Positions 1 through 64,000 of a stretch of DNA of 64,000 nt are shown here, piece by piece. The DNA is taken from contig CAIKUK010000014.1 in NCBI GenBank assembly GCA_903830625.1, positions 772 through 64,771 on the forward strand, in the 5' to 3' direction. Source of the DNA: Candidatus Yanofskybacteria bacterium (GTDB taxonomy: Bacteria; Patescibacteriota; Minisyncoccia; 2-02-FULL-40-12; GWA2-44-9). Each line of letters opens with the position of its first letter. Position 1 is the first letter of the stretch. The notes under the pieces were generated by a model. The model had not been told where the DNA came from. It saw only the letters and a program-made list of their open reading frames with translations, and searched no databases. The position numbers and the translations under genes are program-made.

Positions 1-232
1 TGTAACGAATAGTGGCCACACGAGTTTATATGATTTTACAAAAAAAATACTGGAACTTGCGAAACTAAAAAATCAAGTTAATATTAAGGGGGTGAAGTTG
101 GCGGATTTTTCTCAAACAGCAAAACGTCCCCAATATACCATCGCAAGAAGCGTAAAATTGTCCTCGATTGGTATTAAAGCACCACGATCATGGCAAGATG
201 CCTTGTCGGCATATTTGGATGAAATAGGATGA
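1..232 (+). CDS. rmlD: dTDP-4-dehydrorhamnose reductase (RmlD), C-terminal fragment; the 5' end lies outside the window
   Basis: Frame 2 is open from nt 2 to TGA at 230-232 (...TSLYDFTKKILELAK...TAKRPQYTIARSVKLSS...APRSWQDALSAYLDEIG*). The pattern matches the RmlD C-terminal tail (TSW.D.A..I.E...; A.RP.NS.L...K; W...L...L.E). The ORF track missed it because there is no start in the window; its stop overlaps the next ATG (ATGA). Confidence 0.55.
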   Translation, partial: VTNSGHTSLYDFTKKILELAKLKNQVNIKGVKLADFSQTAKRPQYTIARSVKLSSIGIKAPRSWQDALSAYLDEIG

Positions 233-1500
233 ATAGAGTAAAATTAATTTTATTATTTTTTTTAATAACCGGCGTGAGCTCGGCGGTTTTTAATATCGGC
301 CATCCGTTTAATCTGAAGGGAGATGACAGTAATTATAATGATTATGCGACCAATCTAGTCTCGGGCAAGGGATATAGTCTTGATGGCAAGGAATTCAGCG
401 CCTTTCGGGAACCCGGTTATCCAATATTTATCGCAATCATTTACAAAGTGGCCGGAATAAACAATTTTTCAGCCGTGAGAGTTGTTCAAATTATTATTCT
501 AGGTTTAATTGGCTTATTTATCTACTTGAGTTTTGAGCTATATCAAAGAAAAAAATGGGGGACAATAGCGGGTATTACAGTTATTCTGATACCTTACTAC
601 GGTTACTATACGGGACAGCTTTTCTCCGAGCTTTTATTCTCTTTATTGTTAGTCGTCTCCTTCTATCTTTGCCTAAGAATATTAATCCGTAATTCTTCGT
701 CTATATGGTATGTTCTTCTCGGTTTAGTATTTGGGTACGCTGTTTTAGTGAGGACGCAACTATTACTATTCCCGATAGTAATCTGTCTATTTGCTATCTT
801 TATCCGTTCGTTCAGTATAAAAAAAATAGTCATACTCCTGGTAACATTTTTAATGGTCGTGATGAGCTGGGGTTCTTATGTATATCATAAAACGGGCCAT
901 TTTTATTTAACAACGTCCTATAGAACAGGCCTTAATTTCTATAACCGAGCTGACCGGGCGGGCTGGTCTTACGGGCAATTAATTTCTTATTATGGTTATT
1001 GGATATCTCGCAGTTCTAGTAATGGAGATATTGGAGATCGTATTAGCAATTATGAAGATAAACTTAAGGCCGGATATTATAATGAAATTGCTTCCGGCAA
1101 TTTACCAAATGAGATTCAGAATCGGAGTCTTAAAACAATATTTATACATTTTGACAAATACATATTTGGTAGTGGCATCGAACTGTTGAAGCTTAATTAT
1201 ATCGACCATATCTATGCGCCATCCGTGGATACGAGATATCTTCGGGTCGGATTTTATATTGTTTTGTATCTATTGTTTTTATACGGCATTATTAACTTTT
1301 TCAGATTCAAAAATACATCTCTGCAAACCATGGTGGTCCTAGCCGGCATATATTTGGTATATAATCAGTTATTGGTGTCTGCGTTTGATGCCATTCCCAG
1401 ATACAACACTCCGTATCTTGTTTTTTTTCTGCTAGTTGGTTTGGCTGGCCTAAGCTTAGTTTGGCCTCTAAATGAGCCAATAATAAAAAAACAAAAATAA
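229..1500 (+). CDS. GT-C fold membrane glycosyltransferase, family 39/83-like (ArnT/PMT_2-like)
   Basis: 423 aa polytopic membrane protein. The N-terminal pattern D..NY.DYA.NL.SGKGYS......F.REPGYP.F is typical of the PMT_2/ArnT family. Confidence 0.55.
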   Translation: MNRVKLILLFFLITGVSSAVFNIGHPFNLKGDDSNYNDYATNLVSGKGYSLDGKEFSAFREPGYPIFIAIIYKVAGINNFSAVRVVQIIILGLIGLFIYLSFELYQRKKWGTIAGITVILIPYYGYYTGQLFSELLFSLLLVVSFYLCLRILIRNSSSIWYVLLGLVFGYAVLVRTQLLLFPIVICLFAIFIRSFSIKKIVILLVTFLMVVMSWGSYVYHKTGHFYLTTSYRTGLNFYNRADRAGWSYGQLISYYGYWISRSSSNGDIGDRISNYEDKLKAGYYNEIASGNLPNEIQNRSLKTIFIHFDKYIFGSGIELLKLNYIDHIYAPSVDTRYLRVGFYIVLYLLFLYGIINFFRFKNTSLQTMVVLAGIYLVYNQLLVSAFDAIPRYNTPYLVFFLLVGLAGLSLVWPLNEPIIKKQK

Positions 1501-2285
1501 TGTCAATCGAAAGAAAAAAATCCATCTGTGTGATATTGGCCTATAACTGCGCTAATGTTTTGGAATCCACGTACAAACGAATTCCAGTCGGATCGGTTGA
1601 TGAAATTATACTTGTTGATGATTCTTCAACGGACAATACTCTTGAGGTAGCCCGGCGTCTCGGTATTCGGTTCTTTACACATGAACACTTGGGCTATGGC
1701 GGGAACGTCAAATACTCTATTAAAAAAGGGGTTGAGCTTGGGGCGGAGTATATTGTTGACCTGCATGGAGATGGCCAATATGACCCTTCGGCTATTCCCG
1801 CGGCACTTGTTAAAGCCAGCGAAGGCTATGACATGGTTCTCGGCTCCCGTTTTACTGATCTCGGGCAGCCCTTGCGAGACAATATGTCTTTTGCGCGCTA
1901 CTTTGCCAACATAGGACTTAGTGTTATAGCCCGTTTGATTTTAGGCGTGCCGTTGTCAGAATTCCATACCGGCTTTCGGATTTATTCAAAACACTTAGCA
2001 GAAACTATATCTTTTAATAATACGTCCAACGATTTTTTATTTAGCTTTGAAATTATCGCATTAGCTCGTTTTAATAATCTAAATATCGGGGAAGTGCCTA
2101 TTCGTTGTGACTATAAAGAAGAACATACATCCATTTCAATTAAAAAGTCAATTGTTTACTCGTTCCAGATGTTGAAAACTCTAGGTCTCTATCTCTTGGC
2201 AAAATCCGGTTACAGAACTAAGCTATTTATGGGTCAAAGATTGACGACCCAATATTTATATGGGGGCGATCAAAAACATATTTAA
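1500..2285 (+). CDS. Family 2 glycosyltransferase (polyprenyl-phosphate sugar synthase-like)
   Basis: 261 aa with an ILVDDSSTDNT DxD-type motif and GT-A fold hallmarks; its ATG overlaps the previous stop (TAATG). Confidence 0.75.
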   Translation: MSIERKKSICVILAYNCANVLESTYKRIPVGSVDEIILVDDSSTDNTLEVARRLGIRFFTHEHLGYGGNVKYSIKKGVELGAEYIVDLHGDGQYDPSAIPAALVKASEGYDMVLGSRFTDLGQPLRDNMSFARYFANIGLSVIARLILGVPLSEFHTGFRIYSKHLAETISFNNTSNDFLFSFEIIALARFNNLNIGEVPIRCDYKEEHTSISIKKSIVYSFQMLKTLGLYLLAKSGYRTKLFMGQRLTTQYLYGGDQKHI

Positions 2286-4095
2286 ATTGGCTAGATTAAA
2301 CGTAAAATTTTTTATTATTGAACATTGGTTCGCGTTGTTGGTCATGGTAGCCGTTGCCGGCATAGGGGGATTGCCACAAATTATAGCTAGAAATGCCCTT
2401 GGTCCAGCTGATCGAGGCATTCCATTTCTTATTAATACCGACGAAGGGTATTATTTAGGTCGGATTCATGAGATTTTAGATGGTCACACGAGCGTTTCAT
2501 CGCCGGAACTTTATGAATATAAAGATTCTATTATTTTAACCCCCGCGATGGGCGAACTGCTTTTTTATATATTACCAATGAAGCTAACTAGTCTTTCATT
2601 GTCAAACATCGTCTTTTTAAGCAGGTTTATTTTACCGGCCCTCCTTTTTTTCTTTGCCTATCTTTTTATTCTTTCTCTTTCGACTCGCTATGATTTTTGG
2701 GCACGGCTATCAGCCATCGTTGGGGCGCTTCTTATCGTGATTGGCTATGATGCCGTCGATTATCGTAATTTTATCTCAAATATTCTACATAGAACGCCAG
2801 ATTTGACTGGTCTTTTGTGGAATAGATTGGTCAATCCTATCACGGGAGGGGTAATGCTATTTGTTTTTCTATGGCTTCTTTCTCTCATCGTGAAGAGGAA
2901 AGGCCGATGGCCGGCTATTATTATTTCCGGGCTTGTTCTTTCAACTATGTCGGGTTATATTTTTTCGTTTGCCCTTGGATTAACTATTCCAGTTTTTGTG
3001 GGTCTCTATTTCGTATGGCGGAAAAATTGGCCGATGGTCTTAAGAGTTTATATTCCGGTGGCGATGGCGCTCGCCGTAAATATTTTTTATTTTGTCAGCG
3101 TTTTTTTGGCAATGAGTGGCGGAGTGCCCTTAAGTGATCCGCGTAAAGCAGGGATGTTTTTTACTCACATGCCATTAATAAACTTAATTTCACTCATTTC
3201 ACTCATCGGCGTTATTTTATGTTTTATTTTGTATTTCAGAAAAGATACTGCTCTTGAGCCAGAAAAACGCTGGTGGTTCTTTTCCCTTGCTGTAATCGTT
3301 GCCTGCGAGCTTGTCTATAATCAGCAAATTATTACAGGCCGGACTGTTTATCCCCAACATTTCGTTCAATATACAACGCCGCTTTGCATGGCCATAGGGG
3401 TAGTATTTTTGCATAATATAATCCGTCCGCGTTTAAAAAATCTGTGGCGCGTGGTCGTAATCTTTATTTTAATTATATCCGTCCTATTTGGTTGGCGGAC
3501 TCTTGGGTCTGTGCAAGCTACTATTCCGAAATATACTGAATTGCAGTCATTTTCGGGGGTCTTTGATTATCTTAATGCTAATGCTTCGAAGGATTGCGTC
3601 GTGTATGTTAGCTCCGATTATAATAATGAAATAAACCGTTTTATCAATGCGTTGACGAGCTGTAATGTTTATCATTCGTTTTATGTGTACAGTGGCGTTC
3701 CCGCTGAACGAATAATGCACAATTTTTTGGTGGATTTACGTTTGCGTGGTATTAAACCAGAAGACTTAGACAAGTATTTGAATGAAAATTCATTGTATGT
3801 GCGGGGATATTTCTTTCGAGATTGGAGAGATATGTTCGGTGAAGAAAAATGGTTGAGAACAATTGGCGACTGGGAAGAGACTAAAATCTGGCTTGCCTCG
3901 GTGGACAAGGATATAGAAAAAAGATATATAGAATATCTCAAAGGAAATCTTTATTCCGAATTAACGCGATATCGACTCGATTATTTTGTGGTTGACACGG
4001 AAAAACAGCCACAGGTAAATGATAAAAACTTTCCGTTTCTTTCTTTGAGAGGTAAGTTTGGCCAGTTTGTAGTATACGCAATAATTAAATCGTAA
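2260..4095 (+). CDS. Large polytopic membrane protein of unknown function (possible GT-C-like glycan-processing protein)
   Basis: 611 aa with more than 10 predicted TM helices in the N-terminal two-thirds and a soluble C-terminal domain; it sits in the glycan locus. Confidence 0.45.
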   Translation: MGAIKNIFKLARLNVKFFIIEHWFALLVMVAVAGIGGLPQIIARNALGPADRGIPFLINTDEGYYLGRIHEILDGHTSVSSPELYEYKDSIILTPAMGELLFYILPMKLTSLSLSNIVFLSRFILPALLFFFAYLFILSLSTRYDFWARLSAIVGALLIVIGYDAVDYRNFISNILHRTPDLTGLLWNRLVNPITGGVMLFVFLWLLSLIVKRKGRWPAIIISGLVLSTMSGYIFSFALGLTIPVFVGLYFVWRKNWPMVLRVYIPVAMALAVNIFYFVSVFLAMSGGVPLSDPRKAGMFFTHMPLINLISLISLIGVILCFILYFRKDTALEPEKRWWFFSLAVIVACELVYNQQIITGRTVYPQHFVQYTTPLCMAIGVVFLHNIIRPRLKNLWRVVVIFILIISVLFGWRTLGSVQATIPKYTELQSFSGVFDYLNANASKDCVVYVSSDYNNEINRFINALTSCNVYHSFYVYSGVPAERIMHNFLVDLRLRGIKPEDLDKYLNENSLYVRGYFFRDWRDMFGEEKWLRTIGDWEETKIWLASVDKDIEKRYIEYLKGNLYSELTRYRLDYFVVDTEKQPQVNDKNFPFLSLRGKFGQFVVYAIIKS

Positions 4096-4100
4096 AAATC

Positions 4101-5240
4101 ATGTATAAATTAACAAATTTTTATATCATATTTATATCTCTTGTCCGTTTTTTGTTTAGGGGTAAGGCTAATAAAAAACCGCAGGGCGTAAAATCGGTTT
4201 TGGTTATGCAGGCAACTCCCAACCTGGGCGATATGGTTTGTATTACGCCGGTCTTTCGGGCGATTAAGCAGAAATATCCAGACAGCAAGATCTATCTGAT
4301 GAGTAAGGGCAAGGGTGCTGAAATAATAAAAGGCAATCCATATATTGATGAATATATGTCAAGCGCAGAATCACCCTTTAAACTTATAAAAAAATTAAGA
4401 GATAAAAAAATAGATTTTGCCGTGGCCACTAATCCGAGTACTTCCGGTCTCGGTGTACTATATTTGTCCGGGATACCTTGCATAAGCTCATTCGTAATTT
4501 CAGGACCACAGAAAATTTATTCAAGGCTGTATGATATTATGATAAAATTGGTTACGCAAATACCTCTTAAGGCCGGAGTTTATATCCCAGCACAATATCT
4601 CAACCTTCTTAAACCGATTGGCATCCAAACAGATAATATACAGTTTGAGTTATTCTTTTCTAAGGAAGCAGATAAGACGGTTATGGATTTTTTGTCGGAT
4701 AATAATGTAAGTCCAAACCATGATTTCATGGTCGCTATTGCGCCGGGTGGTTCAACTGACATACGCTGGTGGGCCGCCGAAAAATATGCGGCGCTTGCAG
4801 ACTATCTTTTTAAAAAATATCAGGCAAAAATATTTTTTATAGGAGCCGGTTCAGACCGGAAACCCATCGAAGATGTGGTAAGTTTTATGGACAAGCAGAC
4901 AAAATATTTCAACCTTCTCAACCAGCCAATAGAGGAATTCAAGGCCTTTATGTCCAGGGTTAATCTAGTTATTGGCAATGACAGTGGCCCGATGACGATA
5001 GCCAAGGCCTTTAACGCGGCCCAGATGGTATTTATAGGTCCTACCGATGAACGCGAGTACCAGCTTCCTAATGGTCCGTTAAATCGTATTATAAAATCAG
5101 AAACCCGGGGCGAGCCAGTAACTAATTCGACAAATTGGATATCCTACGATGAGAAAGAAGCAAAAAGGCAGATGGCGGAAATCACACTTGAAGACGGAAC
5201 AAATGAACTCGATATTCTAATGAAAAATCTTGGCAAGTGA
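4101..5240 (+). CDS. Glycosyltransferase family 9 (ADP-heptose:LPS heptosyltransferase-like)
   Basis: 379 aa with the N-terminal GT9 signature (VLVMQATPNLGDMVCITPVFRAIKQKYPDSKIYLM) and a C-terminal GT-B half ending in GNDSGPM. Confidence 0.65.
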   Translation: MYKLTNFYIIFISLVRFLFRGKANKKPQGVKSVLVMQATPNLGDMVCITPVFRAIKQKYPDSKIYLMSKGKGAEIIKGNPYIDEYMSSAESPFKLIKKLRDKKIDFAVATNPSTSGLGVLYLSGIPCISSFVISGPQKIYSRLYDIMIKLVTQIPLKAGVYIPAQYLNLLKPIGIQTDNIQFELFFSKEADKTVMDFLSDNNVSPNHDFMVAIAPGGSTDIRWWAAEKYAALADYLFKKYQAKIFFIGAGSDRKPIEDVVSFMDKQTKYFNLLNQPIEEFKAFMSRVNLVIGNDSGPMTIAKAFNAAQMVFIGPTDEREYQLPNGPLNRIIKSETRGEPVTNSTNWISYDEKEAKRQMAEITLEDGTNELDILMKNLGK

Positions 5241-5251
5241 TGTGACGATTC

Positions 5252-5293
5252 TTGACTTTTATATGATTTTCTGGTACATTATTTTCTAGGAGG
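5252..5293 (+). promoter_or_regulatory. Sigma70-like promoter (TTGACT-N17-TACATT) plus AGGAGG Shine-Dalgarno for the Nudix gene
   Basis: ttgact at 5252-5257, tacatt at 5275-5280, aggagg at 5288-5293 lying 6 nt before the ATG at 5300. Confidence 0.45.
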
Positions 5294-5299
5294 TGGTTC

Positions 5300-5851
5300 A
5301 TGTCAGATCGTATGTCGCCTGAGCGGGTGAGGTTGCTCGCAGAATTACTCACGGAAGTATGGGGGGTCAACCAAGGTTTTGTGCCTGATCCGGCATATCG
5401 TCCCCTACAGAAGCTGGTATCGTGGGGTGCCGGGGAGGTCCTGATCGTTCGCAATGATGGACAAGAGATTCTTCTTCGACATCGGGCCGATGATTTCATC
5501 GGTTGGCACGTTCCCGGCGGATATATCCGTCCCCAGGAGTCGATTCAGGCGTTCTGTGATCGAACGGCTCTGGAGGACGCCGGCGTTCGCGGGGGCGTGG
5601 TCAATATTCGCCAGATTGCCACATTGAAGTGGCTAGATCACATATTCTCCTGGCCGTTCTGTGCGCTTTTGGTCTGCCAGACCGTTGAGCGTGTACAGGA
5701 GCGTGAAGACCTTCGTTTTTTCTCCGTTGGAGATCTCCCGTTCGCTAACATGATACATCCCAAGCACGCACTCTACCTGGAGACCTTCATCGAGTACCTC
5801 AAACATCCTGAACGCTCGTGCCCCGTTATCGGGGAGACGCTGGCACACTAG
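5300..5851 (+). CDS. Nudix hydrolase (possibly GDP-mannose mannosyl hydrolase-like, given adjacency to gmd)
   Basis: 183 aa with a Nudix-box-like segment GYIRPQESIQAFCDRTALEDAGV. It is visibly GC-richer than the flanking sequence and carries its own promoter, Shine-Dalgarno site and terminator. Confidence 0.6.
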   Translation: MSDRMSPERVRLLAELLTEVWGVNQGFVPDPAYRPLQKLVSWGAGEVLIVRNDGQEILLRHRADDFIGWHVPGGYIRPQESIQAFCDRTALEDAGVRGGVVNIRQIATLKWLDHIFSWPFCALLVCQTVERVQEREDLRFFSVGDLPFANMIHPKHALYLETFIEYLKHPERSCPVIGETLAH

Positions 5852-5872
5852 TTCAGACCCTCAACCGCCATG

Positions 5873-5915
5873 CCCGCCTGAAATTCATGGAATCTCAGGC
5901 GGGTTTTACTTTTTG
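5873..5915 (+). terminator. Rho-independent terminator
   Basis: Stem cccgcctga / tcaggcggg followed by ttttactttttg. Confidence 0.6.
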
Positions 5916-5944
5916 TGACGGGTAGTATATAATTTAAAACCACT

Positions 5945-6346
5945 ATGATTAATCAAAACTCAAAATTTTTAGTTGAGATTTCACCGGCAGAACTTATTGA
6001 TAAAATTTGTATTCTGGAGATTAAGATTGAAAAAATTACTGACCCGGAGAAGAATAGGAATGTAAAACATGAGCTCAAAGTTCTCATGGACGTCTTCAAT
6101 GCCCTCGTTTTTCCTTCTCGGGAACTCAACCAATTGATTAATAGACTGAGAGCTGCTAGCAAGCGCGGATGGGAAATTGAAGATATAAAGAGAGAGTGCG
6201 AACGAGAGAAGGATTTTGGTGATAAATTTATTGAAGCCGCCCGGGGAGCGTTCAAAAATAATGATGAACGAGCAATGATTTGGAAGGAAATCAATATGCT
6301 TTTGAAATCGAATATTGTTCAGGAAAAATCTTATGAAAAATACTAA
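5945..6346 (+). CDS. Hypothetical protein (133 aa, charged, alpha-helical)
   Basis: Intact ORF between the Nudix and gmd genes with a tataat-like box about 15 nt upstream; no family recognised. Confidence 0.45.
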
Positions 6347-7398
6347 AAAGAATCCGAAACAGAAAACAGCGCTTATTACTGGCGTAACTGGGCAAGACGG
6401 TTCATATCTAGCTGAATTTTTAGTTAAGAAAGGATATAAGGTTTATGGGCTCATGCGAAGAAGTAGTACGGAACCACTGTTGAGGATAGGTGAGCTTGTT
6501 TTTTCAAAAAAAAATAAAGCTTTTGACCGGTAATTTAAGAGACCTAAGCACTATCCGACTCGCCCTTGAAGAATCTAAGCCGGATGAAATATATAATCTG
6601 GCTGCTCAGTCAGATGTGGGCATATCTTTTGAGGCACCTGATGAGACCATGGAGATTAATTATTACGGCCTTGGCAGGATAGTCAACGAAGCCATGAGAA
6701 TTAATCCCGGAGTAAGAATATATCAAGCCTCTACGAGCGAGATGTTTGGAAGAACTAAACCGCCCCAGAATGAAGAGTCGCCTTTCCAGCCGGTCAGTCC
6801 CTATGCCGAAGCTAAGCTTAGAGCTCATAATGATTTTGTCGTCGGCTATAGGAATAAATACGGCTTATTTATTTGTTCCGGAATATTATTTAATCACGAG
6901 TCGCCGAGGCGTGGCAAGCATTTTGTAACTAAGAAAATAACCCACTCTCTTTCTAAAATAAAACATGGTCTTCAGGATGTTCTAACATTGGGCAATTTGG
7001 ACGCAAAAAGAGATTGGGGATATGCCGGAGATTATGTAGAAGCGATGTGGCTGATGCTTCAGCAGGATAAACCGGATGATTACGTGATAGCTACCGGCGA
7101 GAGTCACTCAGTGCGTGAATTTGTAGATGCGGCGGCCAAGGCCTTAAAAATGACTATAAAATGGAAGGGCAAGGGCTTGAAAGAGGTTGGAGTAGACGAT
7201 AAGGGAAAAGTGATTGTAGCCGTGAGCGCTAATTATTATAGACCTAATGAAGTCCATTATCTCTGCGGTGATGCCAGTAAGGCTAGGAGAGAATTTGGAT
7301 GGAAGCCGAAGTTATCTTTTGATGAATTGGTGAAACTTATGGTCGAGACGGACGAGAAAGAAGTGCGCTTCAGTAAGGCCTATAAGGAATTTATATAA
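6333..7398 (+). CDS. gmd: GDP-mannose 4,6-dehydratase, interrupted by a +1 frameshift inside an A9 homopolymer (6506-6514)
   Basis: The N-terminus ([33 protein letters not shown]) is in frame 0 and ends at 6533. The remainder ([10 protein letters not shown]...[11 protein letters not shown]...[10 protein letters not shown]...SPYAEAKL...[12 protein letters not shown]) is in frame +1 from 6490. One fewer A would give a continuous SKKIKLL that aligns with E. coli GMD PKFHLHY. Confidence 0.85.
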
Positions 7399-7416
7399 TT
7401 TAGGCAAATAAAAAAT

Positions 7417-8271
7417 TTGAAAAATATTGGTAGAAAAATAAAAAAAGGGCTCTCTCTGCTTATTAACGATCCCAAGCAATTAGTCAGATATATATCATTG
7501 TACATTATGCCTTCTTGGTTACTTAACCATCTGGGGGGACATATAGGAAAGATTGTCTTTGACTTTGATTTTGCCCTGGATTCAAACGTAAAGAAAATGT
7601 ACGCTGGTTTCTATGAGGAAAAAACGGTCAGGTTTTTTAAGCAAATATTGAAACCAGGAGATACGTTTATAGACGTAGGCAGTAATATCGGATACCTATC
7701 TGCTGTCGGTGCTAGTCTTGTTGGGAGCCAGGGACAAGTTTATTGTTTTGAGCCTGTGCCAATTTTTTTTATGCGTCTGAAACAGATGGCATCCAGAAAT
7801 CCTAGGCATAGAATTGTGGTAAATCAATGTGCTCTGGGAGATAAAGAGGGTTTTGCCAAAATCTCGATTACTAATATTAAAAATATTGGTTGGAATACAA
7901 TGGTTCCCGGTTTTATGAGTAAGGAGACAACGAGAGAGTCGGTTAAGGTGCCCATGCGAAGGTTGGATGCCTATATTAAAAAGGGCGGCATAAAGAATAT
8001 TTCCTTAATAAAAATTGACGTGGAAGGTTTTGAATTCCCGGTCTTGAGGGGACTTAGCAGTTTTTTTGAAAATAAAAACAATCGACCAGTGATTGTATGC
8101 GAGATTATCCCCTTTGCGTATCATTTGCTGGGCTATTCATTGTCTCAACTCAGTGAATATATGGAAGGTTATGGCTATAAGGCTTATGATATGGGCAATA
8201 CAAATAATGAGATAGATATTCTTGCCTTGAGGAATAACAATCATACCGATGTGGCATTTATTTGCCTATAA
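7417..8271 (+). CDS. FkbM family SAM-dependent methyltransferase
   Basis: Motifs FIDVGSNIGY, VYCFEPVP and IKIDVEGFEFPVLRGL. Confidence 0.8.
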   Translation: MKNIGRKIKKGLSLLINDPKQLVRYISLYIMPSWLLNHLGGHIGKIVFDFDFALDSNVKKMYAGFYEEKTVRFFKQILKPGDTFIDVGSNIGYLSAVGASLVGSQGQVYCFEPVPIFFMRLKQMASRNPRHRIVVNQCALGDKEGFAKISITNIKNIGWNTMVPGFMSKETTRESVKVPMRRLDAYIKKGGIKNISLIKIDVEGFEFPVLRGLSSFFENKNNRPVIVCEIIPFAYHLLGYSLSQLSEYMEGYGYKAYDMGNTNNEIDILALRNNNHTDVAFICL

Positions 8272-9529
8272 TTTCAAATTTAGGGCAGGGGACAATGAAT
8301 TTTCCTCCGTGTTGTAAGAATAATGCTTCTCTCTCTTGGAACTCATTTATGAAATGCCAAGGCAGAATTAGCAGGTAATCTGGCTTTTGCTTCCGCATCT
8401 CCTCTTCGGAATATATTGGTATATTAGTGCCGGCAGTTTTGAGCCCAAACTTAGTCGGAGATCTCTCGGCGATACCGTCAATTAATGTATAATCAAGACC
8501 GTACCACTGAAGGAGAGTGTTGCCTTTAGTAGAGGCGCCATAGGCCCAAATACTCTTGCCCTTAGCTTTTTCTTTCTTAATAAAATCTACAGTTTGTTTT
8601 TTAAGGGCCGAGATGGATTTAAAAAACTTAACATATATAGCCGACTTATCTAGGCCTAAGGTTTTCTCATGTTCCAGTAACGACTCTACTCTAAATTCAG
8701 CAACATCGCGATAGGGAGCACTGGCAAATTCAACCGGATTGGCTTTCTTTTTGCGGGCATAGACACGGAATGAGCCACCGTTAATGTCGTTTAATTGGCA
8801 ATCAACGATATTGAATCCATGCTGGTCTAGGAGGTACTTAAAAGATGTGAGACTATAGTATTCAAGATGTTCGTGTAAAATATTGTCAAAGGCGAGCTGT
8901 TTTAACATTAAGGGCATATAACTCATCTGGATAATCCAAACGCCATTATCGTCAAGAATTTGATATACATCTTTAACAAATTTGTGAGGATCTTCCAGGT
9001 CGTAGAACATGGCAATAGACGTTACGACCCGGGCTTTCTTTTTACCGTACTTACTTTTTTTGTAGGCAGTAGCAGTAAAGTAATCCTCAATGATAAGGTT
9101 GGCGTGTTTTCTGGAATGAGTGGCGTAGTCGTTTTTTGCCGGATCAAAACCAATCCGAATCAAATCTTTATCCATGAAACTGAACATCGTGCCGTCATTA
9201 CAGCCAATATCCACAAAAACATCTCCGGACTTCATCTTGGCCAATAATCTCGTAGAGATGGCAATTTGCTCAAGTTCTTGGCGCATGGTATTGCTGATGC
9301 CGGCACGGTACCAGTATTGACGGTACATATCGTCCAATGAAGCGGTATGAGCAAGCTGGACTAACCCTGATTTTGGGGCCAAACACAATTTTAGTTCTAC
9401 TTTTTCTTGCTTTGGAACTGAGTCCTTTGCGATAAAATCGGAAAGGTATAACTCACCCAAAGAGAACAAACTAACCAGTTTTTCACCGGATATTCGACAA
9501 GTTTTTCGTTCGATCACTCTAGGTTTCAT
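8258..9529 (-). CDS. Class I SAM-dependent methyltransferase, sugar C-methyltransferase-like (TylCIII/NovU-like architecture)
   Basis: About 420 aa with a central VFVDIGCNDGTMFSFMD SAM-binding motif flanked by N- and C-terminal extension domains. The ORF-track start at 9568 is probably upstream of the true MKPRV start. Confidence 0.55.
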   Translation of the reverse strand: MKPRVIERKTCRISGEKLVSLFSLGELYLSDFIAKDSVPKQEKVELKLCLAPKSGLVQLAHTASLDDMYRQYWYRAGISNTMRQELEQIAISTRLLAKMKSGDVFVDIGCNDGTMFSFMDKDLIRIGFDPAKNDYATHSRKHANLIIEDYFTATAYKKSKYGKKKARVVTSIAMFYDLEDPHKFVKDVYQILDDNGVWIIQMSYMPLMLKQLAFDNILHEHLEYYSLTSFKYLLDQHGFNIVDCQLNDINGGSFRVYARKKKANPVEFASAPYRDVAEFRVESLLEHEKTLGLDKSAIYVKFFKSISALKKQTVDFIKKEKAKGKSIWAYGASTKGNTLLQWYGLDYTLIDGIAERSPTKFGLKTAGTNIPIYSEEEMRKQKPDYLLILPWHFINEFQEREALFLQHGGKFIVPCPKFEIIGK

Positions 9530-9592
9530 AAGCCTCCATATTATTATACAAAAAAGGAAAATTAGCAATACCTAAAAACCTTGGCGGTACAG

Positions 9593-10603
9593 CTAAGACT
9601 TATGTAAAAATTTATCCCTAAACTTCTTTAGTCGGCGGTGGATTATTGGAAAATGGTATTTGATAAACCACCGTAACCTCTGGCCGAAAAATTGATTAAT
9701 ACCGGTGTAGTATTTATAAGCGAATCCTGCAGCACCCTTATTCGCCTTTATTCCCCGAGGGTGTACTAGGGGAAAGTTTATTGACTGCAATGGTAATTTG
9801 GCGCGGATATCATTTGGGTCTTGGGCATTATGATAAGCATCCCGGTCAAATCCGATATTAGATATCAAATTTTTTGATGGAATTACAGACAAGCCATTAT
9901 TTAACCAGCGGGCTAGATACCATTGTGCATCCCAACCGTCAATTTGTTGCGCATAGTAACGGTCAAAGAGATTCGTATAATGATTCGCCACAGCTGGATC
10001 ATCAATAACGGATGCCAGAAAATTATTCTTTTTTAATTCGGGCCAATTTTTTACATCCAGATCGCACAGACGCCAGGCTCTCCTCCATGTTGCCCATCCA
10101 ATAATCGGACTGAAGTTGGAGAAATAATAACTGTCGGAGCAGTGAAATTTTTTGTCTATAGCCGAAAAATTATATCCGCTTATCTGCATAATTTGCGGGT
10201 TATTACGGAATCTTTCCAAAAGTTCCTGGCAGAAAGGAAAGAAACTCTGATTGGGCAGGCAGTCGTCTTCCAATATGATAGCTTCTTCTGTGTTTTGGAA
10301 AAGCCAATCTAAGCCAGTGGCAAATCTTTGTTTACAGCCTAGATTGTGTTCGGCGTAGTTCTTGAAAACTTGGCATGGCCAGTCGACTTTCTCAACTATA
10401 TTTCTAACTTCCTGGCATTTTGATGCTTCTTCGTTATTTCTTGGTCCATCTGCAATAATAAAAAATTTTTCGGGCTCGGCTTTCCTTATTTCCTCAAAAA
10501 CCAGCCTCGTTTTTTCAGGGCGATTAAAAACCACAATGACTACTGGTGTGGTTAGTTTTTTATTCTCCGAGTAATTCATGGGGAAGGTATTCTTTTTTGG
10601 CAA
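9593..10603 (-). CDS. GT-A fold glycosyltransferase, GnT-I (GT13)-like
   Basis: PVVIVVFNRPEKT...FFIIADGPRNNEE...AIILEDDCLP parallels the GnT-I catalytic core. Confidence 0.5.
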   Translation of the reverse strand: MPKKNTFPMNYSENKKLTTPVVIVVFNRPEKTRLVFEEIRKAEPEKFFIIADGPRNNEEASKCQEVRNIVEKVDWPCQVFKNYAEHNLGCKQRFATGLDWLFQNTEEAIILEDDCLPNQSFFPFCQELLERFRNNPQIMQISGYNFSAIDKKFHCSDSYYFSNFSPIIGWATWRRAWRLCDLDVKNWPELKKNNFLASVIDDPAVANHYTNLFDRYYAQQIDGWDAQWYLARWLNNGLSVIPSKNLISNIGFDRDAYHNAQDPNDIRAKLPLQSINFPLVHPRGIKANKGAAGFAYKYYTGINQFFGQRLRWFIKYHFPIIHRRLKKFRDKFLHKS

Positions 10604-11519
10604 AAAGGATTAGATTTTCGTCTTTCCAATAATCTTTTTGGAGTAATAGAAGATATTTATCGCCTATCAGCTCAACTTTCCAGGGTTGAAGGCCTAGGCC
10701 GGTTAGTAAATTGAATATTTCTTCCGGGCTTGACCCGGCCATCTCAAGTAGTTTTTTACTAATCTCAATAAAAATTTTAATTTGCGGGTTGGTTCTAATA
10801 AGTTTCACAGCCCCCCTTAAAACTTCGGTCTCATAACCCTCAACGTCAATCTTCAGTAAATCTACTTTTTCTCCCATAAGTTCATTATCAAGTTTTATAA
10901 TCGGCACAGTCTCAATCTTCAGGGGGTGGTTTTCAATTGGTTGTGATATTCTGGAACCGGCGCTGCAGGTATCGTCGGCTACATAAATTTTGATTTCTCC
11001 GGTAGTGTTACCACAAGCAACTTTTTCGGGTTTAATATTTTTTAACTCACTGACGTTCTCAAGTAATCTTTGATAGATTGATAAGACTGGTTCAAAGGCA
11101 AATATCTTACCAGCGGATCCTATCCGTGATGCCGCCAGAACGGAATAGTAACCGATATTTGCTCCTACGTCGACCACGCAATCTCCGGGATTCGTGAGTT
11201 TCAAGAATATGCGAGTGGGGTGCTTTTCATAATAACCGTTCCACCATATGATGTTGTCAATATGGTCATCAAGATGAAGGGCAATAGGAAGGCCGGAATA
11301 TATTTTTATGCGTTCAATGTATTGGTGACCACTTATGAAACGATTCAAATCGATGCCCGAGCGATATAAAATTTTCTTGGCTATTTGAACAAGTTTAAAA
11401 CGGCGGTGGCAACGACCTAATAGGTTGAGCCATACCGGTAAGATGTTGTTGTCCGAGATATTAGAAGATAATTCAGGCAAACAATTAAAATTAAAGTTTT
11501 TACGTAAGCAATATAGCAA
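10560..11519 (-). CDS. FkbM family methyltransferase
   Basis: VVDVGANIGYYSVLAA, FAFEPV and LKIDVEGYETEVLRGA; the 3' end overlaps the downstream gene by about 44 nt. Confidence 0.8.
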   Translation of the reverse strand: MLYCLRKNFNFNCLPELSSNISDNNILPVWLNLLGRCHRRFKLVQIAKKILYRSGIDLNRFISGHQYIERIKIYSGLPIALHLDDHIDNIIWWNGYYEKHPTRIFLKLTNPGDCVVDVGANIGYYSVLAASRIGSAGKIFAFEPVLSIYQRLLENVSELKNIKPEKVACGNTTGEIKIYVADDTCSAGSRISQPIENHPLKIETVPIIKLDNELMGEKVDLLKIDVEGYETEVLRGAVKLIRTNPQIKIFIEISKKLLEMAGSSPEEIFNLLTGLGLQPWKVELIGDKYLLLLQKDYWKDENLILFAKKEYLPHELLGE

Positions 11520-11592
11520 TAATATCCAGGTATGGGAAGCCTTTTCGGGACGTATATTTCCCCCGAAGATTACTATATGATATACGTTATAT

Positions 11593-12585
11593 ATGAGAAT
11601 TAAAGTAAAAACATTACTATATCAATACGCCAGAAACCTTAGATCTGTTGTTCAAAAGCCCCTGCTGAGTATTATTGTCGTATTGATAAAGAAAAGAATT
11701 ATTGATCCCGAAGCAGTATATTCCGTATTTTCCAAATACGGCTTCTATTTTCTTAAAAAGAGCCACTATTTACCTATCCCGGATGAAGGTGACCTCACTT
11801 ATGCCTATAGTAAGCAATCCGAACTGGTTGGTCTAGACATGAATGAGAGTTATGCGCTGGACTTGTTAGATAATGTAATTTTGAAATATAAAAGTGAATT
11901 TAATGCTTTTCCTGTCAATAAAACTGATGACGATTCAGTCTATTATTTATTGAACGGAAATTATATGGCCATTGACGGTAATGTCTACTATTCTCTTATA
12001 AGGCATTTAAAACCAAATAAGATTATTGAAATTGGTTCCGGTTTTTCTACTAGGTTAGCCTGCAACGCCATATCTAAAAATATACAAGAATCAAACAGTA
12101 AAACACAGTTAATATGCATCGAACCTCATCCGCGCGAGATGCTAAAAGATAATTTACCCAAATTCTTAGAATTAAAAGTAAGCAAAGTTCAAGATGTCGG
12201 ACTAGATATGTTTGAGTCTTTAAGGGCGGGGGATATCTTATTTATCGATTCATCGCATGCGCTTCGGACCGGAGGCGATGTCTGGTGGGAATATTGCGAG
12301 ATTTTGCCGCGGCTTGCTTCCGGTGTTTATGTCCATATTCACGATATCCATTTACCAAAGCCATATCCAAGGCACTACTTTAACCAGCATACTTACTGGA
12401 ACGAACAGTATTTATTGCAGGCATTTTTGACCTTTAATCCTAAATTTGAAGTAATTTGGCCCGGCAATTATTTAATGACTAAATATCCCGAGAAGATTCG
12501 CAAGGCATTTCTACCGGAGTATGACCTGATGCTATCAAAGTATTCCTTTGCCGAACCGGCAAGTTTTTGGATGAGGGTGCAGTGA
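11593..12585 (+). CDS. Putative class I SAM-dependent methyltransferase (Methyltransf_24/CmcI-like)
   Basis: IIEIGSGFSTR...LFIDSSHALRTGGDVWWEY pattern; the assignment is tentative. Confidence 0.4.
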   Translation: MRIKVKTLLYQYARNLRSVVQKPLLSIIVVLIKKRIIDPEAVYSVFSKYGFYFLKKSHYLPIPDEGDLTYAYSKQSELVGLDMNESYALDLLDNVILKYKSEFNAFPVNKTDDDSVYYLLNGNYMAIDGNVYYSLIRHLKPNKIIEIGSGFSTRLACNAISKNIQESNSKTQLICIEPHPREMLKDNLPKFLELKVSKVQDVGLDMFESLRAGDILFIDSSHALRTGGDVWWEYCEILPRLASGVYVHIHDIHLPKPYPRHYFNQHTYWNEQYLLQAFLTFNPKFEVIWPGNYLMTKYPEKIRKAFLPEYDLMLSKYSFAEPASFWMRVQ

Positions 12586-12593
12586 AGTATTAT

Positions 12594-13502
12594 TTAGAAA
12601 GCTTTAAATACAACATTCTCTCCGATATCTCCCAGTTTTCCACTATAAATAGTGAGGTCGCCATTTATAGTAATTTGATATGGTCTGTATCCTAATTCTG
12701 CTAAAAAATCGACCGCCTTTAAATGGTTTGTATTATCATATCCTTTCCCCCAAATCTCCATGGCGATAATGGGTTTGCATTTCTTAAGTGTTGTTACTGC
12801 TCCCATAAGTACGTTAAATTCAGAACCTTCAACGTCGATTTTTATCAGAGTGGGGCAGATTTTTTTGCTATCACAATAATCATCTAGTGTTATCGCGGGC
12901 ACCGTTATCATTTTAAATTTCTCTTCATTTAGGACGGCAACATTCTTAAAAAAGTCTTTATTAATAGTACTTATTGATCTCCTGCTTTGAAAAAAATTAA
13001 GCTTGCCGGATTCATTTGAAACTGCACACTCGTTCAGGCATATACCGGGTAAGTCCGCATTTTTTTTCAAGATCCTGAAATGTTTTGGTGTCGGCTCGAA
13101 AGCGTGGACTTGTCCCTTGCCCGCTAATATTTTGTGTGCAAGAAGTGTATAGAAGCCATGATGAGAACCAATATCAAAAAACATATCTCCTGGCTGGAGT
13201 TGTTTAATAATAAATTTCGTGAGACATATTTCCGGGACTGAATTCAAGAAACCACCCAACCATAGATCTTGCTCGTAACTATGGATATGAATCGGGTAAC
13301 CAAAAAATGTTTTTGTCTTAACCAAAAAATATAAGCGATGCCCAGGAAACAAAACATCATATTTTCTTATAAAAACCTTGATTGGGTTCCTGGCGAGCCT
13401 AAGGAGCCTTTCCCTCCAATTTCCTTTATATAATTTTCCGTAAAACCGAATAGCTTTTTCTAGGGATTCAGATAAATTATTTGCTAATTCGATTTTATCC
13501 AT
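12594..13502 (-). CDS. FkbM family methyltransferase
   Basis: FFDIGSHHGFYTLLAH, HAFEPTP and IKIDVEGSEFNVLMGA. Confidence 0.8.
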   Translation of the reverse strand: MDKIELANNLSESLEKAIRFYGKLYKGNWRERLLRLARNPIKVFIRKYDVLFPGHRLYFLVKTKTFFGYPIHIHSYEQDLWLGGFLNSVPEICLTKFIIKQLQPGDMFFDIGSHHGFYTLLAHKILAGKGQVHAFEPTPKHFRILKKNADLPGICLNECAVSNESGKLNFFQSRRSISTINKDFFKNVAVLNEEKFKMITVPAITLDDYCDSKKICPTLIKIDVEGSEFNVLMGAVTTLKKCKPIIAMEIWGKGYDNTNHLKAVDFLAELGYRPYQITINGDLTIYSGKLGDIGENVVFKAF

Positions 13503-13640
13503 ATTAAAATAAAAATTATCATATTCTAAGATTAAACGCTAGGGACTAAGGGCATCAGACAAATTGCTTTTACTAAAAAATTATGTTATGGTTTGTCTCA
13601 ACCATTCTGTTCTTTGAAAACTCAAAAAAGGAGCGGAAAA

Positions 13641-15044
13641 GTGAGAATACTGCAAATATTCGTGAAGAATACCGTCTTTGAAAAGCCCATGGCTTTTTTG
13701 CCGCTGGGCCTGGCCTACATTCGTTCTGCCTTGTGCGAGCGTGGGTATGATGTCGATTTCATTGATATGTCCGAATATGACGAGGACAGTCAAGGGAAAC
13801 ACATCGACAGATACCCCGATGTAAGCTACATTCCACTGGATTACGATCTGTACTTGGTTTCCGGAACTTCGCCCCAAGCTAGCGAGATAAGGAAAGTCGG
13901 GAGATATCTAAAAGAGAAAGGCAAGCCGGCGATTGCTGGCGGTCCGCATGTCACTAACTATGCCGGACCAGAAACACCCCGAGGCTCTCTTATGGTTATC
14001 GATGACTCTTTGCCAGTTGACAAAGAGCTCGTCACCAACTACCCCGTCATGGTTAAGTATGAGGGCGAAATCGCCATCTTCGAGGCTGTCGAAAGAATTG
14101 AAGAAGGGATGGGGGCATTAAGACGGCATGGCCGCGGAATCGTTCTTAGGACGCCACTGATAAGCGACTTGGGCAGCATACCAATTCCCGATCGTAGAGA
14201 TGCACACAAGTACGAATGGCATCTCGAGGATAAAAACGGGAAAAAATGCTTGGGCACCAACATGTTCACTTCACGTGGCTGTCCAAAGAGGTGCGCTTTT
14301 TGTGATAGCGGAAATCTCTGGACTCGAGGAGTCAGGTATACTCCCATCGATCGAGTAAGAGAAGAATTTGCGCAGATAAAGGGTTTGGGTTTTGAGGCGA
14401 TACAATTCTATGACGACATTTTCCTTCTTAATCGTAGCCGTATGATTGAGATGTGCAAATCCTTGAAAGAGATGGGATTCGCTTGGAAGTGTTACATAAG
14501 AGTTGATATCGTATCCCACCATCTTTACGGCAAGGAATTTCTGCAGATGATGTACAACGCCGGTCTTATTGAGGTTTTGGTTGGGGTGGAAAGTGGCTCC
14601 CAGCAAATCCTCGATAATATCTATAAAGATACCACCGTTGAACAAAACAGCATTGTCCGTCAGTGGTGCCGGGAAGTGGGTATTAGGTTCAAGGCGGCCA
14701 TCGTTCTCGGACTTCCAGGCGAAACCACGGAAACTTTAGAGGCAACAAGACGTTGGATATTGGAACAACGGCCGGATAAGTGTGCTGTCGCCATATTTAT
14801 TCCGTTCAGCGGCACTCCAATCGTTGATCAGAAGATAAGGAGACGCTACGGGATAGATGATATGCACGATTTTGACATCAAGATAGAGCTTGAGCCTGGT
14901 GAGGCAGCTGACGACCATTTCAACTACGGATCCAGGACTAAGCTTCAGTCGGTAGTTTCAACATCGTCTTTGACCGCCCAGCAGATTACCGATTTCTATC
15001 TTGAATTTTCGGCCGAACTCGATGCTCTGGGCATAACCTACTAG
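13641..15044 (+). CDS. B12-binding domain radical SAM protein (class B radical SAM, methyltransferase-like)
   Basis: CPKRCAFC (CxxxCxxC) cluster; the N-terminal FLPLGLAYI...YDVDFIDMS B12-binding-like domain; a GTG start at 13641 preceded by aaggag. It is GC-richer than its neighbours, and a hairpin terminator follows. Confidence 0.75.
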   Translation: MRILQIFVKNTVFEKPMAFLPLGLAYIRSALCERGYDVDFIDMSEYDEDSQGKHIDRYPDVSYIPLDYDLYLVSGTSPQASEIRKVGRYLKEKGKPAIAGGPHVTNYAGPETPRGSLMVIDDSLPVDKELVTNYPVMVKYEGEIAIFEAVERIEEGMGALRRHGRGIVLRTPLISDLGSIPIPDRRDAHKYEWHLEDKNGKKCLGTNMFTSRGCPKRCAFCDSGNLWTRGVRYTPIDRVREEFAQIKGLGFEAIQFYDDIFLLNRSRMIEMCKSLKEMGFAWKCYIRVDIVSHHLYGKEFLQMMYNAGLIEVLVGVESGSQQILDNIYKDTTVEQNSIVRQWCREVGIRFKAAIVLGLPGETTETLEATRRWILEQRPDKCAVAIFIPFSGTPIVDQKIRRRYGIDDMHDFDIKIELEPGEAADDHFNYGSRTKLQSVVSTSSLTAQQITDFYLEFSAELDALGITY

Positions 15045-15054
15045 GGTAAGTTTC

Positions 15055-15090
15055 GGGCCTCCTCGACGGAGGCCTTTTCTTTTTGTTTGA
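15055..15090 (+). terminator. Rho-independent terminator
   Basis: ggcctcc tcgac ggaggcc followed by ttttctttttg. Confidence 0.6.
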
Positions 15091-15135
15091 AAAATATGCT
15101 ATCGTGATATATCCTATTAATAATTTAAATAACAT

Positions 15136-16173
15136 ATGAAAAATAAAACGGTATTAATTATTGGTGGAGCCGGTTTCATTGGTATCAACAATGCCGATTA
15201 CCTTTTGAGCAGGAAATATAATGTTATCTTGGCCGATAATTTATCTAGAAATGGCTCAGCCCTAAATTTAGAATGGCTTAGAAAAAAATGGGGAGAATCT
15301 TTCGAGTTTATTAAACTGGACATAACAGTTGATAAAGATAAATTAGATGTCCTCGTGGCAAAAGTTGATGCTGTTTATCACTTTGCAAGTCAAATCGCCG
15401 TTACAATTTCAGTTTTAAACCCCATGCACGACTTTATGGTTAATGCCATGGGGACGTTAAATGTTTTAGAATCGATTAGGAATTCGCAGAATAAGCCTAT
15501 GTTGTTATTTTCGTCAACGAACAAAGTTTATGGCAGTATGGAAAATTTAGGCATTAAACCCACAGGAGACGGGTATAGATATGAGTCTTTACAAGGGATA
15601 AATGAAATCCAACTACTCGATTTTCATTCACCTTATGGTTGTAGTAAGGGTGCTGCTGATCAATATGTACGCGACTATGCCAGGGTGTTTGGTCTAAAAA
15701 CCGTAGTTTTTAGACAGTCGTGTATTTACGGGACTCATCAATTTGGAGTTGAGGATCAGGGCTGGGTTGCTTGGTTTGCTATTTCTGCTATTTTGGATAG
15801 GCCGATTACAATTTACGGCGATGGTCATCAGTCGCGAGATGTTCTTTTTGTGGATGACCTGTGCGAACTCTATGAAATGGCGCTAAGAAACATTTCGAAG
15901 CTCAGTGGTAAAACTTATAATATCGGCGGAGGACCAATAAATACTTTGTCGGTTCTAGGAACTATTGGCAGGCTGGAACGAATTTTAGGCAAAAAAATAC
16001 AGGCATCATTCTCTGATTGGCGAGTCGGAGATCAAAAAGTGTTTATCTCGGATGTAGGGCTTATCGCCAAAGACTTAGGCTGGAGACCCACAACAAATAT
16101 TGATGATGGTTTAAAAAAAGTTGTAAACTGGGCGAAGAAAACCAAAGTTATATTTGAAAAACTGCATGGATAG
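15136..16173 (+). CDS. NAD-dependent epimerase/dehydratase (SDR; CDP-paratose 2-epimerase / GDP-4-keto-6-deoxymannose reductase-like)
   Basis: VLIIGGAGFIG Rossmann motif and an YxxxK-type region YGCSKGAADQY. Confidence 0.75.
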   Translation: MKNKTVLIIGGAGFIGINNADYLLSRKYNVILADNLSRNGSALNLEWLRKKWGESFEFIKLDITVDKDKLDVLVAKVDAVYHFASQIAVTISVLNPMHDFMVNAMGTLNVLESIRNSQNKPMLLFSSTNKVYGSMENLGIKPTGDGYRYESLQGINEIQLLDFHSPYGCSKGAADQYVRDYARVFGLKTVVFRQSCIYGTHQFGVEDQGWVAWFAISAILDRPITIYGDGHQSRDVLFVDDLCELYEMALRNISKLSGKTYNIGGGPINTLSVLGTIGRLERILGKKIQASFSDWRVGDQKVFISDVGLIAKDLGWRPTTNIDDGLKKVVNWAKKTKVIFEKLHG

Positions 16174-16184
16174 ATTGTTTTGAA

Positions 16185-17384
16185 TTAGTTAAGCTTTAAT
16201 AGGGAGTCGTAGAAAATTTTGGAGTTAATTCTGGCGTCGTGATTCTCGAAGAATGTCTTTTGCGCGTTTCTTATTAATTCAGTCGTATATTCATTATCGA
16301 TTATCATTTTTTTGATAGCTGATTTTATTTTATTGATATCTTGATCATCGACAACGCAGGCAAATTTATTTTTCCGTCCGTATCTACTTATGTAACTTTC
16401 GCGGGGAGCATGGATTAAAATTGGCGTATTAGAAAGCAGGTAGCCGATTAATTTCGATGGGATCGCGGTATTAACAACATCTTGGCTTTGTGTATTCCAC
16501 GAATAAGGTATAAGAAGGATGTCCGCTTGGTTCATCGCTCTAATCATCGCTGATTTTGTCGCACTTAGAATTTGAATGTTTGGAATGGCAGAATATTTTT
16601 GAATTAGCTTTTTAGAGGGTGCCGGAATATAAAGAAGAATATTTATTTTAAATTCTTTTATCTCCTGACATGCCTCTATTACCTCATCAAGGGCTCCTTC
16701 CGCGAGCCAATAAATAGCGCCACTAAAAAGAATCGTGACCTCATTTCTTCTGTTCGGTTTTACATTTTGTATATCACTGTAGTCTTCAGAAAATCCACCA
16801 TGGAAGGCTGGCCGGAATGTGTTTAATTTGGGATATTGTTTTTTATAAAAATCCATATATCCTTCGCAGCATAGAAAGATTAATGATGCTCCTCTGAATA
16901 AAATAGGTTCAAAGAAAGTAGCAATTATTTTCCAAGGTCCGGGCAAATTATTGTGTTTGTATAGATCCAGAATATATGGACAGTAGGGCTTACCGCTTAA
17001 CTTCGAAAGAATATAAGTAAAAATAAGCATCTGACCACGACCTGTCGTTCCAATTAATACTTCAATTCTTTCCTCTTTTATTATCTTCAGGGCTTTACGT
17101 ATCTTTGTGTAGATTCGGAAAGGCTTACTTACTAGAACATACCATTTAGATAGCATTCTTTTATCATTTCTGTCATCGTCATAAAAAAAATAATGGCAAG
17201 AGAGTGAATAGGCCGGATCGGACCCTTTCTTTTCGAAATTTTTATGGCTAGTGAGAAAGCAGTAGGAGTCGGGATTAAAATTAGAGAAAATATTAAATAG
17301 ACATATTGCGGCGCCATTTATTGCCGGTGGCGTGTAGTTGGCTAATATGAGCGCTTTCTTGGGTAATTTCGGTTTCTCAATCAT
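16185..17384 (-). CDS. GT-B fold glycosyltransferase (GT4-like)
   Basis: 399 aa with two Rossmann-like halves, placed in the glycan locus; weak family signal. Confidence 0.5.
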   Translation of the reverse strand: MIEKPKLPKKALILANYTPPAINGAAICLFNIFSNFNPDSYCFLTSHKNFEKKGSDPAYSLSCHYFFYDDDRNDKRMLSKWYVLVSKPFRIYTKIRKALKIIKEERIEVLIGTTGRGQMLIFTYILSKLSGKPYCPYILDLYKHNNLPGPWKIIATFFEPILFRGASLIFLCCEGYMDFYKKQYPKLNTFRPAFHGGFSEDYSDIQNVKPNRRNEVTILFSGAIYWLAEGALDEVIEACQEIKEFKINILLYIPAPSKKLIQKYSAIPNIQILSATKSAMIRAMNQADILLIPYSWNTQSQDVVNTAIPSKLIGYLLSNTPILIHAPRESYISRYGRKNKFACVVDDQDINKIKSAIKKMIIDNEYTTELIRNAQKTFFENHDARINSKIFYDSLLKLN

Positions 17385-19183
17385 TAAGACGCTATTTTTT
17401 TATCCCCCATATTATATGTTTTATAAAAATAAGAATTTTCATTTTTGAGTAACTCTTGTGGCGAACCTCGTTCAATTATCTTGCCGTTTTCAAGGGCAAT
17501 CAGTCGGTCGCAACTCATGACAGTAGACAGCCGATGAGCGATGATTAAGATTGTCATTTTGTTTTTTAGATTCTCCAAAGTTTTTTGGATTAGAGCTTCC
17601 GATTCGTTATCCAGTGCGCTGGTAGCTTCGTCCAATATCAATATCTTTGGTTTGCGAGCTAATACTCGCGCCAGAACCACCCTCTGCCGTTGGCCAACGG
17701 AAAGCTTAACACCCCTTTCCCCAACGACTGCCAGAAATTTATCAGGTTGTTCCTGAATAACATCATAAATATTTGCCATTTTTGTGGCGTTGATAATATC
17801 TTGATTGGAAATTGATGAATCATAGAATCGAATATTGTTTTCGATAGTATCGCTTAGTAAAAATATATCCTGTGAAACATAGCCGATATTTTTTCGCCAG
17901 TCGTGAGTATTTATTTCTGAAATGTCTCGGTCGTCCAATAGAATTGCACCCAGGGAGGGTTTAAAAAGTTTTAAAATCAAATCAACGATGGTTGTCTTAC
18001 CTGATCCCGAAGAGCCGATAAGTCCTATCATCTCACCCTTGTTAACTTTAAAACTAATTCCAGACAAGACTTCTTTGTGCTTGTCATAACCAAATCTGAC
18101 ATTATTAAATTTAAGATGTTCATTAAAACTAAAATCATATGCACCTGTCGTGTTATCTTCTGTGTTTTGAGTAGTTTGGTCATCGTAACTGATAACCGCT
18201 TTAAGGAAGGGCACAGTTTCATTAATTCCACTTAGTCGGCCCTGGATCGATTGCATAAATGAGAACATTTTTTGAACCAGATAAATGACGGCTAAAAACG
18301 AAGCAAATTGAAAGCTTGGCTTCGAATAGGAAAAAGCGAAGATGCTTACCACTAAAATTAAACTCAGCGGTTCCTGGAAAGATGTTTGCAGGTTGCCATA
18401 GATGGCCAATTTTATTCTTGCCTCACGTAGTTCATTAAAAAATTTCTGGATTTTTGCGAGTACATTATTTTCAACTCCGGCTGTTTTTATTATCTTGGCT
18501 CCGATTGTATATTCAGCCACTTGATTAGCAACTGTTTTTGAATTAAGAGCCCAGCTTTGAGACAGTTTTCTTGTTTTGTATAATAGTGGTTTCAAGATAA
18601 AGAATAAAACAACTCCTAGGGCCAAAGTGATGAAGGTAATGGCGACAGATATGCTAAGGGCGACAATAGAATAAGCCAGTAAACTAGTTGTTATCAAGAT
18701 GGTGCCACTTAATAAATCTAGGACGCCGGCACTTCTACTGACGTCGGTGATTAAAACCGTTTCAAGATGGCCGATTTTTTGTTCAAGAAGGTATGGCCAG
18801 CTGGCAGTAAGCGTTTTTTTAAAAAGTTCGTTTCGTGTTTTTTTCTCATAATCGGCGGTAATTTTGGCGGTAATATAATTCGCAAAATACAAGAAAACAG
18901 CTTTAATAACAAATAAAGCGGTAATCAATAGTACGAGAGTGGTCATGGTGTATTCTAAATGGATAAACGCAAAGAATTTTTCTATGATTCTGGAAATATT
19001 GTTTGTGGTGTTAGTTTGTCCTTTGCCAATAAAAGAGAACAAAGGGACTATGGCGCCAATGCCAATACCTCCCATGAGACCGCCCACAAAACCGGCAGCC
19101 GCCATCGTCAGAATCTTTAGTTTATAGCGGCCGAAAGCCTTACCCATAAGATTCACGGCTAATATAATTTTGGTGAGATTCAT
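17384..19183 (-). CDS. ABC transporter, fused permease/ATPase exporter (MsbA-like)
   Basis: Six TM helices followed by GSSGSGKTT Walker A, the LSVGQRQRVVLAR signature and ILILDEATSALD Walker B. The start is uncertain (ATG at 19183 or 19147); the track start at 19204 is a TTG. Confidence 0.85.
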   Translation of the reverse strand: MNLTKIILAVNLMGKAFGRYKLKILTMAAAGFVGGLMGGIGIGAIVPLFSFIGKGQTNTTNNISRIIEKFFAFIHLEYTMTTLVLLITALFVIKAVFLYFANYITAKITADYEKKTRNELFKKTLTASWPYLLEQKIGHLETVLITDVSRSAGVLDLLSGTILITTSLLAYSIVALSISVAITFITLALGVVLFFILKPLLYKTRKLSQSWALNSKTVANQVAEYTIGAKIIKTAGVENNVLAKIQKFFNELREARIKLAIYGNLQTSFQEPLSLILVVSIFAFSYSKPSFQFASFLAVIYLVQKMFSFMQSIQGRLSGINETVPFLKAVISYDDQTTQNTEDNTTGAYDFSFNEHLKFNNVRFGYDKHKEVLSGISFKVNKGEMIGLIGSSGSGKTTIVDLILKLFKPSLGAILLDDRDISEINTHDWRKNIGYVSQDIFLLSDTIENNIRFYDSSISNQDIINATKMANIYDVIQEQPDKFLAVVGERGVKLSVGQRQRVVLARVLARKPKILILDEATSALDNESEALIQKTLENLKNKMTILIIAHRLSTVMSCDRLIALENGKIIERGSPQELLKNENSYFYKTYNMGDKKIAS

Positions 19184-19276
19184 AAAATTTAAGGTTATAT
19201 TCAACTCTTAAACTACCATGTTTTAGCACATCTGACAAGATAATTAATTGAAGCCTGGAGTAAATAATGATACCTT

Positions 19277-20608
19277 ATGAAAATGAGTACCCAAGTCATA
19301 AAAGACAGAATTACTTATTTTCGACAACATTGGTTTGTAAAGAATCTGGCCATTCTTCAGGTCGGTAATTTTGGGACGACCTTACTGCAGGGTGTGTGCA
19401 GTATTATTATCGCGCGGTTGCTTCAGCCCCAATTATTTGGGGTTTATGCCATTGCGTTTAGTCTTGCCGGTCTCCTTGTTTTGGTGGTCAGTTTTGGTGT
19501 TCAAGACGCAGTGACGACTATTGTAAGCGGCACTTATGCTCGGAACGACCATGCCGGTACCAGGGGAGCGTTTATGTTTTTGGCCAAGATGAGTTTTGTT
19601 ATCGGGTTGTTATCTGTGGTCGTGGCGTTGATTGCGCCATCGCTGGCCTCAAAGATCTACCATAATCCTCAGATCGGCTGGTATGCGGGTATTTTAGTGA
19701 TAGCTTCATTCATCTCCAATACTTTTCTAAATTTTTCGGCTCTGGCCTATCAAGTGGTCGGTAAAATAAAACAAATGACTGCCCTGACATTTACCGACCA
19801 AGCGTTGCGGAATATTCTGGCTCTTTCGTTGGTCGCCAGTGGCCTAGGTATTGCCGGTGCTATGAGCGGGCACCTTATTGGAGCGGTAATTATGTTTTTT
19901 ATCTCAGTGATTGCTTGGGAGCGTCTACGCAAAACTTATCACATGTTTCCTTCCGTCCGAGAGTTTTTTCGTTCATCGCCAGGTGAACATATACGCAAAC
20001 ATGTAAGTTTTAGCGCCTGGATCGCGCTCGATAAAAATATTGCTACATTATACAATCTTTTGCCAATATTGATGGTAGCGCTGTATGTTTCAACAACCGA
20101 GGTGACTTACTTTAAAATTTCTTTGGCGTATATAAATTTAGTTTTGGGGCTTATGGGGCCAATCTCAACCCTTCTTAATGTGGAATTGCCACGGATGCGT
20201 TCGGAAGACCCCGTGATGTTGAAAAAGAATTTTATCCGGGTCTCGCTCTATTCATTGCTTTGTTCAATCGTGCTCACGGCCGGGGCGCTTATCGTTTCAC
20301 CGGTCGCTCTTAAAATCCTATACGGCAATAGTTTTTTGCCAGGCATTAAATATATTCTAGGACTTGGAATTTACGGCGCCCTTCTGGGTATTGGCATCGG
20401 TTTAGGTCCGATGTGGCGAGCATTGCACAAAGTTAAAATATCAATCCTTATCAATACCGTTACTCTGGCCATCGGTATTCCCGGCGGGCTCTATCTTATT
20501 AATCACTTTGGAGTGTGGGGAGCGGTAATCATGATTAGTGCTTGGTTTATTATTTCCCACCTTGTCTCTTTCTTTTATATTTTAAGACACATGCGCAGTA
20601 TGGAATAG
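19277..20608 (+). CDS. Polysaccharide/oligosaccharide flippase (Wzx/MOP superfamily)
   Basis: 443 aa with about 12 TM helices, in a glycan locus next to an O-antigen-ligase-like gene. Confidence 0.65.
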   Translation: MKMSTQVIKDRITYFRQHWFVKNLAILQVGNFGTTLLQGVCSIIIARLLQPQLFGVYAIAFSLAGLLVLVVSFGVQDAVTTIVSGTYARNDHAGTRGAFMFLAKMSFVIGLLSVVVALIAPSLASKIYHNPQIGWYAGILVIASFISNTFLNFSALAYQVVGKIKQMTALTFTDQALRNILALSLVASGLGIAGAMSGHLIGAVIMFFISVIAWERLRKTYHMFPSVREFFRSSPGEHIRKHVSFSAWIALDKNIATLYNLLPILMVALYVSTTEVTYFKISLAYINLVLGLMGPISTLLNVELPRMRSEDPVMLKKNFIRVSLYSLLCSIVLTAGALIVSPVALKILYGNSFLPGIKYILGLGIYGALLGIGIGLGPMWRALHKVKISILINTVTLAIGIPGGLYLINHFGVWGAVIMISAWFIISHLVSFFYILRHMRSME

Positions 20609-20611
20609 TAA

Positions 20612-22900
20612 TTGCCAGTTATCAATCTTTGCGATATTATACCGATAATGAGCATTTCTAAAATATTAAAGTATTGTATTTATGCGGCGGCCTTAATGCC
20701 GCTGGTTATATTTTCGCAGTATCTCTCACCATTTCATTTCGGCAAGGTTATCGTGTTTAGAAGCCTGGTCGAAATTATGCTTGCCCTGTATCTTATCCTA
20801 GTTTGGCGCGATAGGTCTTATTTCCCGCGCCGAGACAAATTATTTTGGGCATTTTTAGGATTTACACTGGCATACACGCTGGCCACTTTTACCAGTGTCA
20901 ATGTTTATCAGAGTTTCTGGGGAACGCTTGAGCGGATGGGTGGAGCCTATAGTTTTTGGCACTATTTTGTCTTTTATATTATTCTCACTTCTGTTCTGCG
21001 TACCAAAAAAGATTGGGCGACATTCTTAAAAATTACTGTTGGCGTAGGCGTTTTATCCGCTTTTTATGGGTTTGGTCAACGGATTCCGGCTTGTCCTTCG
21101 GATAATCCTAATTGTTTTGGTTCATTTTTTATCGGCGGTGGCGGGCGTGATCGTATTTTTGGTACAATCGGTAATCCGGCCCTCTTTGCCGGCTATCAGA
21201 TTTTAAATGTCTTCCTGGCTCTAATTTTAGGTTTCGGAGCCTCTAAAAAAAGTGAGCGTAATTTATTATTTATCTCGGCGGGAATAATGAGCATTGCAGT
21301 ATTTATGACTGCTGTCCGCGGGTCTTTGTTGGGATTAAGTGTTGGTATGCTTACGTTCGCAGGATTATATTTTACACAGACTCATTCAAAACAAGCCCGC
21401 AAAGTATTTATTGGATTAGCGGGTCTTGCCATCGTATTTATTGGGTTCGCCTTTGCATTTAAAAACACCTCATTTGTTAAAGATTCATCATATCTTCGTC
21501 GAGTGACTGATTTTTCTTTATCAAATTACACTGTTCAAACGCGATTCTGGGCCTGGCAGGCCGGCCTGAAGGGTTGGAGCGATGGTCCGAAAACTGTGTT
21601 AGTCGGCTGGGGGCCGGAAAATTTCAATATCCCATTCTCAAAATATTTCAACCCCTTGTTTTTTAGAGGGCCTGGTTCGGAAACATTATTTGATCGTGCC
21701 CATAATATGTTTGTCGAAGTTCTCGTGACAACCGGTCTTCTTGGGTTTATTGCTTATATCGGATTATTTGTCGTGATACTAAGGTCTTTGTGGCAATTGA
21801 AAAATAAACTGGAATACCGCATCGCGGCCACTGGATTCATTGCCATGACTATCGCCTATATGATTCATAATGCTTTTATCTTTGATACTTCGGCGAATTT
21901 ATTAGTGTTCTTCAGTCTTCTTGGTTTCATTTCATTTTTAGGACAAGGAGATCAGTCTGTGTTTACTCCAAATCGTACAAATCGGCTTTCGTCTAATATT
22001 GCTTGGATTGTGGGCATTATTCTAACAATTGGTACCGGTACGCTTATATATCAAACAAATATTAAAACGGCCATTGCTAATTATGCTAGCACTCGGGGTA
22101 TTATCGCCGGCTGGAACAATGATTATAACAGCGCCGTGGCCGAGTACCAAATAGCGGTTTCGTATGATGTTGCCGGTAAATATGATTATCGAAATCGATT
22201 TGTCCAATATTTGCTTGACTATAGTTCATCCAACGGTATTGCTTCGCCGGGAATCGTTGATACGTTAAAACAAGCCATTGTTTTAGAAGAAAAGAATGCT
22301 GCCGAAAATCCTCATGATTACTTACCGGAACTTTACCTTTCACGATTAAATATTATTCTTGGGAAATCCGATCCGAAATCTCCTTATAACGATGAGGCTT
22401 TGAATCATGCCATGAAAGCTTTAAGTTATTCGCAAACGTTTGTCCGCACCTATTATGAGGTTGGTCAGGTATATTTAAACAAGAAAGATTATACGAAAGC
22501 CATAATAGCTTTTCAAAAAGCGGTGGATTTGAACCCGACCGTCGGGACTTCATATTGGTATCTTGGCGCGGTTCAAATGCAAGCCGGCCAGACTGCCAAA
22601 GCCGTAGTTAATATGCAGAAAGCTATGGATTTGGGGTATGTATTAAGTGAAAATGATAATCTTAATATGGCGACCGTCTATATAGCCCAAAATGATTTTC
22701 CGCATTTGGTAACTGTGTATGAAAATCTGGTGAAACTTCAGCCGACTAAAGCTCAATATTTAGCTTCATTGGCAGTTGCCTATGCGCGAGTCGGACGTAT
22801 TGATGACGCGGTGCATACTGCCCATCTAACTGTTCAATTGGATCCTAACTTTGGGCCAGAAGCCAGAAATTTTGTTCAGTCACTCGGTCGCCAGTGGTAA
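20612..22900 (+). CDS. O-antigen ligase/polymerase (Wzy_C)-like membrane domain fused to C-terminal TPR repeats
   Basis: A polytopic N-terminal region with a large periplasmic loop, and C-terminal TPR-like repeats (AIIAFQKAVDLNP...YWYLGAV...). Confidence 0.65.
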   Translation: MPVINLCDIIPIMSISKILKYCIYAAALMPLVIFSQYLSPFHFGKVIVFRSLVEIMLALYLILVWRDRSYFPRRDKLFWAFLGFTLAYTLATFTSVNVYQSFWGTLERMGGAYSFWHYFVFYIILTSVLRTKKDWATFLKITVGVGVLSAFYGFGQRIPACPSDNPNCFGSFFIGGGGRDRIFGTIGNPALFAGYQILNVFLALILGFGASKKSERNLLFISAGIMSIAVFMTAVRGSLLGLSVGMLTFAGLYFTQTHSKQARKVFIGLAGLAIVFIGFAFAFKNTSFVKDSSYLRRVTDFSLSNYTVQTRFWAWQAGLKGWSDGPKTVLVGWGPENFNIPFSKYFNPLFFRGPGSETLFDRAHNMFVEVLVTTGLLGFIAYIGLFVVILRSLWQLKNKLEYRIAATGFIAMTIAYMIHNAFIFDTSANLLVFFSLLGFISFLGQGDQSVFTPNRTNRLSSNIAWIVGIILTIGTGTLIYQTNIKTAIANYASTRGIIAGWNNDYNSAVAEYQIAVSYDVAGKYDYRNRFVQYLLDYSSSNGIASPGIVDTLKQAIVLEEKNAAENPHDYLPELYLSRLNIILGKSDPKSPYNDEALNHAMKALSYSQTFVRTYYEVGQVYLNKKDYTKAIIAFQKAVDLNPTVGTSYWYLGAVQMQAGQTAKAVVNMQKAMDLGYVLSENDNLNMATVYIAQNDFPHLVTVYENLVKLQPTKAQYLASLAVAYARVGRIDDAVHTAHLTVQLDPNFGPEARNFVQSLGRQW

Positions 22901-22903
22901 TAA

Positions 22904-23044
22904 CTAAAAACCGGTCGCCTCTCGGAGAAGTTTCTTGGCCGTGCTTTGTTCGGAGAAGGTTCCGATCGGCCGGGTGTAAGCCCGTTGCCGATAATTGGAA
23001 TCTCTGTAGCCGGCCTGAGAATCTCTGTGGCGACCGGTTTTTAG
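22904..23044. repeat. Large-loop hairpin element (family copy A): 9-bp GC stem ccggtcgcc/ggcgaccgg with A-run and T-run flanks enclosing a conserved interior
   Basis: The interior shares tcggagaagtttct, ccgtgcttt, gccgg and gaatctctgtggc with copy B at 38279-38354. It lies between convergent genes. Confidence 0.6.
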
Positions 23045-23056
23045 TTCGTCTAATAT

Positions 23057-23611
23057 CTATTCAATAAAGATCGCGGCAGCTACCACGGTCGTCCAAAGGC
23101 CATCCTTATTGCCTATAGCTGATTGAGTATAATTTGTTGTTTTGAATATCTGTTCTGATGCTTTGAACTGTTGCGCGCGTTCATCCCATGCTGTATCTGC
23201 GTCAAATTCAATACCCAAGGTGGTAGCAAGCATCTGCGCTGCCAGATCTTCGGCATAATCGCCGGATTTTTCATCGGTTTCTCCGAAGGGATGATGTTCT
23301 GACAGATAACCATATTGGTTTGGGTCTTGAGGGATGGCCACGCCGATCGACGCCGATATTAGTCTGTTAGGTTCATTGGTGGCGTTTCTGGCAATTACGG
23401 CATGGACTATTGAACCGGGTGGCAGTAATTTTATTCCTTCTTCTCGGGTTACCTTTTTAACATTAGGCGGGTAAATACTCGATACTGGCACAAGATTATA
23501 TGGCGCAATCCCAGCGGCCCGCAAGGCAAGTTCGAACGATGCCAGGTATTCTTTGTGGGTTCCGGCGCCTTTGGTAAAAAATATTTTAGTCGGTAACAAC
23601 TTTACAGTCAA
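23057..23611 (-). CDS. pdaD: Pyruvoyl-dependent arginine decarboxylase (PdaD/AaxB family)
   Basis: 184 aa with FFTKGAG...SSIYPP...SASIGVAIP, consistent with the PdaD family pattern. Confidence 0.65.
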
Positions 23612-23735
23612 AACTCAAAATTAAAAATGCAAACTGATGTGCAAATCTTAATGTTGAAATTTTAATTTTAATTTTTCTAGTTTCAGTATAGGCGTAAAGT
23701 CTTTTTTATAAAATATTTTTGTTGATAACTATTCC

Positions 23736-23780
23736 CGAGATAGAAATCCCCGGCTCCAGAGCCGGGGATTTCTATCTCGA
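23736..23780. repeat. Perfect 21-bp inverted repeat hairpin
   Basis: cgagatagaaatccccggctc / gagccggggatttctatctcg; intergenic, downstream of the minus-strand sugar transferase gene. Confidence 0.6.
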
Positions 23781-23863
23781 ACAGGAGAATTATTTTCAAG
23801 AGAGCGAGTGAAGTCAAATTTATTTGTATTTCCGAGCGAGTGCTGAAAATATAAGCAAAGCGA

Positions 23864-25186
23864 TTATTTACCGGCTTGAGAGATGGCGGTCCGGATAGTT
23901 TTTAAAACAATGCCAATGTCTAGAAGAAAAGAGCGGTTCTTTATGTAATACAGGTCGTATTTTAATTTCTCGCCCGCGTCTTTAACAGAGGCTCCGTAGG
24001 AATAATTAATCTGGGCCCAGCCGGAAAGTCCCGGTTTTACCAAATAGCGTTCCTCGTAGAAGGGGATTTCTTTTTTTAATGTCTCGTGAAATTCCGGACG
24101 TTCGGCCCTAGGACCGACGAGTGACATTTCTCCACGGACAATATTCCAGAATTGGGGAATTTCATCCAATCGGGTCTTTCGCAAAAAACGACCGACTTTT
24201 CCGACCCGGGTATCATTATTGGGAGACCACAATGCGCCTGTTTTGGCTTCGGCGTTCAGTATCATGCTTCTGAATTTTATAAGTTTAAATGTTTTTCCGT
24301 GCTGGCCAATTCTGATTTGGGTATAAAAAGCCGGTCCGCGTGAATCCAGTTGCATAGCTAGGATAATAAACGGATAAAACAGAAGAGATAAAACTCCAAA
24401 AATTAATCCGAATACGATATCGCCAATCCGTTTTAGAATTTCGTAAGTTTGTTTTGAGCCTTCGCTCAAGTTTTCTAAAAACCAAATTTGATTGATGGCG
24501 CCGAGCGGGACTCGGCCGGTCAGTCGCTCATAGAATGTCGCCAAACTGTAAAAATTTATTTTCCGGCCCAGAGCTTTGTAGAATGTTTCCGTGACTTTGG
24601 AGATGTGGTATGCGTCAGGGCTAATGACCACTGTATCGAGGTCCGGTGTCGCCAAAGCTTCGGAGAGATGAACAGCTTGTTGAGAGTCGATTATTTCTTT
24701 AAGGTCATAGCCGAGCTGGGGGTTTTCTCTGATGAATTCGGCTAATTCTTGGGCTTGGTCATTGTTGCCGACAATCAGAGTCAATTTTTTAAACTTTGTT
24801 TCCACGATACTGTTGAAAAGGGAACGGATGCCGAATTCAAGCGCGGCGAAAATAATGATGAATAAGGCCAGATTAGTTTTAGGAGCGATGCCGAAAAATG
24901 GAATTAAGTAGAAAAAGCTTGTGGAAACGACCGTGGATACAATAACCGCTTCAAAAAGGCGGGAATAGAAAAAGATACTGTTCCGAAGAGTGCGCGGATC
25001 ATAAAGACCGGCGATATAGAAAACAATCAGCCAAATAACAAAGATAATAGTGAATGGCAGAAGATGGATTTGGTATTCTTCTGAAAAATTGCTTTGGTAA
25101 CGCAAACCGAGCATCGCCACGAGTGAGCCGTAAAGGAGAGCAATATCAATAAGTAAGAGGTTAATTTTACGCATGGGGTACGTCAC
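23864..25186 (-). CDS. Undecaprenyl-phosphate sugar phosphotransferase (WbaP/exopolysaccharide initiating bacterial sugar transferase family)
   Basis: The C-terminal domain (KLIKFRSM...RLDEIPQFWNIVRGEMSLVGPRAERPEF) is diagnostic; TM helices lie at the N-terminus. Confidence 0.85.
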   Translation of the reverse strand: MTYPMRKINLLLIDIALLYGSLVAMLGLRYQSNFSEEYQIHLLPFTIIFVIWLIVFYIAGLYDPRTLRNSIFFYSRLFEAVIVSTVVSTSFFYLIPFFGIAPKTNLALFIIIFAALEFGIRSLFNSIVETKFKKLTLIVGNNDQAQELAEFIRENPQLGYDLKEIIDSQQAVHLSEALATPDLDTVVISPDAYHISKVTETFYKALGRKINFYSLATFYERLTGRVPLGAINQIWFLENLSEGSKQTYEILKRIGDIVFGLIFGVLSLLFYPFIILAMQLDSRGPAFYTQIRIGQHGKTFKLIKFRSMILNAEAKTGALWSPNNDTRVGKVGRFLRKTRLDEIPQFWNIVRGEMSLVGPRAERPEFHETLKKEIPFYEERYLVKPGLSGWAQINYSYGASVKDAGEKLKYDLYYIKNRSFLLDIGIVLKTIRTAISQAGK

Positions 25187-25209
25187 AATAGTACCATATT
25201 TTTAAAATA

Positions 25210-26961
25210 ATGCAACCCATGAGTCTATTCAGTCATGTTACTACGAATAATGATATAATAAAACTGATCCTTGAACGTAAGCCCTACATGAATCACCTGT
25301 CAAAATATATAAGAATCTTTCTTATCATCGTTGCTGTTTTTTTGTTGAGCCAATCAAACGCAAACAGTGTTTGGGCGGATACTATTGGCGAACGCCACAC
25401 ATTTTTTGTGGATTCCTCCTACGATGTTACTGGCCGGACAAGCATTCCGGCTACTCTCGAATATGTGGGCGTCCATTCCTATTTCTATGTCGATGATTTG
25501 TATTTGAGTAGTCTTAATTCCCGAGAGCGTGCCATCTTTAATCAGCAAATCATTGCTTCGGCCCAAGAATTCGACGATAATATTTACCCGAAGGGAACCG
25601 CTTTTTGGGGTTCAGAAACAAATCCGGGCATTGATAACGATCCTAAAGTTACGATTCTCCTTGAGCGTCTAACCACTGGCACGGGAGGCTATTTTGACAG
25701 TGCCAATGGCTATTCAAAATCTCAAACAGATTTTACTAATCAGCGGGAAATGATTACGGCCAATATTTCATCGCTTAATACCGGCTATTTAAAAATATTT
25801 CTGGCTCATGAATTCCAACACCTGATCTCGGCTAATCAGAAAGAAATTTTGCGCAATGTCTTTGAAGATACTTGGCTTAACGAGCTCCGTTCGCAATATG
25901 CGATTACAGTCGCGGGATATAATGATGATTTTCAAAATTCGGATCTTTTACAGCGGGCGCAAACATTTGTAAACAACCCGACCGACAGTCTTACCGAATG
26001 GCCGAACACTAATCTTGATTATGCCTCGGTGACATTGTTTGGCCAGTATCTTGTCGATCGCTTTGGGCCAGGCATTCTTCAGGATACGTTACGTAGTCCG
26101 TTTGTCGGTATCAATTCCATTGATAAGTATCTGTCCGATCATCAGAACTTGGAGCGTTTTAACGACGTCTTCGCGGATTGGGAATGGACGAATTATTTTG
26201 ATAACTGTATCCCGGATATTCGATATTGCTATGTGAATCAAAATCTTCAAGCCATCCATGTTTCGTTGACCGACAATGAACAGCTGACATCCAATAATCC
26301 AAATCCGTATGTTTATTTGCTGAAACCATGGCAATCATCTTGGTATCAATTTAAGATTGATCCATCAGCTCCGGCTGGCCAAAACATAAAGATTAGCTGG
26401 CCAAGCTCCGTTTTTCAAGTTTATTATGCGGACGCATCTGGTGCTGAACGTCGTCTTGGTAATGGAGATGTTATAACTCTACCGCCGGCCGGAAGTTTTA
26501 TATTAATGCCGATCAATAGCTCGAAAACAAGCAGTTTCGGAGCCAGTGAAGCGTCTACTCAATTATCGCTATCCATCGAATATACTACCCAAACATTGAC
26601 ATCATTAGTTACCACTGTCAGCGACGGGTCGCTTATCATGCATGCCGGTACGCCGGATATCTACGTGGTCACGGGAACATATAAACGCTATCTGGCGCCA
26701 GACGTGCTCAAATTTTACGGCTTAGATGCCTCGCAGGCGGTGATGGTGACGGAAGCGGTGTTTCAATCATATATGCCCGCGAATTATATTCGCGCGGTAG
26801 ACGAGAAAAAAGTCTATGCTGTTTGGCCCGATGGCACGAAGCATTGGCTTAATATGACCGCTCAACATTTTACTGATTCTTATCGCGATTGGAATTCGGT
26901 TTTTATCGTGAACAGTCTCGAATCAAATTTTTATAAAATTGGTTCCGATATTACACAGTAA
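25210..26961 (+). CDS. Secreted hypothetical protein with an HExxH motif (putative MA-clan metallopeptidase)
   Basis: The likely true start is ATG 25288 (MNHLSKYIRIFLIIVAVFLLSQSNANSVWA signal peptide); HEFQH at LAHEFQHLI. Confidence 0.45.
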   Translation: MQPMSLFSHVTTNNDIIKLILERKPYMNHLSKYIRIFLIIVAVFLLSQSNANSVWADTIGERHTFFVDSSYDVTGRTSIPATLEYVGVHSYFYVDDLYLSSLNSRERAIFNQQIIASAQEFDDNIYPKGTAFWGSETNPGIDNDPKVTILLERLTTGTGGYFDSANGYSKSQTDFTNQREMITANISSLNTGYLKIFLAHEFQHLISANQKEILRNVFEDTWLNELRSQYAITVAGYNDDFQNSDLLQRAQTFVNNPTDSLTEWPNTNLDYASVTLFGQYLVDRFGPGILQDTLRSPFVGINSIDKYLSDHQNLERFNDVFADWEWTNYFDNCIPDIRYCYVNQNLQAIHVSLTDNEQLTSNNPNPYVYLLKPWQSSWYQFKIDPSAPAGQNIKISWPSSVFQVYYADASGAERRLGNGDVITLPPAGSFILMPINSSKTSSFGASEASTQLSLSIEYTTQTLTSLVTTVSDGSLIMHAGTPDIYVVTGTYKRYLAPDVLKFYGLDASQAVMVTEAVFQSYMPANYIRAVDEKKVYAVWPDGTKHWLNMTAQHFTDSYRDWNSVFIVNSLESNFYKIGSDITQ

Positions 26962-27258
26962 AAATATTTTTAGTTCGATGAGTTATCAACTTTTTTATTA
27001 TCAAAAAAGTTTTTTTAGTTTTAAAATTAATGCAGTGAGTAGGCAGTAGGTCGAACTGTCAAACTAAAATAATTATTTATAAGGAGGAATGGAGAGAATG
27101 ATTCTCGTCATGACGATCATTATCTCCGAAGCAAAAAATACTATGGCAAAGAAAAAGAAAGCAGCAAAGAAGAAGAAGAGAATCTAGTCATCTCAAGAGG
27201 GGCGCTCCTGCGCCCCTCTTCCTTTTTAATAATAGATAGGTAGAATTAAAAGAAACCC

Positions 27259-27585
27259 GTGAAAATAAACATTACCACTAAAAATATCACTCTGGACGAA
27301 CCCTTGCGGGTATTTATAGAACAGAAGATCGGCGGTCTTGAGAAGTTTATTCAAAAAGGCCCTGTTAGTGTGGCGGTTGAAATAGGCAAACCCTCCAAGC
27401 ATCATAAAACCGGGCCGGTATTTTATGCCGAAGCTAATTTAAAAATTGGCGGCATACTTCTGCGGGGGGAATCTACCCACAAGGACTTGCGCACTGCCAT
27501 CGGCGAAGCTCGTGACGAACTTCACGTCCAAATCAAAAAGTTCAAAGAAAAAAGAAAAGACCTTGCTCGCCAGCCCTCAAAATAA
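27259..27585 (+). CDS. hpf: Ribosome hibernation promoting factor (HPF/RaiA/YfiA family, short form)
   Basis: 108 aa with MKINITTKNITLDEPLRVFIEQK...AEANLKIGG...DLRTAIGEARDEL; GTG start. Confidence 0.75.
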   Translation: MKINITTKNITLDEPLRVFIEQKIGGLEKFIQKGPVSVAVEIGKPSKHHKTGPVFYAEANLKIGGILLRGESTHKDLRTAIGEARDELHVQIKKFKEKRKDLARQPSK

Positions 27586-27776
27586 TTTCACTTTACCTTA
27601 AATCACTCTGAAGTCGGCCCAAGATTAACACAAAGCCGACCGTCGCAGGCGGGTAGCCGAGGGCAGAGCGGAAAATTCAGCAGAATTTTAACGCGGGTCG
27701 GCGTGGGTTAGTCTTGGGTCGACTTACGTTACAAACGCTTTAAATTACTTGAAAATAGTGCTAGAATGCTAAAACT

Positions 27777-30464
27777 ATGGCGTTTTTATCCAGTGTCTTC
27801 GGGGATGCAAACAAGCGGTATATTGATTCCCTGAACCCAATAATCCAAAAGATAAATGACCTCGAAAAAGACTTTGCGGGGCTTTCGGTTGAACAATTAA
27901 AAGAAAAAACAGTTGAGTTTAAAAAACGTCTCGCCGAAGGCGAGACGCTGGATGATTTATTGCCTGAAGCCTTTGCGGCGGTCCGCGAAGCAGCCAAGCG
28001 TACGCTGGGTCAGCGCCACTACGATGTTCAACTCGTTGGCGGTATTGCCTTGCATCGTGGCACAATCACGGAAATGAAAACCGGCGAAGGGAAAACGCTT
28101 GTGGCTACTGCGCCGGTGTATTTGAATGCTCTGATAGGTCAAGGCGTGCATATGGTCACAGTCAATGATTACCTGGCTCGTCGCGATGCGGCCTGGATGG
28201 GCCAGATTTATGATGCCCTGGGTTTGACTGTGGCGACCATTAACCATGAAGCCAGCTATCAGTATGATGCTTCTCATGTAACCAAAGCCGAAGATAAAGA
28301 AGAAGACACCGAAGGCAGTTTTAAAATCGTTCACGAACTGCTTCGGCCCATCACCCGTAAGCAAGCCTATGCCTGCGATATCACTTACGGCACGAACAAC
28401 GAATACGGCTTTGATTATCTCCGCGACAACATGGCCTATTCGCCGGAACAGATGTCCCAGCGTTCGGCCACTGAAGGCGGACACAACTTTGCGATCGTTG
28501 ACGAAGTCGACTCTATTTTAATTGATGAAGCCCGAACGCCATTAATTATCTCTGCGCCGGATGAAGATTCGGGCGAATTATATAAAACCTTTGCCGGTAT
28601 CGCTCCGAAATTAAAGGAAGGCGAAGATTATGCCGTCGATATCAAAGAAAAAGCGGTCTCCATCACTGAAGCCGGTATTGAAAAAGTGGAACAAATACTG
28701 GGGGTTAAGAATATCTATGACGAGGGCGGAATGAAATACGTCCACCACCTGGAACAAGCCTTGAAGGCGCAAGTGATTTTTCATTTGGACCAAAATTATG
28801 TTGTTAAAGACGGGGAAGTGATTATTGTGGATGAGTTTACCGGCCGACTGATGCCGGGCCGGCGCTGGTCCGAAGGCTTGCATCAGGCTGTGGAAGCTAA
28901 AGAAGGCGTCAAAATTCAAAAAGAATCCCGCACTTTAGCGACCATTACTTTCCAAAACTACTTCCGTTTATATAAAAAATTGGCCGGCATGACCGGTACT
29001 GCTCAAAGTTCAGCTGAAGAGTTCCATAAAGTCTATGAATTGGAAGCCATTACCGTTCCAACCAACAAACCGAACATCCGCCAAGACTTACCCGATAAGA
29101 TTTTCAAAAATGAAGCCGGTAAATTCCGAGCCATCGTTCAGGAGGTCAAAGCCCGCAATGCCACTGGTCAGCCGGTTCTGGTGGGTACAGTCTCCATCGA
29201 TAAAAATGAATTTTTGTCATTATTGCTTCAGCGCGAAGGCGTACCCCATACTCTATTGAATGCCAAGAATCACGAAAAAGAAGCTGAGCTTCATGCTCAA
29301 GCCGGGCGATACGGTTCGGTGACTATCGCTACTAACATTGCCGGCCGCGGCGTGGACATTATCCTGGGCGGCAATCCGCCGGATTTGGAAATGCAGAAAA
29401 AAGTTTTGGCTACCGGCGGGTTGCATGTTATTGGTACCGAACGTCACGAAGCCCGTCGCATTGATGATCAGTTGCGCGGCCGCGCCGGCCGTCAGGGCGA
29501 TCCGGGTTCATCTCAATTTTTCGTTTCCACCGAAGATGAACTGGTCAAACGATTCGGCGGCGATAGTTTGAAAAATATCATGGAACGTTTGGGTGTGGGT
29601 GAAGACGATGTTATTGAAAACCGATTTGTTTCCAATGCTATCCAGCAGGCCCAGACCCGCATTGAGGGCTACAACTTCGATGCCCGCAAATATATTCTTG
29701 AATATGACGACGTTATGAACAAACAGCGTGAGACCGTTTACGGTTTACGCCGTCAGATCTTGTTCTCCGAAAGCTCCAAACCGATTATTGAGGGGTATTT
29801 GAATGATTATATTGACCGGATGGTTCAATTCCATACCGCCGGCCATGAATGGGATACCAAAGAATTAACAACTTCGTTTGAAGCGGTGACAGGTCCTGAT
29901 TCTGAAATCGCCAAACAAATCACGGCTTTGGCCGAGGCGCGAGACATAGAAGGACTTAAAACTTTCATGCGCGATTATGTCGCCAAGCGTTACGTTAAGC
30001 GCGAAGAAGAATTAAGCGTTGAACAAATGCGGATGCTGGAAAAGCTGGTTCTTTTGCGCACTATTGATGAAATTTGGGTGGAGCACATTTCGGCCATGGA
30101 ATATTTGCGCGGTTCGGTCCGTTTGAGAGCTTATGGCCAGCGCGACCCGCTCGCCGAATACAAAGTGGAAGGCCAACGGATGTTTATTCAGCTTTTGGAT
30201 TCTATTAAAGCTCAGGTGGTGGATGCCATCTTCAAAGTCAGCATGCTTCGCCAGCCCGAAAGAGTAAAAGTGATTGAAGGCCGGGAGAATATAGAAGGGG
30301 AGACCATTGTGGAAAAAGAATCTCAGCGCGCTATGTCCGTCTATAATTCCGGCGATGATAAAATCGGCCGCAACGACCCCTGTCCTTGCGGTTCCGGCAA
30401 GAAATATAAAAAGTGCGGGCTTCTCAACACCGAAGAACATCAGCGGTTGATGATACAAAAGTAA
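27777..30464 (+). CDS. secA: Preprotein translocase ATPase SecA
   Basis: 895 aa with the MKTGEGKTL Walker A, DEVDSILIDEARTPLIIS, and the C-terminal zinc motif CPCGSGKKYKKCG. Confidence 0.97.
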   Translation: MAFLSSVFGDANKRYIDSLNPIIQKINDLEKDFAGLSVEQLKEKTVEFKKRLAEGETLDDLLPEAFAAVREAAKRTLGQRHYDVQLVGGIALHRGTITEMKTGEGKTLVATAPVYLNALIGQGVHMVTVNDYLARRDAAWMGQIYDALGLTVATINHEASYQYDASHVTKAEDKEEDTEGSFKIVHELLRPITRKQAYACDITYGTNNEYGFDYLRDNMAYSPEQMSQRSATEGGHNFAIVDEVDSILIDEARTPLIISAPDEDSGELYKTFAGIAPKLKEGEDYAVDIKEKAVSITEAGIEKVEQILGVKNIYDEGGMKYVHHLEQALKAQVIFHLDQNYVVKDGEVIIVDEFTGRLMPGRRWSEGLHQAVEAKEGVKIQKESRTLATITFQNYFRLYKKLAGMTGTAQSSAEEFHKVYELEAITVPTNKPNIRQDLPDKIFKNEAGKFRAIVQEVKARNATGQPVLVGTVSIDKNEFLSLLLQREGVPHTLLNAKNHEKEAELHAQAGRYGSVTIATNIAGRGVDIILGGNPPDLEMQKKVLATGGLHVIGTERHEARRIDDQLRGRAGRQGDPGSSQFFVSTEDELVKRFGGDSLKNIMERLGVGEDDVIENRFVSNAIQQAQTRIEGYNFDARKYILEYDDVMNKQRETVYGLRRQILFSESSKPIIEGYLNDYIDRMVQFHTAGHEWDTKELTTSFEAVTGPDSEIAKQITALAEARDIEGLKTFMRDYVAKRYVKREEELSVEQMRMLEKLVLLRTIDEIWVEHISAMEYLRGSVRLRAYGQRDPLAEYKVEGQRMFIQLLDSIKAQVVDAIFKVSMLRQPERVKVIEGRENIEGETIVEKESQRAMSVYNSGDDKIGRNDPCPCGSGKKYKKCGLLNTEEHQRLMIQK

Positions 30465-30487
30465 TACTCGCATAGGTTTTTAGTAAA

Positions 30488-32485
30488 ATGAAAAGAATTC
30501 CTAAAACAAAAGAAGATTTTGCGTGGATACAGTGGTTGTCGAAAGACATAGAAAAAGAGGCAGATAAAATACTCTCTCAAAAAAAAGAGAGATACGCTTT
30601 AATTAAATTGATTTTGGCAAATGAAAGAACTTTTGAAAATACAATTTATGGAATCGAATCAGCCAGTGATGTTGCGGCTTCTATTAATTTGATTGATATT
30701 TTATTGAACGTAAGTCCAGATGAAGAAATCAGAAAAACAGCCGAAAAGACGATCAAACATATACAGGAAGAATTGGTTGATATTGAATATGATCCGGGAT
30801 TATATAAAGCCGTTAAAGAGTTTGCCGAGACTGCTGAGGCCAAAAAATTAACAGGCGAAGATAAAAAACTATTTGACGATATGCTTCGTGATTATCGTCG
30901 CATGGGATTTGATTTACCTCAAGAAAAACAAGATACACTAAAGTCTACCGTCAAAAAGCTCCAAAAACTTGAGACCGAATTTACTTTAAATATCAACAAC
31001 TACAAAGATAATATTCTTGTAACCCGAGAAGAGTTAAATGGTTTATCGGAAAATTATATTAAAAGCCTTGAGAAAGATGAGCTGGCGGATAAATATAAGG
31101 TATCTTTGAAGGCTCCGGAATTCTTGCCTTTTGTAGAAAATGCTACCGATGCTTCTAAACGCAAAGAGTTAACCGATAAAAACTTACATAAAGGGGGACA
31201 GGCCAACATAGAGATTCTTAAAGAAGTTCTTCCCCTGCGGCAAGTCCAGGCCGAGCTATTGGGTTATAAAAATTACGTAGATTATGCTGCAGAACCGCGA
31301 ATGGCCAAGAGTGGTAAAATTATAAAAGATTTTCTCAACGACTTAATAGGTAAGGTTGGTCCAATGAAAGATCATGATCTCGCGACTATTAAAGAATTAA
31401 AGCAATCCATGATTGGCAATTCTAAGGCGGAGCTAGAGTATTTTGATATTTGGTATTATATTCGACAGTCGGAAAAGAAACTATTTAATTTTGACAAAGA
31501 AAAGATTAGGGATTATTTTCCGCTTGAAACCGTCAAAAAAGGAATTTTTGGAATCTACGGAAAACTATTTTCTATAAATTTTGAAGAAGTAATTGGGTAT
31601 CCAACCTGGCATCCCGATGCCAGGTTATATGCAGTAAAGAATCAGAATGATCAAAGTGTTGCAGGGTATATATTCATGGATCTTCATCCAAGAGAGGGAA
31701 AATTTAGCCACCCATCAATGTGGCAGCTTATTAATGGACACAGAGATGGTTACAGAAGTGAGAGTTATATTACTCCTCTTGCCATCCTGATTGGGAATTT
31801 TCCTAAATCAACTCCTGATTTACCTTCACTTTTAAGTCATGGTGAAGTGGAAACATTTTTCCATGAGTTCGGCCACATTATGCATGGGGTATTAACAAGT
31901 GCTTCCTATGCTTCCCAATCGGGGACTGCGGTTGCTCGGGATTTTGTAGAAGTTCCCTCCCAAATGCTAGAACATTGGGTTTGGGATAAAGATATGCTCA
32001 ACATTCTTTCCGGGCACTATAAAAATTCGGGTGAAAAATTGCCTCCGGATATTCTCGATAGTATGTTGAGGGCAAAAGATCACATGGTCGGCTATATAAC
32101 CATGAGGCAGTTGGTATTAGGTTTTTATAATCACGTGCTTCATGCCGGTTCCGTTTTCGAAAGTATTACTAAAATTTATAATGATTTGAATTTTAAATAT
32201 TTTGACATCAAGCTTCCGGAAGATAATATTTTTGCCGCCGGCTTCGGCCATCTTTTCGGGTATGCCGGTGCCTATTATGGCTACATGTGGTCTGAAGTGT
32301 ATGAATGCGATCTTTTTACTCGTTTTAAGGCCGAAGGATTATTAAATCCAAAAACAGGAGCTGATTATCGTTCTTGGATTTTAGAAAAAGGTTCAAGCGT
32401 GGAGCCGATTGATTTGATTCGGGGTTTTCTTGGCCGAGAACCCAATAACAAAGCATTTTTGGAAAAAATCGGAGTTAAAGAGTAG
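30488..32485 (+). CDS. M3 family zinc metallopeptidase (oligoendopeptidase/oligopeptidase A-like)
   Basis: HEFGHIMH (HExxH) with a downstream E, about 665 aa, M3 architecture. Confidence 0.8.
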   Translation: MKRIPKTKEDFAWIQWLSKDIEKEADKILSQKKERYALIKLILANERTFENTIYGIESASDVAASINLIDILLNVSPDEEIRKTAEKTIKHIQEELVDIEYDPGLYKAVKEFAETAEAKKLTGEDKKLFDDMLRDYRRMGFDLPQEKQDTLKSTVKKLQKLETEFTLNINNYKDNILVTREELNGLSENYIKSLEKDELADKYKVSLKAPEFLPFVENATDASKRKELTDKNLHKGGQANIEILKEVLPLRQVQAELLGYKNYVDYAAEPRMAKSGKIIKDFLNDLIGKVGPMKDHDLATIKELKQSMIGNSKAELEYFDIWYYIRQSEKKLFNFDKEKIRDYFPLETVKKGIFGIYGKLFSINFEEVIGYPTWHPDARLYAVKNQNDQSVAGYIFMDLHPREGKFSHPSMWQLINGHRDGYRSESYITPLAILIGNFPKSTPDLPSLLSHGEVETFFHEFGHIMHGVLTSASYASQSGTAVARDFVEVPSQMLEHWVWDKDMLNILSGHYKNSGEKLPPDILDSMLRAKDHMVGYITMRQLVLGFYNHVLHAGSVFESITKIYNDLNFKYFDIKLPEDNIFAAGFGHLFGYAGAYYGYMWSEVYECDLFTRFKAEGLLNPKTGADYRSWILEKGSSVEPIDLIRGFLGREPNNKAFLEKIGVKE

Positions 32486-32494
32486 GATTAAACC

Positions 32495-33223
32495 ATGCCA
32501 GCCAAATTTTCAACTATAAAAATATCTCGGTCGGGGCTGAAGCTCTTCCAGGACTGCCCGCGTTGTTTTTGGTTGGATGTGCATCATAAAATCAAACGGC
32601 CGCCGAGTTTCCCATACACGCTATCATCGGCGGTGGATTTTTTGGTCAAACAGGAATTTGATAAGTACCGCAAACAGGGGACGTTGCCGCCGGTCTTGGC
32701 ACGGCACCTAGCCGGCGATGCCAAGCTCTACAATGGCCCTGAATTGCCTGTGTGGCGCGAGAACTTCAAAGGGGTGCAGTATTTCGATGAAGACCTCAAT
32801 GCCATGCTCTACGGGGCGGTGGACGATGTCCTGCAATTAGCCGACGGCTCGCTAGCAGTCATTGATTACAAATCCTCCGGTTCCAGGGAAATAAAAATCT
32901 ACGACGACTATCAGAAGCAGATGGACATCTATACTTATCTTCTGGATCGCAACGGGTTCAAAACCCATACCGAGGCCTACTTCGTCTTTTACCAGGTGGA
33001 TAAAACCGGCGGTGGATTTCAAAATGCTTTACCGTTTATTGAATCATTGAAAGCGGTCAAAGCCGACAAATCATGGGTCGGGGATGTCTTTGAACAAGCG
33101 GTGATGGTAGCCCGCCGAAATACGCCGCCAGAAATTACCATGCCTTGTCCGCATTGCGTCTATGTTCAGCAAGCCGGCAAATTTCCTTTTGCTTCGGAAG
33201 AACAAATCGTGGAAATGGAATAG
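32495..33223 (+). CDS. PD-(D/E)XK nuclease, Cas4-like with Cys cluster
   Basis: N-terminal Cys pair QDCPRCFW, D...IDYK core (AVDDV...AVIDYKSSG), QxxxY-like DIYTYLL, and C-terminal Cys pair CPHCVYV, suggesting four Fe-S cysteines. Confidence 0.6.
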   Translation: MPAKFSTIKISRSGLKLFQDCPRCFWLDVHHKIKRPPSFPYTLSSAVDFLVKQEFDKYRKQGTLPPVLARHLAGDAKLYNGPELPVWRENFKGVQYFDEDLNAMLYGAVDDVLQLADGSLAVIDYKSSGSREIKIYDDYQKQMDIYTYLLDRNGFKTHTEAYFVFYQVDKTGGGFQNALPFIESLKAVKADKSWVGDVFEQAVMVARRNTPPEITMPCPHCVYVQQAGKFPFASEEQIVEME

Positions 33224-33250
33224 CCGGCTAACTTAAGATATACTGCCAAT

Positions 33251-34708
33251 ATGCCCACCGATTCCAACCAGCCGAAGTTTTACGGAGATTATTTTTATAA
33301 ATTTTTCCAGTGTCCGCATTGGATTTGGTACGACATTTACGGCGACGGCCAATATAAGCGGGACATTCCGCCATTGTTGGATTTAATCTATAAAGGCAAG
33401 ACGCTCGATGCTGGCCAGACACTTTCCAATCACAAAAAGTTTGAGCAGATCGATCCTGAACTATTTAAAGATCTCGACGAAGCTTTTTTGGCGACGGTGG
33501 AACTTATGAAGCAGGGCAAAAACATTTATCATGGTGTTTTGATGTCCGAGGATTGGGTCGGTATTCCCGACCTACTGGAAGCCCGGCCGGGAAAATCAAA
33601 CCTCGGCGATTTCTATTATGTCGTCTATGATGTTCAGAATTCTTTGGAGATGCGCGATGAGTATAAGTTCCAGTTAATTTTTTACAGTTTGATATTGGAA
33701 CGGATTCAAGGTGTTCGTCCCGAGCAAGCTTACATTATAGATTCACAGGGTAATGAAGTCGGATTCAAAATTTCCGAATATATCGATCAATTTCATCTCA
33801 CTCGCCAGCAAATCGAAAAAATACTTAACGGTGAAAAACCGGCGCCGTTTTTGAAAGCCGGCTGTAAGCGCACGCCCTGGTACTCGCTGTGTATTTCGGA
33901 AACCCAAGGCTGTAATGATGTCTCGCTCATTTACCGCATCAGTCAGGCCGATCAACGTCGCCTGTATGATATTGGTATTAAGACCGTGGATGCTTTGGCC
34001 GCCGCCGATCCTGACGATCTTCAGGAAAAACTGGAAGATTGGCCATTCGACAAGATTGTCCGTTTTTCCAATCAGGCCAAATCGCTCACGACCGGTGAGC
34101 CGATGATTACCCGTCATCCCAATTTCCCTGATGTTCGCTATGAAGTTTATTTTGATATTGAATCCGACCCGCTGGCGGACATTGATTATCTGCTGGGATT
34201 TATGGTCAAGGACACCAAAACCGGGAAAACAGAGTACAAGTACTTTTTGGCCAGGAACAAAGAAGAAGAACCGGAAGCTTGGCGCAAGTTTTTGGAATAC
34301 CTGGCCGAGCTCGAAGATTTTGTCATCTATCACTATGCTTTTTATGAACGCCAAGTCTTTGAACGCCTGGCCACTCGTTACGGCGCGCCGACCAGTCTTT
34401 TGGAAAAATTCAGAGAGAACACCATTGATTTGCATACCAAACTTATTGATTCAGCCATCCTGCCCATCTACTTCTATTCCCTCAAAGATGTTGGTTCGTA
34501 TCTAAATTTCAAATGGGACGACCCTCATGCCGGCGGCGCCGAATCCATTCTCTGGTACAAAGAATGGCTGGAAAAAGGGGACGAAGCGATTATGAAAAAA
34601 ATCCTCCGCTACAACGAGGACGATGTCCGAGCGACCATGATCATCAAAGACTGGTTAGTCGACCAAAAACCCCACAAGTCCAAAGAAAAAGAATCGCTCG
34701 ACGAATAA
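33251..34708 (+). CDS. TM0106-family putative RecB-like nuclease (N-terminal PD-(D/E)XK-like domain plus C-terminal RNase H-like YFDIE domain)
   Basis: FFQCPHWIWYD N-terminus resembling the Cas4-like neighbour, KFQLIFYSLIL (QhxxY), and YEVYFDIESDP exonuclease-like motif I. Confidence 0.5.
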   Translation: MPTDSNQPKFYGDYFYKFFQCPHWIWYDIYGDGQYKRDIPPLLDLIYKGKTLDAGQTLSNHKKFEQIDPELFKDLDEAFLATVELMKQGKNIYHGVLMSEDWVGIPDLLEARPGKSNLGDFYYVVYDVQNSLEMRDEYKFQLIFYSLILERIQGVRPEQAYIIDSQGNEVGFKISEYIDQFHLTRQQIEKILNGEKPAPFLKAGCKRTPWYSLCISETQGCNDVSLIYRISQADQRRLYDIGIKTVDALAAADPDDLQEKLEDWPFDKIVRFSNQAKSLTTGEPMITRHPNFPDVRYEVYFDIESDPLADIDYLLGFMVKDTKTGKTEYKYFLARNKEEEPEAWRKFLEYLAELEDFVIYHYAFYERQVFERLATRYGAPTSLLEKFRENTIDLHTKLIDSAILPIYFYSLKDVGSYLNFKWDDPHAGGAESILWYKEWLEKGDEAIMKKILRYNEDDVRATMIIKDWLVDQKPHKSKEKESLDE

Positions 34709-34712
34709 AAAC

Positions 34713-34747
34713 AAAGTGCCCGCGTCAGTCGGGCACTTTGTTTTTAT
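34713..34747 (+). terminator. Rho-independent terminator
   Basis: aaagtgccc ... gggcacttt followed by gttttta. Confidence 0.6.
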
Positions 34748-34759
34748 TTAACGAATCTG

Positions 34760-34788
34760 TTGACATAAAAAATGCACTATGTTTAAAT
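34760..34788 (+). promoter_or_regulatory. Sigma70-like promoter TTGACA-N17-TTAAAT upstream of secD
   Basis: ttgaca at 34760-34765 and ttaaat at 34783-34788. Confidence 0.45.
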
Positions 34789-34803
34789 CTAATGGACATA
34801 ATC

Positions 34804-36192
34804 ATGCGGAAAAATTTATTTCTCATCTCAACTATTATCGGCTCGCTTCTTATGTTGGCTTTTGTGGCCCCGCAGGCCATCAACAAAACGGCTCAAAAAC
34901 TCCATATCCCGAAAATTAATCTTTCCACTCCGCCATTCCGTTTAGGGTTGGATCTTTTAGGTGGCACTCATCTTATCTATCAAGCCGACCTCTCAAAGAT
35001 AACCGGTTCGGCCAATGACGCGATGCAAGGCGTGCGTAATGTCGTTGAACGGCGGGTGAATTTGTTCGGCGTTTCGGAACCGGTGGTCCAGATTTCCGGC
35101 AACGACCGTTTGATTGTCGATTTGGCCGGCATCAGTGACGTTAATCAGGCCATCGAGCTTATCGGCCAGACGCCTTTCCTGGAATTTAAAACCATGCTGC
35201 CGACGGCTCAAGGCGACGCCATCATTAAACAAGCGCTCGGCGCTAATACCCAAGGCCTGACCGCGGCCGCTCTTTGTGCGCCAGCCAACATCGTGACGCT
35301 GAATCAATTCTTGCTCAGTTTCGGGACCGATCCTTGTTTCCAGTCATCGGGTCTGAATGGTTCCGGTTTGAAAACGGCCCAAGTCTCTTTTAATAACCAG
35401 TCGCTTAGTCCTCAAGTCAGTCTTGAATTAAATACTGAAGGCGCAAAACTTTTCGGTCAGATTACCCAAGCCAACATCGGCAAGACCGTGGCTATTTATC
35501 TGGATGGCATACCCATTTCCACGCCGACGGTTCAGAGCGCCATTACCGATGGCCACGCGGTCATCAGTGGTAGCTTTACTCCCGAAGAAGCCAAGACACT
35601 GGTGGAGCGTTTGAATTCAGGCGCCTTGCCGGTGCCGATCCAGCTGGTCAGCCAACAAACTATCGGTGCCAGTCTCGGCCAGGATTCGTTGGCTCGCAGT
35701 TTTAAAGCCGGTATTTACGGCCTGATATTCGTTGCCATTTTCATGATTCTATTCTATCGTTTGCCGGGCGTCATTTCGGTGGTGGCTTTGTTGGTCTATA
35801 TCCTGATTGTCCTCTCTCTTTATAAATTTATTCCGGTTACGCTTACTTTGGCCGGTATCGCCGGTTTTATTCTGACGCTGGGTATGGCCGTAGATGCCAA
35901 TATTCTTATCTTCGCGCGCATGAAAGAAGAACTGGCGGCCGGTAAGCCGTTGCAAGTAGCGATGCATGAAGGCTTCTCTCGCGCCTGGTTATCAGTCCGA
36001 GACAGTCACGTCACGACCATCATTGGCGCAGTTGTGCTTTATGCCATGACCAGTTCGATTGTGAAAGGCTTTGCTTTGACTTTGGGTATCGGCGTTCTGA
36101 CCAGTCTGTTTACCGCCACCATGGTTACTCGCACCTTCTTGAATCTGGTGACTTCAAAATGGTTTGAACGCAAACAATGGTTATTCCGATAA
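34804..36192 (+). CDS. secD: Protein translocase subunit SecD
   Basis: The start is ATG 34804 (MRKNLFLISTIIGSLLMLAF); the ORF-track start at 34513 is an in-frame read-through of the upstream gene region. It has a periplasmic domain plus six C-terminal TM helices. Confidence 0.9.
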   Translation: MRKNLFLISTIIGSLLMLAFVAPQAINKTAQKLHIPKINLSTPPFRLGLDLLGGTHLIYQADLSKITGSANDAMQGVRNVVERRVNLFGVSEPVVQISGNDRLIVDLAGISDVNQAIELIGQTPFLEFKTMLPTAQGDAIIKQALGANTQGLTAAALCAPANIVTLNQFLLSFGTDPCFQSSGLNGSGLKTAQVSFNNQSLSPQVSLELNTEGAKLFGQITQANIGKTVAIYLDGIPISTPTVQSAITDGHAVISGSFTPEEAKTLVERLNSGALPVPIQLVSQQTIGASLGQDSLARSFKAGIYGLIFVAIFMILFYRLPGVISVVALLVYILIVLSLYKFIPVTLTLAGIAGFILTLGMAVDANILIFARMKEELAAGKPLQVAMHEGFSRAWLSVRDSHVTTIIGAVVLYAMTSSIVKGFALTLGIGVLTSLFTATMVTRTFLNLVTSKWFERKQWLFR

Positions 36193-36228
36193 ATTCAAAT
36201 TTAAAATTTTAAATTTAAAATTCCCGAA

Positions 36229-37113
36229 ATGCTTCCCCGCGTATACAAATTAATGTTCTGGTTCTCGATTTTCCTAGTAGTGCTGTCGGTGGTCGCCGTC
36301 AGTGTTTTCGGTTTGCGTTTGGGAGTGGATTTTCAAGGAGGAAGTGTTTTGGAACTAAACTTTAAAAATCGGCCCGATATCGGCCAAATTAAAAATATCC
36401 TGACCCCCAAGATTGGCGATGTTGAATTAAGCACCGAGGCAGAGACGGGATTAATTGTCCGAACCCATGAACTGACTGAAGCTCAACACCAGAGCGCATT
36501 GAGTGCGCTCAACACCGCTTTCCCAACCAGCGGTCTGGTGGAAAAACAATTCAGTTCAGTCGGACCGATTATCGGCAATGAATTGAAACAAAGAAGTTTG
36601 TTTGCCATTCTCATGGTCCTTGTTTGCGTGATTATTTATATCGCTTTTGTTTTTCGAAAGCTTGGCCGAACCACTTCTCCTTGGGCCATGGGTTTGGCGG
36701 CTATCGTGGCTCTTATGCATGATGTGGCCATTCCTGTAGGCGTGTTTGCAATTCTCGGTCATTTTTATAATATCGAAATTACGGGTGTCTTTGTTGCCGC
36801 CGCCCTGACTATTCTCGGTTTCTCGGTGTCAGATACAGTGGTTATTTTCGACCGTGTCCGCGAAAATATTATCCGCGGGGGAGGAAACAAAACCCAATTC
36901 GGTTCAGTAGTCCATAAGAGTGTCATGCAAACACTGACCCGTTCTTTAAACACCGTTTTTACCGTGCTTTTATCACTGTTCGCCATTTACTTTTTTGGCG
37001 GCGAGAGTATTAAGTACTTTTCTTTGGCCTTAATCATTGGTATCTTCCTGGGAGCTTACTCATCCATTTTCGTCGCTTCGCCTTTGTTGGTTTGGTGGAC
37101 CAAAAACACTTAA
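36229..37113 (+). CDS. secF: Protein translocase subunit SecF
   Basis: 294 aa with SecF topology; it immediately follows secD. Confidence 0.9.
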   Translation: MLPRVYKLMFWFSIFLVVLSVVAVSVFGLRLGVDFQGGSVLELNFKNRPDIGQIKNILTPKIGDVELSTEAETGLIVRTHELTEAQHQSALSALNTAFPTSGLVEKQFSSVGPIIGNELKQRSLFAILMVLVCVIIYIAFVFRKLGRTTSPWAMGLAAIVALMHDVAIPVGVFAILGHFYNIEITGVFVAAALTILGFSVSDTVVIFDRVRENIIRGGGNKTQFGSVVHKSVMQTLTRSLNTVFTVLLSLFAIYFFGGESIKYFSLALIIGIFLGAYSSIFVASPLLVWWTKNT

Positions 37114-37125
37114 CCCCCATCGGTG

Positions 37126-37154
37126 TTGACGTATTTTTATAAGTAGTATATAAT
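37126..37154 (+). promoter_or_regulatory. Sigma70-like promoter TTGACG-N17-TATAAT
   Basis: ttgacg at 37126-37131 and tataat at 37149-37154, upstream of the gene at 37202. Confidence 0.45.
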
Positions 37155-37201
37155 TAAATAACTACATTCTGGGGTGTCAAAACCTTAGGATAGATCAGAA
37201 T

Positions 37202-38266
37202 ATGACAATCAATACCTCGGTCAATATAAAGAAAACAGTCGCTGATTTGCTTAAAAACATCTCAGCCCGCAATAAGGACATCATTTCCCGTCGTTTTGGC
37301 TTGAAAACGGGCCAGAAAGAGACTTTAGAATCAATCGGCGCTTCTTATAGCATTACCCGCGAACGTGTCCGTCAGATCGAGGAATCGACCCTGTCTCAAC
37401 TCCGCCAGGCTGCAGCCGGCCATTCTGATGTCAAACGTTATATTGTTCTGGCCCGCGATATTTTGAATGAACACGGCGGAGTCATCAAAGAACGCGACCT
37501 CTTCAAATCCTTCAGTGGTCACGATGGCGATAATATCAATAACAGTTCTCTGGTCTTTCTTTTGTCGTTAAGCAACGAAATTGTCCGTTCGCCGGAAAAT
37601 GAAGATTTTAATTCTTTCTGGGCGGTTAGTAATGCCACCTTGGCTTCATTTGCCAACACTGCCAGTTCTTTGATTAAAGTTCTTGAAAAAACTGGCCGAG
37701 TCGTTTCCAATTCCGATTTCGCTTTCTTGGCCCAGAAGCATAGCGTGCCCAGTTTTTCAACCAGCGGTAAACCATTATCGGAAGCGGATATCGCTCTGGT
37801 CATGGCTGTTTCCAAGAATCTCGGTTCCAACATCTTCAACGAAGTCGGTCTGGCTTCATGGTCCGAAATCAAACCTAAAGGTGTCCGCGATAAAGCTTTC
37901 TTGGTGCTTAAGAAATCAACCAAGCCTCAGCATTTCAGCGATATCGCTTCTTTGATTAACGCTTCCGGATTCAACAATAAGAAAGCCAATGTCCAGACGG
38001 TCCATAACGAATTGATCAAAGATGACCGCTTTATCCTGGTCGGCCGAGGCATGTATGCCTTGTCTGAATGGGGCTATCGCGCCGGTACGGTCAAAGACGT
38101 CCTCGTCGACATTCTCAAATCTTCAAACAAGCCGATGGCCAAAGCCACTTTGATGGCCAAAGTCAAAGACGCACGCATGGTCAAAGAAAACACTATTTTG
38201 CTTAATCTCCAGGATTCAAAAACATTCACCAAAAACTCTGACGGCACATACAATCTCAGGAAATAA
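37202..38266 (+). CDS. Sigma-70 region 4-like HTH domain protein with a long C-terminal extension (putative transcription regulator)
   Basis: LESIGASYSITRERVRQIEESTLSQLRQ matches the sigma-70 region 4.2 pattern; no regions 2/3 are recognisable; 354 aa. Confidence 0.55.
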   Translation: MTINTSVNIKKTVADLLKNISARNKDIISRRFGLKTGQKETLESIGASYSITRERVRQIEESTLSQLRQAAAGHSDVKRYIVLARDILNEHGGVIKERDLFKSFSGHDGDNINNSSLVFLLSLSNEIVRSPENEDFNSFWAVSNATLASFANTASSLIKVLEKTGRVVSNSDFAFLAQKHSVPSFSTSGKPLSEADIALVMAVSKNLGSNIFNEVGLASWSEIKPKGVRDKAFLVLKKSTKPQHFSDIASLINASGFNNKKANVQTVHNELIKDDRFILVGRGMYALSEWGYRAGTVKDVLVDILKSSNKPMAKATLMAKVKDARMVKENTILLNLQDSKTFTKNSDGTYNLRK

Positions 38267-38278
38267 TTTCAGAATTAA

Positions 38279-38354
38279 AAGGGCCCCGCCTTTTCGGAGA
38301 AGTTTCTATCCGTGCTTTAGCCGGTTAAGAATCTCTGTGGCGGGGCCCTTTTAA
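38279..38354. repeat. Large-loop hairpin element (family copy B): 10-bp stem gggccccgcc/ggcggggccc with A4/T4 flanks and a conserved 48-nt interior
   Basis: The interior ttttcggagaagtttctatccgtgctttagccggttaagaatctctgt matches the interior motifs of copy A at 22904-23044, while the stems differ but stay complementary. Confidence 0.6.
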
Positions 38355-38387
38355 TGTCATATCAAGAAGTAGTATACTAAGAACATA

Positions 38388-39689
38388 ATGGATTCTATCC
38401 TAAACACCCTGGGTTCTACTTGGACGGCCTTGGGTTTGGTGTTTTCTTACTGGTGGATTTGGGCGCCGCTTATTCTGGTTTTTGTCTATGTGGAAGCTCT
38501 CAAAGAATATAATCAAAAAGTTTACAAGGCCGGATTGAAATGGATAACCTACGAATTAAAAATACCACTTGATGCCCACAAAAGTCTCAAGGCGATGGAA
38601 CAGATTTTTGCCGGCTTGCACGTGGTTGGACAATCAACGCCGCCTAAAAACCTTTGGGAAAAATACAAAAATTGGCGGGATGCGCTTTTCAAAGGCAAGG
38701 TTAAAGATTGGCTCTCATTGGAGATTGTCGGCACGGGCGGAGAGATTCATTTTTACATCAGAATAATAGAGAAGTATAAAAGTTTGGTTGAGGCCCAAAT
38801 TTATGCCCAATATCCCGAATCCGAATTAACTCCGGTCACGGACTACATGTTGAGTTTTCCCGCTTCTTTGTCTTATAGCGACGTAAACGTAAACGCTCTG
38901 GAGCTGGTATTCATCAAAGAAGATATTTATCCTATCAAAACTTATCCCGAATTTGATGAAGAAGGCGCGGGCAAGGATGACGTCAGGCGCATTGATCCAC
39001 TAGCGCCAGTGGCCGAAACATTGAGTGGCCTGGGACTCTCTGAATTTTTCGGTATTCAGATATTGGCCCGTTCAACAGGGGATGCCTGGGTTAAAAAGGA
39101 CCAAGCGGTCATCGATAAACTAATGGGTCGGGAAGAAAAGAAAGGAAAAACAGCCGCTGATTCTGTCTTTGAAGGTATTGAAAGCGGGGCGCATTCAATT
39201 TCTAGCGCTTTTTTCGGTCCAGGCGAGCCAGCCAAAGAAGAAAAGAAAAAAGAAGACAAACCTTTCAATCAATTGAATCCTGGTATTCAGGAAACCATTA
39301 AGACTATAGAAAAGGGCACAGCCAAATTGGCTTTTGAGTCGGGTATCAGAATGGTTTATATTGCTCCACTAGATAAATATGACGACGGCCGGATGCGCAG
39401 TGTCGCCGGCGCTTTCAAGCAATTTTCCACCCAAGCCCTCAATGGTTTTAAGCCGGGACTTTCGACCGACATTACCAAAGGTTTTAATAAATCTGCCCGC
39501 TCGCTAAAAAACAAGAAAAAAATATATAAAAGCTATCGAGGCCGGGACTTCCCCAAGAAGCCTTTGATTTTGAATACCGAAGAGCTGACGACAATTTTCC
39601 ATGTTCCCGATGTCGGCGTGAAGACACCGGCTTTGCCTCGCATTGAAGCCAAGAAAGGCGAAGCGCCGGCCGGAATTCCTACTGTTTAA
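38388..39689 (+). CDS. Hypothetical membrane-anchored protein (N-terminal TM, large extracytoplasmic/cytoplasmic domain), possibly a partner of the downstream T4CP-like ATPase
   Basis: 433 aa with a TALGLVFSYWWIWAPLILVFVYV TM segment; no family recognised; tightly linked to the downstream ATPase. Confidence 0.5.
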   Translation: MDSILNTLGSTWTALGLVFSYWWIWAPLILVFVYVEALKEYNQKVYKAGLKWITYELKIPLDAHKSLKAMEQIFAGLHVVGQSTPPKNLWEKYKNWRDALFKGKVKDWLSLEIVGTGGEIHFYIRIIEKYKSLVEAQIYAQYPESELTPVTDYMLSFPASLSYSDVNVNALELVFIKEDIYPIKTYPEFDEEGAGKDDVRRIDPLAPVAETLSGLGLSEFFGIQILARSTGDAWVKKDQAVIDKLMGREEKKGKTAADSVFEGIESGAHSISSAFFGPGEPAKEEKKKEDKPFNQLNPGIQETIKTIEKGTAKLAFESGIRMVYIAPLDKYDDGRMRSVAGAFKQFSTQALNGFKPGLSTDITKGFNKSARSLKNKKKIYKSYRGRDFPKKPLILNTEELTTIFHVPDVGVKTPALPRIEAKKGEAPAGIPTV

Positions 39690-39699
39690 AAAATTAAGC

Positions 39700-41280
39700 A
39701 TGGCCTTATCTACAGACAACCAGATTCTTATTCTCGGCGAAACAAACTTCCGAAACGAGAAACAGCATTTTGGAATTAAAGCCGATGACCGCCGCCGTCA
39801 CATGTATGTGGTCGGTTCAACTGGTATGGGCAAGTCCGAGTTTTTAAAAAATATGGCCATCCAGGATATTGAAGAAGGCCGGGGTCTGGCCTTTCTGGAT
39901 CCGCACGGCGACGGGGCCCAAGCTTTAATTAACTTTATTCCCAAACATCGCATTAAAGATGTCATCTATTTTGATCCGGCCGACCTGGCTTACCCGATTG
40001 CCTTCAACGTGCTTGAAAAAGTGGATTACGAATATCGCCACTTAATTGCTTCCGGACTTTTGGGCGTGTTTAAAAAACTTTGGGGCGCCGAAGCCTGGTC
40101 CGGCCGGATGGAATACATTTTAAACAACACCATTTTGGCCCTGCTTGAATATCCGGACTCCACGCTTTTGGGTATTAATCGCTTGATGGCTTCCAAAGAA
40201 TACCGCCGAAAAGTCGTTGATAACTTGAAAGACCCGATTGTGAAAGCCTTCTGGACTGATGAATTCGCCAAATATTCCGATAAATTTGCCAGCGAAGCCA
40301 CGGCGGCCATTCAAAACAAAGTCGGCCAGTTTTCATCCAACAATGTCATCCGCAATATTGTCGGTCAGGTGGGTACCAAGCTTGATATCCGCAAAATCAT
40401 GGACGAAGGCAAGATTCTTATTGTCAACCTGTCTAAAGGCGCTATCGGTGAAGATGCTTCGCGGCTCCTCGGCGCTTTATTGATTACCAAAATTCAACTA
40501 GCGGCCATGTCCCGGGTGGATACTCCCGAAACAGAACGCCGCGATTTTTATCTCTATGTTGATGAATTTCAAGCTTTTGCTACCGAATCTTTCGCTAATA
40601 TTTTATCCGAAGCCCGCAAATATCATTTGAACCTGATTGTGGCTCATCAGTACATCACGCAAATGGAAGAAGAAGTTCGTGATGCGGTCTTCGGCAACGC
40701 CGGCACAATCGTGACCTTCCGGGTGGGCGCGGAAGACGCCGAGTTTTTGGAAAAATGGTATGCCCCTGATTTCATGGCGGCCGATATCGTCAACCTCGGC
40801 AAGCGCGAGATGTATCTTAAATTGATGGTTAACGGCATTACCTCTAAAGGTTTTTCGGCGCGAACAAGCGATTCCTTGGCTTCTATGGAAGAATCCCACC
40901 AAGACGAAGTGATTGCTTTTTCGCGCGCGCATTATTCTTCAAACCGCGATGACGTGGAAAAGTCAGTGGCTGAGTGGGCGACACCGATGGAACCGGCCCC
41001 ATTGCCTCCCCGCGACCGCCGTCCTCAAGACAATTATGGCCAGTCTCGCCAGAGGCCTCGTTCGCAAATGTCCCGTCCGCCTTTGCCACCGAGAGAGGAA
41101 ACAAAACGTGTTGTCTCTTTGGATACTCTCAAAGAGAATGATTCTGATGTAAGAACTGTCGATTTTCGGCGTCAGAGAACCAAAGTCCAGCTGGAGAACT
41201 TAGATGAACCCCGCGAACCTAAGAAAAAGATAGATACCGCTGAGTTGAAGAAAATTCTCGAAGAAGCGCTTAAGAAATAG
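39700..41280 (+). CDS. TrwB/VirD4/TraG-type type IV coupling protein-like ATPase lacking the N-terminal transmembrane domain
   Basis: HMYVVGSTGMGKSEFL...LAFLDPHGDG...DVIYFDP...FNVLE parallels TrwB (HLLVNGATGTGKS...VIVDPNGD...IILNP...FNEI). The Walker B FYLYVDEFQAF and RKYHLNLIVAHQYITQM match LFIDELASL and RKAGLRVVAGLQSTSQL; there is a charged, low-complexity C-terminal tail. Confidence 0.7.
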   Translation: MALSTDNQILILGETNFRNEKQHFGIKADDRRRHMYVVGSTGMGKSEFLKNMAIQDIEEGRGLAFLDPHGDGAQALINFIPKHRIKDVIYFDPADLAYPIAFNVLEKVDYEYRHLIASGLLGVFKKLWGAEAWSGRMEYILNNTILALLEYPDSTLLGINRLMASKEYRRKVVDNLKDPIVKAFWTDEFAKYSDKFASEATAAIQNKVGQFSSNNVIRNIVGQVGTKLDIRKIMDEGKILIVNLSKGAIGEDASRLLGALLITKIQLAAMSRVDTPETERRDFYLYVDEFQAFATESFANILSEARKYHLNLIVAHQYITQMEEEVRDAVFGNAGTIVTFRVGAEDAEFLEKWYAPDFMAADIVNLGKREMYLKLMVNGITSKGFSARTSDSLASMEESHQDEVIAFSRAHYSSNRDDVEKSVAEWATPMEPAPLPPRDRRPQDNYGQSRQRPRSQMSRPPLPPREETKRVVSLDTLKENDSDVRTVDFRRQRTKVQLENLDEPREPKKKIDTAELKKILEEALKK

Positions 41281-41282
41281 TC

Positions 41283-41509
41283 GCTCGGCCCAAGCCATTT
41301 GAAAGACCAGCGTCGAATCTTTCCAGCGAAGATTCGCGCCTCTCCCTCGGCCTTTCACCCAGCACCTATCTATGCCAATACTATTTCGCATCAACCGGTC
41401 GCCTAAGGCGACCGGGATAGCTCAATGGCATCTGGCCGGCTATCGCCTTACTGGAATAGCTGAAAGGCCTGCGGGGAGTCTTTCAGATGGCTTGGGTCTC
41501 GCTGTTTTT
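41283..41509 (+). other. Structured intergenic element closed by a long-range roughly 25-bp stem with a T-run; candidate ncRNA or complex terminator
   Basis: 5' gctcggcccaagccatttgaaagac pairs with 3' gtctttcagatggcttgggtctcgc, including + strand G.U wobbles. Internal hairpins include ccggtcgcc taa ggcgaccgg and gatagc...gctatc. It shares tcggcccaag/cttgggtc with the element at 27611-27725. Confidence 0.4.
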
Positions 41510-41515
41510 GCGTAT

Positions 41516-41545
41516 TTGACATTTAGTTATAAGATATGGTATAAT
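41516..41545 (+). promoter_or_regulatory. Consensus sigma70 promoter TTGACA-N18-TATAAT
   Basis: ttgaca at 41516-41521 and tataat at 41540-41545; aaggagg Shine-Dalgarno at 41558-41564; ATG at 41572. Confidence 0.55.
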
Positions 41546-41571
41546 TAAAGTATTCATTAAGGAGGCAGAAC

Positions 41572-41868
41572 ATGGCATGTCTAGTTTGCGGAAAAGAAGT
41601 TCCTGGAGCTTTGTGCGCAGACTGTGAAGCGTTAGCCGAACAAAAGAAACTGGAAGCATACCCGTTTCCGGTGTTCGGCACGCAAGGTGGCGGGCTCGTC
41701 AGAGAAGTGAGCCAAAACCCGTTCGTGTACGGGTTCGTCGAAGCACCGGAAGGATGTCCCAGCTTGCAAGTTGGGGACACGATGCCCTCAGAGTGGGACA
41801 TTGCTCCCGCGAATCAGGCAGCTCGCGATTTGCTCTACGAAGAGCAGTTCGGGGTCAATGCGAACTGA
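41572..41868 (+). CDS. Small GC-rich zinc-ribbon-like protein (two CxxC pairs), hypothetical
   Basis: 98 aa with CLVCGKEVPGALCADCEAL; perfect promoter and Shine-Dalgarno; its own terminator; GC visibly higher than the flanks. Confidence 0.5.
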   Translation: MACLVCGKEVPGALCADCEALAEQKKLEAYPFPVFGTQGGGLVREVSQNPFVYGFVEAPEGCPSLQVGDTMPSEWDIAPANQAARDLLYEEQFGVNAN

Positions 41869-41890
41869 TTGATTCACTCACCGTCCGCCG

Positions 41891-41927
41891 AAGCCGTCCG
41901 TGCTTCCGCGGACGGCTTTTGTTTTTT
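41891..41927 (+). terminator. Rho-independent terminator
   Basis: aagccgtccg tgcttccg cggacggctt followed by ttgtttttt. Confidence 0.6.
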
Positions 41928-41944
41928 ATATAATATGGTAGTTT

Positions 41945-43213
41945 TTGAGGATGGCCAGTAAGTATTACAAAAAATATATCCGGATACCGCCGGAGGAGTC
42001 TATTGATATCAGGCCGATCATGGGTATTATCAACCACCCCAGGTTCCAACGGTTGCGGTATATTTCTCAATTAGGAACGACTTTAGCAGTCTTTCCGGGC
42101 GCTTCACATAATCGGTTTGAGCACGCGCTGGGCGTGTACAGCAAGGCCAAACGATTTTGTGCCAAGATGGCCGAGGAAGGATTTTTAACCAGTCATGAAG
42201 CTAAGAATGTCCCGCTTTTTGGTTTGTTGCATGATATTGGCCACGGTCCGTTCTCGCATATCATTGAAGAGCTGACGCCGTACAATCATGACCAGAACGG
42301 TCTTAATTTAATTGATGAACTTAAAAAAGAAATCAAAAGTTCCGGTGGCGATGTGACACTTATCAAAAAAATGTTTACCCGCCAGAGTCCGCTTTATCGG
42401 ATTATTATGGACAAGAATCTGGGTATGGATAAGCTCGATTACCTGGAGCGTGATGTTTATCACACCGGCTTCGGCCAACAGCCGGACATTGAAAGTGTTT
42501 TTAATTATCTGACCTATTTTAAAAAAGGGATGGTCATTGATAAAAAATCCCTGGAGGCAGCCAAACAAATCCAGCGTTTGTACATTTATATGTACAAAGA
42601 AGTCCATCTGCACAAGTCTTCTCTTATTAGTCAACGCTTCTTGCAGAAGATGGTCAGTATCTGGCTTTCTATCCAGCGTATCGATCCGACCGAACTGTGG
42701 GTCCTTAGCGACCACGAACTGCTGGCTAAAATCTATACCAGCTCGGATGAACGGTTGAAGTTTCTATATAAATCATATGCTCAGCGCATTCTGCCCAGTA
42801 CCGGTTTGGTTTTCCGGCTGAACAACAAACAATCCCGCGAACGGGTGGCAGGCAAGAAAATAAAGGTTATCGGCGAAGATCAAGGATTTTTCGACAAGAT
42901 GACTAAGTATTCTTCACCCAAAGCTTTGGAATTACTTGAATCGAAAATTGCCGAGCTTCTTGAAGTACCGGCTCATACCGTGGTGGTCGTGCCAACATTA
43001 ACTCCTCGGCGCTTTATTCCGGAAGATATTTTGTATCACGACGAGGGTGAAATATTTTCTCTCCGCGCCAGCCAGCCTGAATACTTTGAAAGTTTGAACA
43101 GCGAGGTGGATAGCTATCTGGCTGTACGTGTTTCGATTATTGGCGACCGTCATCTTATCTTTGATAACGCTTCCAAAATCCACGCTCTTATTAAACACCA
43201 CATTTTCGAATAA
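41945..43213 (+). CDS. HD-domain phosphohydrolase, dNTP triphosphohydrolase (Dgt/SAMHD1)-like
   Basis: H..RFEHALGV ... GLLHDIGHGPFSH..E motifs; 422 aa. Confidence 0.7.
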   Translation: MRMASKYYKKYIRIPPEESIDIRPIMGIINHPRFQRLRYISQLGTTLAVFPGASHNRFEHALGVYSKAKRFCAKMAEEGFLTSHEAKNVPLFGLLHDIGHGPFSHIIEELTPYNHDQNGLNLIDELKKEIKSSGGDVTLIKKMFTRQSPLYRIIMDKNLGMDKLDYLERDVYHTGFGQQPDIESVFNYLTYFKKGMVIDKKSLEAAKQIQRLYIYMYKEVHLHKSSLISQRFLQKMVSIWLSIQRIDPTELWVLSDHELLAKIYTSSDERLKFLYKSYAQRILPSTGLVFRLNNKQSRERVAGKKIKVIGEDQGFFDKMTKYSSPKALELLESKIAELLEVPAHTVVVVPTLTPRRFIPEDILYHDEGEIFSLRASQPEYFESLNSEVDSYLAVRVSIIGDRHLIFDNASKIHALIKHHIFE

Positions 43214-43219
43214 AATTGA

Positions 43220-43248
43220 TTGCTAGGCGTCTTTTTTTGTGCTATATT
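43220..43248 (+). promoter_or_regulatory. Promoter for tRNA-Lys (TTGCTA-N17-TATATT)
   Basis: The -10 box ends 9 nt before the mature tRNA 5' end. Confidence 0.45.
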
Positions 43249-43257
43249 ATTAACATT

Positions 43258-43330
43258 GCGCCCGTAGCTCAATTGGTAGAGCAATTCCCTTTTAAGGAAG
43301 AGGTTCTGCGTTCGAGTCGCAGCGGGCGCA
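43258..43330 (+). tRNA. tRNA-Lys (anticodon UUU)
   Basis: Manual cloverleaf: 7-bp acceptor stem GCGCCCG/CGGGCGC, D arm GCTC-AATTGGTA-GAGC, anticodon loop CTTTTAA (U33, UUU, A37), T arm CTGCG-TTCGAGT-CGCAG, discriminator A. CCA is not encoded, and there is one A.G mismatch at 27-43. Confidence 0.85.
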
Positions 43331-43345
43331 CTTTATTTTATTTTC

Positions 43346-43993
43346 ATGAAAAAACTTCTTGTATTTGCTTCGGGTACAAAAGATGGCGGAGGTTCCGGTT
43401 TCCAAAAACTAGTTGAAAGTTCTCGAAATGGCATTCTTGATGCCGAGATTGTGGCGGTGGTTTCAAATCACGAAAACGGGGGAGTTCGTCAAAAAGCGGA
43501 AACACTGGGTGTTCCTTTTGTTTATTTTCCTTTGCCCCGCGAAGCCGAAGATTATCAGAAAATCGTGGCTGACACGCAGGCCGATTTTGTGGCTTTATCC
43601 GGCTGGCTAAAACTGGTCAAAGGTCTTGATCCAGCGAAAACTATCAATATTCATCCCGGACCTTTGCCTCGTTTTGGCGGGCCGGGTATGTATAGCCATT
43701 ATGTCCATGAAGCGGTCATAAAAGCATTCAATGCCGGTGAGATTAAACATTCAGCCGTCACCATGCATTTCGTGACCGAAGAGTATGATAAGGGTCCGAT
43801 TATTTTTCGCCAGCCTGTCGAGATATTAGCTGGTGATACGCCGGAGACGCTGGCCGAAAGAGTTAATAAAGTGGAGCATGAATGGCAACCTCGCATTACT
43901 GACCTGGTGATTAAGGGAGAAATAAGCTGGGATGGCAAAGACCCCGCGACTCTTAAAATTCCGTCCACAGTGCCGATACTTGATATTCTTTGA
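43346..43993 (+). CDS. Formyltransferase, phosphoribosylglycinamide formyltransferase (PurN)-like
   Basis: MKKLLVFASGTKDGGGSGFQ ... INIHPGPLPRFGG pattern of the PurN/formyl transferase fold. Confidence 0.75.
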   Translation: MKKLLVFASGTKDGGGSGFQKLVESSRNGILDAEIVAVVSNHENGGVRQKAETLGVPFVYFPLPREAEDYQKIVADTQADFVALSGWLKLVKGLDPAKTINIHPGPLPRFGGPGMYSHYVHEAVIKAFNAGEIKHSAVTMHFVTEEYDKGPIIFRQPVEILAGDTPETLAERVNKVEHEWQPRITDLVIKGEISWDGKDPATLKIPSTVPILDIL

Positions 43994-44090
43994 AGGTAAT
44001 GAAACTCCACAAGAAAGCTGGTCACAAAAAAGGCCAATAAAGCTATAAAACAAGAGCAAATTCACTAGCCCTTGTTTTATTTTTTATATT

Positions 44091-44099
44091 ATGGTATAA
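44091..44099 (+). promoter_or_regulatory. Extended -10 promoter element TGgTATAAT
   Basis: tggtataat lies about 40 nt upstream of the GC-rich ORF at 44150. Confidence 0.4.
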
Positions 44100-44149
44100 T
44101 ACAGGTACATAAGCTTTAAGTCAGTTCTTCACAAAAAGGATGGTGGCAG

Positions 44150-44650
44150 ATGCCAAAAGGCATGATCGTTTACTCTTTCGCCTGGCGAAAGAAGGGACAC
44201 AGCCCGTGCAATGTTCGGCTGGGGCGGGCGGCCAAACGAATCATCAAGAAGCAGGGCAAGGACGTGGAGATCGTAGTCTTCGCCCAGCGCACGACGGCCG
44301 CAGTTCTCAAGGAACTCGGCGTTGAGTGTCATGTGACCATGAAGAAACCGGGCTACGAAGGTTCGGAAGAACCCACCCGACAGGCGACAGAACTGTTCCG
44401 GGCCCGTGGTATCACAGAAGTGATTCCCGTGGCCAATCCGTTCCTGCACTTGTTCAAGTGCATCCAGCTGGTTCAGAAAGAGGGTTTCAAGACCTTGTCC
44501 TTCTGGGAGCTGGCCGAAATGATCGGCTGGATCGGCTTTGACAAAAAGTCGGAGCAGCCGGGGACTCGCGGGCCTCTCATGTTGGTCTACTACACTGCCC
44601 AGCAAATCCTGTTTGGATACAGGCCGCCTGTAGAACAGTCAGAGCCATGA
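44150..44650 (+). CDS. Hypothetical GC-rich protein (166 aa)
   Basis: Intact ORF with an AGGA-type Shine-Dalgarno, an extended -10 promoter and a hairpin terminator at 44664-44696. Two alternative-frame ORFs in the same GC-rich stretch are judged spurious. Confidence 0.5.
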   Translation: MPKGMIVYSFAWRKKGHSPCNVRLGRAAKRIIKKQGKDVEIVVFAQRTTAAVLKELGVECHVTMKKPGYEGSEEPTRQATELFRARGITEVIPVANPFLHLFKCIQLVQKEGFKTLSFWELAEMIGWIGFDKKSEQPGTRGPLMLVYYTAQQILFGYRPPVEQSEP

Positions 44651-44722
44651 AAGGACATGGGTCGGGGCCGGTGCGTGACGCATCGGCCTTTTTTATTTAT
44701 TAAAATCTGCTAAGATACGTAT

Positions 44723-46132
44723 ATGCAAAGGACTTCTATTGTTGATATTAAAGACTTGGCCGGACAGACGGTTGATGTCTATGGCTGGGTCCATACGCGC
44801 CGAGACCACGGCAAATTAATCTTTATTGATATTCGCGACCGGAGCGGAATCGCTCAAGTTGTTTTTACTCCCGGCAATAAAGAAATTCATGAACTGGCCA
44901 GTCAGCTTCGTTCGGAATGGGTCATTCATTTGAAAGGAAAAATAAACGCCCGTCCGGAAAATATGGTCAATGCCGAAATCCCAACCGGTAAAGTGGAGAT
45001 TGAACCAATTGAACTGGAAATTTTAAATAAATCCGAAACTCCGCCTTTCCCGTTGGATACCGATGGCAAAGAGATTGGCGAAGAGCATCGGATGAAATAT
45101 CGCTATTTGGATCTGCGTCGTGAAAGAATGGCCAAGAATATGGTGGCTCGCTATAAGCTTATTAAGTTTATCCGCGATTTTCTGGATGAAAAAGAATTTC
45201 TTGAAATTGAAACTCCAATCTTGACTAAATCAACACCGGAAGGCGCGCGCGATTATGTCGTGCCTTCTCGATTGTATAGCGGTTCGTTTTACGCCCTGCC
45301 CCAATCACCCCAGCAATACAAGCAGTTGTTGATGGTAGCTGGCTTGGAAAAATATTTCCAGATTGCCCGCTGTTTCCGCGATGAAGATACCCGGGGCGAT
45401 CGTCAGCCGGAATTCACCCAGCTGGATTTAGAAATGAGTTTTGTGGAGCGCGAAGACGTGATGGCTTTAAACGAAGAGCTTTTGGTTTCCATTGTAAAAA
45501 CGCTTTATCCCGAAAAGAAAATTCAAGAAATTCCGTTCCCGCGAATGTCACATGCGGAAGCGATGGCGAAGCATAATACTGATCGGCCAGATTTGCGCGC
45601 CGATAAGGAAGACCCGAACCTTATCGCTTTTTGTTGGGTAATTGATTTCCCATTCTTTTCCGCCGAAGGCGGACCCGCCTCTGGCGGGGAAATAAAGTGG
45701 ACCTTCACGCATAATCCGTTTTCAGCGGCGAAAAAAGAATTTAGCGTTGATTTGTTGGAAGGCAAGAATATTGAAAATATCCTGACCAGTCAGTATGATG
45801 TGGTTTTGAATGGTTCAGAGATCGGCGGGGGCAGTATCCGCAATCATACTCCCGAAGGCTTAAAAGCTGTTTTTAAAGTGATGGGCTTTTCAGAAGAACG
45901 AATAAATCAAAACTTTGGCCACATGCTCGAAGCGTTTTCGTTTGGCGCCCCACCGCATGGCGGAATTGCCTGGGGCATCGATCGCCTGGTGACTTTATTG
46001 AACAACGAAATGAGTATTCGTGAAGTGATTGCCTTCCCGAAGACCGGCGATGCTCGAGACCTGATGATGGAATCGCCGTCACCGCTTGAACCGAAACAGT
46101 TGAAAGAGCTTCATATTGAGATAAAAAAATAA
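44723..46132 (+). CDS. aspS: Aspartate--tRNA ligase (bacterial-type motifs but short, lacking the GAD insertion)
   Basis: N-terminal OB fold (VYGWVHTRRDHGKLIFIDIRD), FRDEDTRGDRQPEFTQLDLEMSF, and C-terminal GGGSIR/GIDR motifs; 469 aa. Confidence 0.9.
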   Translation: MQRTSIVDIKDLAGQTVDVYGWVHTRRDHGKLIFIDIRDRSGIAQVVFTPGNKEIHELASQLRSEWVIHLKGKINARPENMVNAEIPTGKVEIEPIELEILNKSETPPFPLDTDGKEIGEEHRMKYRYLDLRRERMAKNMVARYKLIKFIRDFLDEKEFLEIETPILTKSTPEGARDYVVPSRLYSGSFYALPQSPQQYKQLLMVAGLEKYFQIARCFRDEDTRGDRQPEFTQLDLEMSFVEREDVMALNEELLVSIVKTLYPEKKIQEIPFPRMSHAEAMAKHNTDRPDLRADKEDPNLIAFCWVIDFPFFSAEGGPASGGEIKWTFTHNPFSAAKKEFSVDLLEGKNIENILTSQYDVVLNGSEIGGGSIRNHTPEGLKAVFKVMGFSEERINQNFGHMLEAFSFGAPPHGGIAWGIDRLVTLLNNEMSIREVIAFPKTGDARDLMMESPSPLEPKQLKELHIEIKK

Positions 46133-47058
46133 TGGACAGAAAGTTTGCCGGACTGACAATTGTCGTCGCGATTTTGGTGTTAGCTAACACCTATTTTTTT
46201 ATTACGATTTATCGAACACCGATTAGTGATCCTGGTCAGATTTTTCACGATAATCAAGCCTTTATTTTCCCGCCTAATCCGATTAGTTATTTGCCTGTTC
46301 TAAATACTTCAATGAATGAAATTACTTTAGACGCGAAGTCGGCAATTCTTTATGATACAAAATCAGACCGCAATCTCTTTGAAAAAAATATCAAAGAAAA
46401 ACTGCCCATCGCTTCGCTGACCAAAGTGATGAATGCGGTGGTGGTTTGGGAAAAATTCAGTCCCAACGACGTTGTCACTATTAAATCTTCAGCGGTCGGA
46501 GTCGACGGTCAGCGGAAAGATCTTTATGTCGACGAAACCCTATCGGTCCATAATTTAATGCAGATGATGTTCATTGAATCATCAAACGACGCCGCTTATG
46601 CTTTGCGTGATTATGCCGCCAGTCACAGTGTTGATTTGGTGGCGGAAATGAATAAGAAAGCATCGGAATTGGGAATGAGTGATACCCATTTCGTTGATCC
46701 GGCGGGGCTGGATGATACCGGCTATTCGACGGCCAGCGACCTGGTGAAAGGCGTGGCTTACGCTTTGCGCTACGATGCCATTTGGAGTCTCTCCCGAAAA
46801 TCAACGGCCACAATCATCTCAACTGATGGCAAGATTACCCATGAAATTAAGAGCACAGACCAGCTTTTGGGCGTTCTATCAGACATTGTTGGTGGAAAAA
46901 CAGGGTATACAGACAGTGCTCTCGGGTGTATGATTCTTATTGTTGATGCGCCTGACCAGGGTGATCGTATTATTGCCATCATTCTTGGTTCCCATGATCG
47001 CTTCGGCGACATGAAGAACTTGATTTCTTGGGCCAGGCGGGCATATAGATGGAATTAA
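46132..47058 (+). CDS. D-alanyl-D-alanine carboxypeptidase (serine-type, peptidase S11, DacA-like)
   Basis: SxxK (ASLTKVM), SxN (ESSNDAA), KTG (GKTGYT); N-terminal TM/signal. Confidence 0.8.
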   Translation: MDRKFAGLTIVVAILVLANTYFFITIYRTPISDPGQIFHDNQAFIFPPNPISYLPVLNTSMNEITLDAKSAILYDTKSDRNLFEKNIKEKLPIASLTKVMNAVVVWEKFSPNDVVTIKSSAVGVDGQRKDLYVDETLSVHNLMQMMFIESSNDAAYALRDYAASHSVDLVAEMNKKASELGMSDTHFVDPAGLDDTGYSTASDLVKGVAYALRYDAIWSLSRKSTATIISTDGKITHEIKSTDQLLGVLSDIVGGKTGYTDSALGCMILIVDAPDQGDRIIAIILGSHDRFGDMKNLISWARRAYRWN

Positions 47059-47197
47059 TCCCGCACATAACGAGCACCGGCAATACTACTGCGATACTAT
47101 GCGTATTTAATAATAATTAATCATACAGCACCGATAAGCTTGGCTAATACGAACAATCGTATCGCTAAAGCAGTTAGTGCTTGTTATGTGCGGGATG
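47058..47197 (+). repeat. 140-nt hairpin-ended intercistronic element, copy 1 (spans from the last A of the dacA TAA to the mraY ATG)
   Basis: About 86% identical by eye to copy 2 at 56759-56898. Terminal 19-21 nt inverted repeats atcccgcacataacgagcac / gtgcttgttatgtgcgggat. Confidence 0.8.
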
Positions 47198-48262
47198 ACA
47201 CCTTCTCCTCTCGAAAGTCTTAATATTTTTAATATCGTCCGGTTATTTGTTGTAACGACGACAGCTTTCTTTTTAAATCTCATTATCACTTATTTTTGGA
47301 CTAAGGTTTTGTTCACCCGCTTTAAGCCAGGCAAAGCCGTTGAGCGCCCGGACACGCCGATATTCAACAGTCTTCATCGGAAAAAAGAAGGTACGCCGAC
47401 TATGGGCGGTTTGCCGATTTGGCTGACTGTTTCGATTATCGCTCTGGGATGTTGGGCCTTAGCGACTTTTTTTGATGGCATTTGGGGGAAAATTAATTTT
47501 ATATCCCGAAGCCAAACGTTGTTGCCGTTAGGTTTCCTGATTCTGGCCGGCCTGGTCGGTATGGCCGATGATATGGTCGGTGTTTTAAAACGTGGCGGTC
47601 TCAAACTCGGCAAAAGGTTGCTGTTTTTTATCGGCGTGGCGGTTATCGGCGCGTGGTGGTTCTATTTTAAACTTGATATCAGAACCATCACCGTGCCCTT
47701 TATGGGCGAATATACCATCGGCTGGCTCTATATTCCGTATTTCATTTTTATCATGGTGGCCACGGCGTTTTCCATGAATGAGACCGACGGTCTCGATGGC
47801 TTGTCAGGGGGCGTATTCTTAACAATTTTCGGCGCGCTGGCCGCCATCGCCTTTGACCAAGGCCGTCTGGATCTTGCCATTTTTATCGGTGCCATTATGG
47901 GCGCGCTCATCGGCTTTTTGTGGTTTAACATCTATCCAGCGAAGTTTTTTATGGGCGACACCGGCGTGATGGCGCTTGGTTTCACGGTCGGCGTAGTAGC
48001 TCTACTGACAAACACGGAACTTCTTTTGCCTATCATCGCCATTATCCCGCTGGTAGAATCCGGTTCGGTCATTCTCCAGACTATTTCCAAAAAAGTCCGC
48101 CAGAAAAAAATATTTCCCTCCACGCCGATTCACCATACTTTTGAAGCTATGGGCTGGCCCGAAACCCAAATTACGATGCGTTTTTGGATGATTAACGCCA
48201 TCGGCGCCATCCTCGGTCTCATCATCTTTTTAGTCGACAGCAAACTGCCTCCATTCAAATAG
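47195..48262 (+). CDS. mraY: Phospho-N-acetylmuramoyl-pentapeptide transferase MraY
   Basis: GTPTMGG, DDxxD-like MADDMVGV and other MraY motifs. The start is taken at ATG 47195, which gives an N-terminal length like E. coli MraY; the ORF-track start at 47177 lies inside the repeat element. Confidence 0.9.
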   Translation: MTPSPLESLNIFNIVRLFVVTTTAFFLNLIITYFWTKVLFTRFKPGKAVERPDTPIFNSLHRKKEGTPTMGGLPIWLTVSIIALGCWALATFFDGIWGKINFISRSQTLLPLGFLILAGLVGMADDMVGVLKRGGLKLGKRLLFFIGVAVIGAWWFYFKLDIRTITVPFMGEYTIGWLYIPYFIFIMVATAFSMNETDGLDGLSGGVFLTIFGALAAIAFDQGRLDLAIFIGAIMGALIGFLWFNIYPAKFFMGDTGVMALGFTVGVVALLTNTELLLPIIAIIPLVESGSVILQTISKKVRQKKIFPSTPIHHTFEAMGWPETQITMRFWMINAIGAILGLIIFLVDSKLPPFK

Positions 48263-48265
48263 TCT

Positions 48266-48604
48266 ATGAATTTAAATAAAAACATCTCATTCCATAAAAT
48301 TTTCATACCTATTGGAACTTTAATGCTTGTTTTCGGTTTTATTTTAGGGGTTTATGATTTTGTACAATTAAAAATGGATAAATCAGCTTTTTTGGGACAA
48401 GCTTGGCTTATTTTGATTGTTCTTGGCGTTATATTTTTTATTCTGGGTGTAATTGACCGATCTATTTCAAACAGACGCAATACGTTAGTAGAACCGAAGA
48501 AAGGTTTTATAGAAAATATTGGTTTTTCTTTGCTGTTCGTTGTAATAATTATTGGAGCTTCACTACTCCTATTTATATATGAGCTTGGGGCTAATTGGCG
48601 CTAA
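48266..48604 (+). CDS. Hypothetical small membrane protein (3 TM)
   Basis: 112 aa, hydrophobic, between mraY and ftsW. Confidence 0.4.
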   Translation: MNLNKNISFHKIFIPIGTLMLVFGFILGVYDFVQLKMDKSAFLGQAWLILIVLGVIFFILGVIDRSISNRRNTLVEPKKGFIENIGFSLLFVVIIIGASLLLFIYELGANWR

Positions 48605-48640
48605 ATTACCAATATAGGTTAGTTCTGCTACAATAAAGCC

Positions 48641-49714
48641 ATGAGGAAACGGCTTTTTTGGATTCTGGGGATATTGATAATTTTCGGCTTGGCCGTCTTG
48701 TCCTCGGCTGGAATTGTGGATGCTCAAAAGAAATTTGGGTCGGCGTATTATTATTTCTTTCATCAATTATTGTACGGCATTGTCCCGGGGATGCTGTTGG
48801 CCTACATTCTTTCGAAAATTAATTTCAGATTGTGGCGTAAGCTTTCACTGTTAATTCTCCTCGGCGCGCTGGCCTTGATGACGCTTGTTTTCGTATCTCA
48901 TTTCGGTTTTGCCACCAAAGGCGCGACGCGTTGGCTGAATATCAGCGGCATCGTTTTCCAACCCGCAGAAATACTGAAACTCTCGCTTGTAATCTATCTA
49001 GCGGCGTGGTTCGGTGGTCGTCATGAACGAACAAACCATTGGCTCTATGGTGCCGCGCCATTTTTTATTGTTCTAGGATTTGCCGCTTTGCTGTTGGCTC
49101 TTCAGCCTGACATCGGCACGCTTATTGTTATCGGCTTTATTGCTATCGGTATGTATTTTGTAGCGGGCGTAAATCTAAAACATTTAGCGGTTATTTTGGG
49201 GATTGGAATCGTTATTCTTTCGGGTTTAATATATTTTAAATCGTATCGTCTTGATCGCATCCTTTCTTTTATGGATCAAAACGCTGATACTCGGGGAATT
49301 TCATACCAAGTAAATCAAGCCAAAATAGCCATCGGGTCGGGCGGTGTTTTTGGCGTCGGTTTTGGCCACAGCACCCAAAAGCTGGGGTTTTTACCGGAAC
49401 CGGTCGGGGATTCAATCTTCGCCATTATTGCTGAAGAACTTGGATTGATTGGCGCTTTAGTTACTGTCGGCTTGTTTGTGGCACTCTGCCTGACCCTTAC
49501 TCAAATTGCTGTCGCGACACTGGATCCATTCGGCCGATTATTTGTTAGTGGTATCAATATTTGGATTATGGCCCAGGCTTTTATTAATATTGCCGCTATT
49601 TCCGGCCTGGCTCCGCTCACTGGTATCCCATTGCCTTTTATCAGTTACGGCGGTACGGCCATGATTGCTCTACTGGCAGGATTGGGGATTGTATTTAATG
49701 TAGCCAAGGATTAA
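48641..49714 (+). CDS. ftsW: SEDS family peptidoglycan glycosyltransferase FtsW/RodA
   Basis: 357 aa with 10 TM helices and SEDS conserved segments (RWLNISGIVFQPAEILKLSLVIYLA...). Confidence 0.8.
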   Translation: MRKRLFWILGILIIFGLAVLSSAGIVDAQKKFGSAYYYFFHQLLYGIVPGMLLAYILSKINFRLWRKLSLLILLGALALMTLVFVSHFGFATKGATRWLNISGIVFQPAEILKLSLVIYLAAWFGGRHERTNHWLYGAAPFFIVLGFAALLLALQPDIGTLIVIGFIAIGMYFVAGVNLKHLAVILGIGIVILSGLIYFKSYRLDRILSFMDQNADTRGISYQVNQAKIAIGSGGVFGVGFGHSTQKLGFLPEPVGDSIFAIIAEELGLIGALVTVGLFVALCLTLTQIAVATLDPFGRLFVSGINIWIMAQAFINIAAISGLAPLTGIPLPFISYGGTAMIALLAGLGIVFNVAKD

Positions 49715-49733
49715 GAATCCAAGTGATTTTCTC

Positions 49734-49799
49734 GTTGAATTAACTAACTGCTTTAAAATCTAACATATGTTAGATTTTAAAGCAGTTAGTTAATTCAAC
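49734..49799. repeat. Perfect 66-bp palindrome (33-nt arms, no spacer)
   Basis: gttgaattaactaactgctttaaaatctaacat | atgttagattttaaagcagttagttaattcaac, verified base by base; located between convergent ftsW and rpsT. Confidence 0.9.
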
Positions 49800-49805
49800 A
49801 AACTT

Positions 49806-49831
49806 AAAACCCGCTTGTAAAAGCGGGTTTT
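49806..49831. terminator. Bidirectional rho-independent terminator
   Basis: aaaacccgctt gta aagcgggtttt; A-run and T-run flanks serve both the ftsW (+) and rpsT (-) transcripts. Confidence 0.7.
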
Positions 49832-49842
49832 AAGTTAATGAG

Positions 49843-50106
49843 TTATTTCTTTTTGGCTAGTGAGAGGATGGCGTGAGATTTGAGACGGGCGGCTTTGTTG
49901 GCCTTGATAACGCCGGCTTTGGTAGCCTTATCAAGTGATTGATAAACCTTATCCAAAGTGGCCGCTGCTTCTTTAATCTGGTTAGCCGCAACGAGCTTAT
50001 TGAACTGCTTAACGGCGTTCTTGTAGCCGTTAATGCGCTTTAAATTCCCGACTCGTCGGGATTTGGATTGTCTGAGTGCCTTTTTGGCAGATCTGGTGAT
50101 TGGCAT
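49843..50106 (-). CDS. rpsT: 30S ribosomal protein S20
   Basis: 87 aa: MPITRSAKKALRQSKSRRVGNLKRINGYKNAVK... Confidence 0.9.
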   Translation of the reverse strand: MPITRSAKKALRQSKSRRVGNLKRINGYKNAVKQFNKLVAANQIKEAAATLDKVYQSLDKATKAGVIKANKAARLKSHAILSLAKKK

Positions 50107-50150
50107 GTTTGTTTCTGTATAATACTCTATTTCTTACCTTTACGCAATAC

Positions 50151-52151
50151 CTAAGAATCTAAGCCCTTAAGTTTACGGATTTGTTCTTTGATGCCGATAG
50201 CTTGTTCATAGTTGAATTTGCGGATGGCGGTTTCAAGCATGCGCTGGAGTTGTTTGAGGGCTTTTTGTTTGGTGCCGCCGCCGTAAAAGATGACCTCGTT
50301 TTCACCTTCGCCGTAATGCTGTTCTGATTTGCGGCCTGTAGCCATTTCAAATCCGCCGGTTGAACGGGCGATACTAGTCGGAGTGATACCGTGTTTTTTA
50401 TTGTGCTCGATTTGTTTGGCGCGCCGGCGCTGAGTTTCGCCAATAGAGGCTTCCATCGATTTCGTGATTTTGTCGGCATACATGATGACGTGGCCGTCTT
50501 TATGGCGGGCCGCTCGGCCCATGGTTTGAATCAGAGTGGTGGCATTGCGAAGAAAACCTTCTTTGTCGGCATCAAGAATGGCGATGAGCGACACTTCGGG
50601 CAAATCTAAACCTTCCCGCAAAAGATTTACACCGACGATGACGTTATACAGACCCGAACGCAAGTCTTTGATGATCTTAACTCGGTCGAGAGTTTTAATT
50701 TCGGAATGGAGGTAATTGACTTTAATATCGTTTCGGGCGAGGTGTTCGGATAAATCTTCGGCCATACGTTTGGTCAGGGTGGTCACAATGACTCGCTCAT
50801 TCTTGGTGACGCGTTCTTTGATTCGGCCGATAAGATGTTCCACTTGATTAGTGGTGGGCACGATTTCCACGGTCGGGTCTAGCAAACCTGTCGGCCGGAT
50901 AAGCTGTTCAGCGATATTGTCCGGACCGGCCTCGTCCAACTCAAACTTAGCCGGCGTGGCCGAAACATAAACTACTTTCTGAATGCGTTCTTTGAATTCC
51001 ATAAACTTTAAAGGCCGGTTATCAATCGCCGAGGGCAAGCGAAAACCGTATTCTATCAGGGTTGATTTACGGGAGTGGTCGCCTTTATACATGCTGCGCA
51101 GTTGGGGGATGGTAACATGGGATTCGTCAATGATAGTCAGGAATTCGCCTTTGGATTTAAAGAAGTCCAACAGTGAGAAAGCCGGCTCGCCGGCTTTGCG
51201 GAAATCCAAATGTCGGGAATAGTTTTCAATGCCATGGCAATAGCCAGTCTGGCGCATCATTTCCAAGTCGCGCGTGGTTTTTTCCTGCAAACGCGAAGCT
51301 TCCTGATTCTTGCCGATTTTTTTCAAATGTTTGACGTGCTGTTGCAATTCGCTTTTGATGTTTTCAATTGCCAGCTCGATTTTATGGTCGGTAGTAATCC
51401 AGTATTTGGCAGGAAAGATGACTGTGTGAACTATTTTTTCATAGTTCAAATCCTTTGTTTCTAAATCTTCAGGGTCGTTAAGCAAGGCTCGGTACATTCG
51501 GATAATAGTATCGTTTTTGAAAGTGACTTTAGTCACTTCCTGGCCTGTTGGCGAAATGATTTCAATTTCGGTTTGCGTCTTGCGGAAGGCGCCACGCTTT
51601 AATTCTATGTCTTGGACGTATTGCAACCTTAAAAGACTGCGGATAAAATCTGAGGGCTTGATTTGTTTACCTTCAAATAATTCCAGGCCTAAATTTTTGT
51701 ATTCTTCCGGGTTACCAAGGTTGTAGATACACGAGACCGAAGCCACCACAATAACATCATCATGATTCATCATGGCTTGGGTGGTGGCGTGGCGCAACCG
51801 GTCCAGTTCTTCGTTGATCTTGGAGTCCTTTTCAATATAGGTATCAGTGTGGGGAATGTACGCTTCCGGCTGATAATAATCGTAATAGCTAACAAAGTAG
51901 TGGACGGCATTATTTGGAAAAAATTCTTTCATTTCCTTGTAGAGCTGGGCGGCCAGGGTTTTATTATGAGAAATGATGAGCGTCGGCTTTTGATATTGCT
52001 CAATAACTTTGGCCATGGTGAAGGTCTTACCCGAACCGGTCACACCCAAAAGCACCTGACGCTTTTTGCATTGTCCTAAACCTTTGACCAATTTCTTGAT
52101 GGCCTCTGGTTGGTCACCGGTCGGCTGGAATCTTGAAGTTAGTTTGAACAT
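50151..52151 (-). CDS. uvrB: Excinuclease ABC subunit B (UvrB)
   Basis: FKLTSRFQPTGDQPEAIKKLVKGL N-terminus, GVTGSGKTFTMA Walker A, helicase motifs, and a C-terminal UvrB/UvrC interaction segment. The true start is probably ATG 52151 (MFKL...); the track ORF extends 34 codons upstream. Confidence 0.95.
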   Translation of the reverse strand: MFKLTSRFQPTGDQPEAIKKLVKGLGQCKKRQVLLGVTGSGKTFTMAKVIEQYQKPTLIISHNKTLAAQLYKEMKEFFPNNAVHYFVSYYDYYQPEAYIPHTDTYIEKDSKINEELDRLRHATTQAMMNHDDVIVVASVSCIYNLGNPEEYKNLGLELFEGKQIKPSDFIRSLLRLQYVQDIELKRGAFRKTQTEIEIISPTGQEVTKVTFKNDTIIRMYRALLNDPEDLETKDLNYEKIVHTVIFPAKYWITTDHKIELAIENIKSELQQHVKHLKKIGKNQEASRLQEKTTRDLEMMRQTGYCHGIENYSRHLDFRKAGEPAFSLLDFFKSKGEFLTIIDESHVTIPQLRSMYKGDHSRKSTLIEYGFRLPSAIDNRPLKFMEFKERIQKVVYVSATPAKFELDEAGPDNIAEQLIRPTGLLDPTVEIVPTTNQVEHLIGRIKERVTKNERVIVTTLTKRMAEDLSEHLARNDIKVNYLHSEIKTLDRVKIIKDLRSGLYNVIVGVNLLREGLDLPEVSLIAILDADKEGFLRNATTLIQTMGRAARHKDGHVIMYADKITKSMEASIGETQRRRAKQIEHNKKHGITPTSIARSTGGFEMATGRKSEQHYGEGENEVIFYGGGTKQKALKQLQRMLETAIRKFNYEQAIGIKEQIRKLKGLDS

Positions 52152-52179
52152 TTGATACTTTTGCTCAAAGGAGTTCTTA

Positions 52180-52376
52180 TGAAATTTGCCAACACTGTTT
52201 CGTTTGTTCTTTCGATTTTCTTCATCGGCGTCTACTCTTGGGGCAGTGGCCAACTACTTCTCGTCCCGTTCGTGTATTTTTCGGGGTTTTTGGTGGGAAT
52301 GATTTATGGTATGAAAGTCGAGGGGTGGATACCCAAGATCAGCCGACCTCACTTCAAGGACTGCCAACAGGTGTAA
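52180..52376 (+). CDS. Hypothetical small membrane protein (65 aa), divergent from uvrB
   Basis: aaaggag Shine-Dalgarno 6 nt before ATG 52180; two TM helices; a hairpin terminator follows at 52401-52432. Confidence 0.35.
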
Positions 52377-52617
52377 TGGTCATCCACCCAGGGCCCGCTA
52401 CGCGGGCCTCTTCTTTTTCTTTAAATACCTAAATATCTATGCTACTCTTTGATTAGAGCGTAGCCTGTTGAGTTGAATTCGAGGCAAATCCGAGTACTGG
52501 GCTGAGTCGTACTAAAGGTACGGCGAAGACCAGGCGGAGGATTTAACGAAGAAGTCAGCTCAAAGCGTACTGCCGTATGACCGAAGGTCATGGCAGAGCG
52601 ACAGGCAAGCTATAACT

Positions 52618-53283
52618 ATGATTAGCTTTCTGGAAGGTACAATTGAACATTTGGGAGACAAATACATCGTTTTGAACACCGGGGGTATAGGGTATAAGGT
52701 CACACTATGCCCCAGAGTACTGAATATGTTAGCAAAAAGCGATGGTAAAGTCAACCCCTCACCTTTACGAGGATTAGCGACTTTGTCGCGCTCTGATCAA
52801 TCCTCGAAAGGTGAGGGGTCAAGCCCCCAGCCCACAATTAAGCTATTCGTCCACACCCAGATGAATCTTAGGGAGGGTACTTTTGATATGTACGGCTTTG
52901 ATAAAAAATCCGATCTAGACCTCTTCCATTTGCTGACGACTGTCTCCGGTATCGGTCCTAAAGGCGCCCAAAACATCCTTTCGTCGGTGGAACCGGTCCA
53001 TCTTAAAGCCGCGGTCATCAACCAAGACCCGGACTATCTCAAAAAAGTCTCAACCATTAGTCCCAAGATGGCTAACCGGCTGGTTTTGGAGTTGAAAGGC
53101 AAAGTGGACCAGATGGAAGGCGACACCGAAGGCATTGACTTAAGCCAGGACGGCCAAGCCACTGAAGCGCTCATGGTACTCGGCTATTCTGCGTCTCAAG
53201 CCAAAGTAGCTCTCAAAGATACCAAAGCCGGTACCCTCCAGGAAAGGGTGAGGGAAGCGTTGAAGATTTTGGGGAAGAAATAG
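52618..53283 (+). CDS. ruvA: Holliday junction branch migration complex subunit RuvA (with an insertion between domains I and II)
   Basis: MISFLEGTIEHLGDKYIVLNTGGIGYKV ... LLTTVSGIGPKGAQNIL HhH motifs; an extra roughly 45 aa Ser/Pro-rich segment. Confidence 0.85.
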   Translation: MISFLEGTIEHLGDKYIVLNTGGIGYKVTLCPRVLNMLAKSDGKVNPSPLRGLATLSRSDQSSKGEGSSPQPTIKLFVHTQMNLREGTFDMYGFDKKSDLDLFHLLTTVSGIGPKGAQNILSSVEPVHLKAAVINQDPDYLKKVSTISPKMANRLVLELKGKVDQMEGDTEGIDLSQDGQATEALMVLGYSASQAKVALKDTKAGTLQERVREALKILGKK

Positions 53284-53340
53284 ACCCTCTCTTGATTTTC
53301 GGTCAGTATTATGGGATATTAATCCTGGAAAGGCGGTGTT

Positions 53341-53538
53341 ATGACATTTGAAATTCGGTTTGTGGTGGCCAATCTGAATGGTACGGACCAGGCCTGCCGG
53401 GCCACCGAGTGTATGAGAAGGGAATTGCTCAACGTCTTTGTCGGAACCGAAATGGTGAGCGTGGAAGTACAGGAAGTCAAAAAGGTCGATTTTGCTGGGT
53501 TTCAAGAAAGAGAAAAGGAGTGGCGCCGACCGAGCTGA
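53341..53538 (+). CDS. Hypothetical small protein (65 aa), GC-rich
   Basis: ORF with a weak Shine-Dalgarno, followed by the hairpin terminator gggccgc..gcggccc + T6 at 53559-53590. Confidence 0.3.
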   Translation: MTFEIRFVVANLNGTDQACRATECMRRELLNVFVGTEMVSVEVQEVKKVDFAGFQEREKEWRRPS

Positions 53539-53769
53539 CGAGATGAAAATACCTGCCACCGGGCCGCGTTCTGCGGCCCTCGTTTTTTATTAAAAAAGAT
53601 GTTATTTTATTGATATGAAACAACGTTTATTGTTTGTGGCTTGGCTGGGGTTAGGGGTCATTATCGGCGCGCAGTGGCCGGAGTTTTTCGCGCGCTGGAA
53701 TAATTTAGTCTGGCTGGTGGTCATCCTTGCCGCCGGATTTGCTTTGTATCGCAAGGATTAATTTTGCCG

Positions 53770-54690
53770 ATGAAATCATTTCTACAAAGCAAAGAGTGGC
53801 TTGAATTTCATAAATCTGCCGGACGCAAAACCTGGCGATTTGATGATGGTAAAGTAATTGCCAATATTATTCGGCATGATTTACCCTTGGGGATGAACTA
53901 TTTATACATTCCTCATGGCCCGGAAATTAATTTAGACTATATTACCGGCGGATTAAAAAACGAACTGGAACATTTTATATCCTATCTTAAAAATCTGGCC
54001 CGCGAACAGAAGTCTATTTTTATAAAAATCGAACCTTTGCATGATAGCGCTATTGAATTGCTTTATGGCGCTGGTTTCAAAAAATCATCCAAAAAGGTTC
54101 AGCCCAATCGGTCGGTAATTATTGATTTGGAAAAACCGGAATATGATTTACTAGGCGCGATGCATCATAAGACGCGGTATAACATCAAAGTGGCCGAAAG
54201 GAATGGCTTGAAATTTGTGACCGGCAACAATATCGATGTCTTTTGGGAATTACTAAAACACACGGCTAAGAACGATAATTTCTCCACTCATCCAAAAGAA
54301 TATTATGAAAAATTATGTTCTCCGCCAACTGGCGGAACCGGCCTTAAGACCGAAATGGTGTTTGTCCAACATGAAGGCGTTTCTATCACCGGAGCGGTCC
54401 TCCTGGCTTATGGCGACACTGTCTACTATTTGCATGGCGCGATGGATCGCAGTCCGAAGTATAAACCAATGATGGCCCCATATCTGTTGCATTGGGAAGT
54501 AATGAAATGGGCCAAGGGTTATGGAATTAAATATTATGACCTCTGGGGCATTGATGCCAAAAAATGGCCTGGCGTTACTCGTTTTAAATTGGGCTGGGGC
54601 GGCCGGCAAGTTGAATATCCCGGCGCTTTTGATATGCCTATCCGCAAGTTTTGGTTTTTAATGTATAAAATTATAAGAAAAATATTTTAA
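53770..54690 (+). CDS. FemAB family peptidoglycan interpeptide-bridge aminoacyltransferase (GNAT-fold)
   Basis: N-terminal FLQSKEWLEFHK, similar to the FemAB N-terminal pattern; two GNAT-like halves; adjacent to a Mur ligase. Confidence 0.65.
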   Translation: MKSFLQSKEWLEFHKSAGRKTWRFDDGKVIANIIRHDLPLGMNYLYIPHGPEINLDYITGGLKNELEHFISYLKNLAREQKSIFIKIEPLHDSAIELLYGAGFKKSSKKVQPNRSVIIDLEKPEYDLLGAMHHKTRYNIKVAERNGLKFVTGNNIDVFWELLKHTAKNDNFSTHPKEYYEKLCSPPTGGTGLKTEMVFVQHEGVSITGAVLLAYGDTVYYLHGAMDRSPKYKPMMAPYLLHWEVMKWAKGYGIKYYDLWGIDAKKWPGVTRFKLGWGGRQVEYPGAFDMPIRKFWFLMYKIIRKIF

Positions 54691-55961
54691 TGATCCAGGA
54701 AACAGCGCTGGATAAAATTTTATATCAGGTCAAAAAAATAATTCCTGCGTCGGTCTTTGAATTTTTTCAGCCGGCTTATCACCGGTTGTTGGCTTACGGC
54801 GGGGCGTTGCGATACGGGTTTCCATCTCACAGCATGAAGTTAATCGGCGTGACGGGCACAAAAGGCAAATCGACGACGGTTTTCATGATTACCAAAATTC
54901 TGGAAGCTTCGGGCGCGAATGTGGCGGCGATTGGGTCGCTGGGATTTAAGATTAAAGATAAAGAATGGCCGAATACGCTGAAACAAACCATGCCCGGCCG
55001 CTTCCGATTACAAAGATTTTTAGCCGAAGCTAGAAAAGCGGGCTGTGATTTCGTGGTTTTGGAAGTAACCTCGGAAGGCATTAAACAATACCGTCATCTG
55101 GGGATTAAATTTGATTCGGCGGTGTTCGTGAATATTCATCGCGAGCATTTGGAAAATCACGGCTCATTTGAAAATTACATCAAAGCCAAACAAAAATTGT
55201 TTGAGGCGACGAAACGGGTCCATATCTTAAACGCCGACGAAGCGCGCATCGCTGATTTTGATAAATTTACCGCTGAAAAGAAAATTACCTTTGGCATCAA
55301 TCAGGGCGATATCCGGCCGAGCAATGTTCTGGCCAGTGAAAGCGAATCAGAATTTGACCTGAACGGCCAGCATGTCCATTTGCATGTCGGCGGGATGTTC
55401 AACGTGCTCAATGCTCTCGGCGCCTGGGCCGTGGCTTCGGTTTATGATATTGAACCTTCCATAATCGCGGAAGCGCTTTCCAATTTACAAACTATTCCAG
55501 GCCGTCTGGAATTTGTCCAAAAACAGCCATTTAGTGTGGTGGTAGATTATGCTCACACGCCGGATTCATTGAAGATGGTTTATGAAACCCTTAAGCCGAT
55601 GAATGGCCGATTGATTTGCGTTCTGGGCGCAGCTGGCGGGGGACGAGACAAATGGAAAAGACCGGAATTCGGCGCCATTGCCGACCGGTTGGCCGATGAA
55701 ATTATTTTAACCGACGAAGACCCTTATGAAGAAGATCCGTGCCAGATTGTTTATGATGTTCAGCAAGGCATCAGTCGTACCGATCATGTGGAAGTCATCA
55801 TGGACCGTAAAGAAGCGATTGGCCGAGCTATTGCCATTGCCCGACCTGGTGATACGGTCGTCATTACGGGTAAGGGCTCAGAGGTTTCGATGGCCGTCGC
55901 CGGCAATAAGAAAATTCCCTGGTCGGACCGTGATATTGTCCGGAGCTTTCTTAATAATTAA
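54690..55961 (+). CDS. Mur ligase family protein (MurE/MurT-like, lacking the N-terminal domain)
   Basis: LIGVTGTKGKSTT P-loop, central Mur ligase domain and a C-terminal domain; 423 aa. Confidence 0.7.
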   Translation: MIQETALDKILYQVKKIIPASVFEFFQPAYHRLLAYGGALRYGFPSHSMKLIGVTGTKGKSTTVFMITKILEASGANVAAIGSLGFKIKDKEWPNTLKQTMPGRFRLQRFLAEARKAGCDFVVLEVTSEGIKQYRHLGIKFDSAVFVNIHREHLENHGSFENYIKAKQKLFEATKRVHILNADEARIADFDKFTAEKKITFGINQGDIRPSNVLASESESEFDLNGQHVHLHVGGMFNVLNALGAWAVASVYDIEPSIIAEALSNLQTIPGRLEFVQKQPFSVVVDYAHTPDSLKMVYETLKPMNGRLICVLGAAGGGRDKWKRPEFGAIADRLADEIILTDEDPYEEDPCQIVYDVQQGISRTDHVEVIMDRKEAIGRAIAIARPGDTVVITGKGSEVSMAVAGNKKIPWSDRDIVRSFLNN

Positions 55962-55999
55962 GCTTGTTTTTCTCACACAGAGTCTGCTATTATTAAAGC

Positions 56000-56461
56000 A
56001 TGCCCGAAGAGGTTGAAGTCCAATTAGCCAAAAAAGAAGAGCGTCCATCGTTTAGAACTGCTCACGCGCCAGGCCTATCCTGGCTGGTTGTTATTCTACT
56101 AATGATCCTCGCCGCCTTTTCGGTTATGCATTTCGGTAGTCTTCAACCGGCCGTCAGTCCTCTGCCGTCGGGCTTGGTTGATAGTTCTACACCAACGGTC
56201 CAACCTCGCATCTATACTATCTCTTATGATGTCGGCGTGTTTAGTCCGACTAACCTTCGGATTCATGCTGGTGATACGGTCCGGTTCAAGAATGATAGTA
56301 TTTTCCCCATTAGAATTGTTTCCGAAGATTTGGTCGGTTTTGATAGTATTGGCGACATTCCGCAGGGGAGTTATTTCTCGTTTACTTTTGCAGCCCGAGG
56401 CACATTCAGTTATCATAATAATCATAACAGCGGTCAAGCTGGCGCTATCATTGTCAGGTAA
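56000..56461 (+). CDS. Membrane-anchored cupredoxin-like domain protein (hypothetical)
   Basis: N-terminal TM then LRIHAGDTVRFKNDS...GTFSYHNNHNSGQAGAIIV, a beta-sandwich/cupredoxin-like pattern. Confidence 0.4.
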   Translation: MPEEVEVQLAKKEERPSFRTAHAPGLSWLVVILLMILAAFSVMHFGSLQPAVSPLPSGLVDSSTPTVQPRIYTISYDVGVFSPTNLRIHAGDTVRFKNDSIFPIRIVSEDLVGFDSIGDIPQGSYFSFTFAARGTFSYHNNHNSGQAGAIIVR

Positions 56462-56477
56462 ATTTATTTTTTCACGC

Positions 56478-56759
56478 ATGACCAATCCGCTTACGATGCA
56501 AGTTGAGTCCCGAATGGGGGCTGTATTCATTTCTTTATTGGCGATATTTTTTACGGGTGTTCTTTTCGTGGCTATCAAAAACTACGAGTCTGATCAAATT
56601 GTGCTGGATGCGTCCGTTACTCAAGTTAAATCAATGTCTTCAACTGAGCGTCAGATTATTGCTCAATGGATTAAAGATAATAATATTCCGGTACCCGACG
56701 GCCAAGGTTATCGTTACTTGATTCAGGAATATCCGAATCGGCCGTGGCTTAGTTATTAA
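56478..56759 (+). CDS. Hypothetical small membrane-anchored protein (93 aa)
   Basis: ATG 56478 in the same frame as the longer track ORF 56178 (whose 5' part overlaps the previous gene); one TM helix. Confidence 0.35.
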   Translation: MTNPLTMQVESRMGAVFISLLAIFFTGVLFVAIKNYESDQIVLDASVTQVKSMSSTERQIIAQWIKDNNIPVPDGQGYRYLIQEYPNRPWLSY

Positions 56760-56898
56760 TCCCGCACATAACAAGCACTGGCAATACTACTGCGTCACTA
56801 TGCGGATATAAATAATATTAATCATACAGCACTGATAAGCTTGGATAATACATAAAATCGTATTGCTCAAGCAGTTGGTGCTTGTTATGTGCGGGATG
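56759..56898 (+). repeat. 140-nt hairpin-ended intercistronic element, copy 2 (spans TAA of the upstream ORF to the ATG of the presenilin-like protease gene)
   Basis: Same length and termini as copy 1 at 47058-47197, with about 20 substitutions. Confidence 0.8.
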
Positions 56899-57729
56899 AA
56901 AATTCAGCCCAATCTTTTTCTGAAAGAAGCGTTAATGTTCGGCGGGACTTTCGCTCTGGGTTTGTTTGTGGCTTATCAATATGTGATTCAGCTCCCAAAC
57001 GTAGAAATTATCCAACCCTCGAACATCACTACTGGAGATATAGTTGGTTTTATTCTAATATTCGTGGCAGTTTGGTTGGTTAGTCGTATTCGGCAGTTAT
57101 CAAGTTGGGTGTTCTGGATATTCATTTCTATTTTAATTCTTGCCGGTTCCCAAATTGTGATTGCTTCCGTGGCGCCGTTCCCACTAGATATTATCGGAAG
57201 CCTGCTGATTTTGGCCACTTTTCTTGTTGCCCATACTGTTATTACGCACGATATCGCCATTGCTTTGGGTATCGCCGGTCTTGGCGCTGCTGTCGGCATT
57301 ATTATTACACCTACAGTCGGCGTCGTGGTTCTGGTCCTGATGTCCTTCTATGATATTATTGCCGTATATAAGACCCGGCATATGGTCCGGATTGCTGAAA
57401 GTATGATTCGTTCTGGCGCCGTATTCGGTTTTATTATTCCGCCCAGTACTGAACTTTTTATGGCTTCGCGGCATGAGGCCAAATCTCGAATCGGAACTGA
57501 TTTTATGATTTTGGGTTCGGGTGATATTGGTTTGCCTTTAATTTTTATCAGTTCTTTGGTCCGCCAATCTTTGCCTGAAGCGATTATCGTCGCTTGTTTC
57601 GCCATGCTCGGACTGCTTTTAACTCATATATTGTTTGTCAGCCAGACTAAACGTCAACCGATGGCCGCGTTGCCGCCGATTGCGACGATGACCCTAATCG
57701 GGTATGCCGTGGCATTGGTGATTATATAA
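56896..57729 (+). CDS. Presenilin/signal-peptide-peptidase-like GxGD intramembrane aspartyl protease (A22-like)
   Basis: YD (LMSFYDIIAVY), GxGD (LGSGDIGLP) and PAL (MAALPP) motifs in the canonical order within a roughly 9-TM protein; an alternative start is ATG 56935. Confidence 0.6.
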   Translation: MKIQPNLFLKEALMFGGTFALGLFVAYQYVIQLPNVEIIQPSNITTGDIVGFILIFVAVWLVSRIRQLSSWVFWIFISILILAGSQIVIASVAPFPLDIIGSLLILATFLVAHTVITHDIAIALGIAGLGAAVGIIITPTVGVVVLVLMSFYDIIAVYKTRHMVRIAESMIRSGAVFGFIIPPSTELFMASRHEAKSRIGTDFMILGSGDIGLPLIFISSLVRQSLPEAIIVACFAMLGLLLTHILFVSQTKRQPMAALPPIATMTLIGYAVALVII

Positions 57730-57732
57730 CTT

Positions 57733-59091
57733 ATGGCTAAACTTACTTTTTATGGCGGGGCCCAATCAGTGACAGGGTCAAACTATCTTCTTGAATCGGG
57801 AGGCGTTAAGATTCTTGTTGATTGCGGGATGTTCCAAGGTTCAAGTGATGCTGAAGAGAAGAACTACGGACCGTTTCCTTACAAGCCATCCGAACTTTCA
57901 GCCGTGTTTATCTCTCACAGCCACGCGGACCATACCGGCCGTTTGCCGAAATTGCATAAAGAAGGTTTCCGAGGAAAGCTCTATGCCACTTCTCCGACGC
58001 TGGATATGACCTTTATCGCTTTGCCGGACAATCTTTCTCTTATGGAAGATGCGGCTGCCAGAGCTAATCATTCGCCTTTATTCTCCCAGGAAGACCTGGA
58101 TGGTTTATCGGGTTTGGCTGAAGGTGTTAGCTATGGCCAGGAAATAGAACTTGGCCCTGATTTTTCGGCCGTGTTTCATGACGCCGGCCATATTTTGGGT
58201 TCGTCCATCATTGAATTCAGATTTGAAGGCAAAAAGATTTATTTCTCGGGCGATTTGGGCAATCCGCCGACTCCGCTTTTGAAACCGTTTGAATATCCGC
58301 TCGATGCGGACTATATAATTGTCGAATCTGCCTATGGCGACCGGGTTCATGAAGACCGCTCAACTCGTAAACAAAAACTCCGCTCCATTGTTAAGGACAC
58401 AATAACTAAAGGCGGCACCTTAATGATTCCGTCATTCGCGATGGAACGCACTCAAGAACTGCTTTTTGAATTGAACGATATGCATAACGCAGGAGAAATT
58501 CCTGATGTGCCGATGTTCCTTGATTCGCCGCTAGCTATCCTTTTGACCGAAGTTTATCAAAAGTATCCGGAATATTTTAATAAAGAAGCAGCCTATATCA
58601 TTAAATCGGGCGATGATTTATTTAATTTTCCTGGACTGACATATTGCCGGACCAGCGAAGAATCAAAGAATATTAACGGCATTCTCGGTCCGAAAGTGAT
58701 CATTGCCGGTTCGGGTATGTCGACTGGCGGCCGTATTCTCCACCACGAACGCCGATATCTTTCGGACCCGAATTCCACCCTGCTCTTTATTGGCTTTCAG
58801 GCCGAAGGGACGCTCGGCCGAAAGATATTCGACGGCGCCAAGGAAGTCAAAATTTTTGATGAAAAAGTGCCGATTCATTGTCGGATTGAAGCTATCGGTG
58901 GCTATTCCGCTCACGCCGACCAACCGACATTGCTGAGCTGGATTGCCAAAGGCGCCGAAGCCGGCCATTTAAAAAATGTCTTTGCGGTTCAAGGTGAAAC
59001 GGCTTCATCCGCCACTTTATGCGGTCTGATCACTGCTTCCACCCATGTTCCTGCAACCGTGCCTAATCTAAATCAAACCGTTGAGTTGTAA
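57733..59091 (+). CDS. MBL-fold beta-CASP family ribonuclease (RNase J/CPSF-like)
   Basis: ISHSHADHTG (HxHxDH), GDLGNPPTP, beta-CASP-like middle region, and a C-terminal HADQ motif. Confidence 0.75.
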   Translation: MAKLTFYGGAQSVTGSNYLLESGGVKILVDCGMFQGSSDAEEKNYGPFPYKPSELSAVFISHSHADHTGRLPKLHKEGFRGKLYATSPTLDMTFIALPDNLSLMEDAAARANHSPLFSQEDLDGLSGLAEGVSYGQEIELGPDFSAVFHDAGHILGSSIIEFRFEGKKIYFSGDLGNPPTPLLKPFEYPLDADYIIVESAYGDRVHEDRSTRKQKLRSIVKDTITKGGTLMIPSFAMERTQELLFELNDMHNAGEIPDVPMFLDSPLAILLTEVYQKYPEYFNKEAAYIIKSGDDLFNFPGLTYCRTSEESKNINGILGPKVIIAGSGMSTGGRILHHERRYLSDPNSTLLFIGFQAEGTLGRKIFDGAKEVKIFDEKVPIHCRIEAIGGYSAHADQPTLLSWIAKGAEAGHLKNVFAVQGETASSATLCGLITASTHVPATVPNLNQTVEL

Positions 59092-59136
59092 TAGTTGTCC
59101 TCTTTAATTCCATATTTTTATTTGTATACTTAAATC

Positions 59137-59883
59137 ATGCCTACAGAAGAAACAAAACCAGAAGTAGCTCAAACTCCAAACCAGGGGACGATGAATGTGC
59201 CGGCGTCTAAATTGCCACTTGAACGTGACCCAGGTGATTTTCGGTCATCGTTGCATTGGCGCGTTTTTCGTATTCTAGCCGAGTTTGTTGATGGCTGGCA
59301 GTTTTTGGCCGACTTCAAAAAAACGATTACCTTTTTCGGTTCGGCCCGTTTCCAGCCCGGTGAGAAATGGTATGAAGAAGCCCGTACTCTGGGCAAACTT
59401 CTGGCTGGCGCCGGATTCGGGGTGGTCACCGGTGGCGGCCCGGGCATTATGCAGGCCGGTAACCAAGGCGCAGTCGAGGGCGGCGGCGATTCTATCGGTT
59501 TAAATATTAAATTGCCGACTGAACAGCGTATCAATCCCTATGTCAGAGAATCTTCTGCTTTTCACTATTTCTTTGTCCGAAAACTGATGATGTCGTACGC
59601 TGCCCGAGCCTACGTGTTCTTTCCGGGTGGATTGGGCACGCTTGATGAAGCCTTTGAAATTCTCACGCTTATCCAAACCAAAAAAATCTCCGATAAAATT
59701 CCAGTGGTGCTGGTGGGTAAAGAATTTTGGGACCCAATCAATAAATGGCTGAGCGAGGAAATATTAACCAAGTTGCATGCCATTGATGAAGAGGATTTGA
59801 AACTTTACACCATCGTTGACACGGCTCAAGAAGCCTTTGAACTCCTCAAAAACGCGCCGGCGCGTGAAGACTTCTTCTATTAG
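59137..59883 (+). CDS. LOG family protein (TIGR00730; cytokinin riboside 5'-monophosphate phosphoribohydrolase-like)
   Basis: TFFGSARF ... VVTGGGPGIMQAGNQGA ... PGGLGTLDE motifs; the N-terminal roughly 40 aa may be an extension. Confidence 0.8.
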   Translation: MPTEETKPEVAQTPNQGTMNVPASKLPLERDPGDFRSSLHWRVFRILAEFVDGWQFLADFKKTITFFGSARFQPGEKWYEEARTLGKLLAGAGFGVVTGGGPGIMQAGNQGAVEGGGDSIGLNIKLPTEQRINPYVRESSAFHYFFVRKLMMSYAARAYVFFPGGLGTLDEAFEILTLIQTKKISDKIPVVLVGKEFWDPINKWLSEEILTKLHAIDEEDLKLYTIVDTAQEAFELLKNAPAREDFFY

Positions 59884-59985
59884 CGGTAATAATAAAGACT
59901 GGAATGCGTATTTAAAAACGTCGTCTGGGCTTGATTTTTGTTAAAATAGTAGTAAAATATGGAGTAGTTTCCAGAACCATTAAAC

Positions 59986-62316
59986 ATGAGCGAATTCAAA
60001 ATAAACAATATTATTATCCCCGAGGAATTACCGGTTATTGCTCTCAAAAATACGGTTCTATTTCCGAAACTGGTCATTCCCATTATTATCCAGCGCCCTA
60101 AATCAATCAGTGCGTTGGAGTTTGCGCAGACCCACAATCGGCTCGTTCTCTTTATGACCCAAAAAAACAGCGAAGATGACATCTCCGCGAACGATTTATA
60201 TAAAGTGGGCACTATCGGCCGGATTGTTTCCATTTTCAAACTTCCGGACGGCTCATCGAAAATTGACGTTGAAGGTCTCATCCGAGCTCGGATTACCGAC
60301 TTTGTTACTGAAGAGCCATTCATTCGCGTCAATGCCGAGCCGATGGCGCTGATTATCCGCGATAATCTGGACGAAAAAGCTATTCTTAGGCGAGCCATCG
60401 AACAATTTCGGGTTATCTCCGAGGCCCGTTCTTTCCCGACCATCCTGCCCGAAATTATTTACATGATGTCCCAACTCAAAGACACCGAACACATTGCCAG
60501 CTTGATGACAGTGAATTTAAACTTGGAAGTGGAGAACCAACAACGTATTCTGGAACTGGAAAGCCTGCTTGATATCTTGCGTCAGCTCAATATGTACCTC
60601 TCACGTGAAGTTCAAATTCTTGAAACCGAAAAAGATGTCGTCAAAGAAACCAAAAAGCAAATCGGCAAAATGCAGAAAGAGCTTTTCCTGAGAGAGCAAT
60701 TAAAGAGTATTGAAAAAGAACTGGGCGTGGATGATGAAAAAGACGAACTGGTTTCCGTTCGCGCCAAAATAATGTCCGCCGGTATGCCCAAAGATATCCA
60801 AGAAAAAGCCCTCAAAGAATTAAGCCGTTTGGGCAAGATGCCGGCCTTCAATCCCGAAGGTTCATATATCCGCAGTTACCTCGATCTTTTAAGCGAGTTG
60901 CCGTGGTCTAAAAAAACAAAGGAGAAAATTGATCTGAAAGAAGCCGAAAAGATATTAAATGAAGACCACTACGGCTTGCCTAAAGTTAAGGAACGTATTT
61001 TGGAATATCTGGCGGTTCAAAAACAAGTTGGTAAATTAAAAGGTCCGATTCTATGTTTAGTCGGTCCGCCGGGTACCGGTAAAACTTCAGTCGGCCAGTC
61101 CATTGCTCGGGCGCTGGGCCGTAAATTTGCTCGCATGTCGCTTGGCGGTTTGCGCGACGAAGCGGAAATCAGGGGTCATCGCCGAACCTATGTCGGAGCC
61201 ATGCCGGGCCGCCTGATTCAAGGCATTCAAAACGTCAAAGTTAAAAATCCGGTCTTTATGCTGGACGAGATTGATAAAGTCGGTTCGGATTTTCGCGGCG
61301 ACCCATCTTCTGCTTTATTGGAAGCTTTGGACCCCCAACAGAACCATGCTTTCTCGGACCATTATCTAGAGGTGCCATTTGATTTGTCCGACGTGTTATT
61401 TATTGTCACGGCCAATCGCTTGGATACGATTCCGCCAGCCTTGCGCGACCGCTTGGAAATTATTGAATTTCCGGGCTATACCGAATTGGAAAAATTCCAT
61501 ATCGCCAAAAATTTTCTTCTGCCCAGACTTTTTAAAGATCATGGCTTAAAAAAGCGAAGCTTAGTATTCCAGGATTCGGCCGTGATGGATATTATTCGCA
61601 ATCATACCCGCGAAGCCGGGGTCCGCGAATTGGAACGCCAACTGGCTAATGTTATCCGAAAAGTAACTCGTAAAATCGTCGAATCGTCTTCGACTAAAAC
61701 TATCAGCATTAATCCCAAAGCCGTCGATACTTATCTTGGTCCGATTAAGTATACCTATGATGTGGCTGAGCGGAAGGATGAAATCGGCCGAGCCACTGGT
61801 TTGGCCTGGACGCCGGTTGGCGGAGACTTGATGATGATTGAAGCTATCCGCATGCCTGGGACAGGTAAACTAATCCTGACGGGTCAGTTAGGCATTGTGA
61901 TGAAAGAATCCGCCCAGGCAGCTTTGTCGTGGGCTCGGGCTTATGCTGCCCGCAGTGGCGTCAAAGAAGATTTGCGCAAAGAAGATATTCATTTGCATGC
62001 GCCGTCCGGCGGCGTTAAAAAAGAAGGTCCATCGGCCGGTATTGCCATTACCACCACTTTAGTTTCACTGTTTCTTAAAAAACCTGTCCGGAAAGAAGTG
62101 GCCATGACGGGTGAAATAACACTCCGGGGCAAAGTGCTCGGCATCGGCGGTCTCAAAGAAAAAGTGCTGGCCGCTCATCGGGCGGGTATCAAAATCGTCG
62201 TCGCGCCGTTTGAAAATAAAAAAGACATGATTGATATTCCCAAAGAAATTCAACGTGACATCAAATTTATTTTCGTGAAAACAATGGAGGAAGTACTCAA
62301 GGTGGCGCTCAAATAA
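59986..62316 (+). CDS. lon: ATP-dependent protease Lon
   Basis: N-terminal LON domain, GPPGTGKTS Walker A, and a C-terminal protease domain with PKEGPSAGIAI (catalytic Ser) and K. Confidence 0.95.
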   Translation: MSEFKINNIIIPEELPVIALKNTVLFPKLVIPIIIQRPKSISALEFAQTHNRLVLFMTQKNSEDDISANDLYKVGTIGRIVSIFKLPDGSSKIDVEGLIRARITDFVTEEPFIRVNAEPMALIIRDNLDEKAILRRAIEQFRVISEARSFPTILPEIIYMMSQLKDTEHIASLMTVNLNLEVENQQRILELESLLDILRQLNMYLSREVQILETEKDVVKETKKQIGKMQKELFLREQLKSIEKELGVDDEKDELVSVRAKIMSAGMPKDIQEKALKELSRLGKMPAFNPEGSYIRSYLDLLSELPWSKKTKEKIDLKEAEKILNEDHYGLPKVKERILEYLAVQKQVGKLKGPILCLVGPPGTGKTSVGQSIARALGRKFARMSLGGLRDEAEIRGHRRTYVGAMPGRLIQGIQNVKVKNPVFMLDEIDKVGSDFRGDPSSALLEALDPQQNHAFSDHYLEVPFDLSDVLFIVTANRLDTIPPALRDRLEIIEFPGYTELEKFHIAKNFLLPRLFKDHGLKKRSLVFQDSAVMDIIRNHTREAGVRELERQLANVIRKVTRKIVESSSTKTISINPKAVDTYLGPIKYTYDVAERKDEIGRATGLAWTPVGGDLMMIEAIRMPGTGKLILTGQLGIVMKESAQAALSWARAYAARSGVKEDLRKEDIHLHAPSGGVKKEGPSAGIAITTTLVSLFLKKPVRKEVAMTGEITLRGKVLGIGGLKEKVLAAHRAGIKIVVAPFENKKDMIDIPKEIQRDIKFIFVKTMEEVLKVALK

Positions 62317-62324
62317 TCGCTCGA

Positions 62325-62520
62325 TCTTTCTCATTTTCTTCCGGCTTCCTCTCGGGCTGGCTCTAGAAATAATCTCTCATTTCTCTGACCGTCCGAAGCC
62401 ACTTCTGTCAGGCCATGCGGACTTAGGCCGTTCCTGACATCTTCGGACCGGTACCCAGAGAAATCTCTAGATTATTTCTGATCCAGCTTCCAATCGTGCA
62501 GATGGAAGAAAATGAGAAAG
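62325..62520. repeat. Roughly 196-nt imperfect palindrome (long nested hairpin) immediately downstream of lon
   Basis: Outer arms ctttctcattttcttcc / ggaagaaaatgagaaag; nested pairs tctagaaataatctct~agagaaatctctagattattt and gaccgtccgaag~cttcggaccggt; centre near atgcggacttagg. Confidence 0.6.
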
Positions 62521-62622
62521 ACCTCGCTATCTCAACAAGTTTTTAGGTTTGCTAAAAAACAAGAAGTGTTGTATTGTATTGGCGTCTTGCTTAACAGTGC
62601 TACTTAACAAAGGAGTTCTTTG

Positions 62623-63303
62623 ATGCCGAACATTTTCGTTGGTATTCTCGTTGTTCCATCGGTTTTGATCCTCGGGATATGGCTTCTGACTGCACTGAGA
62701 GCTTTGAAGAAAGCAAGGGGGGTTATTAAAGACAAGGAGGAGCGGAACGGGTGGGTCATGGCGGTGCTCGAAGCGAATTCCAGAATTGTCGCGGAGTTGC
62801 GCAAGCAAGGATTTACCATGGGCGAAGGGGACGATGATATAGATTCGTATCGCTGTTTCCTTCAAACCAGGGAGACTAGGCCTTCCGGTGTCGTGATCAA
62901 CGTTATGGCCGCTTTGAACCGAAGCTTGAAACCCGCGTACTACTATGTCCGTATTTTCGTTGTTTTTCCTCACCAAGGCAGTATGGATGAGGGAATTCCC
63001 GCGCTGAAGAGAGCAATAGCCGAAGAGGTACACAGGAAGTTCTCACCTTTGTCCCAAGAGTATCTGATTGGCCAGATTCCCATGAATTTTGCAGACATCG
63101 CGCGCCGGATTGACGAAGCCGTCAAATTCTACGAACGGGCGCTCGAAAAGGCCAAACCAGAATTCCCCTTTCTGACAAAGCGGGTCCAGGCGGCGGCGAG
63201 CGTGAAGGAAGAACTGGTTGTCGCGAGAAACGACATCCAGATTATGATCAATGGACTCATCGCTTCATTGGCAGACGACAAAGAGTTGTCGGCGACAGGT
63301 TGA
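62623..63303 (+). CDS. Hypothetical GC-rich protein with an N-terminal TM helix (226 aa)
   Basis: aaggag Shine-Dalgarno 8 nt upstream; the terminator hairpin at 63331-63371 follows; no family recognised. Confidence 0.45.
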   Translation: MPNIFVGILVVPSVLILGIWLLTALRALKKARGVIKDKEERNGWVMAVLEANSRIVAELRKQGFTMGEGDDDIDSYRCFLQTRETRPSGVVINVMAALNRSLKPAYYYVRIFVVFPHQGSMDEGIPALKRAIAEEVHRKFSPLSQEYLIGQIPMNFADIARRIDEAVKFYERALEKAKPEFPFLTKRVQAAASVKEELVVARNDIQIMINGLIASLADDKELSATG

Positions 63304-63410
63304 CGGCCGAGCTCGGTTCGTCCCATTAATTCCGCGGGTGGCATGCCACTGCCCGCGGACTTTCGTTTTTATTGATCCGTTCTGTTATACTGGGGCTATA
63401 ATTTATCGGC

Positions 63411-64000
63411 GTGAATAGAAAATTTTTTTATGCGGTGGCGGTGCTGGTGGGGAGCATGGTCGGCGTTGGAATTTTTGCATTGCCGTATGCTTTTGTCCAA
63501 GCCGGTTTTTGGACGGGGATGACCCTCCTTGTTGTCATTGGCCTAATGACACTCCTGACCGATTTTATGTATGGCGAAGTTATTTTACGGACGCACGCCA
63601 AACATCAGTTATTGGGCTATACAAAAACGTATCTTGGCCCGACATTCCAAAAACTGGTTTTCTTTTCGGCGGTGCTGATAAGTTACGTGGGCCTGCTTGC
63701 CTACATTATTATTTCAGGCGATTTTTTAAATACGCTTCTGTCGCCGTTTTTCTTCGCGCCCATTGCCAGTTATAGTATATTGTTCGCCGTTATTCTCTCG
63801 TTGGCAGTGTTGCGGGGCATCAAAACTGTGTCTCATATCGAACTGTTTTTCAGTTTTCTTTTCGTGGCAGTAATGGGACTTATTGTTTTTTCCGGTTGGT
63901 CGCAAATCCAAACTTTAAATTTTACCGGCTTTAATAGTGCTCATGTGGCCTTGCCTTACGGTATTTTGTTGTTCGCCTTTGCGGGATTAGTGGGTGTTCC
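63411..64000 (+). CDS. Amino acid permease (aromatic amino acid/HAAAP-like), 5' fragment running off the window end
   Basis: Open frame from GTG 63411 to the window end: VNRKFFYAVAVLVGSMVGVGIFALPYAFVQAGFW..., a typical N-terminus of Tyr/Trp-type permeases. Missing from the ORF track because there is no stop in the window; the start is uncertain (GTG 63411 or ATG 63456). Confidence 0.5.
   Translation, partial: MNRKFFYAVAVLVGSMVGVGIFALPYAFVQAGFWTGMTLLVVIGLMTLLTDFMYGEVILRTHAKHQLLGYTKTYLGPTFQKLVFFSAVLISYVGLLAYIIISGDFLNTLLSPFFFAPIASYSILFAVILSLAVLRGIKTVSHIELFFSFLFVAVMGLIVFSGWSQIQTLNFTGFNSAHVALPYGILLFAFAGLVGV

Follow-up and report, generated by a model that had tools for sequence, protein, structure and literature searches.

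The window analyzed here, a stretch of 64,000 nucleotides, belongs to the chromosome of a CPR bacterium from the Parcubacteria (Candidatus Yanofskybacteria-like). Its AspRS shares 86% identity with the counterpart in Ca. Yanofskybacteria RIFCSPHIGHO2_01_FULL_41_21. The overall GC content is 0.433, and per-gene values differ between the AT-rich glycan locus (0.396±0.028) and the core genes (0.452±0.039, maximum 0.499). A first-pass annotation had flagged six ORFs as GC-rich stand-alone genes with their own expression signals, an observation that is confirmed as a whole by per-gene GC and by the distribution of Shine-Dalgarno (SD) motifs. Among the 53 genes of the window, GC ranks 1–5 are all occupied by flagged ORFs, namely a 166-aa ORF (44150-44650; GC 0.561, GC3 0.707, z 2.8 vs. 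core genes), a Nudix gene (5300-5851; GC 0.553, z 5.5 vs. glycan-locus genes), a Zn-ribbon ORF (41572-41868; GC 0.552, z 2.6 vs. core), and ORFs 62623-63303 and 53341-53538 (GC 0.508 and 0.505, respectively; both z 1.4 vs. core and slightly over the core maximum). The sixth, a radical-SAM (rSAM) gene (13641-15044), stands out from its glycan neighbors (GC 0.477, z 2.9) but ranks only 12 overall and lies inside the core range; its GC thus does not exceed that of the housekeeping genes, and the proposal that the flagged ORFs exceed both glycan and housekeeping genes holds for five of the six. The flagged class is also heterogeneous, as the last two GC-rich members are just 1.4 SD over the core mean. 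It is the AT-rich glycan island that has an alien composition in the window. Identical junctions in independent assemblies (L001, L003, and L005) rule out an assembly chimera.

All six flagged genes are separate expression units on the forward (+) strand. The Nudix unit (5252..5911) has a TTGACT-17-TGgTACATT promoter (5252-5280), an AGGAGG SD (5288-5293), a CDS of 183 aa, and a hairpin (5872-5903) followed by a T-run. Its product passes the Pfam gathering score for PF00293 (31.7 bits, cut-off 21.1). The Nudix box reads G74-YIRPQ-E-SIQAFCD-R-T-A-L-E-D-A-G-V against the consensus GX5EX7REUXEEXGU, with Thr replacing the Glu after Arg and ED replacing EE. A small Nudix protein with a degenerate box, encoded in a glycan locus beside epimerase and glycosyltransferase genes, resembles the GDP-mannose mannosyl hydrolase type (Gmm/WcaH), but the NCBIfam match is weak (E 0.009, 15.7 bits vs. 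a cut-off of 146). The family has seven members among 5.8 billion proteins, and the homologs compared are always found within a GT9-Nudix-DUF6165-epimerase(-MT14) module in comparable glycan loci. In the related locus L179, the Nudix homolog is 73% identical and its module companions are 70–77% identical, indicating that they diverge together. The SD is kept in three of the four Nudix loci; the copy in L178 has host-level GC, lacks an SD, and overlaps with the upstream gene. The Nudix gene is thus a conserved, co-diverging member of a glycan module that is not mobile by itself, which contradicts its description as an individually acquired cassette.

The second unit in the glycan island (13629..15085) encodes a predicted B12-binding rSAM enzyme of 467 aa. 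It has an AGGAGC SD (13629-13634), a GTG start at 13641, a CDS end at 15044, and a terminator (15055-15075) with a T-run; the promoter is moderate. The protein contains CPKRCAFC at residue 214 and exceeds the cut-off for Radical_SAM (55.7 vs. 29.5). The B12-binding domain scores below its cut-off (26.8 vs. 32.1), and matches to NCBIfam subfamilies are far under theirs. The Nudix and predicted rSAM enzymes are parts of the glycan-biosynthesis island, and the rSAM gene is probably not mobile by itself either.

The housekeeping genes that neighbor the units include SecA, SecDF, AspRS, MraY, UvrB, RuvA, and Lon. The Zn-ribbon unit (41516..41926) has a TTGACA box (41516-41521), an 18-nt spacer, an extended TGgTATAAT with the -10 at 41540-41545, an AGGAGG SD (41560-41565), a 98-aa CDS, and a hairpin (41880-41916) with a T-run. 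The protein combines a CxxC...CxxC motif with a conserved but unnamed domain (YPFPVFGTQGGGLVRE...GD.MP.EW.I.PAN), and its GC excess derives almost entirely from amino acid composition. The family of this domain numbers 225 clusters. Between PurN and AspRS, the 166-aa unit (44072..44695) has TTGTTT (44072-44077), a 17-nt spacer, TGgTATAAT (44095-44100), the SD AAGGATGGTGG (44136-44146), and a hairpin (44663-44689) with a T-run. The product has a putative DUF218/YdcF-like alpha/beta fold; searches against Pfam and NCBIfam profiles, including DUF218/YdcF, gave no match even at E <= 1. The 226-aa unit (62560..63371; CDS 62623-63303) has a moderate promoter (TTGCTA-17-TATTGT), an AGGAGT SD (62611-62616), and a CCGCGGG...CCCGCGG hairpin (63332-63358). 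It encodes an N-terminal membrane anchor followed by an ORFan region, and a search among 5.8 billion proteins returned only the protein itself. Finally, the 65-aa ORF (53300..53538), preceded by an AGGCGG SD and a weak promoter, is doubtful and possibly not a real gene; no homolog was found among the related loci compared. PHROGs, NCBIfam, and Pfam returned no match for the small ORFs, whether from the window or from L007.

The expression signals differ in how well they set these units apart. An SD with at least five of six matches to AGGAGG precedes all six candidates and only two of the 47 other genes in the window (Fisher p=1.2e-6), a sharper contrast than the first-pass annotation had known. 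When the five GC-richest genes are picked ignoring signals, the same holds (5/5 vs. 3/48; p=2e-5). Strong terminators, defined as a hairpin plus T-run with dG <= -15 kcal/mol, follow four of the six candidates and three of the 47 others (p=0.0016). Near-consensus promoters are predicted for the Zn-ribbon, 166-aa, and Nudix units, and those of the other three are moderate. The suggestion that every ORF carries textbook signals therefore stands for the SD, and for the terminators and promoters in part: the 65-aa ORF has no convincing hairpin of its own, and in the 226-aa unit the T-run comes late after a GC hairpin of 7 bp. No common sequence links the 3' hairpins, which are followed by T-runs. 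Promoter-like and terminator-like matches per se are not enriched over shuffled sequence, so the evidential weight falls on their position and on the SD contrast.

The resident genes are mostly without an SD, including the other operon-first monocistronic genes of the window, and their operons lack strong terminators. Many operon-first resident genes look leaderless, with a predicted extended -10 box ending 6–11 nt before the ATG. Such a box is found 6–11 nt ahead of the ATG in 24 of 100 operon-first genes without an SD, and none of 17 SD genes has one nearer than 9 nt to the start. These promoters, leaders, and leaderless starts are predictions from sequence. "Specially regulated", one of two wordings offered earlier, is the better-fitting description, as the units would produce SD-led, leadered mRNAs in a largely SD-less genome. 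The anti-SD motif is reportedly missing from about half of the 16S genes in Parcubacteria (PMC9297842); a scan of the window and of the loci from close relatives found no 16S 3' end.

The candidates had partly been picked by eye for these very signals, a bias that is addressed by replication in 13 independent related loci with automatically called ORFs (crude, ATG-only). In these loci, SD genes have a GC excess of +0.059 (n=24) compared with -0.006 for other genes (n=160; MWU p=1.4e-7), are also shorter, and make up about 13% of the ORFs. Control hexamers of the same composition showed no GC effect in the 13 loci. Conversely, an SD precedes 11 of 16 genes with a GC excess of at least 0.08, versus 21 of 222 (p=1.3e-7). 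Such units form a dense mosaic in one locus, L089. This replication bears on the possibility that the six have no common cause and are simply unrelated genes, with GC set by protein make-up and signals that are usual for isolated monocistronic genes. Their functions are indeed unrelated, promoter and terminator matches are unenriched over shuffles, and for the Zn-ribbon, 226-aa, and 65-aa ORFs the codon-level excess is small (z <= 1.2) after allowing for amino acid composition. The absence of a common cause is nevertheless very unlikely given that the SD–GC association recurs across the 13 loci and vanishes with control motifs, that other operon-first monocistronic genes of the window have no SD, and that a codon dialect is shared.

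This dialect concerns two-fold codons and is common to five of the six candidates and to the genes that occupy the corresponding slots in relatives. The fraction of G/C-ending two-fold codons is 0.51–0.70 in the candidates and 0.371±0.067 in the core; the slot genes of relatives have values of 0.55 for NNC and 0.63 for NNG, versus 0.33 and 0.31. Proteins of the class contain more Arg, Glu, Val, Pro, and Cys and less Lys, Asn, and Ile. At four-fold sites, five candidates have a GC of 0.52–0.67, similar to the core (0.595±0.078). Since the excess resides in amino acids and G/C-ending two-fold codons while four-fold GC equals that of the core, it appears to be a maintained property of the class rather than a mark of fresh foreign DNA. 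The GC and codon computation proposed at the outset puts five of the six at the top of the GC ranking and finds four-fold sites core-like. GC-biased gene conversion is an unlikely cause, as within the glycan locus the excess is confined to particular genes, and four-fold sites do not show it.

The contrast also appears to be old. In pairs of orthologs at saturated dS (1.9–3.0), the GC3 contrast to neighbors is unchanged in both lineages. For the Nudix gene and its L179 ortholog (dS 1.9), GC3 is 0.60 in both and 0.37–0.45 in the neighbors; for the 166-aa gene and its L087 ortholog (dS 3.0), GC3 is 0.71 and 0.66, with 0.46–0.55 in the neighbors. The dN/dS values of 0.06–0.09, calculated with the epimerase and HD genes excluded, indicate real proteins under purifying selection. 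GC-richness as a sign of recent foreign origin is contradicted by these saturated-dS comparisons, the core-like four-fold sites, and the co-divergence of the Nudix gene with its module.

The 166-aa family, which has 54 members, illustrates the same point. The PurN-AspRS slot holds this gene in the window, L187, and L087 and a remote homolog (19% identical) in L007, between flanks that are 70–86% identical. Promoter and terminator included, the entire unit shares 79% identity with that of L187, equal to the flanking core genes, and the SD is kept across orthologs of 45–88% identity. In more distant Patescibacteria, homologs occur in other genomic contexts, and the family maintains a GC of 0.48–0.56 across hosts that range from 0.36 to 0.52. 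The homologs with a source name are from Patescibacteria, which gives no sign of best hits outside the host lineage for this family, and no match was found in IMG/VR. The alternation of the 166-aa gene and the remote homolog resembles xenologous gene displacement in situ, but it is limited to this one slot; elsewhere the slots are empty or contain unrelated genes.

Those other slots are variable among close relatives. No homolog of the Zn-ribbon gene was found in L007 or L087, where the slot is filled by other ORFs. The slot of the 226-aa gene, between Lon and a permease gene, is empty in L098, in which a 190-nt spacer takes the place of block 62317-63408, and it contains different genes in L097 and L100; the 226-aa protein has no homology to the L007 slot protein. 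In L098, where the site between RuvA and a FemAB-like gene is empty, the slot of the 65-aa ORF consists of 88 nt without a gene; in L007 it contains an ORF of 87 aa that is unrelated. The class thus recurs in related genomes, and several of its members come and go between close relatives. The presence/absence comparison suggested earlier therefore gives a divided answer, with variable slot genes but a Nudix gene always present in its module. By the same token, the idea of individual acquisition agrees with four of the six (Zn-ribbon, 226-aa, 65-aa, and 166-aa), which sit in strain-variable intergenic slots, although their GC does not point to a recent foreign source. The window, in which most ORFs are unannotated, revealed no transposase, integrase, flanking repeat, or defined junction that would account for entry into the slots.

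These patterns could be read as recent horizontal acquisitions from a GC-richer, SD-using donor (a bacterium, plasmid, or phage), with composition and signals still unameliorated. Slots that are empty or otherwise occupied in close relatives, the ORFan status of the 226-aa protein, and the varied contexts of the 166-aa family with its high GC in hosts of different composition are all consistent with this, and the L178 Nudix copy resembles a "domesticated" end state. Moreover, the conserved domain of the Zn-ribbon protein was found on six IMG/VR viral contigs of 18–341 kb, although PHROG scans of the neighboring genes did not confirm a viral context. Recent acquisition is nonetheless unlikely. 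In addition to the persistence of the GC3 contrast at saturated sites, the four-fold composition, the Nudix module, the L187 comparison, and the Patescibacterial homologs, the promoters carry the extended -10 that is typical of the host, and tblastn of the 166-aa, 226-aa, and Zn-ribbon proteins gave no match in 50,697 phage genomes (INPHARED).

Alternatively, the units may be native, highly expressed genes in which selection for expression or for stable mRNA produced both the signals and the G/C-ending codons, without mobility. The contrast is steady over long divergence, the signals are near-consensus, and the ribosomal protein gene S20 and its three orthologs also favor NNG codons (40/89 = 0.45 vs. 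0.28–0.31 in the core; p=0.0015; NNC 21/44), a codon comparison that rests on this single reference family. However, S20 itself has no SD and an ordinary GC of 0.466, and four of the six genes are missing from close relatives, with one being an ORFan, which is unusual for such genes. This explanation is thus rather improbable.

Taken together, the flagged ORFs may be best explained, with a probability of about 0.5, as a minority class of functionally unrelated, self-contained, moron-like units in a mostly SD-less Parcubacterium. Such units would be short and monocistronic, with a sigma-70-type promoter, a 5' leader carrying an SD of the AGGAGG type, and in most cases a GC-rich hairpin as terminator. 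They would not form one functional system, but would comprise the two glycan-island enzymes and a set of small accessory proteins (a DUF218/YdcF-like fold, a Zn-ribbon with an unnamed domain, a membrane-anchored ORFan, and the doubtful 65-aa ORF) whose intergenic slots are filled, emptied, or refilled among close relatives. Each unit has every signal for context-independent expression, at the strengths given above. The promoter would yield a leadered mRNA, the SD would recruit the 30S subunit in a cell whose messages mostly begin translation in other ways, and the terminator would insulate the unit and probably stabilize its mRNA. Such a gene might be functional wherever it is inserted, as a phage moron is, yet be chromosomal.

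Phage morons, described by Hendrix and colleagues, are single genes with their own promoter and factor-independent terminator that lie between conserved genes, are variably present, differ in composition from their flanks, and carry cargo functions unrelated to their neighbors. The likeness in promoter and intrinsic terminator is clear for the Nudix, Zn-ribbon, and 166-aa units; the promoter is weaker in the rSAM and 226-aa units, and the 65-aa ORF lacks a terminator. The units also lie between genes that are adjacent in relatives, except for the Nudix gene. Unlike phage morons, however, they are found among chromosomal housekeeping genes that are syntenic in several MAGs, with no prophage, and phage family profiles gave no match better than E=5e-4 to the small ORFs of the window. 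They are also GC-richer instead of AT-richer, share the four-fold-site composition of the host, and include the Nudix and rSAM genes as fixed parts of a glycan module. Integron cassettes are likewise mobile, with one gene each and a structured element at the 3' end, but they lack promoters, contain attC sites whose core sequences are conserved, and are arrayed beside intI, whereas the units here have their own promoters, T-run hairpins that share no sequence, and a scattered distribution over 58 kb.

Individually transferred genes of Patescibacteria move mostly from Patescibacteria to Patescibacteria (PMC12455944). The genomic islets in the available text of that report resemble the present units in their single-gene gain and loss, mostly within Patescibacteria, and in their accessory, often hypothetical genes; a similar expression architecture, codon dialect, or use of conserved slots was not found described in that text. 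Mixed leaderless and SD-led initiation is known from mycobacteria (PMC4633059) and from gene-finder classes (PMC6028130). Such genomes also have many SD-less genes that start at or near the mRNA 5' end and a subset with a canonical SD, but the SD-led subset here is small, short, GC-richer, different in its two-fold codons, and enriched in strain-variable genes. A coupling of SD-led initiation, GC, codon usage, and strain variability was not found in the available text of this mixed-initiation and Patescibacteria transfer literature.

CPR/Patescibacteria genomes contain many small hypothetical genes, and their expression rules are poorly known. The combination of SD, leader, terminator, and G/C-ending two-fold codons seems to mark off a class of strain-variable accessory genes with their own expression signals from a core with a different mode of translation initiation. 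If true genome-wide, this signature would help annotators and pangenome studies to recognize accessory genes and would bear on the reported loss of anti-SD motifs in part of Parcubacteria. By itself, GC deviation would then be a poor guide to recent transfer in these genomes, because here it is the AT-rich glycan island that is alien in composition, and the GC-rich genes are core-like at four-fold sites.

As a more speculative extension, which we regard as improbable, Parcubacteria may maintain two translational "castes" of genes, namely a leaderless or SD-less core with A/T-ending codons and circulating SD-dependent units with G/C-ending codons. The latter may insert into intergenic slots immediately behind stop codons, structured elements adjacent to these stop codons (rods of about 215 nt with TCGCTC...CTCGCT ends, and 145-nt hairpins) might aid entry, and the SD-led caste could be switchable as a block, e.g., via ribosome or anti-SD availability. 

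For the structured elements, Rfam at gathering thresholds yielded tRNA-Lys alone and no known family; searches of both rods at E <= 10 gave nothing credible, and a relaxed pattern and stem scan across all loci compared returned the same three copies only. On the forward strand, the first rod-like element (41281..41503; z -8.8) begins right after the stop codon of a DUF87/TrwB-like ATPase gene, lies just upstream of the Zn-ribbon unit, and is missing at the corresponding site in L087; a relation to the adjacent unit is unproven. Its ends are TCGCTCG...CTCGCT, followed by a T-run. The second, also on the forward strand (62317..62528; z -8.6), is missing in L097, L098, and L100; it directly follows the stop codon of Lon, precedes the 226-aa unit, and shares the conserved ends of the first.

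The best-supported reading of the flagged genes is that they are functionally unrelated, self-contained monocistronic units that depend on a Shine-Dalgarno (SD) sequence, set in a largely SD-less or leaderless core genome, and that several of them are accessory and occupy fixed intergenic slots, where they have been gained, lost, or replaced. The window has a GC content of 0.433 over 64 kb, and its AspRS shares 86% identity with the enzyme of the Candidatus Yanofskybacteria MAG RIFCSPHIGHO2_01_FULL_41_21; the other relatives are all Parcubacteria/Patescibacteria. The left 27 kb form an AT-rich island for glycan biosynthesis that encodes glycosyltransferases, numerous methyltransferases, and epimerases, whereas the right 37 kb carries housekeeping genes (SecA, SecDF, DUF87 ATPase, AspRS, D-Ala-D-Ala carboxypeptidase, MraY, FtsW, S20, UvrB, RuvA, and Lon). 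At four-fold degenerate sites the island deviates (GC 0.443, compared with 0.60 in housekeeping genes), and the island (1-19200) is therefore the real compositional outlier relative to the housekeeping region (27700-64000). Assembly chimeras were ruled out, since identical junctions at three flagged genes recur in independent assemblies.

The first-pass annotation had described the flagged genes as GC-richer than their surroundings. Five of them do occupy ranks 1-5 in GC content among 53 genes, namely those for the 166-aa protein (44150-44650; 0.561), the Nudix protein (5300-5851; 0.553), the Zn-ribbon protein (41572-41868; 0.552), the 226-aa protein (62623-63303; 0.508), and a 65-aa ORF (53341-53538; 0.505). 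The Nudix gene stands far from its local glycan neighbors (z = 5.5), and the 226-aa and 65-aa genes have z-scores of only 1.4. The description fits the radical SAM gene (rSAM; 13641-15044; 0.477) only in part, as it is an outlier relative to its glycan neighbors (0.396±0.028; z = 2.9) but not to the core (0.452±0.039). At four-fold sites, the candidates equal the core (0.595±0.078), with values of 0.52-0.67 and, for the 65-aa ORF on 27 sites, 0.78. The core genes themselves are oddly split, with a GC of 0.60 at four-fold sites and only 0.37 G/C-ending codons at two-fold sites. The GC excess of the candidates comes from amino-acid composition and two-fold codons. Their proteins have more GARP residues (0.269 vs. 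0.222), fewer FYMINK residues (0.255 vs. 0.319), and a 2.8-fold enrichment in Cys, and their two-fold codons are shifted in both NNC/(NNY) (0.54 vs. 0.36) and NNG/(NNR) (0.53 vs. 0.28). Slot genes of the relatives are shifted likewise (0.55 and 0.63, compared with 0.33 and 0.31 in the relatives' core genes). For the Zn-ribbon, 226-aa, and 65-aa genes, the codon-level excess is small after allowing for protein composition (z ≤1.2). The gene for S20, the only ribosomal protein in this codon comparison, and its three orthologues are shifted in the same direction as the candidates (NNG 40/89, p=0.0015), so the codon shift may have an expression-linked cause.

Textbook expression signals had also been attributed to every flagged gene, and this holds in full for the SD. 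All six candidates match AGGAGG at five or more of six positions, compared with 2 of the 47 other genes in the window (Fisher p=1.2e-6); when the five GC-richest genes are picked by GC alone, the contrast is 5/5 vs. 3/48 (p=2e-5). The other signals are less uniform. Near-consensus promoters with an extended -10 precede the Zn-ribbon, 166-aa, and Nudix genes, whereas those of the remaining candidates are moderate. Strong hairpin and T-run terminators follow four of the six genes (dG -15.8 to -24.2 kcal/mol), in one other the T-run after the hairpin is delayed, and the 65-aa ORF has no terminator. In numerous resident operon-first genes (for example, those at 27777, 33251, 36229, 38388, 44723, 48641, 56000, 59137, and 63411), the extended -10 (TGnTAnnAT) ends 6-9 nt upstream of the start codon, such that these genes look leaderless from their sequence. 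Operon-internal genes have A-rich upstream regions without an SD. When the window was pooled with seven loci from close relatives, -10-like hexamers peaked 6-11 nt before the ATG in 24 of 100 non-SD operon-first genes, and lay 9-50 nt upstream in the 17 SD genes. In Parcubacteria, roughly one 16S gene in two reportedly has no anti-SD motif (PMC9297842).

The association between SD and GC content was replicated in a further 13 loci, taken from relatives and homologue-bearing contigs, using automatically called, greedily non-overlapping ORFs with ATG starts. The GC excess over the locus median was +0.059 in SD genes (n=24) and -0.006 in all others (n=160; MWU p=1.4e-7). SD genes were shorter than the rest, and their mean GC was higher in every locus that contained any. 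Composition-matched control hexamers (TCCTCC and others) were rare and had no GC effect in these loci. An SD was found in 11 of the 16 genes with a GC excess of ≥0.08, compared with 21/222 (p=1.3e-7). The locus L089 is a dense mosaic in which nearly all GC-rich small ORFs (0.48-0.56) have an AGGAGG-type SD and most of them end in front of a GC hairpin, whereas most of the interspersed AT-rich genes (0.33-0.38) have neither.

The further proposal that these genes are individually acquired cassettes does not extend to the Nudix gene. This family comprises seven clusters among 5.8 billion proteins, and all members examined share one arrangement, in which GT9, Nudix, DUF6165, and epimerase genes are usually joined by an MT14/23 methyltransferase gene and in one case by two B12-rSAM genes. 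Identities to the window in two such loci are 73% for Nudix, 77% for GT9, 72% for DUF6165, and 70% for the epimerase (L179), and 58%, 56%, 65%, and 74%, respectively (L177). This fixed arrangement and a divergence that tracks the neighbors indicate that the Nudix gene is a co-inherited member of the module rather than a separately acquired cassette. Its transcription unit is conserved as well, with a promoter, AGGAGG, and a terminator, followed by the conserved TTTACTTTTT -35 region of the DUF6165 gene. L178 departs from this pattern, in that its Nudix gene overlaps GT9, lacks an SD, and has a GC content at the host level.

Recent foreign origin would predict a compositional signature that decays with time. 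The Nudix and 166-aa families, for which orthologue pairs are available, evolve as proteins (dN/dS 0.06-0.09), and third-position identity among these pairs is 0.39-0.52. Synonymous divergence is saturated (dS 1.9 for Nudix between the window and L179; 3.0 for the 166-aa gene between the window and L087), and flanking genes are of the same order. Nevertheless, GC3 is kept at 0.60/0.60 and 0.71/0.66 in these two pairs, compared with 0.37-0.55 in the neighbors. A contrast kept at saturated dS is therefore not a fading signature of recent transfer, which should have decayed. The best-supported reading is that the class maintains its GC-richness, which is thus not evidence of recent foreign origin. 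This codon dialect could be upheld by selection (on mode of expression or mRNA stability) or by continual exchange within the Patescibacteria gene pool.

The cassette proposal fares better in the housekeeping half, which was compared with eight loci of close relatives (L007, L087, L187, L097, L098, L099, L100, and L102). The Zn-ribbon, 226-aa, and 65-aa genes, together with an AT-rich ORF at 48266, have no homologue in any relative covering their position, whereas for the remaining genes one or more of the covering relatives has a homologue, at 40-91% identity. Two further genes have partial distributions, with PurN absent from L087 and ORF 56863 absent from L097 and L098. In the window, the Lon/permease slot contains a rod-like element and the 226-aa gene (about 1.09 kb). 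L098 has a 190-nt spacer there, L097 has a different stand-alone gene of ~180 aa, and both L099 and L100 have a small Cys-rich ORF together with an MgtC-like gene. The RuvA/FemAB-like slot is 88 nt in L098 and has an unrelated 87-aa GC-rich ORF in L007. Upstream of the HD gene, the Zn-ribbon gene of the window is replaced by genes for a 256-aa membrane protein (L007) or a 189-aa ORF (L087). Most of the relatives' slot genes inspected have SDs and most have terminators; the 189-aa ORF lacks an SD. The 166-aa gene occupies the same slot in L187 (88% aa identity) and L087 (73%), and its whole unit, including promoter and terminator, has 79% DNA identity to L187, as do the flanks. The L007 slot is occupied by a remote homologue (19% identity; hhalign E=2e-4), and in more distant Patescibacteria the family lies in unrelated genomic contexts. 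No recombinase or target duplication was found to account for slot entry, nor was a junction common to the units. Phage morons have a similar architecture, but the units here are chromosomal.

Further variable genes were also observed. The AT-rich ORF (48266-48604) encodes a 112-aa membrane protein (GC 0.307, no SD) and is missing from L007 and L187, and a two-gene AT-rich insertion in L007 (13908-14865; GC 0.29-0.32) is missing from the window. A 56-aa stand-alone gene (MPKGKHLRGVG...) that adjoins the 166-aa gene in L087 (3385-3555) and L187 (792-962), but not in the window, is another small presence/absence cassette. The sole Rfam or ARAGORN match in the window is a tRNA-Lys(UUU) gene (43258-43331) between the HD-domain gene and PurN, and L007, L087, and L187 also have a tRNA here.

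The encoded proteins are diverse. The Nudix protein (Pfam, 31.7 bits) has a degenerate Nudix box and weakly resembles GDP-mannose mannosyl hydrolase. In the rSAM protein, the radical SAM domain carries CPKRCAFC, and a B12-binding domain scores below threshold; among NCBIfam families, the protein comes closest to class-B methyltransferases and HpnJ, but every score falls well short of the cut-off. The AlphaFold2 model of the 166-aa protein is confident (pLDDT 94.5), with a three-layer alpha/beta fold; a DUF218/YdcF protein ranks first among its matches in the viral library (TM 0.74), and those in the PDB are generic. Its 54 homologues, where the source is named, are all from Patescibacteria. 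The Zn-ribbon protein combines an N-terminal CxxC...CxxC with a ~65-aa domain (YxFPVFGTQGGGLVRE...GD.MP.EW.I.PAN). This domain has no Pfam match and represents a large unnamed family (225 clusters) that occurs alone or as a C-terminal fusion, with six members on IMG/VR contigs. The 226-aa protein is a membrane-anchored ORFan, and 53341-53538 is a bare ORF with nothing else in its support.

Several structured elements were also observed. Rod-like elements of ~215 nt directly precede two of the units, at 41281-41503 after the DUF87 ATPase gene (fold z -8.8) and at 62317-62528 after Lon (z -8.6), and a third copy follows the amino-acid permease gene in L099 (14316-14533; z -6.2). All three start 0-1 nt past the upstream stop codon and have unpaired, conserved ends (5' TCGCTC(G) and 3' (C)CTCGCT), followed by a T-run in two copies. 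The closing helix of 21 bp has 16/21 compensatory pairs in register with these ends, although the arms were picked for complementarity and only the register is independent. The first and third copies share the hairpin loop UCCAGCG. These rods, which are missing at the corresponding sites of L087, L097, L098, and L100 and have no Rfam match, are an undescribed family. A 145-nt hairpin is present at 47058-47196 and 56760-56900 and in L187 (4053-4197); its copies share about 90% identity (z -7.2 and -8.6). Its left arm starts directly after a TAA stop (ATTAA, then TCCCGCACATAAC), and its right arm ends in ...GTGCGGG, abutting the ATG of MraY or a 288-aa membrane ORF. It is polymorphic among relatives: L007 has a 44-nt spacer before MraY instead, and the block 56760-57730 (hairpin plus ORF) is missing in L097 and L098. 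The hairpin resembles a small mobile or regulatory element. The ORF ending at 56759 has a conserved C-terminus (...PNRPWLSY*) in a frame that differs from that of ORF 56000-56461, homologous to relatives, which suggests that the region at about 56178-56461 contains a frameshift or two genes. Between two convergent genes at 22900-23048 lies a very stable 149-nt hairpin (z -10.5), the core of which (22947-23010) is 86% identical to L099 17933-17993 in a different context. Finally, L098 has a near-perfect 147-nt hairpin (12372-12518; z -13.3) between a TGGTATAAT promoter and the start codon of the permease gene, where the window has the second rod and the 226-aa gene.

Follow-up and report, generated by a model that had tools for sequence, protein, structure and literature searches.

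A very small, probably mobile palindromic element in terminators, structural RNAs and proteins of Patescibacteria

We analysed a 64,000-nucleotide stretch of DNA (the window) from a Parcubacteria/Paceibacteria relative of Yanofsky-, Colwell- and Nomurabacteria, as judged from the names on its best protein homologs, in which two gene-end hairpins, A and B, enclose long interiors between GC-rich arms. We conclude that A and B are very probably terminators whose apical loops have been invaded by members of a family of tiny, non-autonomous, mobile palindromic elements of the CPR. The element is 45-66 nt long and consists of a dinucleotide, K-C, followed by a core, and its copies are found at hairpin tips, in structural RNA genes and, in frame, within housekeeping proteins.

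Two predicted terminators in the window hold three copies of the element

On the forward strand, the 5′ side of terminator A (22906-22919) begins 6 nt past the stop codon of a Wzy_C/TPR gene (20612-22900) and comprises an A-run (22906-22910) and the outer stem arm CCGGTCGCC (22911-22919). Its 3′ side (23029-23042), made up of the outer arm GGCGACCGG (23029-23037) and a T-run (23038-23042), precedes the stop of a convergent PvlArgDC (pyruvoyl-arginine-decarboxylase) gene on the minus strand (23057-23611), and the two arms pair perfectly across 109 nt. Terminator B, downstream of a sigma-70-r4/HARE-HTH gene (37202-38266), has an A-run (38277-38280) and the outer arm GGGCCCCGCC (38281-38290) on its 5′ side (38277-38290, forward strand) and the outer arm GGCGGGGCCC (38339-38348) and a T-run (38349-38352) on its 3′ side (38339-38352, forward strand), with 48 nt between the paired arms. 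The outer parts of both have the features of intrinsic terminators, namely a gene-end position and a GC-rich stem of 9-10 bp set between an upstream A-run and a T-run, and we predict that both outer hairpins are terminators of the bidirectional type, the shape that a first-pass annotation of the sequence had assigned to them. All the interior motifs that it described as shared between A and B are present and exact, and the perfect GC stems that enclose them, bordered by A- and T-runs, differ between the two.

The interior of B is a single type-1 copy (38292-38338, forward strand), ‘TT’ followed by a 45-nt core (38294-38338), which scores 68.8 bits with the covariance model R1. The type-1 copy at A (22920-23028, forward strand), ‘TC’ followed by the core TCGGAGAAGTTTCT...AGAATCTCTGT (22922-23028), corresponds to an R1 match at 22919-23031 (61.4 bits) and is interrupted by a type-2 copy (22948-23007, forward strand), ‘GT’ followed by the core TCGGAGAAGGTTCC...AAT-TGGAATCTCTGT (22950-23007), which splits the type-1 copy’s apical loop, GC-UUUA-GC, between U3 and A4. 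Read from the sequence, excision of 22948-23007 leaves a canonical 47-nt type-1 core. The interior of A, previously taken for a partial duplication of that of B, is instead a copy of a second subtype nested in the UUUA loop of a B-like, type-1 copy; the nested subtype is also present in L009, L015, L026, L063 and other loci.

Across the 64 kb, TCGGAGAAGTTTCT occurs exactly at 22922 and 38294 and with two mismatches at 22950, with no other match at fewer than three mismatches, and GAATCTCTGTGGC occurs exactly at 23019 and 38329 and with one mismatch at 22998; beyond these copies, the nearest matches to the two sequences have two to three mismatches or worse. A covariance-model search and a loose pattern search of the window returned only the three modules at these two sites. 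Compared with shuffled sequences, both regions are predicted to fold stably (A, -79.2 kcal/mol, z = -9.6; B, -40.4 kcal/mol, z = -5.4), and the forward-strand folds are the more stable because of G·U pairs. The stem of A recurs as a plain tri-loop hairpin, CCGGTCGCC-taa-GGCGACCGG (41395-41415, forward strand), within a 230-nt highly structured spacer, confirming the hairpin that the annotation had placed in an element at 41283-41509. The two stems are the same 9 bp, and this CCGGTCGCC stem was absent from every other fetched locus.

Orthologous sites in relatives hold plain hairpins

Inspection of orthologous sites in related genomes, a check that the annotation had proposed, uncovered hairpins lacking the interior for both A and B. 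Between the convergent genes of site A lies actaaaaCGAGGGC-gtcg-GCCCTCGttttagtt in L023, whose decarboxylase is 91% identical, and another plain hairpin in L024 (81% identical), both being plain tetra- or penta-loop terminators with A/T-run flanks as in the window. At site B, three relatives (L110, L111 and L113; 92, 90 and 81% identical) carry plain hairpins without the module, and their spacers measure 69-70 nt as against 121 nt in the window, 51 nt shorter. The hairpin in L111, AAAAGGGCCCCGC-TTTAT-CGGGGCTCTTTT, has the same GGGCCCCGC stem as B and a 5-nt loop. With loops of 4-6 nt, the empty sites of the relatives are textbook terminators, and the 109-nt and 48-nt ‘loops’ of the window correspond to inserted elements, which bears out the earlier suggestion that the interior is a small insertion in hairpin loops. 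The difference between the outer stems of A and B, which had been read as covariation within one RNA, is instead that of two unrelated, pre-existing terminators with one copy each.

Two copies that lie 500 nt apart in L018 have an identical, unusual interior and different outer stems, indicating that the module, and not the outer hairpin, is the copied unit. Presence and absence vary among relatives at about 90% protein identity, and such polymorphism was seen at site A, at site B and in five protein genes. In the window itself, the ORF at 25210-26961, which encodes 583 aa, is the empty ortholog of a filled 579-aa gene, the insertion point lying between WPD and GTKHW; the empty target (26824-26838, forward strand) reads tgg ccc gat ggc acg, or W P D G T. 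The ortholog in L086 has an intact type-1 copy exactly at this target, WPE-LGEVSVGGALARPRISV-GTKHW, and that in L024 has a decayed copy at the same point. Decayed copies, which were also found in L008 (2084) and L015 (1641), would be expected of selfish DNA.

Some sites look re-written. The typA genes of the relatives L017 and L035 have unrelated interiors between flanks that are 67-80% identical, and the grpE genes of L063 and L079 share an identical 55-nt module in proteins that are only about 65% identical. A module more conserved than its flanks requires selection on the copy, re-insertion or gene conversion.

The element recurs at low copy number across CPR genomes

An exact-pattern scan (TCGGAGAAGKTTCY-N15-45-GAATCTCTGT) of one genome for each of 185,579 species found 19 loci, all from records titled Patescibacteria, Yanofskybacteria or Saccharibacteria and spread over 10 CPR MAGs with as many as 7 copies in one, and no locus outside the CPR. 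Copy number was low, at about 4-8 exact-pattern copies per MAG. A metagenome collection yielded 84 more loci, most of them from groundwater and many from Hainich wells, and a scan of the viral sequences of IMG/VR gave no match. After de-duplication there were 84 unique sites and 59 distinct modules. A single 47-nt module occupies 11 sites with unrelated flanks, in records of Saccharibacteria, Yanofskybacteria and other Patescibacteria. The conservation of the core is in part an ascertainment effect of the exact-pattern scans, and the wider search with a covariance model that the annotation had called for, built here from type-1 copies, recovered more copies with divergent cores, bringing the matches to 111 in all. 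From these records, the element appears to be widespread in the Patescibacteria/CPR, in several CPR classes.

No Rfam 15 family matched the element at the gathering threshold, in the window or in the loci. When the comparison was relaxed to E ≤ 5, only Plastid-psbJ-5, which models a plastid 3′ UTR hairpin, matched on both strands over B, at 28.6 and 25.7 bits against a gathering score of 53.1, as weak matches of the generic-hairpin type. The remaining Rfam matches in the window and loci were tRNAs, one tmRNA and one sub-threshold RNase P, and full-text literature searches found no description of the element.

A conserved base helix and a covarying interior

Every copy carries a sequence-conserved base helix, CGGAGA/UCUCUG, an invariance that the exact-pattern scans impose in part. 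Its second pair is a G·U wobble in 81 rows and G-C in 3; the metagenome pattern permitted C at this position, and C is rare nonetheless. Next to the base helix lie a 3-nt bulge, A-G-K, and a 4-bp helix, UUCY/RGAA, with 25 exchanges between U-A and C-G. Distally, type 1 has a variable stem, a bulged U and GC-UUUA-GC, with GCAA or the extended GCAC-AAUA-GUGC as occasional variants; in type 2 the distal stem is longer and carries an AAU bulge on its 3′ strand.

In an alignment of 84 distinct rows, which was fitted with the covariance model and thereby favours structure, 97.1% of the cells are paired, as against only 42-63% in slid controls. Compensatory cells number 149 compared with 51 in shuffles, none of 500 shuffles reaching 149, and double changes occur in 10 of the 18 pairs. 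The inner stem thus appears to covary strongly, and the covariation that the annotation had seen in the outer stems belongs to the element’s own inner stem. The RNA fold of the + strand is more stable than that of the - strand in 23 of 25 copies. Together, the conserved asymmetry of wobble and bulge and the co-varying interior show that a folded single strand matters, a need that would most economically be explained by mobilisation, with selection acting on active source lineages.

On inspection, the base helix did not conform to a k-turn, a sarcin-ricin motif or a tetraloop receptor: no tandem G·A follows the bulge, and the third bulge nucleotide is G or U. We likewise rejected GUGCUUUAGCC as a mimic of an anticodon loop, the GCAA and GCAC-AAUA-GUGC variants keeping the stem and not the loop.

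Copies reside at hairpin tips and, in frame, within proteins

Non-coding copies are enriched at the tips of terminator-like hairpins: their flank complementarity is 4.98 compared with 3.31 after permutation (0 of 300 permutations reach 4.98), and an uninterrupted stem of at least 5 bp is present at about 17 of 55 independent non-coding sites. In L005, the module sits at the P3 tip of a class-A RNase P RNA, in the context ctccgct-TC[module]C-agcggag, followed by GAGGAAAGUCC. This RNA scores 57.9 bits (E = 7e-17), below the gathering score of 100, consistent with remarks that CPR RNase P RNAs have extended helices and need lowered thresholds (PMC8172020). A recurrent structured locus with the consensus ...GGUAGCCGGC[module]AG..GAGC.AAAA.UUCAGUAGAAUUUUU, present in L008, L009, L019, L032, L043 and L102, holds type 1 or type 2 depending on the lineage, and in L011 and L051 the module directly abuts the 3′ end of a tRNA on the opposite strand. 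Most terminators in the window are without a module, at about 3 modules per 64 kb.

The protein genes that host copies are grpE, typA/bipA, rsmH, murB, a GT4 glycosyltransferase gene, sua5/yrdC, a NUDIX gene, pth and the gene for the 579-aa protein, all except the last confirmed by Pfam. Sense copies encode LGE[GV]S...[RG]ISV and antisense copies TEI[LP]...E[TP]SPS; half of the coding copies are antisense, in at least five genes (typA, rsmH, murB, NUDIX and pth). Insert length is divisible by three at all 10 independent coding sites (p about 2e-5), and non-coding lengths are distributed 19/21/15 over residue classes 0, 1 and 2 mod 3. The reading frame is kept throughout without stops, and length variants differ by multiples of three, which argues that the coding copies are translated and not spliced out. 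Insertion into hairpin loops, which the annotation had proposed as the target, therefore describes A and B and fails as a general limit, given these 10 in-frame sites; flank complementarity at coding targets is 3.6 compared with 3.42, with no hidden hairpins above chance.

Filled and empty orthologs were both found for five genes. Deletion of KC+core restored the peptide of the ortholog in all four genes tested (VYAVWPDGTKHW, VWPGKVTVV, ERIKPDGIVLGIE and ALQKARQQS), and none of the other boundary models did so in all four. We found no target-site duplication and no direct repeat at the restored junctions. Over 65 independent sites, position -2 is K (G or T) in every case. C occupies -1 in 53 of them and G occupies +2 in 57, and A or C predominates at +1. 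Taken together, the flank consensus and the deletions indicate that the unit is KC+core, inserted 5′ of M-G.

Proposed mobilisation in trans and its alternatives

At 45-66 nt, the element is too short to encode an enzyme. In about 0.83 Mb of DNA around the copies we found neither a transposase nor a parent IS whose ends match, and a solo-end search of the same 0.83 Mb for a larger bracketing element found none. When neighbouring genes were clustered, only syntenic housekeeping genes recurred, family-4 UDG being the commonest, and no transposase-like family recurred near the copies. A search with a RAYT query, its matches confirmed by Pfam, identified two Y1_Tnp (RAYT-like) genes, in L064 and L087, each flanked by its own, different REP-like palindromes, and the module was found beside neither (n = 2). 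Orientation relative to the G-rich strand was unbiased (14/36, p = 0.24) by a weak GC-skew proxy that covered the 6-14-kb loci and the 64-kb window, so that by this proxy the lagging-strand-template signature of IS200/IS605-type elements is absent. Group II introns have been reported absent from Patescibacteria (PMC13011429), and with them their reverse transcriptases. We favour a non-autonomous element mobilised in trans through recognition of its folded base helix, and the foremost candidate mechanisms are two, an HUH-type enzyme and template switching.

The first of these would make the module a REP/REPIN-type element moved by a RAYT, a Y1 HUH transposase acting on a ssDNA hairpin. IS200/IS605-family elements insert precisely and sequence-specifically without duplication, as the module does 5′ of MG; the module is, moreover, an imperfect palindrome with conserved bulges and a G·T wobble on one strand, and Y1_Tnp genes bordered by REP-like palindromes do exist in CPR genomes. 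However, the palindromes that flank the Y1_Tnp genes we found are other than the module, its orientation shows no bias relative to GC skew, its copies are few and, unlike REPs, frequently inside genes, and it has no 5′ GTAG-type tetranucleotide. We regard mobilisation by a RAYT as possible, but less likely than not.

The second would have modules spread and homogenised by replication template switching or gene conversion among GC-rich palindromes, with no dedicated transposase, and we consider it unlikely. The lack of a mobilising gene in our searches and of a target duplication agrees with it, as do the enrichment at pre-existing palindromes, the different variants at the same gene site (typA in L017 and L035; the 583-aa gene in L086 and L024) and the identical modules in diverged orthologs. 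Against this, coding targets have no flank complementarity above chance, boundaries are nucleotide-identical at unrelated sites, which would be hard to obtain from microhomology, and the conserved K-C / M-G junction resembles enzymatic specificity.

A further alternative casts the module as a functional ‘handle’ in RNA that binds protein or forms tertiary structure, with a k-turn/L7Ae-like role; it would be selected in many transcripts, among them mRNA 3′ ends, RNase P RNA and other ncRNAs, and its spread would be secondary. The sequence-conserved helix with its fixed 3-nt bulge and retained G·U wobble, and the greater stability of the + strand fold, would suit such a role, as would the module’s place as an integral hairpin in P3 of RNase P RNA and in the recurrent structured locus, and its being at times more conserved than its flanks. 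A transcribed structured RNA family, as the annotation had envisaged, should nevertheless have a consistent orientation, and in the spacers of co-directional gene pairs the copies divide into 8 sense and 7 antisense, so that orientation appears random relative to transcription. The antisense copies in protein genes, the emptiness of the same terminators in close relatives, the decayed copies and the many terminators in the window without a module also speak against a selected handle, which we judge improbable.

Enrichment in terminators, as in Neisseria and Haemophilus, could also mark a DNA uptake sequence of naturally competent CPR, and the conservation of the core across CPR classes and its presence in both terminators and coding DNA would fit; Saccharibacteria are reported to be naturally transformable (PMC10633639). 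The module is, however, a discrete unit of 45-66 nt with exact boundaries and a co-varying interior, and most terminators in the window are without it. Known uptake sequences are also roughly 20-fold denser than the module, and we consider this explanation very improbable.

Like the substrates of archaeal splicing endonucleases, type 2 has two 3-nt bulges that lie on opposite strands, one at either end of a 4-bp helix, and its predicted geometry fits the hBHBh′ form (AGG bulge, UUCC/GGAA helix, AAU bulge). A bulge-helix-bulge intron excised at the RNA level is nonetheless scarcely credible, and is rejected by the frame statistics of the coding copies, half of which are antisense to the mRNA, by the absence of a second 3-nt bulge from type 1 and by reports of such introns only from Archaea and Eukarya (PMC13011429).

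Discussion

The module arrives as a precise unit, with no target-site duplication, directly 5′ of M-G, and it lies in either orientation to transcription. Its copies persist where an extra self-folding or in-frame segment is tolerated, at terminator tips, at helix tips of structural RNAs such as P3 of RNase P and, in frame, in proteins. Under mobilisation in trans, an enzyme would recognise the folded base helix on one strand, with ssDNA, dsDNA ends or template switching as candidate intermediates. For the host, the two copies in the window probably extend their hairpins in a near-neutral way, without loss of termination.

Several known systems resemble the element in part. The Rickettsia palindromic elements (RPEs) reportedly lie in frame within proteins, as Ogata et al. 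are said to have described in 2000. RPEs are palindromic and are found in intergenic DNA and RNA genes as well as in frame in many proteins (PMC10969869). Like them, the CPR element appears to be a repeated, palindromic, selfish element of spacers and RNA genes that adds a peptide, in frame, to unrelated housekeeping proteins. RPEs, however, are about 100-150 bp long and confined to Rickettsia, whereas the CPR element measures 45-66 nt, occurs in several CPR classes, favours hairpin tips, nests in its own loop and has a defined KC+core junction. Its host range keeps it from being filed as an RPE, and the likeness is one of behaviour.

With REPs and REPINs the element shares a short imperfect palindrome, strand-specific irregularities, frequent residence in terminator-like hairpins at gene ends and the lack of a target duplication. 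REPs, by contrast, are extragenic, high-copy and species-specific and flank their RAYT, whereas the CPR element is found inside genes, is low-copy and nearly identical across distant CPR lineages, and flanks neither of the two Y1_Tnp genes in the loci (n = 2). As in MITEs, Correia, ERIC and BOX/RUP/SPRITE repeats, we see a small non-autonomous repeat that would form stable stem-loops in transcripts, and some bacterial MITE-like and terminator-like repeats are terminator-like or insert into one another (PMC10969869). Unlike MITEs, which have the terminal inverted repeats of a parent IS and target-site duplications, the element has no duplication and only imperfect inverted repeats for arms, and 0.83 Mb yielded no parent IS; it is also 2-5 times smaller than MITEs and terminator-like repeats. 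Tiny non-coding palindromes or hairpins that lie in intergenic DNA, in genes for rRNA and other structural RNAs and in each other are also known as mitochondrial mobile GC clusters, double-hairpin elements and cyanobacterial small dispersed repeats. The CPR element is similarly very small and similarly invades spacers, structural-RNA genes and its own kind, but the hosts of GC clusters and cyanobacterial repeats are organelles or cyanobacteria, and in-frame residence in housekeeping proteins is not their hallmark. Set beside structured RNAs, it has compensatory changes and lacks both a consistent transcript orientation and a curated family match. What sets the element apart is that it is very small, nearly identical across CPR classes, found preferentially at hairpin tips, its own loop included, and inserted at a defined junction without duplication.

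These features could amount to a mechanism new to bacteria, a structure-guided, duplication-free insertion of a hairpin 5′ of M-G that re-writes sites and crosses CPR classes, perhaps with co-option as an RNA handle in RNase P RNA and another ncRNA. We offer this as a rather doubtful proposition; if true, no smaller ‘homing hairpin’ would be known, and the element would mark gene flow within the CPR.

The element may serve as a precise marker of horizontal exchange among CPR, since different classes share identical modules of 47 and 55 nt, and its clean junction (KC+core, no duplication, 5′ of MG) should bring mobilisation within reach of experiments in cultivable Saccharibacteria. During annotation, the element ought to be masked by predictors of terminators and ncRNAs and by protein aligners. 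It accounts for some ‘extended helices’ in the structural RNAs of CPR, for some of their covariance-model scores below threshold and for unexplained inserts of 16-22 residues in CPR proteins. More broadly, the ultra-reduced genomes of the CPR, usually called poor in mobile DNA, carry what is probably a selfish hairpin, which crosses lineages and alters terminators, the ribozyme of RNase P and a number of essential proteins, among them GrpE, BipA, RsmH, MurB and Pth.

Insertion sites and genomic neighbours of the module

Orthologous loci differ in what they carry at one insertion site. In one relative (locus L024), the codons around ‘VYAVWPEQGEGSRGGTSTGIASGTKHW’ hold a decayed type-2-like copy, whereas an intact type-1 copy occupies the identical site in L086, and the site is empty in the window, L021 and L022. 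This pattern indicates that the site has either been used recurrently or had its resident copy replaced. The module also abuts tRNA genes on the opposite strand. In two unrelated loci (L011, 1158-1274; L051, about 2005-2090), it starts at the discriminator base of the tRNA gene, so that the tRNA 3′ trailer is antisense module sequence. In 10 loci (L003, L026, L030, L034, L038, L045 and others), the module has a gene for a family-4 uracil-DNA glycosylase no more than a few kb away; much of this proximity is shared synteny.

The module within larger structured loci

The module additionally forms one arm of a recurrent structured non-coding locus, where it adjoins a conserved hairpin, AAAAAUUC-AGUA-GAAUUUUU. 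This arrangement was found in module-bearing loci L008 (2035-2175, minus strand), L009 (930-1075) and L019 (5970-6110), as well as in L032, L043 and L102; the locus has no counterpart in Rfam. One Yanofskybacteria MAG carries two identical copies, and the L008 copy lies upstream of an ORF that appears RecR-like on reading of its translation.

In L053, the module is contained in a structured non-coding direct repeat of 146-183 nt, present in two copies (2737-2882 and 12623-12768) that bracket a 9.9-kb segment of a 240-kb contig. L034 is this same segment assembled separately, with the repeat at its ends. This arrangement may represent an integrated element or a duplicated ncRNA gene.

Other structured elements and a second repeat family in the window

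The stem of terminator A, the outer hairpin (22906-23042) whose loop holds module copies, recurs as the hairpin CCGGTCGCC-taa-GGCGACCGG within a 230-nt spacer (41281-41512) that follows a TraG/VirD4-like gene. The spacer is predicted to adopt a closed multi-hairpin fold (-110.6 kcal/mol, z -8.1), ends in a U-run and had no match in Rfam, and we regard it as a candidate ncRNA of no known family.

Several other features of the window were noted. Between the decarboxylase gene that converges on terminator A and a sugar-transferase gene lies the hairpin CGAGATAGAAATCCCCGGCTC-ca-GAGCCGGGGATTTCTATCTCG (23736-23779), whose perfect 21-bp stem closes a loop of 2 nt; miRNA hairpin models match it on both strands at sub-threshold scores. 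A spacer-less, perfect 66-nt palindrome (33+33 nt; 49734-49799) is followed by a 16-bp terminator-like hairpin (49801-49836). Positions 26962-27776, 815 nt without an ORF of at least 120 aa and unusually long given the compactness of the genome, include a strong terminator (27195-27220).

A repeat family of ~138 nt, unrelated to the module, occurs twice in the window (47058-47196 and 56756-56900) and once in L112 (3637-3776), another of the loci compared. Copies are 85% alike and are bounded by 20-bp terminal inverted repeats, ATCCCGCACATAACAAGCAC...GTGCTTGTTATGTGCGGGAT. In all three, the terminal sequence ...GCGGGATG runs precisely up to the point where the downstream ORF begins, so the repeat may either provide the start codon and 5′ UTR or lie directly against them.

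Y1_Tnp genes and their palindromes in CPR

Y1_Tnp genes (IS200-like/RAYT-like) were found on two CPR contigs, L064 (10521-11294) and L087 (2148-2889). Perfect REP-like palindromes border each gene on either side and differ between the two: that of L064 is TGTAAAGATGCCCATTACA, and those of L087 are TACAAGGTT/AACCTTGTA. REP-RAYT systems therefore appear to be present in CPR.

Follow-up and report, generated by a model that had tools for sequence, protein, structure and literature searches.

Two PD-(D/E)XK nuclease genes in the secA–secDF block of a Yanofskybacteria-like bacterium are probably vertically inherited housekeeping genes

Two adjacent nuclease genes, here called nuc1 and nuc2, lie between secA and secDF in a 64,000-nucleotide stretch of DNA (the window) from a Yanofskybacteria-like groundwater bacterium (Paceibacteria, CPR) with a tiny genome. 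We conclude, at a probability of roughly 0.6, that both are chromosomal housekeeping nucleases of vertical descent, kept under strong constraint, which trim DNA tails or flaps, and that they belong neither to a CRISPR system nor to a mobile element. Vertical descent is indicated by conserved synteny across 80 genomes together with sequence conservation at the level of SecA. Judged from their sequences, both genes are further members of known families; the details new here are a 2+2 ligand pattern in nuc1 and the replacement of a catalytic Lys by Gln (K/Q/R/S among relatives) in nuc2.

Results

Both open reading frames described in the original prediction were found on the forward strand, as were all features given below. 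nuc1 (32495–33223; 242 aa) starts 9 bp after the stop codon of an M3 peptidase gene (30488–32485; Pfam Peptidase_M3, 1e-112), which follows secA (27777–30464); secA anchors the conserved block on its upstream side. nuc2 (33251–34708; 485 aa) begins 27 bp after nuc1 and is followed by the downstream anchor (34804–37113), made up of secD (34804–36192) and secF (36229–37113). The gaps from secA to nuc2 are short and hold no terminator. The hairpin after nuc2 escaped a scan for consensus terminators and was found by direct reading and folding: a Rho-independent terminator hairpin with a U-tract at 34703–34749, overlapping the nuc2 stop codon. Its fold has a dG of −29.7 kcal/mol (z = −7.5), and none of 200 shuffles was as stable. 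The second gene does have a strong terminator of its own, as had been proposed. This hairpin is the predicted end of a secA–M3 peptidase–nuc1–nuc2 transcription unit, within which nuc1 and nuc2 are likely co-transcribed in the window. An antisense ORF of 230 aa within nuc2 (33743–34435) was taken to be a mere shadow ORF of the highly conserved gene that it overlaps.

Pfam PDDEXK_1 (PF12705) matched nuc1 with 42.3 bits (1e-10; cut-off 22), placing it in that family, while all its matches to Cas4 profiles stayed below threshold. The active site is complete, with D110, D124-x-K126 and Q142xxxY146, and these residues did not vary across 50 relatives. Among the same relatives C21 and C24 are at least 90% conserved and C218 and C221 are invariant, as is H220. 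The resulting 2+2 ligand pattern, CxxC (21, 24) and CxHC (218, 220, 221), marks a putative metal or Fe-S site, and the catalytic residues and Cys/His ligands are also kept in the broad family. Top Foldseek matches of the AF2 model (pLDDT 86.8) were MGME1, the AdnAB nuclease domain, Cas4 SSO0001, lambda exonuclease and ACE1, at TM-scores that were low for nuc1 and nuc2 alike (0.4–0.5). When solved structures were searched by sequence, nuc1 gave a weak ACE1 match only (profile E = 0.007). The broad family comprises 1382 clusters at 50% identity and is nearly nameless in cluster look-ups, the labels being 'Cas4 (RecB family)' and NUDIX-fusion. NUDIX is fused to a nuc1-family protein in one cluster of 46 members; other fusions carry HD_4 or TIR domains, and the partners are heterogeneous. 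The Pfam match and the conserved Cys agree with the earlier description of the first gene, so that nuc1 is classed, on its sequence, as a stand-alone Cas4/RecB-type PD-(D/E)XK nuclease with four conserved Cys. Like Cas4, MGME1 and AdnAB nuclease domains, it would carry out metal-dependent cutting or 5'-end degradation of ssDNA ends.

nuc2 is a short-form TM0106/COG2251 two-nuclease protein. NCBIfam TIGR03491 ('TM0106 family RecB-like putative nuclease') matched it with 332.9 bits (3e-99; cut-off 97.45) over the full length, residues 16–469 aligning with model positions 7–462 of 462. Relatives at 66–88% identity come from Yanofskybacteria, Taylorbacteria and Paceibacterota. Foldseek returned the Dna2 nuclease domain and the ERI-1 3' exonuclease, and a sequence search of solved structures, profile included, returned no match. 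The N-terminal Cas4-like, putatively Fe-S-binding domain (aa ~15–222; 33293–33916) was recognized from weak Cas4 profile matches, alignment, a residue census and Foldseek. C21, C205, C214 and C221 do not vary among 192 sequences and form a 1+3 arrangement of unusual spacing; AF2 confidence was low in the Cys-bearing segments (residues 1–50 and 182–220). Motif II is D107, motif III is D127-V-Q129 and the Q-motif is Q141xxxY145. The canonical PD-(D/E)XK triad is therefore incomplete, with Gln (Q129) in the position of the Lys, whereas aligned long-form TM0106 proteins read D-T-K. Across 192 nuc2 sequences from Paceibacteria, residue 129 is Q in 149, K in 28, R in 14 and S in 1; Pro occurs in the Q-motif in 42 of the 192, and its Tyr is replaced by Ala in eight. 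Because of the Gln at the catalytic position, the Pro in the Q-motif and the Ala at the Tyr, the activity of this domain is uncertain, and it may be either weakened or serve as a DNA-end-binding module. The missing Lys qualifies the predicted activity of the N-terminal domain, not membership of the TM0106 family.

A helical linker with a helix-hairpin-helix-like motif (aa ~223–296; 33917–34138) follows, weakly assigned from a Pfam HHH_5 match below its cut-off (0.0016) and from helices at 232–281 in the AF2 model. The C-terminal domain (aa 297–470; 34139–34660) is a predicted RNase H-like DEDD(y) 3'-5' exonuclease domain, modelled at pLDDT 80–95 (AF2). Pfam RNase_H_2 (PF13482) matched residues 299–470 (9e-34), a PHROG DNA-polymerase exonuclease region matched the same domain (1e-5), and DUF2779 (PF11074) matched nuc2 with 25.2 bits (2e-5; cut-off 23.3). 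The YFDIESD motif is present. D302, E304 and E366 are conserved in 192/192 sequences and D458 and Y454 in 190/192 each; D393 is invariant in a 48-sequence alignment, and the Y454-N-E-D-D458 segment is invariant or nearly so. Four acidic residues and a Tyr ahead of the last Asp (where Tyr or His is expected) are all in place, and the predicted exonuclease site is fully intact. The full-length TIGR03491 match and the RNase_H_2 match likewise uphold the earlier assignment of the second gene to the TM0106 family with an RNase H-like/DEDD domain.

The N-terminal modules of the two proteins had also been called related, which is correct at the family level: BLASTP aligned them at 23% identity over 163 aa (E = 0.019), and hhalign (E = 0.009) aligned the CPRCFW/CPHWIW, D, DxK/DxQ and QxxxY motifs. 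The genes are not a recent duplicate pair. Their pairing along the chromosome is loose. nuc1 lies upstream of nuc2 in 36 of 60 informative loci, often straight after secA, with gaps of 18–2523 bp that are ≤130 bp in 16 of the 36 pairs; in the other 24, no nuc1 was seen over at least 5 kb upstream of nuc2. Given these loci with no nuc1 nearby and the wide range of spacing, the two do not form an obligate operon pair. In three loci (L022, L029 and L030) nuc2 is immediately preceded by a different nuc1-family member on the opposite strand, a paralogous gene that hints at a real functional link; the two proteins may also be physical partners. The idea that nuc1 compensates by supplying the Lys-dependent activity lost by nuc2 was rejected, as the motif-III state was uncorrelated with the presence of nuc1 (K in 9 loci with nuc1 upstream and 8 without; Q in 27 with and 9 without).

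These counts could also be explained without any module, by two independent housekeeping nucleases that are adjacent because the variable stretch between a secA–nuc1 anchor and a nuc2–secDF anchor is empty here. nuc1 indeed starts 6–59 bp past secA in three loci (L007, L063 and L018) and can be up to 2.5 kb from nuc2, and long-form TM0106 genes on plasmids lack a nuc1 neighbour; the scarcity of close pairs, the loci with no nuc1 nearby and the uncorrelated motif-III state point the same way. The likely co-transcription in the window argues for a link between the genes, as does the paralogue that adjoins nuc2 in three loci although the ortholog has been lost. We regard full independence as unlikely.

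The housekeeping reading is supported by the genomic neighbourhood. In Yanofskybacteria/Paceibacteria the order secA...nuc1...nuc2-secD-secF-sigma-r4/HARE-HTH-DUF8128-VirD4-like recurs in long contigs of independent origin and across 80 loci from GTDB. nuc2 adjoins secD in nearly all related loci (80 genomes), at ≤300 bp in 32 and ≤2.5 kb in 23 more, counts that include a rearrangement to secD→nuc2 in which the stop and start codons overlap. Over 18 complete loci, median amino acid identity to the window was 69% for nuc2 and 65% for nuc1, compared with 65.5% for SecA, 64% for SecD and 60% for SecF. The surrounding genes of the window are housekeeping genes (secA, secDF, LysRS, FtsW, UvrB, Mur ligase and Lon), and an ORF and Pfam scan of the flanks found no mobile-element genes beside nuc1 and nuc2. 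Their GC content is that of the flanks (0.45–0.52), whereas the M3 peptidase gene has 0.34–0.40. At this position the M3 peptidase was present in none of the 80 related loci, and only a duplicate contig (L001) shares the placement. The local insert is the variable, low-GC M3 peptidase gene, not the nuclease pair.

This bears directly on the original prediction that the genes may form a DNA end-processing or defence module and look like an insertion, for which conserved housekeeping synteny had been named as the contrary finding. Such synteny is what the related genomes contain; end-processing remains plausible, while defence is contradicted by the synteny and by SecA-level conservation. The absence of CRISPR and cas genes from the window was confirmed by repeat searches and ORF scans. 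No CRISPR array was detected in the window (TRF; direct-repeat search), no cas gene occurred among ~35 window ORFs scanned or in related loci, and adjacency to cas1/cas2 or an array was seen in neither; an Rfam scan of the window returned a single tRNA and nothing else. Scores against TIGR00372 Cas4 were 18.2 bits for nuc1 and 33 bits for nuc2 (cut-off 65), and nuc2 scored 20 against PF01930 Cas4 (cut-off 22.7).

An anti-phage or anti-plasmid role for a stand-alone Cas4/RecB-like module, inserted between the M3 peptidase gene and secD, would find some precedent within the two families: proteobacterial plasmid long-form TM0106 genes stand beside WYL regulators, HEPN, DUF3883 and SbcCD-like genes in a defence-island-like setting, and some nuc1-family proteins carry TIR fusions. 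The terminator of nuc2's own would also suit an inserted unit. PADLOC gave weak, isolated Cas4 matches for both proteins and a DruK single-profile match, but no system-level match. IMG/VR viral contigs contained no nuc2 relative; nuc1 gave two loci, one of which (L091, 70% identical) is close to the end of a prophage; there an integrase sits between the phage genes and nuc1, so that the homologue looks like host flank. A mobile or viral origin was rejected on these grounds. Together with the GC content and the flanks free of mobile-element genes, the synteny largely refutes the insertion and defence reading, which we consider very improbable.

Some relatives have an AddA/RecB-like helicase-nuclease gene a few kb upstream, so that a shortage of end-resection enzymes in the lineage is not obvious. 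Beside the AddA-like gene of two loci (L058 and L065), a search for an AddB-like partner revealed small ORFs only, and no UvrD-type gene was present among the window ORFs scanned.

Discussion

Since neither family has a biochemically characterised member, all activities of nuc1 and nuc2 given here are predictions. Under the preferred housekeeping reading, we infer that the most likely role is the processing of DNA ends or flaps. Acting together or separately in a cell with a reduced genome, the two enzymes would trim single-stranded tails or flaps, both 5' and 3', during recombinational repair, replication restart or the handling of incoming DNA. CPR genomes are enriched in solo Cas4-like genes, which descend vertically (PMC5704561); COG2251 has been predicted as a 3'-5' exonuclease fused to DUF83 (PMC3985635); and in the minimal cell JCVI-syn3.0 a protein of the same Cas4-like plus DEDD architecture (DUF2779, MMSYN1_0389) is quasi-essential (PMC13621843). 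Our searches found no literature on TM0106/TIGR03491 itself or on the DNA-repair gene content of Patescibacteria.

CPR bacteria are commonly regarded as unable to make nucleotides de novo, and the pair might instead serve nucleotide salvage, reducing DNA (or RNA), whether imported or damaged, to mononucleotides. The variable stretch by nuc1 in one locus (L006) contains NTPase_I-T, CYTH and His_Phos_1 genes along with three NUDIX genes, and the 46-member NUDIX fusion cluster, the HD_4 fusion and the conserved downstream neighbours DUF8128 and a VirD4/TraG-like ATPase would fit such a role. A DUF2779 mutant of M. bovis was growth-deficient in cell culture and was recovered alongside nanoRNase and GdpP mutants (PMC7373297), which can be read in the same sense. 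However, the neighbouring genes are variable and not conserved, the fusion partners are heterogeneous, and neither protein has a signal peptide or membrane anchor in its sequence. Cas4-type enzymes with Fe-S clusters, like DEDD domains joined to HhH linkers, typically process ends and do not degrade in bulk. We consider salvage improbable.

End-processing could be cast more specifically. nuc2, with nuc1 where present, would then be a helicase-independent end-resection/flap-trimming enzyme of ultra-small CPR cells and a stand-in for RecJ, in position as well as function, at secDF; the Cas4-like domain of nuc2 would be a largely non-catalytic Fe-S 'DNA-end sensor' feeding 3' ends to the DEDD domain, and nuc1 the PD-(D/E)XK cutter. 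RecJ probably adjoins secDF in Firmicutes, and we found no literature on the secDF–recJ neighbourhood. We offer this version as a speculation with little chance of being right in full.

In practice this corrects the original prediction, and the two genes ought to be dropped from any list of candidate defence islands or insertions. A Cas4-like plus DEDD protein under SecA-like constraint in CPR, with a quasi-essential analogue in JCVI-syn3.0, suggests by analogy that reduced genomes keep an uncharacterised core function in DNA maintenance. The overall interest of the finding is modest; the Paceibacteria proteins are nevertheless convenient for study, being short and helicase-free, with natural K/Q/R variants at the catalytic position.

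Comparison with known systems

The closest known system to nuc2 is TM0106 (TIGR03491; COG2251; RNHL family F.13, Majorek et al. 2014), which has the same order of Cas4-like and PF13482 domains and no CRISPR association. nuc2 is a short form that lacks the tandem AAA/helicase region of the 900–1100 aa plasmid TM0106 proteins. It differs from these long forms in having Gln in place of Lys in motif III, in its C-terminal Cys spacing (C-x8-C-x6-C as opposed to a compact CxxCxxC...C) and in its context, a chromosomal core at secDF instead of WYL/SbcCD neighbourhoods. DUF2779 proteins (PF11074; MMSYN1_0389 of JCVI-syn3.0, Mbov_0804) resemble nuc2 in placing a Cas4-like domain ahead of a DEDD(y) domain and, for MMSYN1_0389, in retention in a reduced genome, where it is quasi-essential. 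Their exonuclease domain belongs to a different Pfam family, and MMSYN1_0389 has a D/E/K triad with two Cys only, whereas nuc2 has four Cys and lacks the Lys.

With Cas4 and solo Cas4 (PF01930, TIGR00372; SSO0001, Pcal_0546), the latter common in CPR genomes, nuc1 and nuc2 share the PD-(D/E)XK RecB-like fold and the QxxxY motif; in Cas4, N- and C-terminal Cys come together around an Fe-S cluster, and those of nuc1 and nuc2 may do likewise. Both score below the Cas4 cut-offs and stand apart from cas1/cas2 and arrays, and the ligands of nuc1 are 2+2 instead of the 1+3 of Cas4. ACE1, a stand-alone Cas4-family DNA nuclease, is the closest solved sequence relative of nuc1 and also a fold match; the similarity is very weak, however, the N-terminal region differs, and no pAgo gene lies nearby in the window. 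The nuclease domains of AdnAB/AddAB/RecB, Dna2, MGME1 and Exo5 are directed at ssDNA ends and have fold and catalytic motifs in common with the window proteins, and in AddB, Dna2 and Exo5 an Fe-S site spans the nuclease domain. Unlike AddAB/RecBCD/AdnAB, nuc1 and nuc2 carry no SF1 helicase domain, and the TM-scores reach 0.4–0.5 only. Finally, residues 297–470 of nuc2 share with DEDD exonucleases (PolB/PolA proofreading, MrfB, ERI-1) the acidic set and a Tyr four residues before the last Asp, and nuc2 differs from them in the fusion of this domain to a Cas4-like one.

Identity of the two nucleases

Both nuclease genes were confirmed as ORFs on the forward strand, nuc1 at 32495-33223 (242 aa) and nuc2 at 33251-34708 (485 aa), and their domain content proved to be as originally predicted. 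nuc1 is a Cas4-like protein with four cysteines that exceeds the Pfam PDDEXK_1 cut-off (42.3 bits versus 22); its matches to Cas4 models are all sub-threshold. nuc2 belongs to NCBIfam TIGR03491 ('TM0106 family RecB-like putative nuclease') as a full-length member, scoring 332.9 bits versus a cut-off of 97.45, and its C-terminal region matches Pfam RNase_H_2 (9e-34). A DUF2779 match is marginal, one to Cas4 (residues 91-215) falls below threshold and one to a helix-hairpin-helix, in the linker, is weak; the exonuclease part of nuc2 also hits a phage DNA-polymerase PHROG, in its exonuclease region. We are highly confident of what the two proteins are. The N-terminal modules had been described as related: their motifs do align in register (hhalign E = 0.009), but identity is only 23% and, judged by sequence, the kinship is at family level only.

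In 50 relatives of nuc1, D110, D111, D124, K126, Q142 and Y146 are invariant, which leaves the PD-(D/E)XK and QxxxY motifs complete. These proteins have their four cysteines in a 2+2 arrangement (C21-x2-C24 and C218-x-H220-C221), which is preserved in a far broader family of proteins of ~230-260 aa (1382 clusters at 50% identity, E <= 1e-3). The AF2 model is confident (pLDDT 86.8), and its top PDB folds are MGME1, AdnAB nuclease domains, Cas4 SSO0001, lambda exonuclease, ACE1, Exo5 and Dna2, with TM-scores of only 0.35-0.5. By sequence, the closest solved protein is ACE1 (profile E = 0.007). Fusions of nuc1-family domains to NUDIX (a 46-member cluster), HD_4, TIR_2, GYF_2 and DUF5710 exist as well; long relatives of nuc1 in alignment A3, P0254 (392 aa) included, are examples.

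Among 192 nuc2 sequences, C21, C205, C214, C221, D107 and D127 are invariant. The window protein has Gln at the catalytic Lys position (Q129), which is occupied by Gln in 149 of the sequences, Lys in 28, Arg in 14 and Ser in one; in the Q-motif, Gln is replaced by Pro in 42 and Tyr by Ala in eight. A Gln at the catalytic position is compatible with activity in some restriction enzymes, for example BglII. The Cas4-like domain would be either a putative tuned nuclease or a putative Fe-S module that chiefly binds DNA. Because the DEDD set (D302, E304, E366, D393, Y454-x3-D458) is invariant or nearly so, the predicted C-terminal 3'-5' exonuclease is certainly under constraint. For nuc2, AF2 models residues 230-470 well and the Cys-bearing stretches 1-50 and 182-220 poorly; fold matches, to Dna2 nuclease and ERI-1, are weak.

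Conserved synteny with secA and secDF

Close homologues of both genes were found in MAGs of Nomurabacteria, Yanofskybacteria, Taylorbacteria and 'Paceibacterota'. The best retrieved locus, L007 from a Yanofskybacteria MAG, shows 88-91% amino-acid identity for secA, nuc1 and nuc2. Independent contigs of 313-373 kb share the order secA ... nuc1 ... nuc2 - secD - secF - sigma-r4/HARE-HTH - DUF8128 - VirD4-like, as do 80 GTDB species representatives. The distance between nuc2 and secD is at most 300 bp in 32 loci and at most 2.5 kb in a further 23, and nuc1 directly follows secA in L007, L063 and L018. Over the 18 loci having every compared gene, median identities to the window are 69% for nuc2, 65% for nuc1, 65.5% for SecA, 64% for SecD and 60% for SecF; the nucleases are therefore under core-gene-level constraint. 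The nuc2-secD linkage persists in two different arrangements: in a more distant clade (L075-L081; L080, 8739-11461), secD precedes nuc2, its stop codon overlapping the nuc2 start codon, and no secF follows.

Conservation of this housekeeping synteny refutes the original prediction that the pair was an insertion or a defence module. Its observation that the window holds no CRISPR array and no cas genes was borne out, and we regard a defence function as very improbable. Our overall reading (probability roughly 0.6) is that nuc1 and nuc2 would be conserved housekeeping enzymes of Paceibacteria, both nucleases acting on DNA ends or flaps; any specific repair role is tentative.

The variable element of the window is instead the M3 peptidase gene (30488-32485). 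Its GC content is 0.34-0.40 versus 0.45-0.52 in its neighbours, and none of 80 related loci has an M3 peptidase between secA and nuc1; it is therefore the peptidase, probably a recent acquisition, that was inserted, and not the nucleases. The interval from secA to nuc2 is a hot spot whose gene content varies between loci: L003 (2664-5957) carries an M16 peptidase plus an alpha/beta hydrolase there, other loci have M16 or M15 peptidases, and L006 (576-7304) has three NUDIX genes together with NTPase_I-T, CYTH and His_Phos_1. That nuc1 and nuc2 themselves serve nucleotide salvage is unlikely. In L091 (1-8000), a nuc1 of 70% identity is preceded at ~3 kb by a prophage end (LPD38, amidase and tyrosine integrase genes), with no secA in the 8 kb of upstream sequence covered.

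The remaining window ORFs include glycan-synthesis genes, secA, secDF, LysRS, FtsW, UvrB, a Mur ligase, a beta-CASP RNase and Lon; an Rfam search of the window returned one tRNA-Lys and no other RNA family. Positions 1-27000 form a large cluster for surface glycans. It encodes three FkbM-type methyltransferases and a B12-binding radical SAM enzyme, and also contains GDP-mannose dehydratase-like genes and the gene of a Wzy-like O-antigen ligase bearing TPR repeats; its ORFs without a Pfam match include 2260-4095, 9593-10603, 16185-17384 and 25210-26961. Downstream of secDF lies a conserved CPR block (37202-41280) encoding a sigma-70 region 4 + HARE-HTH protein (37202-38266), DUF8128 (38388-39689) and, overlapping the latter, a VirD4/TraG/HerA-like ATPase (39643-41280), the best-conserved gene of the block (median 73%).

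Transcription and linkage of nuc1 and nuc2

nuc1 starts 9 bp after the M3 peptidase stop and is separated from nuc2 by 27 bp. Between nuc2 and secD, a hairpin with a perfect 20-bp stem and a U-tract (34703-34749; dG -29.7 kcal/mol, z = -7.5, 0/200 shuffles equally stable on folding) upholds the terminator originally assigned to nuc2; a consensus terminator scanner failed to pick it up. A promoter-like TTGACA-17-TTAAAT site lies downstream. Because of these two elements, secA-M3-nuc1-nuc2 looks like a single transcription unit, with secDF the next one. The true secD start is ATG 34804; a longer ORF starting at 34513 was rejected as a by-product of mechanical ORF listing. A second strong terminator hairpin (27195-27220; 11-bp stem, 8 GC pairs) lies upstream of secA.

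Evidence that the pair forms a module is mixed. In favour, nuc1 and nuc2 are probably co-transcribed in the window. Moreover, three loci without an orthologous nuc1 carry another family member (33-35% identity) adjoining nuc2 on the opposite strand (L022, 9210-9965 (-); L029, 8339-9091 (-); L030, 1568-2341 (-)), which may be a paralogous replacement. Co-occurrence was partial: of 60 informative loci, 36 have nuc1 upstream of nuc2, but nuc1 is absent nearby in 40%, and spacing varies (18-2523 bp, with gaps <=130 bp in only 16 loci). The motif-III residue of nuc2 showed no correlation with nuc1 presence, and plasmid long-form TM0106 genes stand beside WYL regulators and SbcCD-like genes without a nuc1 neighbour. 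Also against a link, in some Paceibacteria the region 3-4 kb upstream of nuc2 contains a UvrD-helicase + PDDEXK_1 (AddA/RecB-like) gene (1020-1100 aa; L058, 3344-6406; L065, 2841-6140; L056, 2-1465; L085, 3-1745), so this lineage does possess helicase-nucleases; no AddB-like partner was seen beside these genes. We find it rather unlikely that nuc1 and nuc2 are independent genes, neighbours by chance.

The plasmids are alphaproteobacterial (L087, 5995-13034; L088, 4900-12531). There, a divergent WYL regulator is followed by a long-form TM0106 gene (~1100 aa, with a helicase region), then SbcD-like and SbcC-like AAA ATPase genes, with HEPN and DUF3883 nearby; the region, which differs from the CPR context, is a candidate island for defence or repair.

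Comparison with known systems

CPR genomes without CRISPR-Cas are enriched in solo Cas4-like genes of no known function, which are passed on vertically (Hudaiberdiev et al., PMC5704561). COG2251 joins a PF13482 RNase H-like domain, a predicted 3'-5' exonuclease, to DUF83 (Majorek et al., PMC3985635). The quasi-essential MMSYN1_0389 (DUF2779) of JCVI-syn3.0 combines a Cas4-like and a DEDD nuclease in one fusion protein (2026, PMC13621843), and an M. bovis DUF2779 mutant shows growth deficiency in cell culture (PMC7373297). Our literature search found no paper naming TM0106 or TIGR03491. nuc1 and nuc2 belong to known kinds, and small details are new: the lasting nuc2-secD linkage; the 2+2 ligand pattern of nuc1, where Cas4 and AddB show 1+3; and natural K/Q/R variation at the nuc2 catalytic position, where proteobacterial and cyanobacterial long-form TM0106 proteins have the canonical D-T-K and the window protein has Gln in place of Lys.
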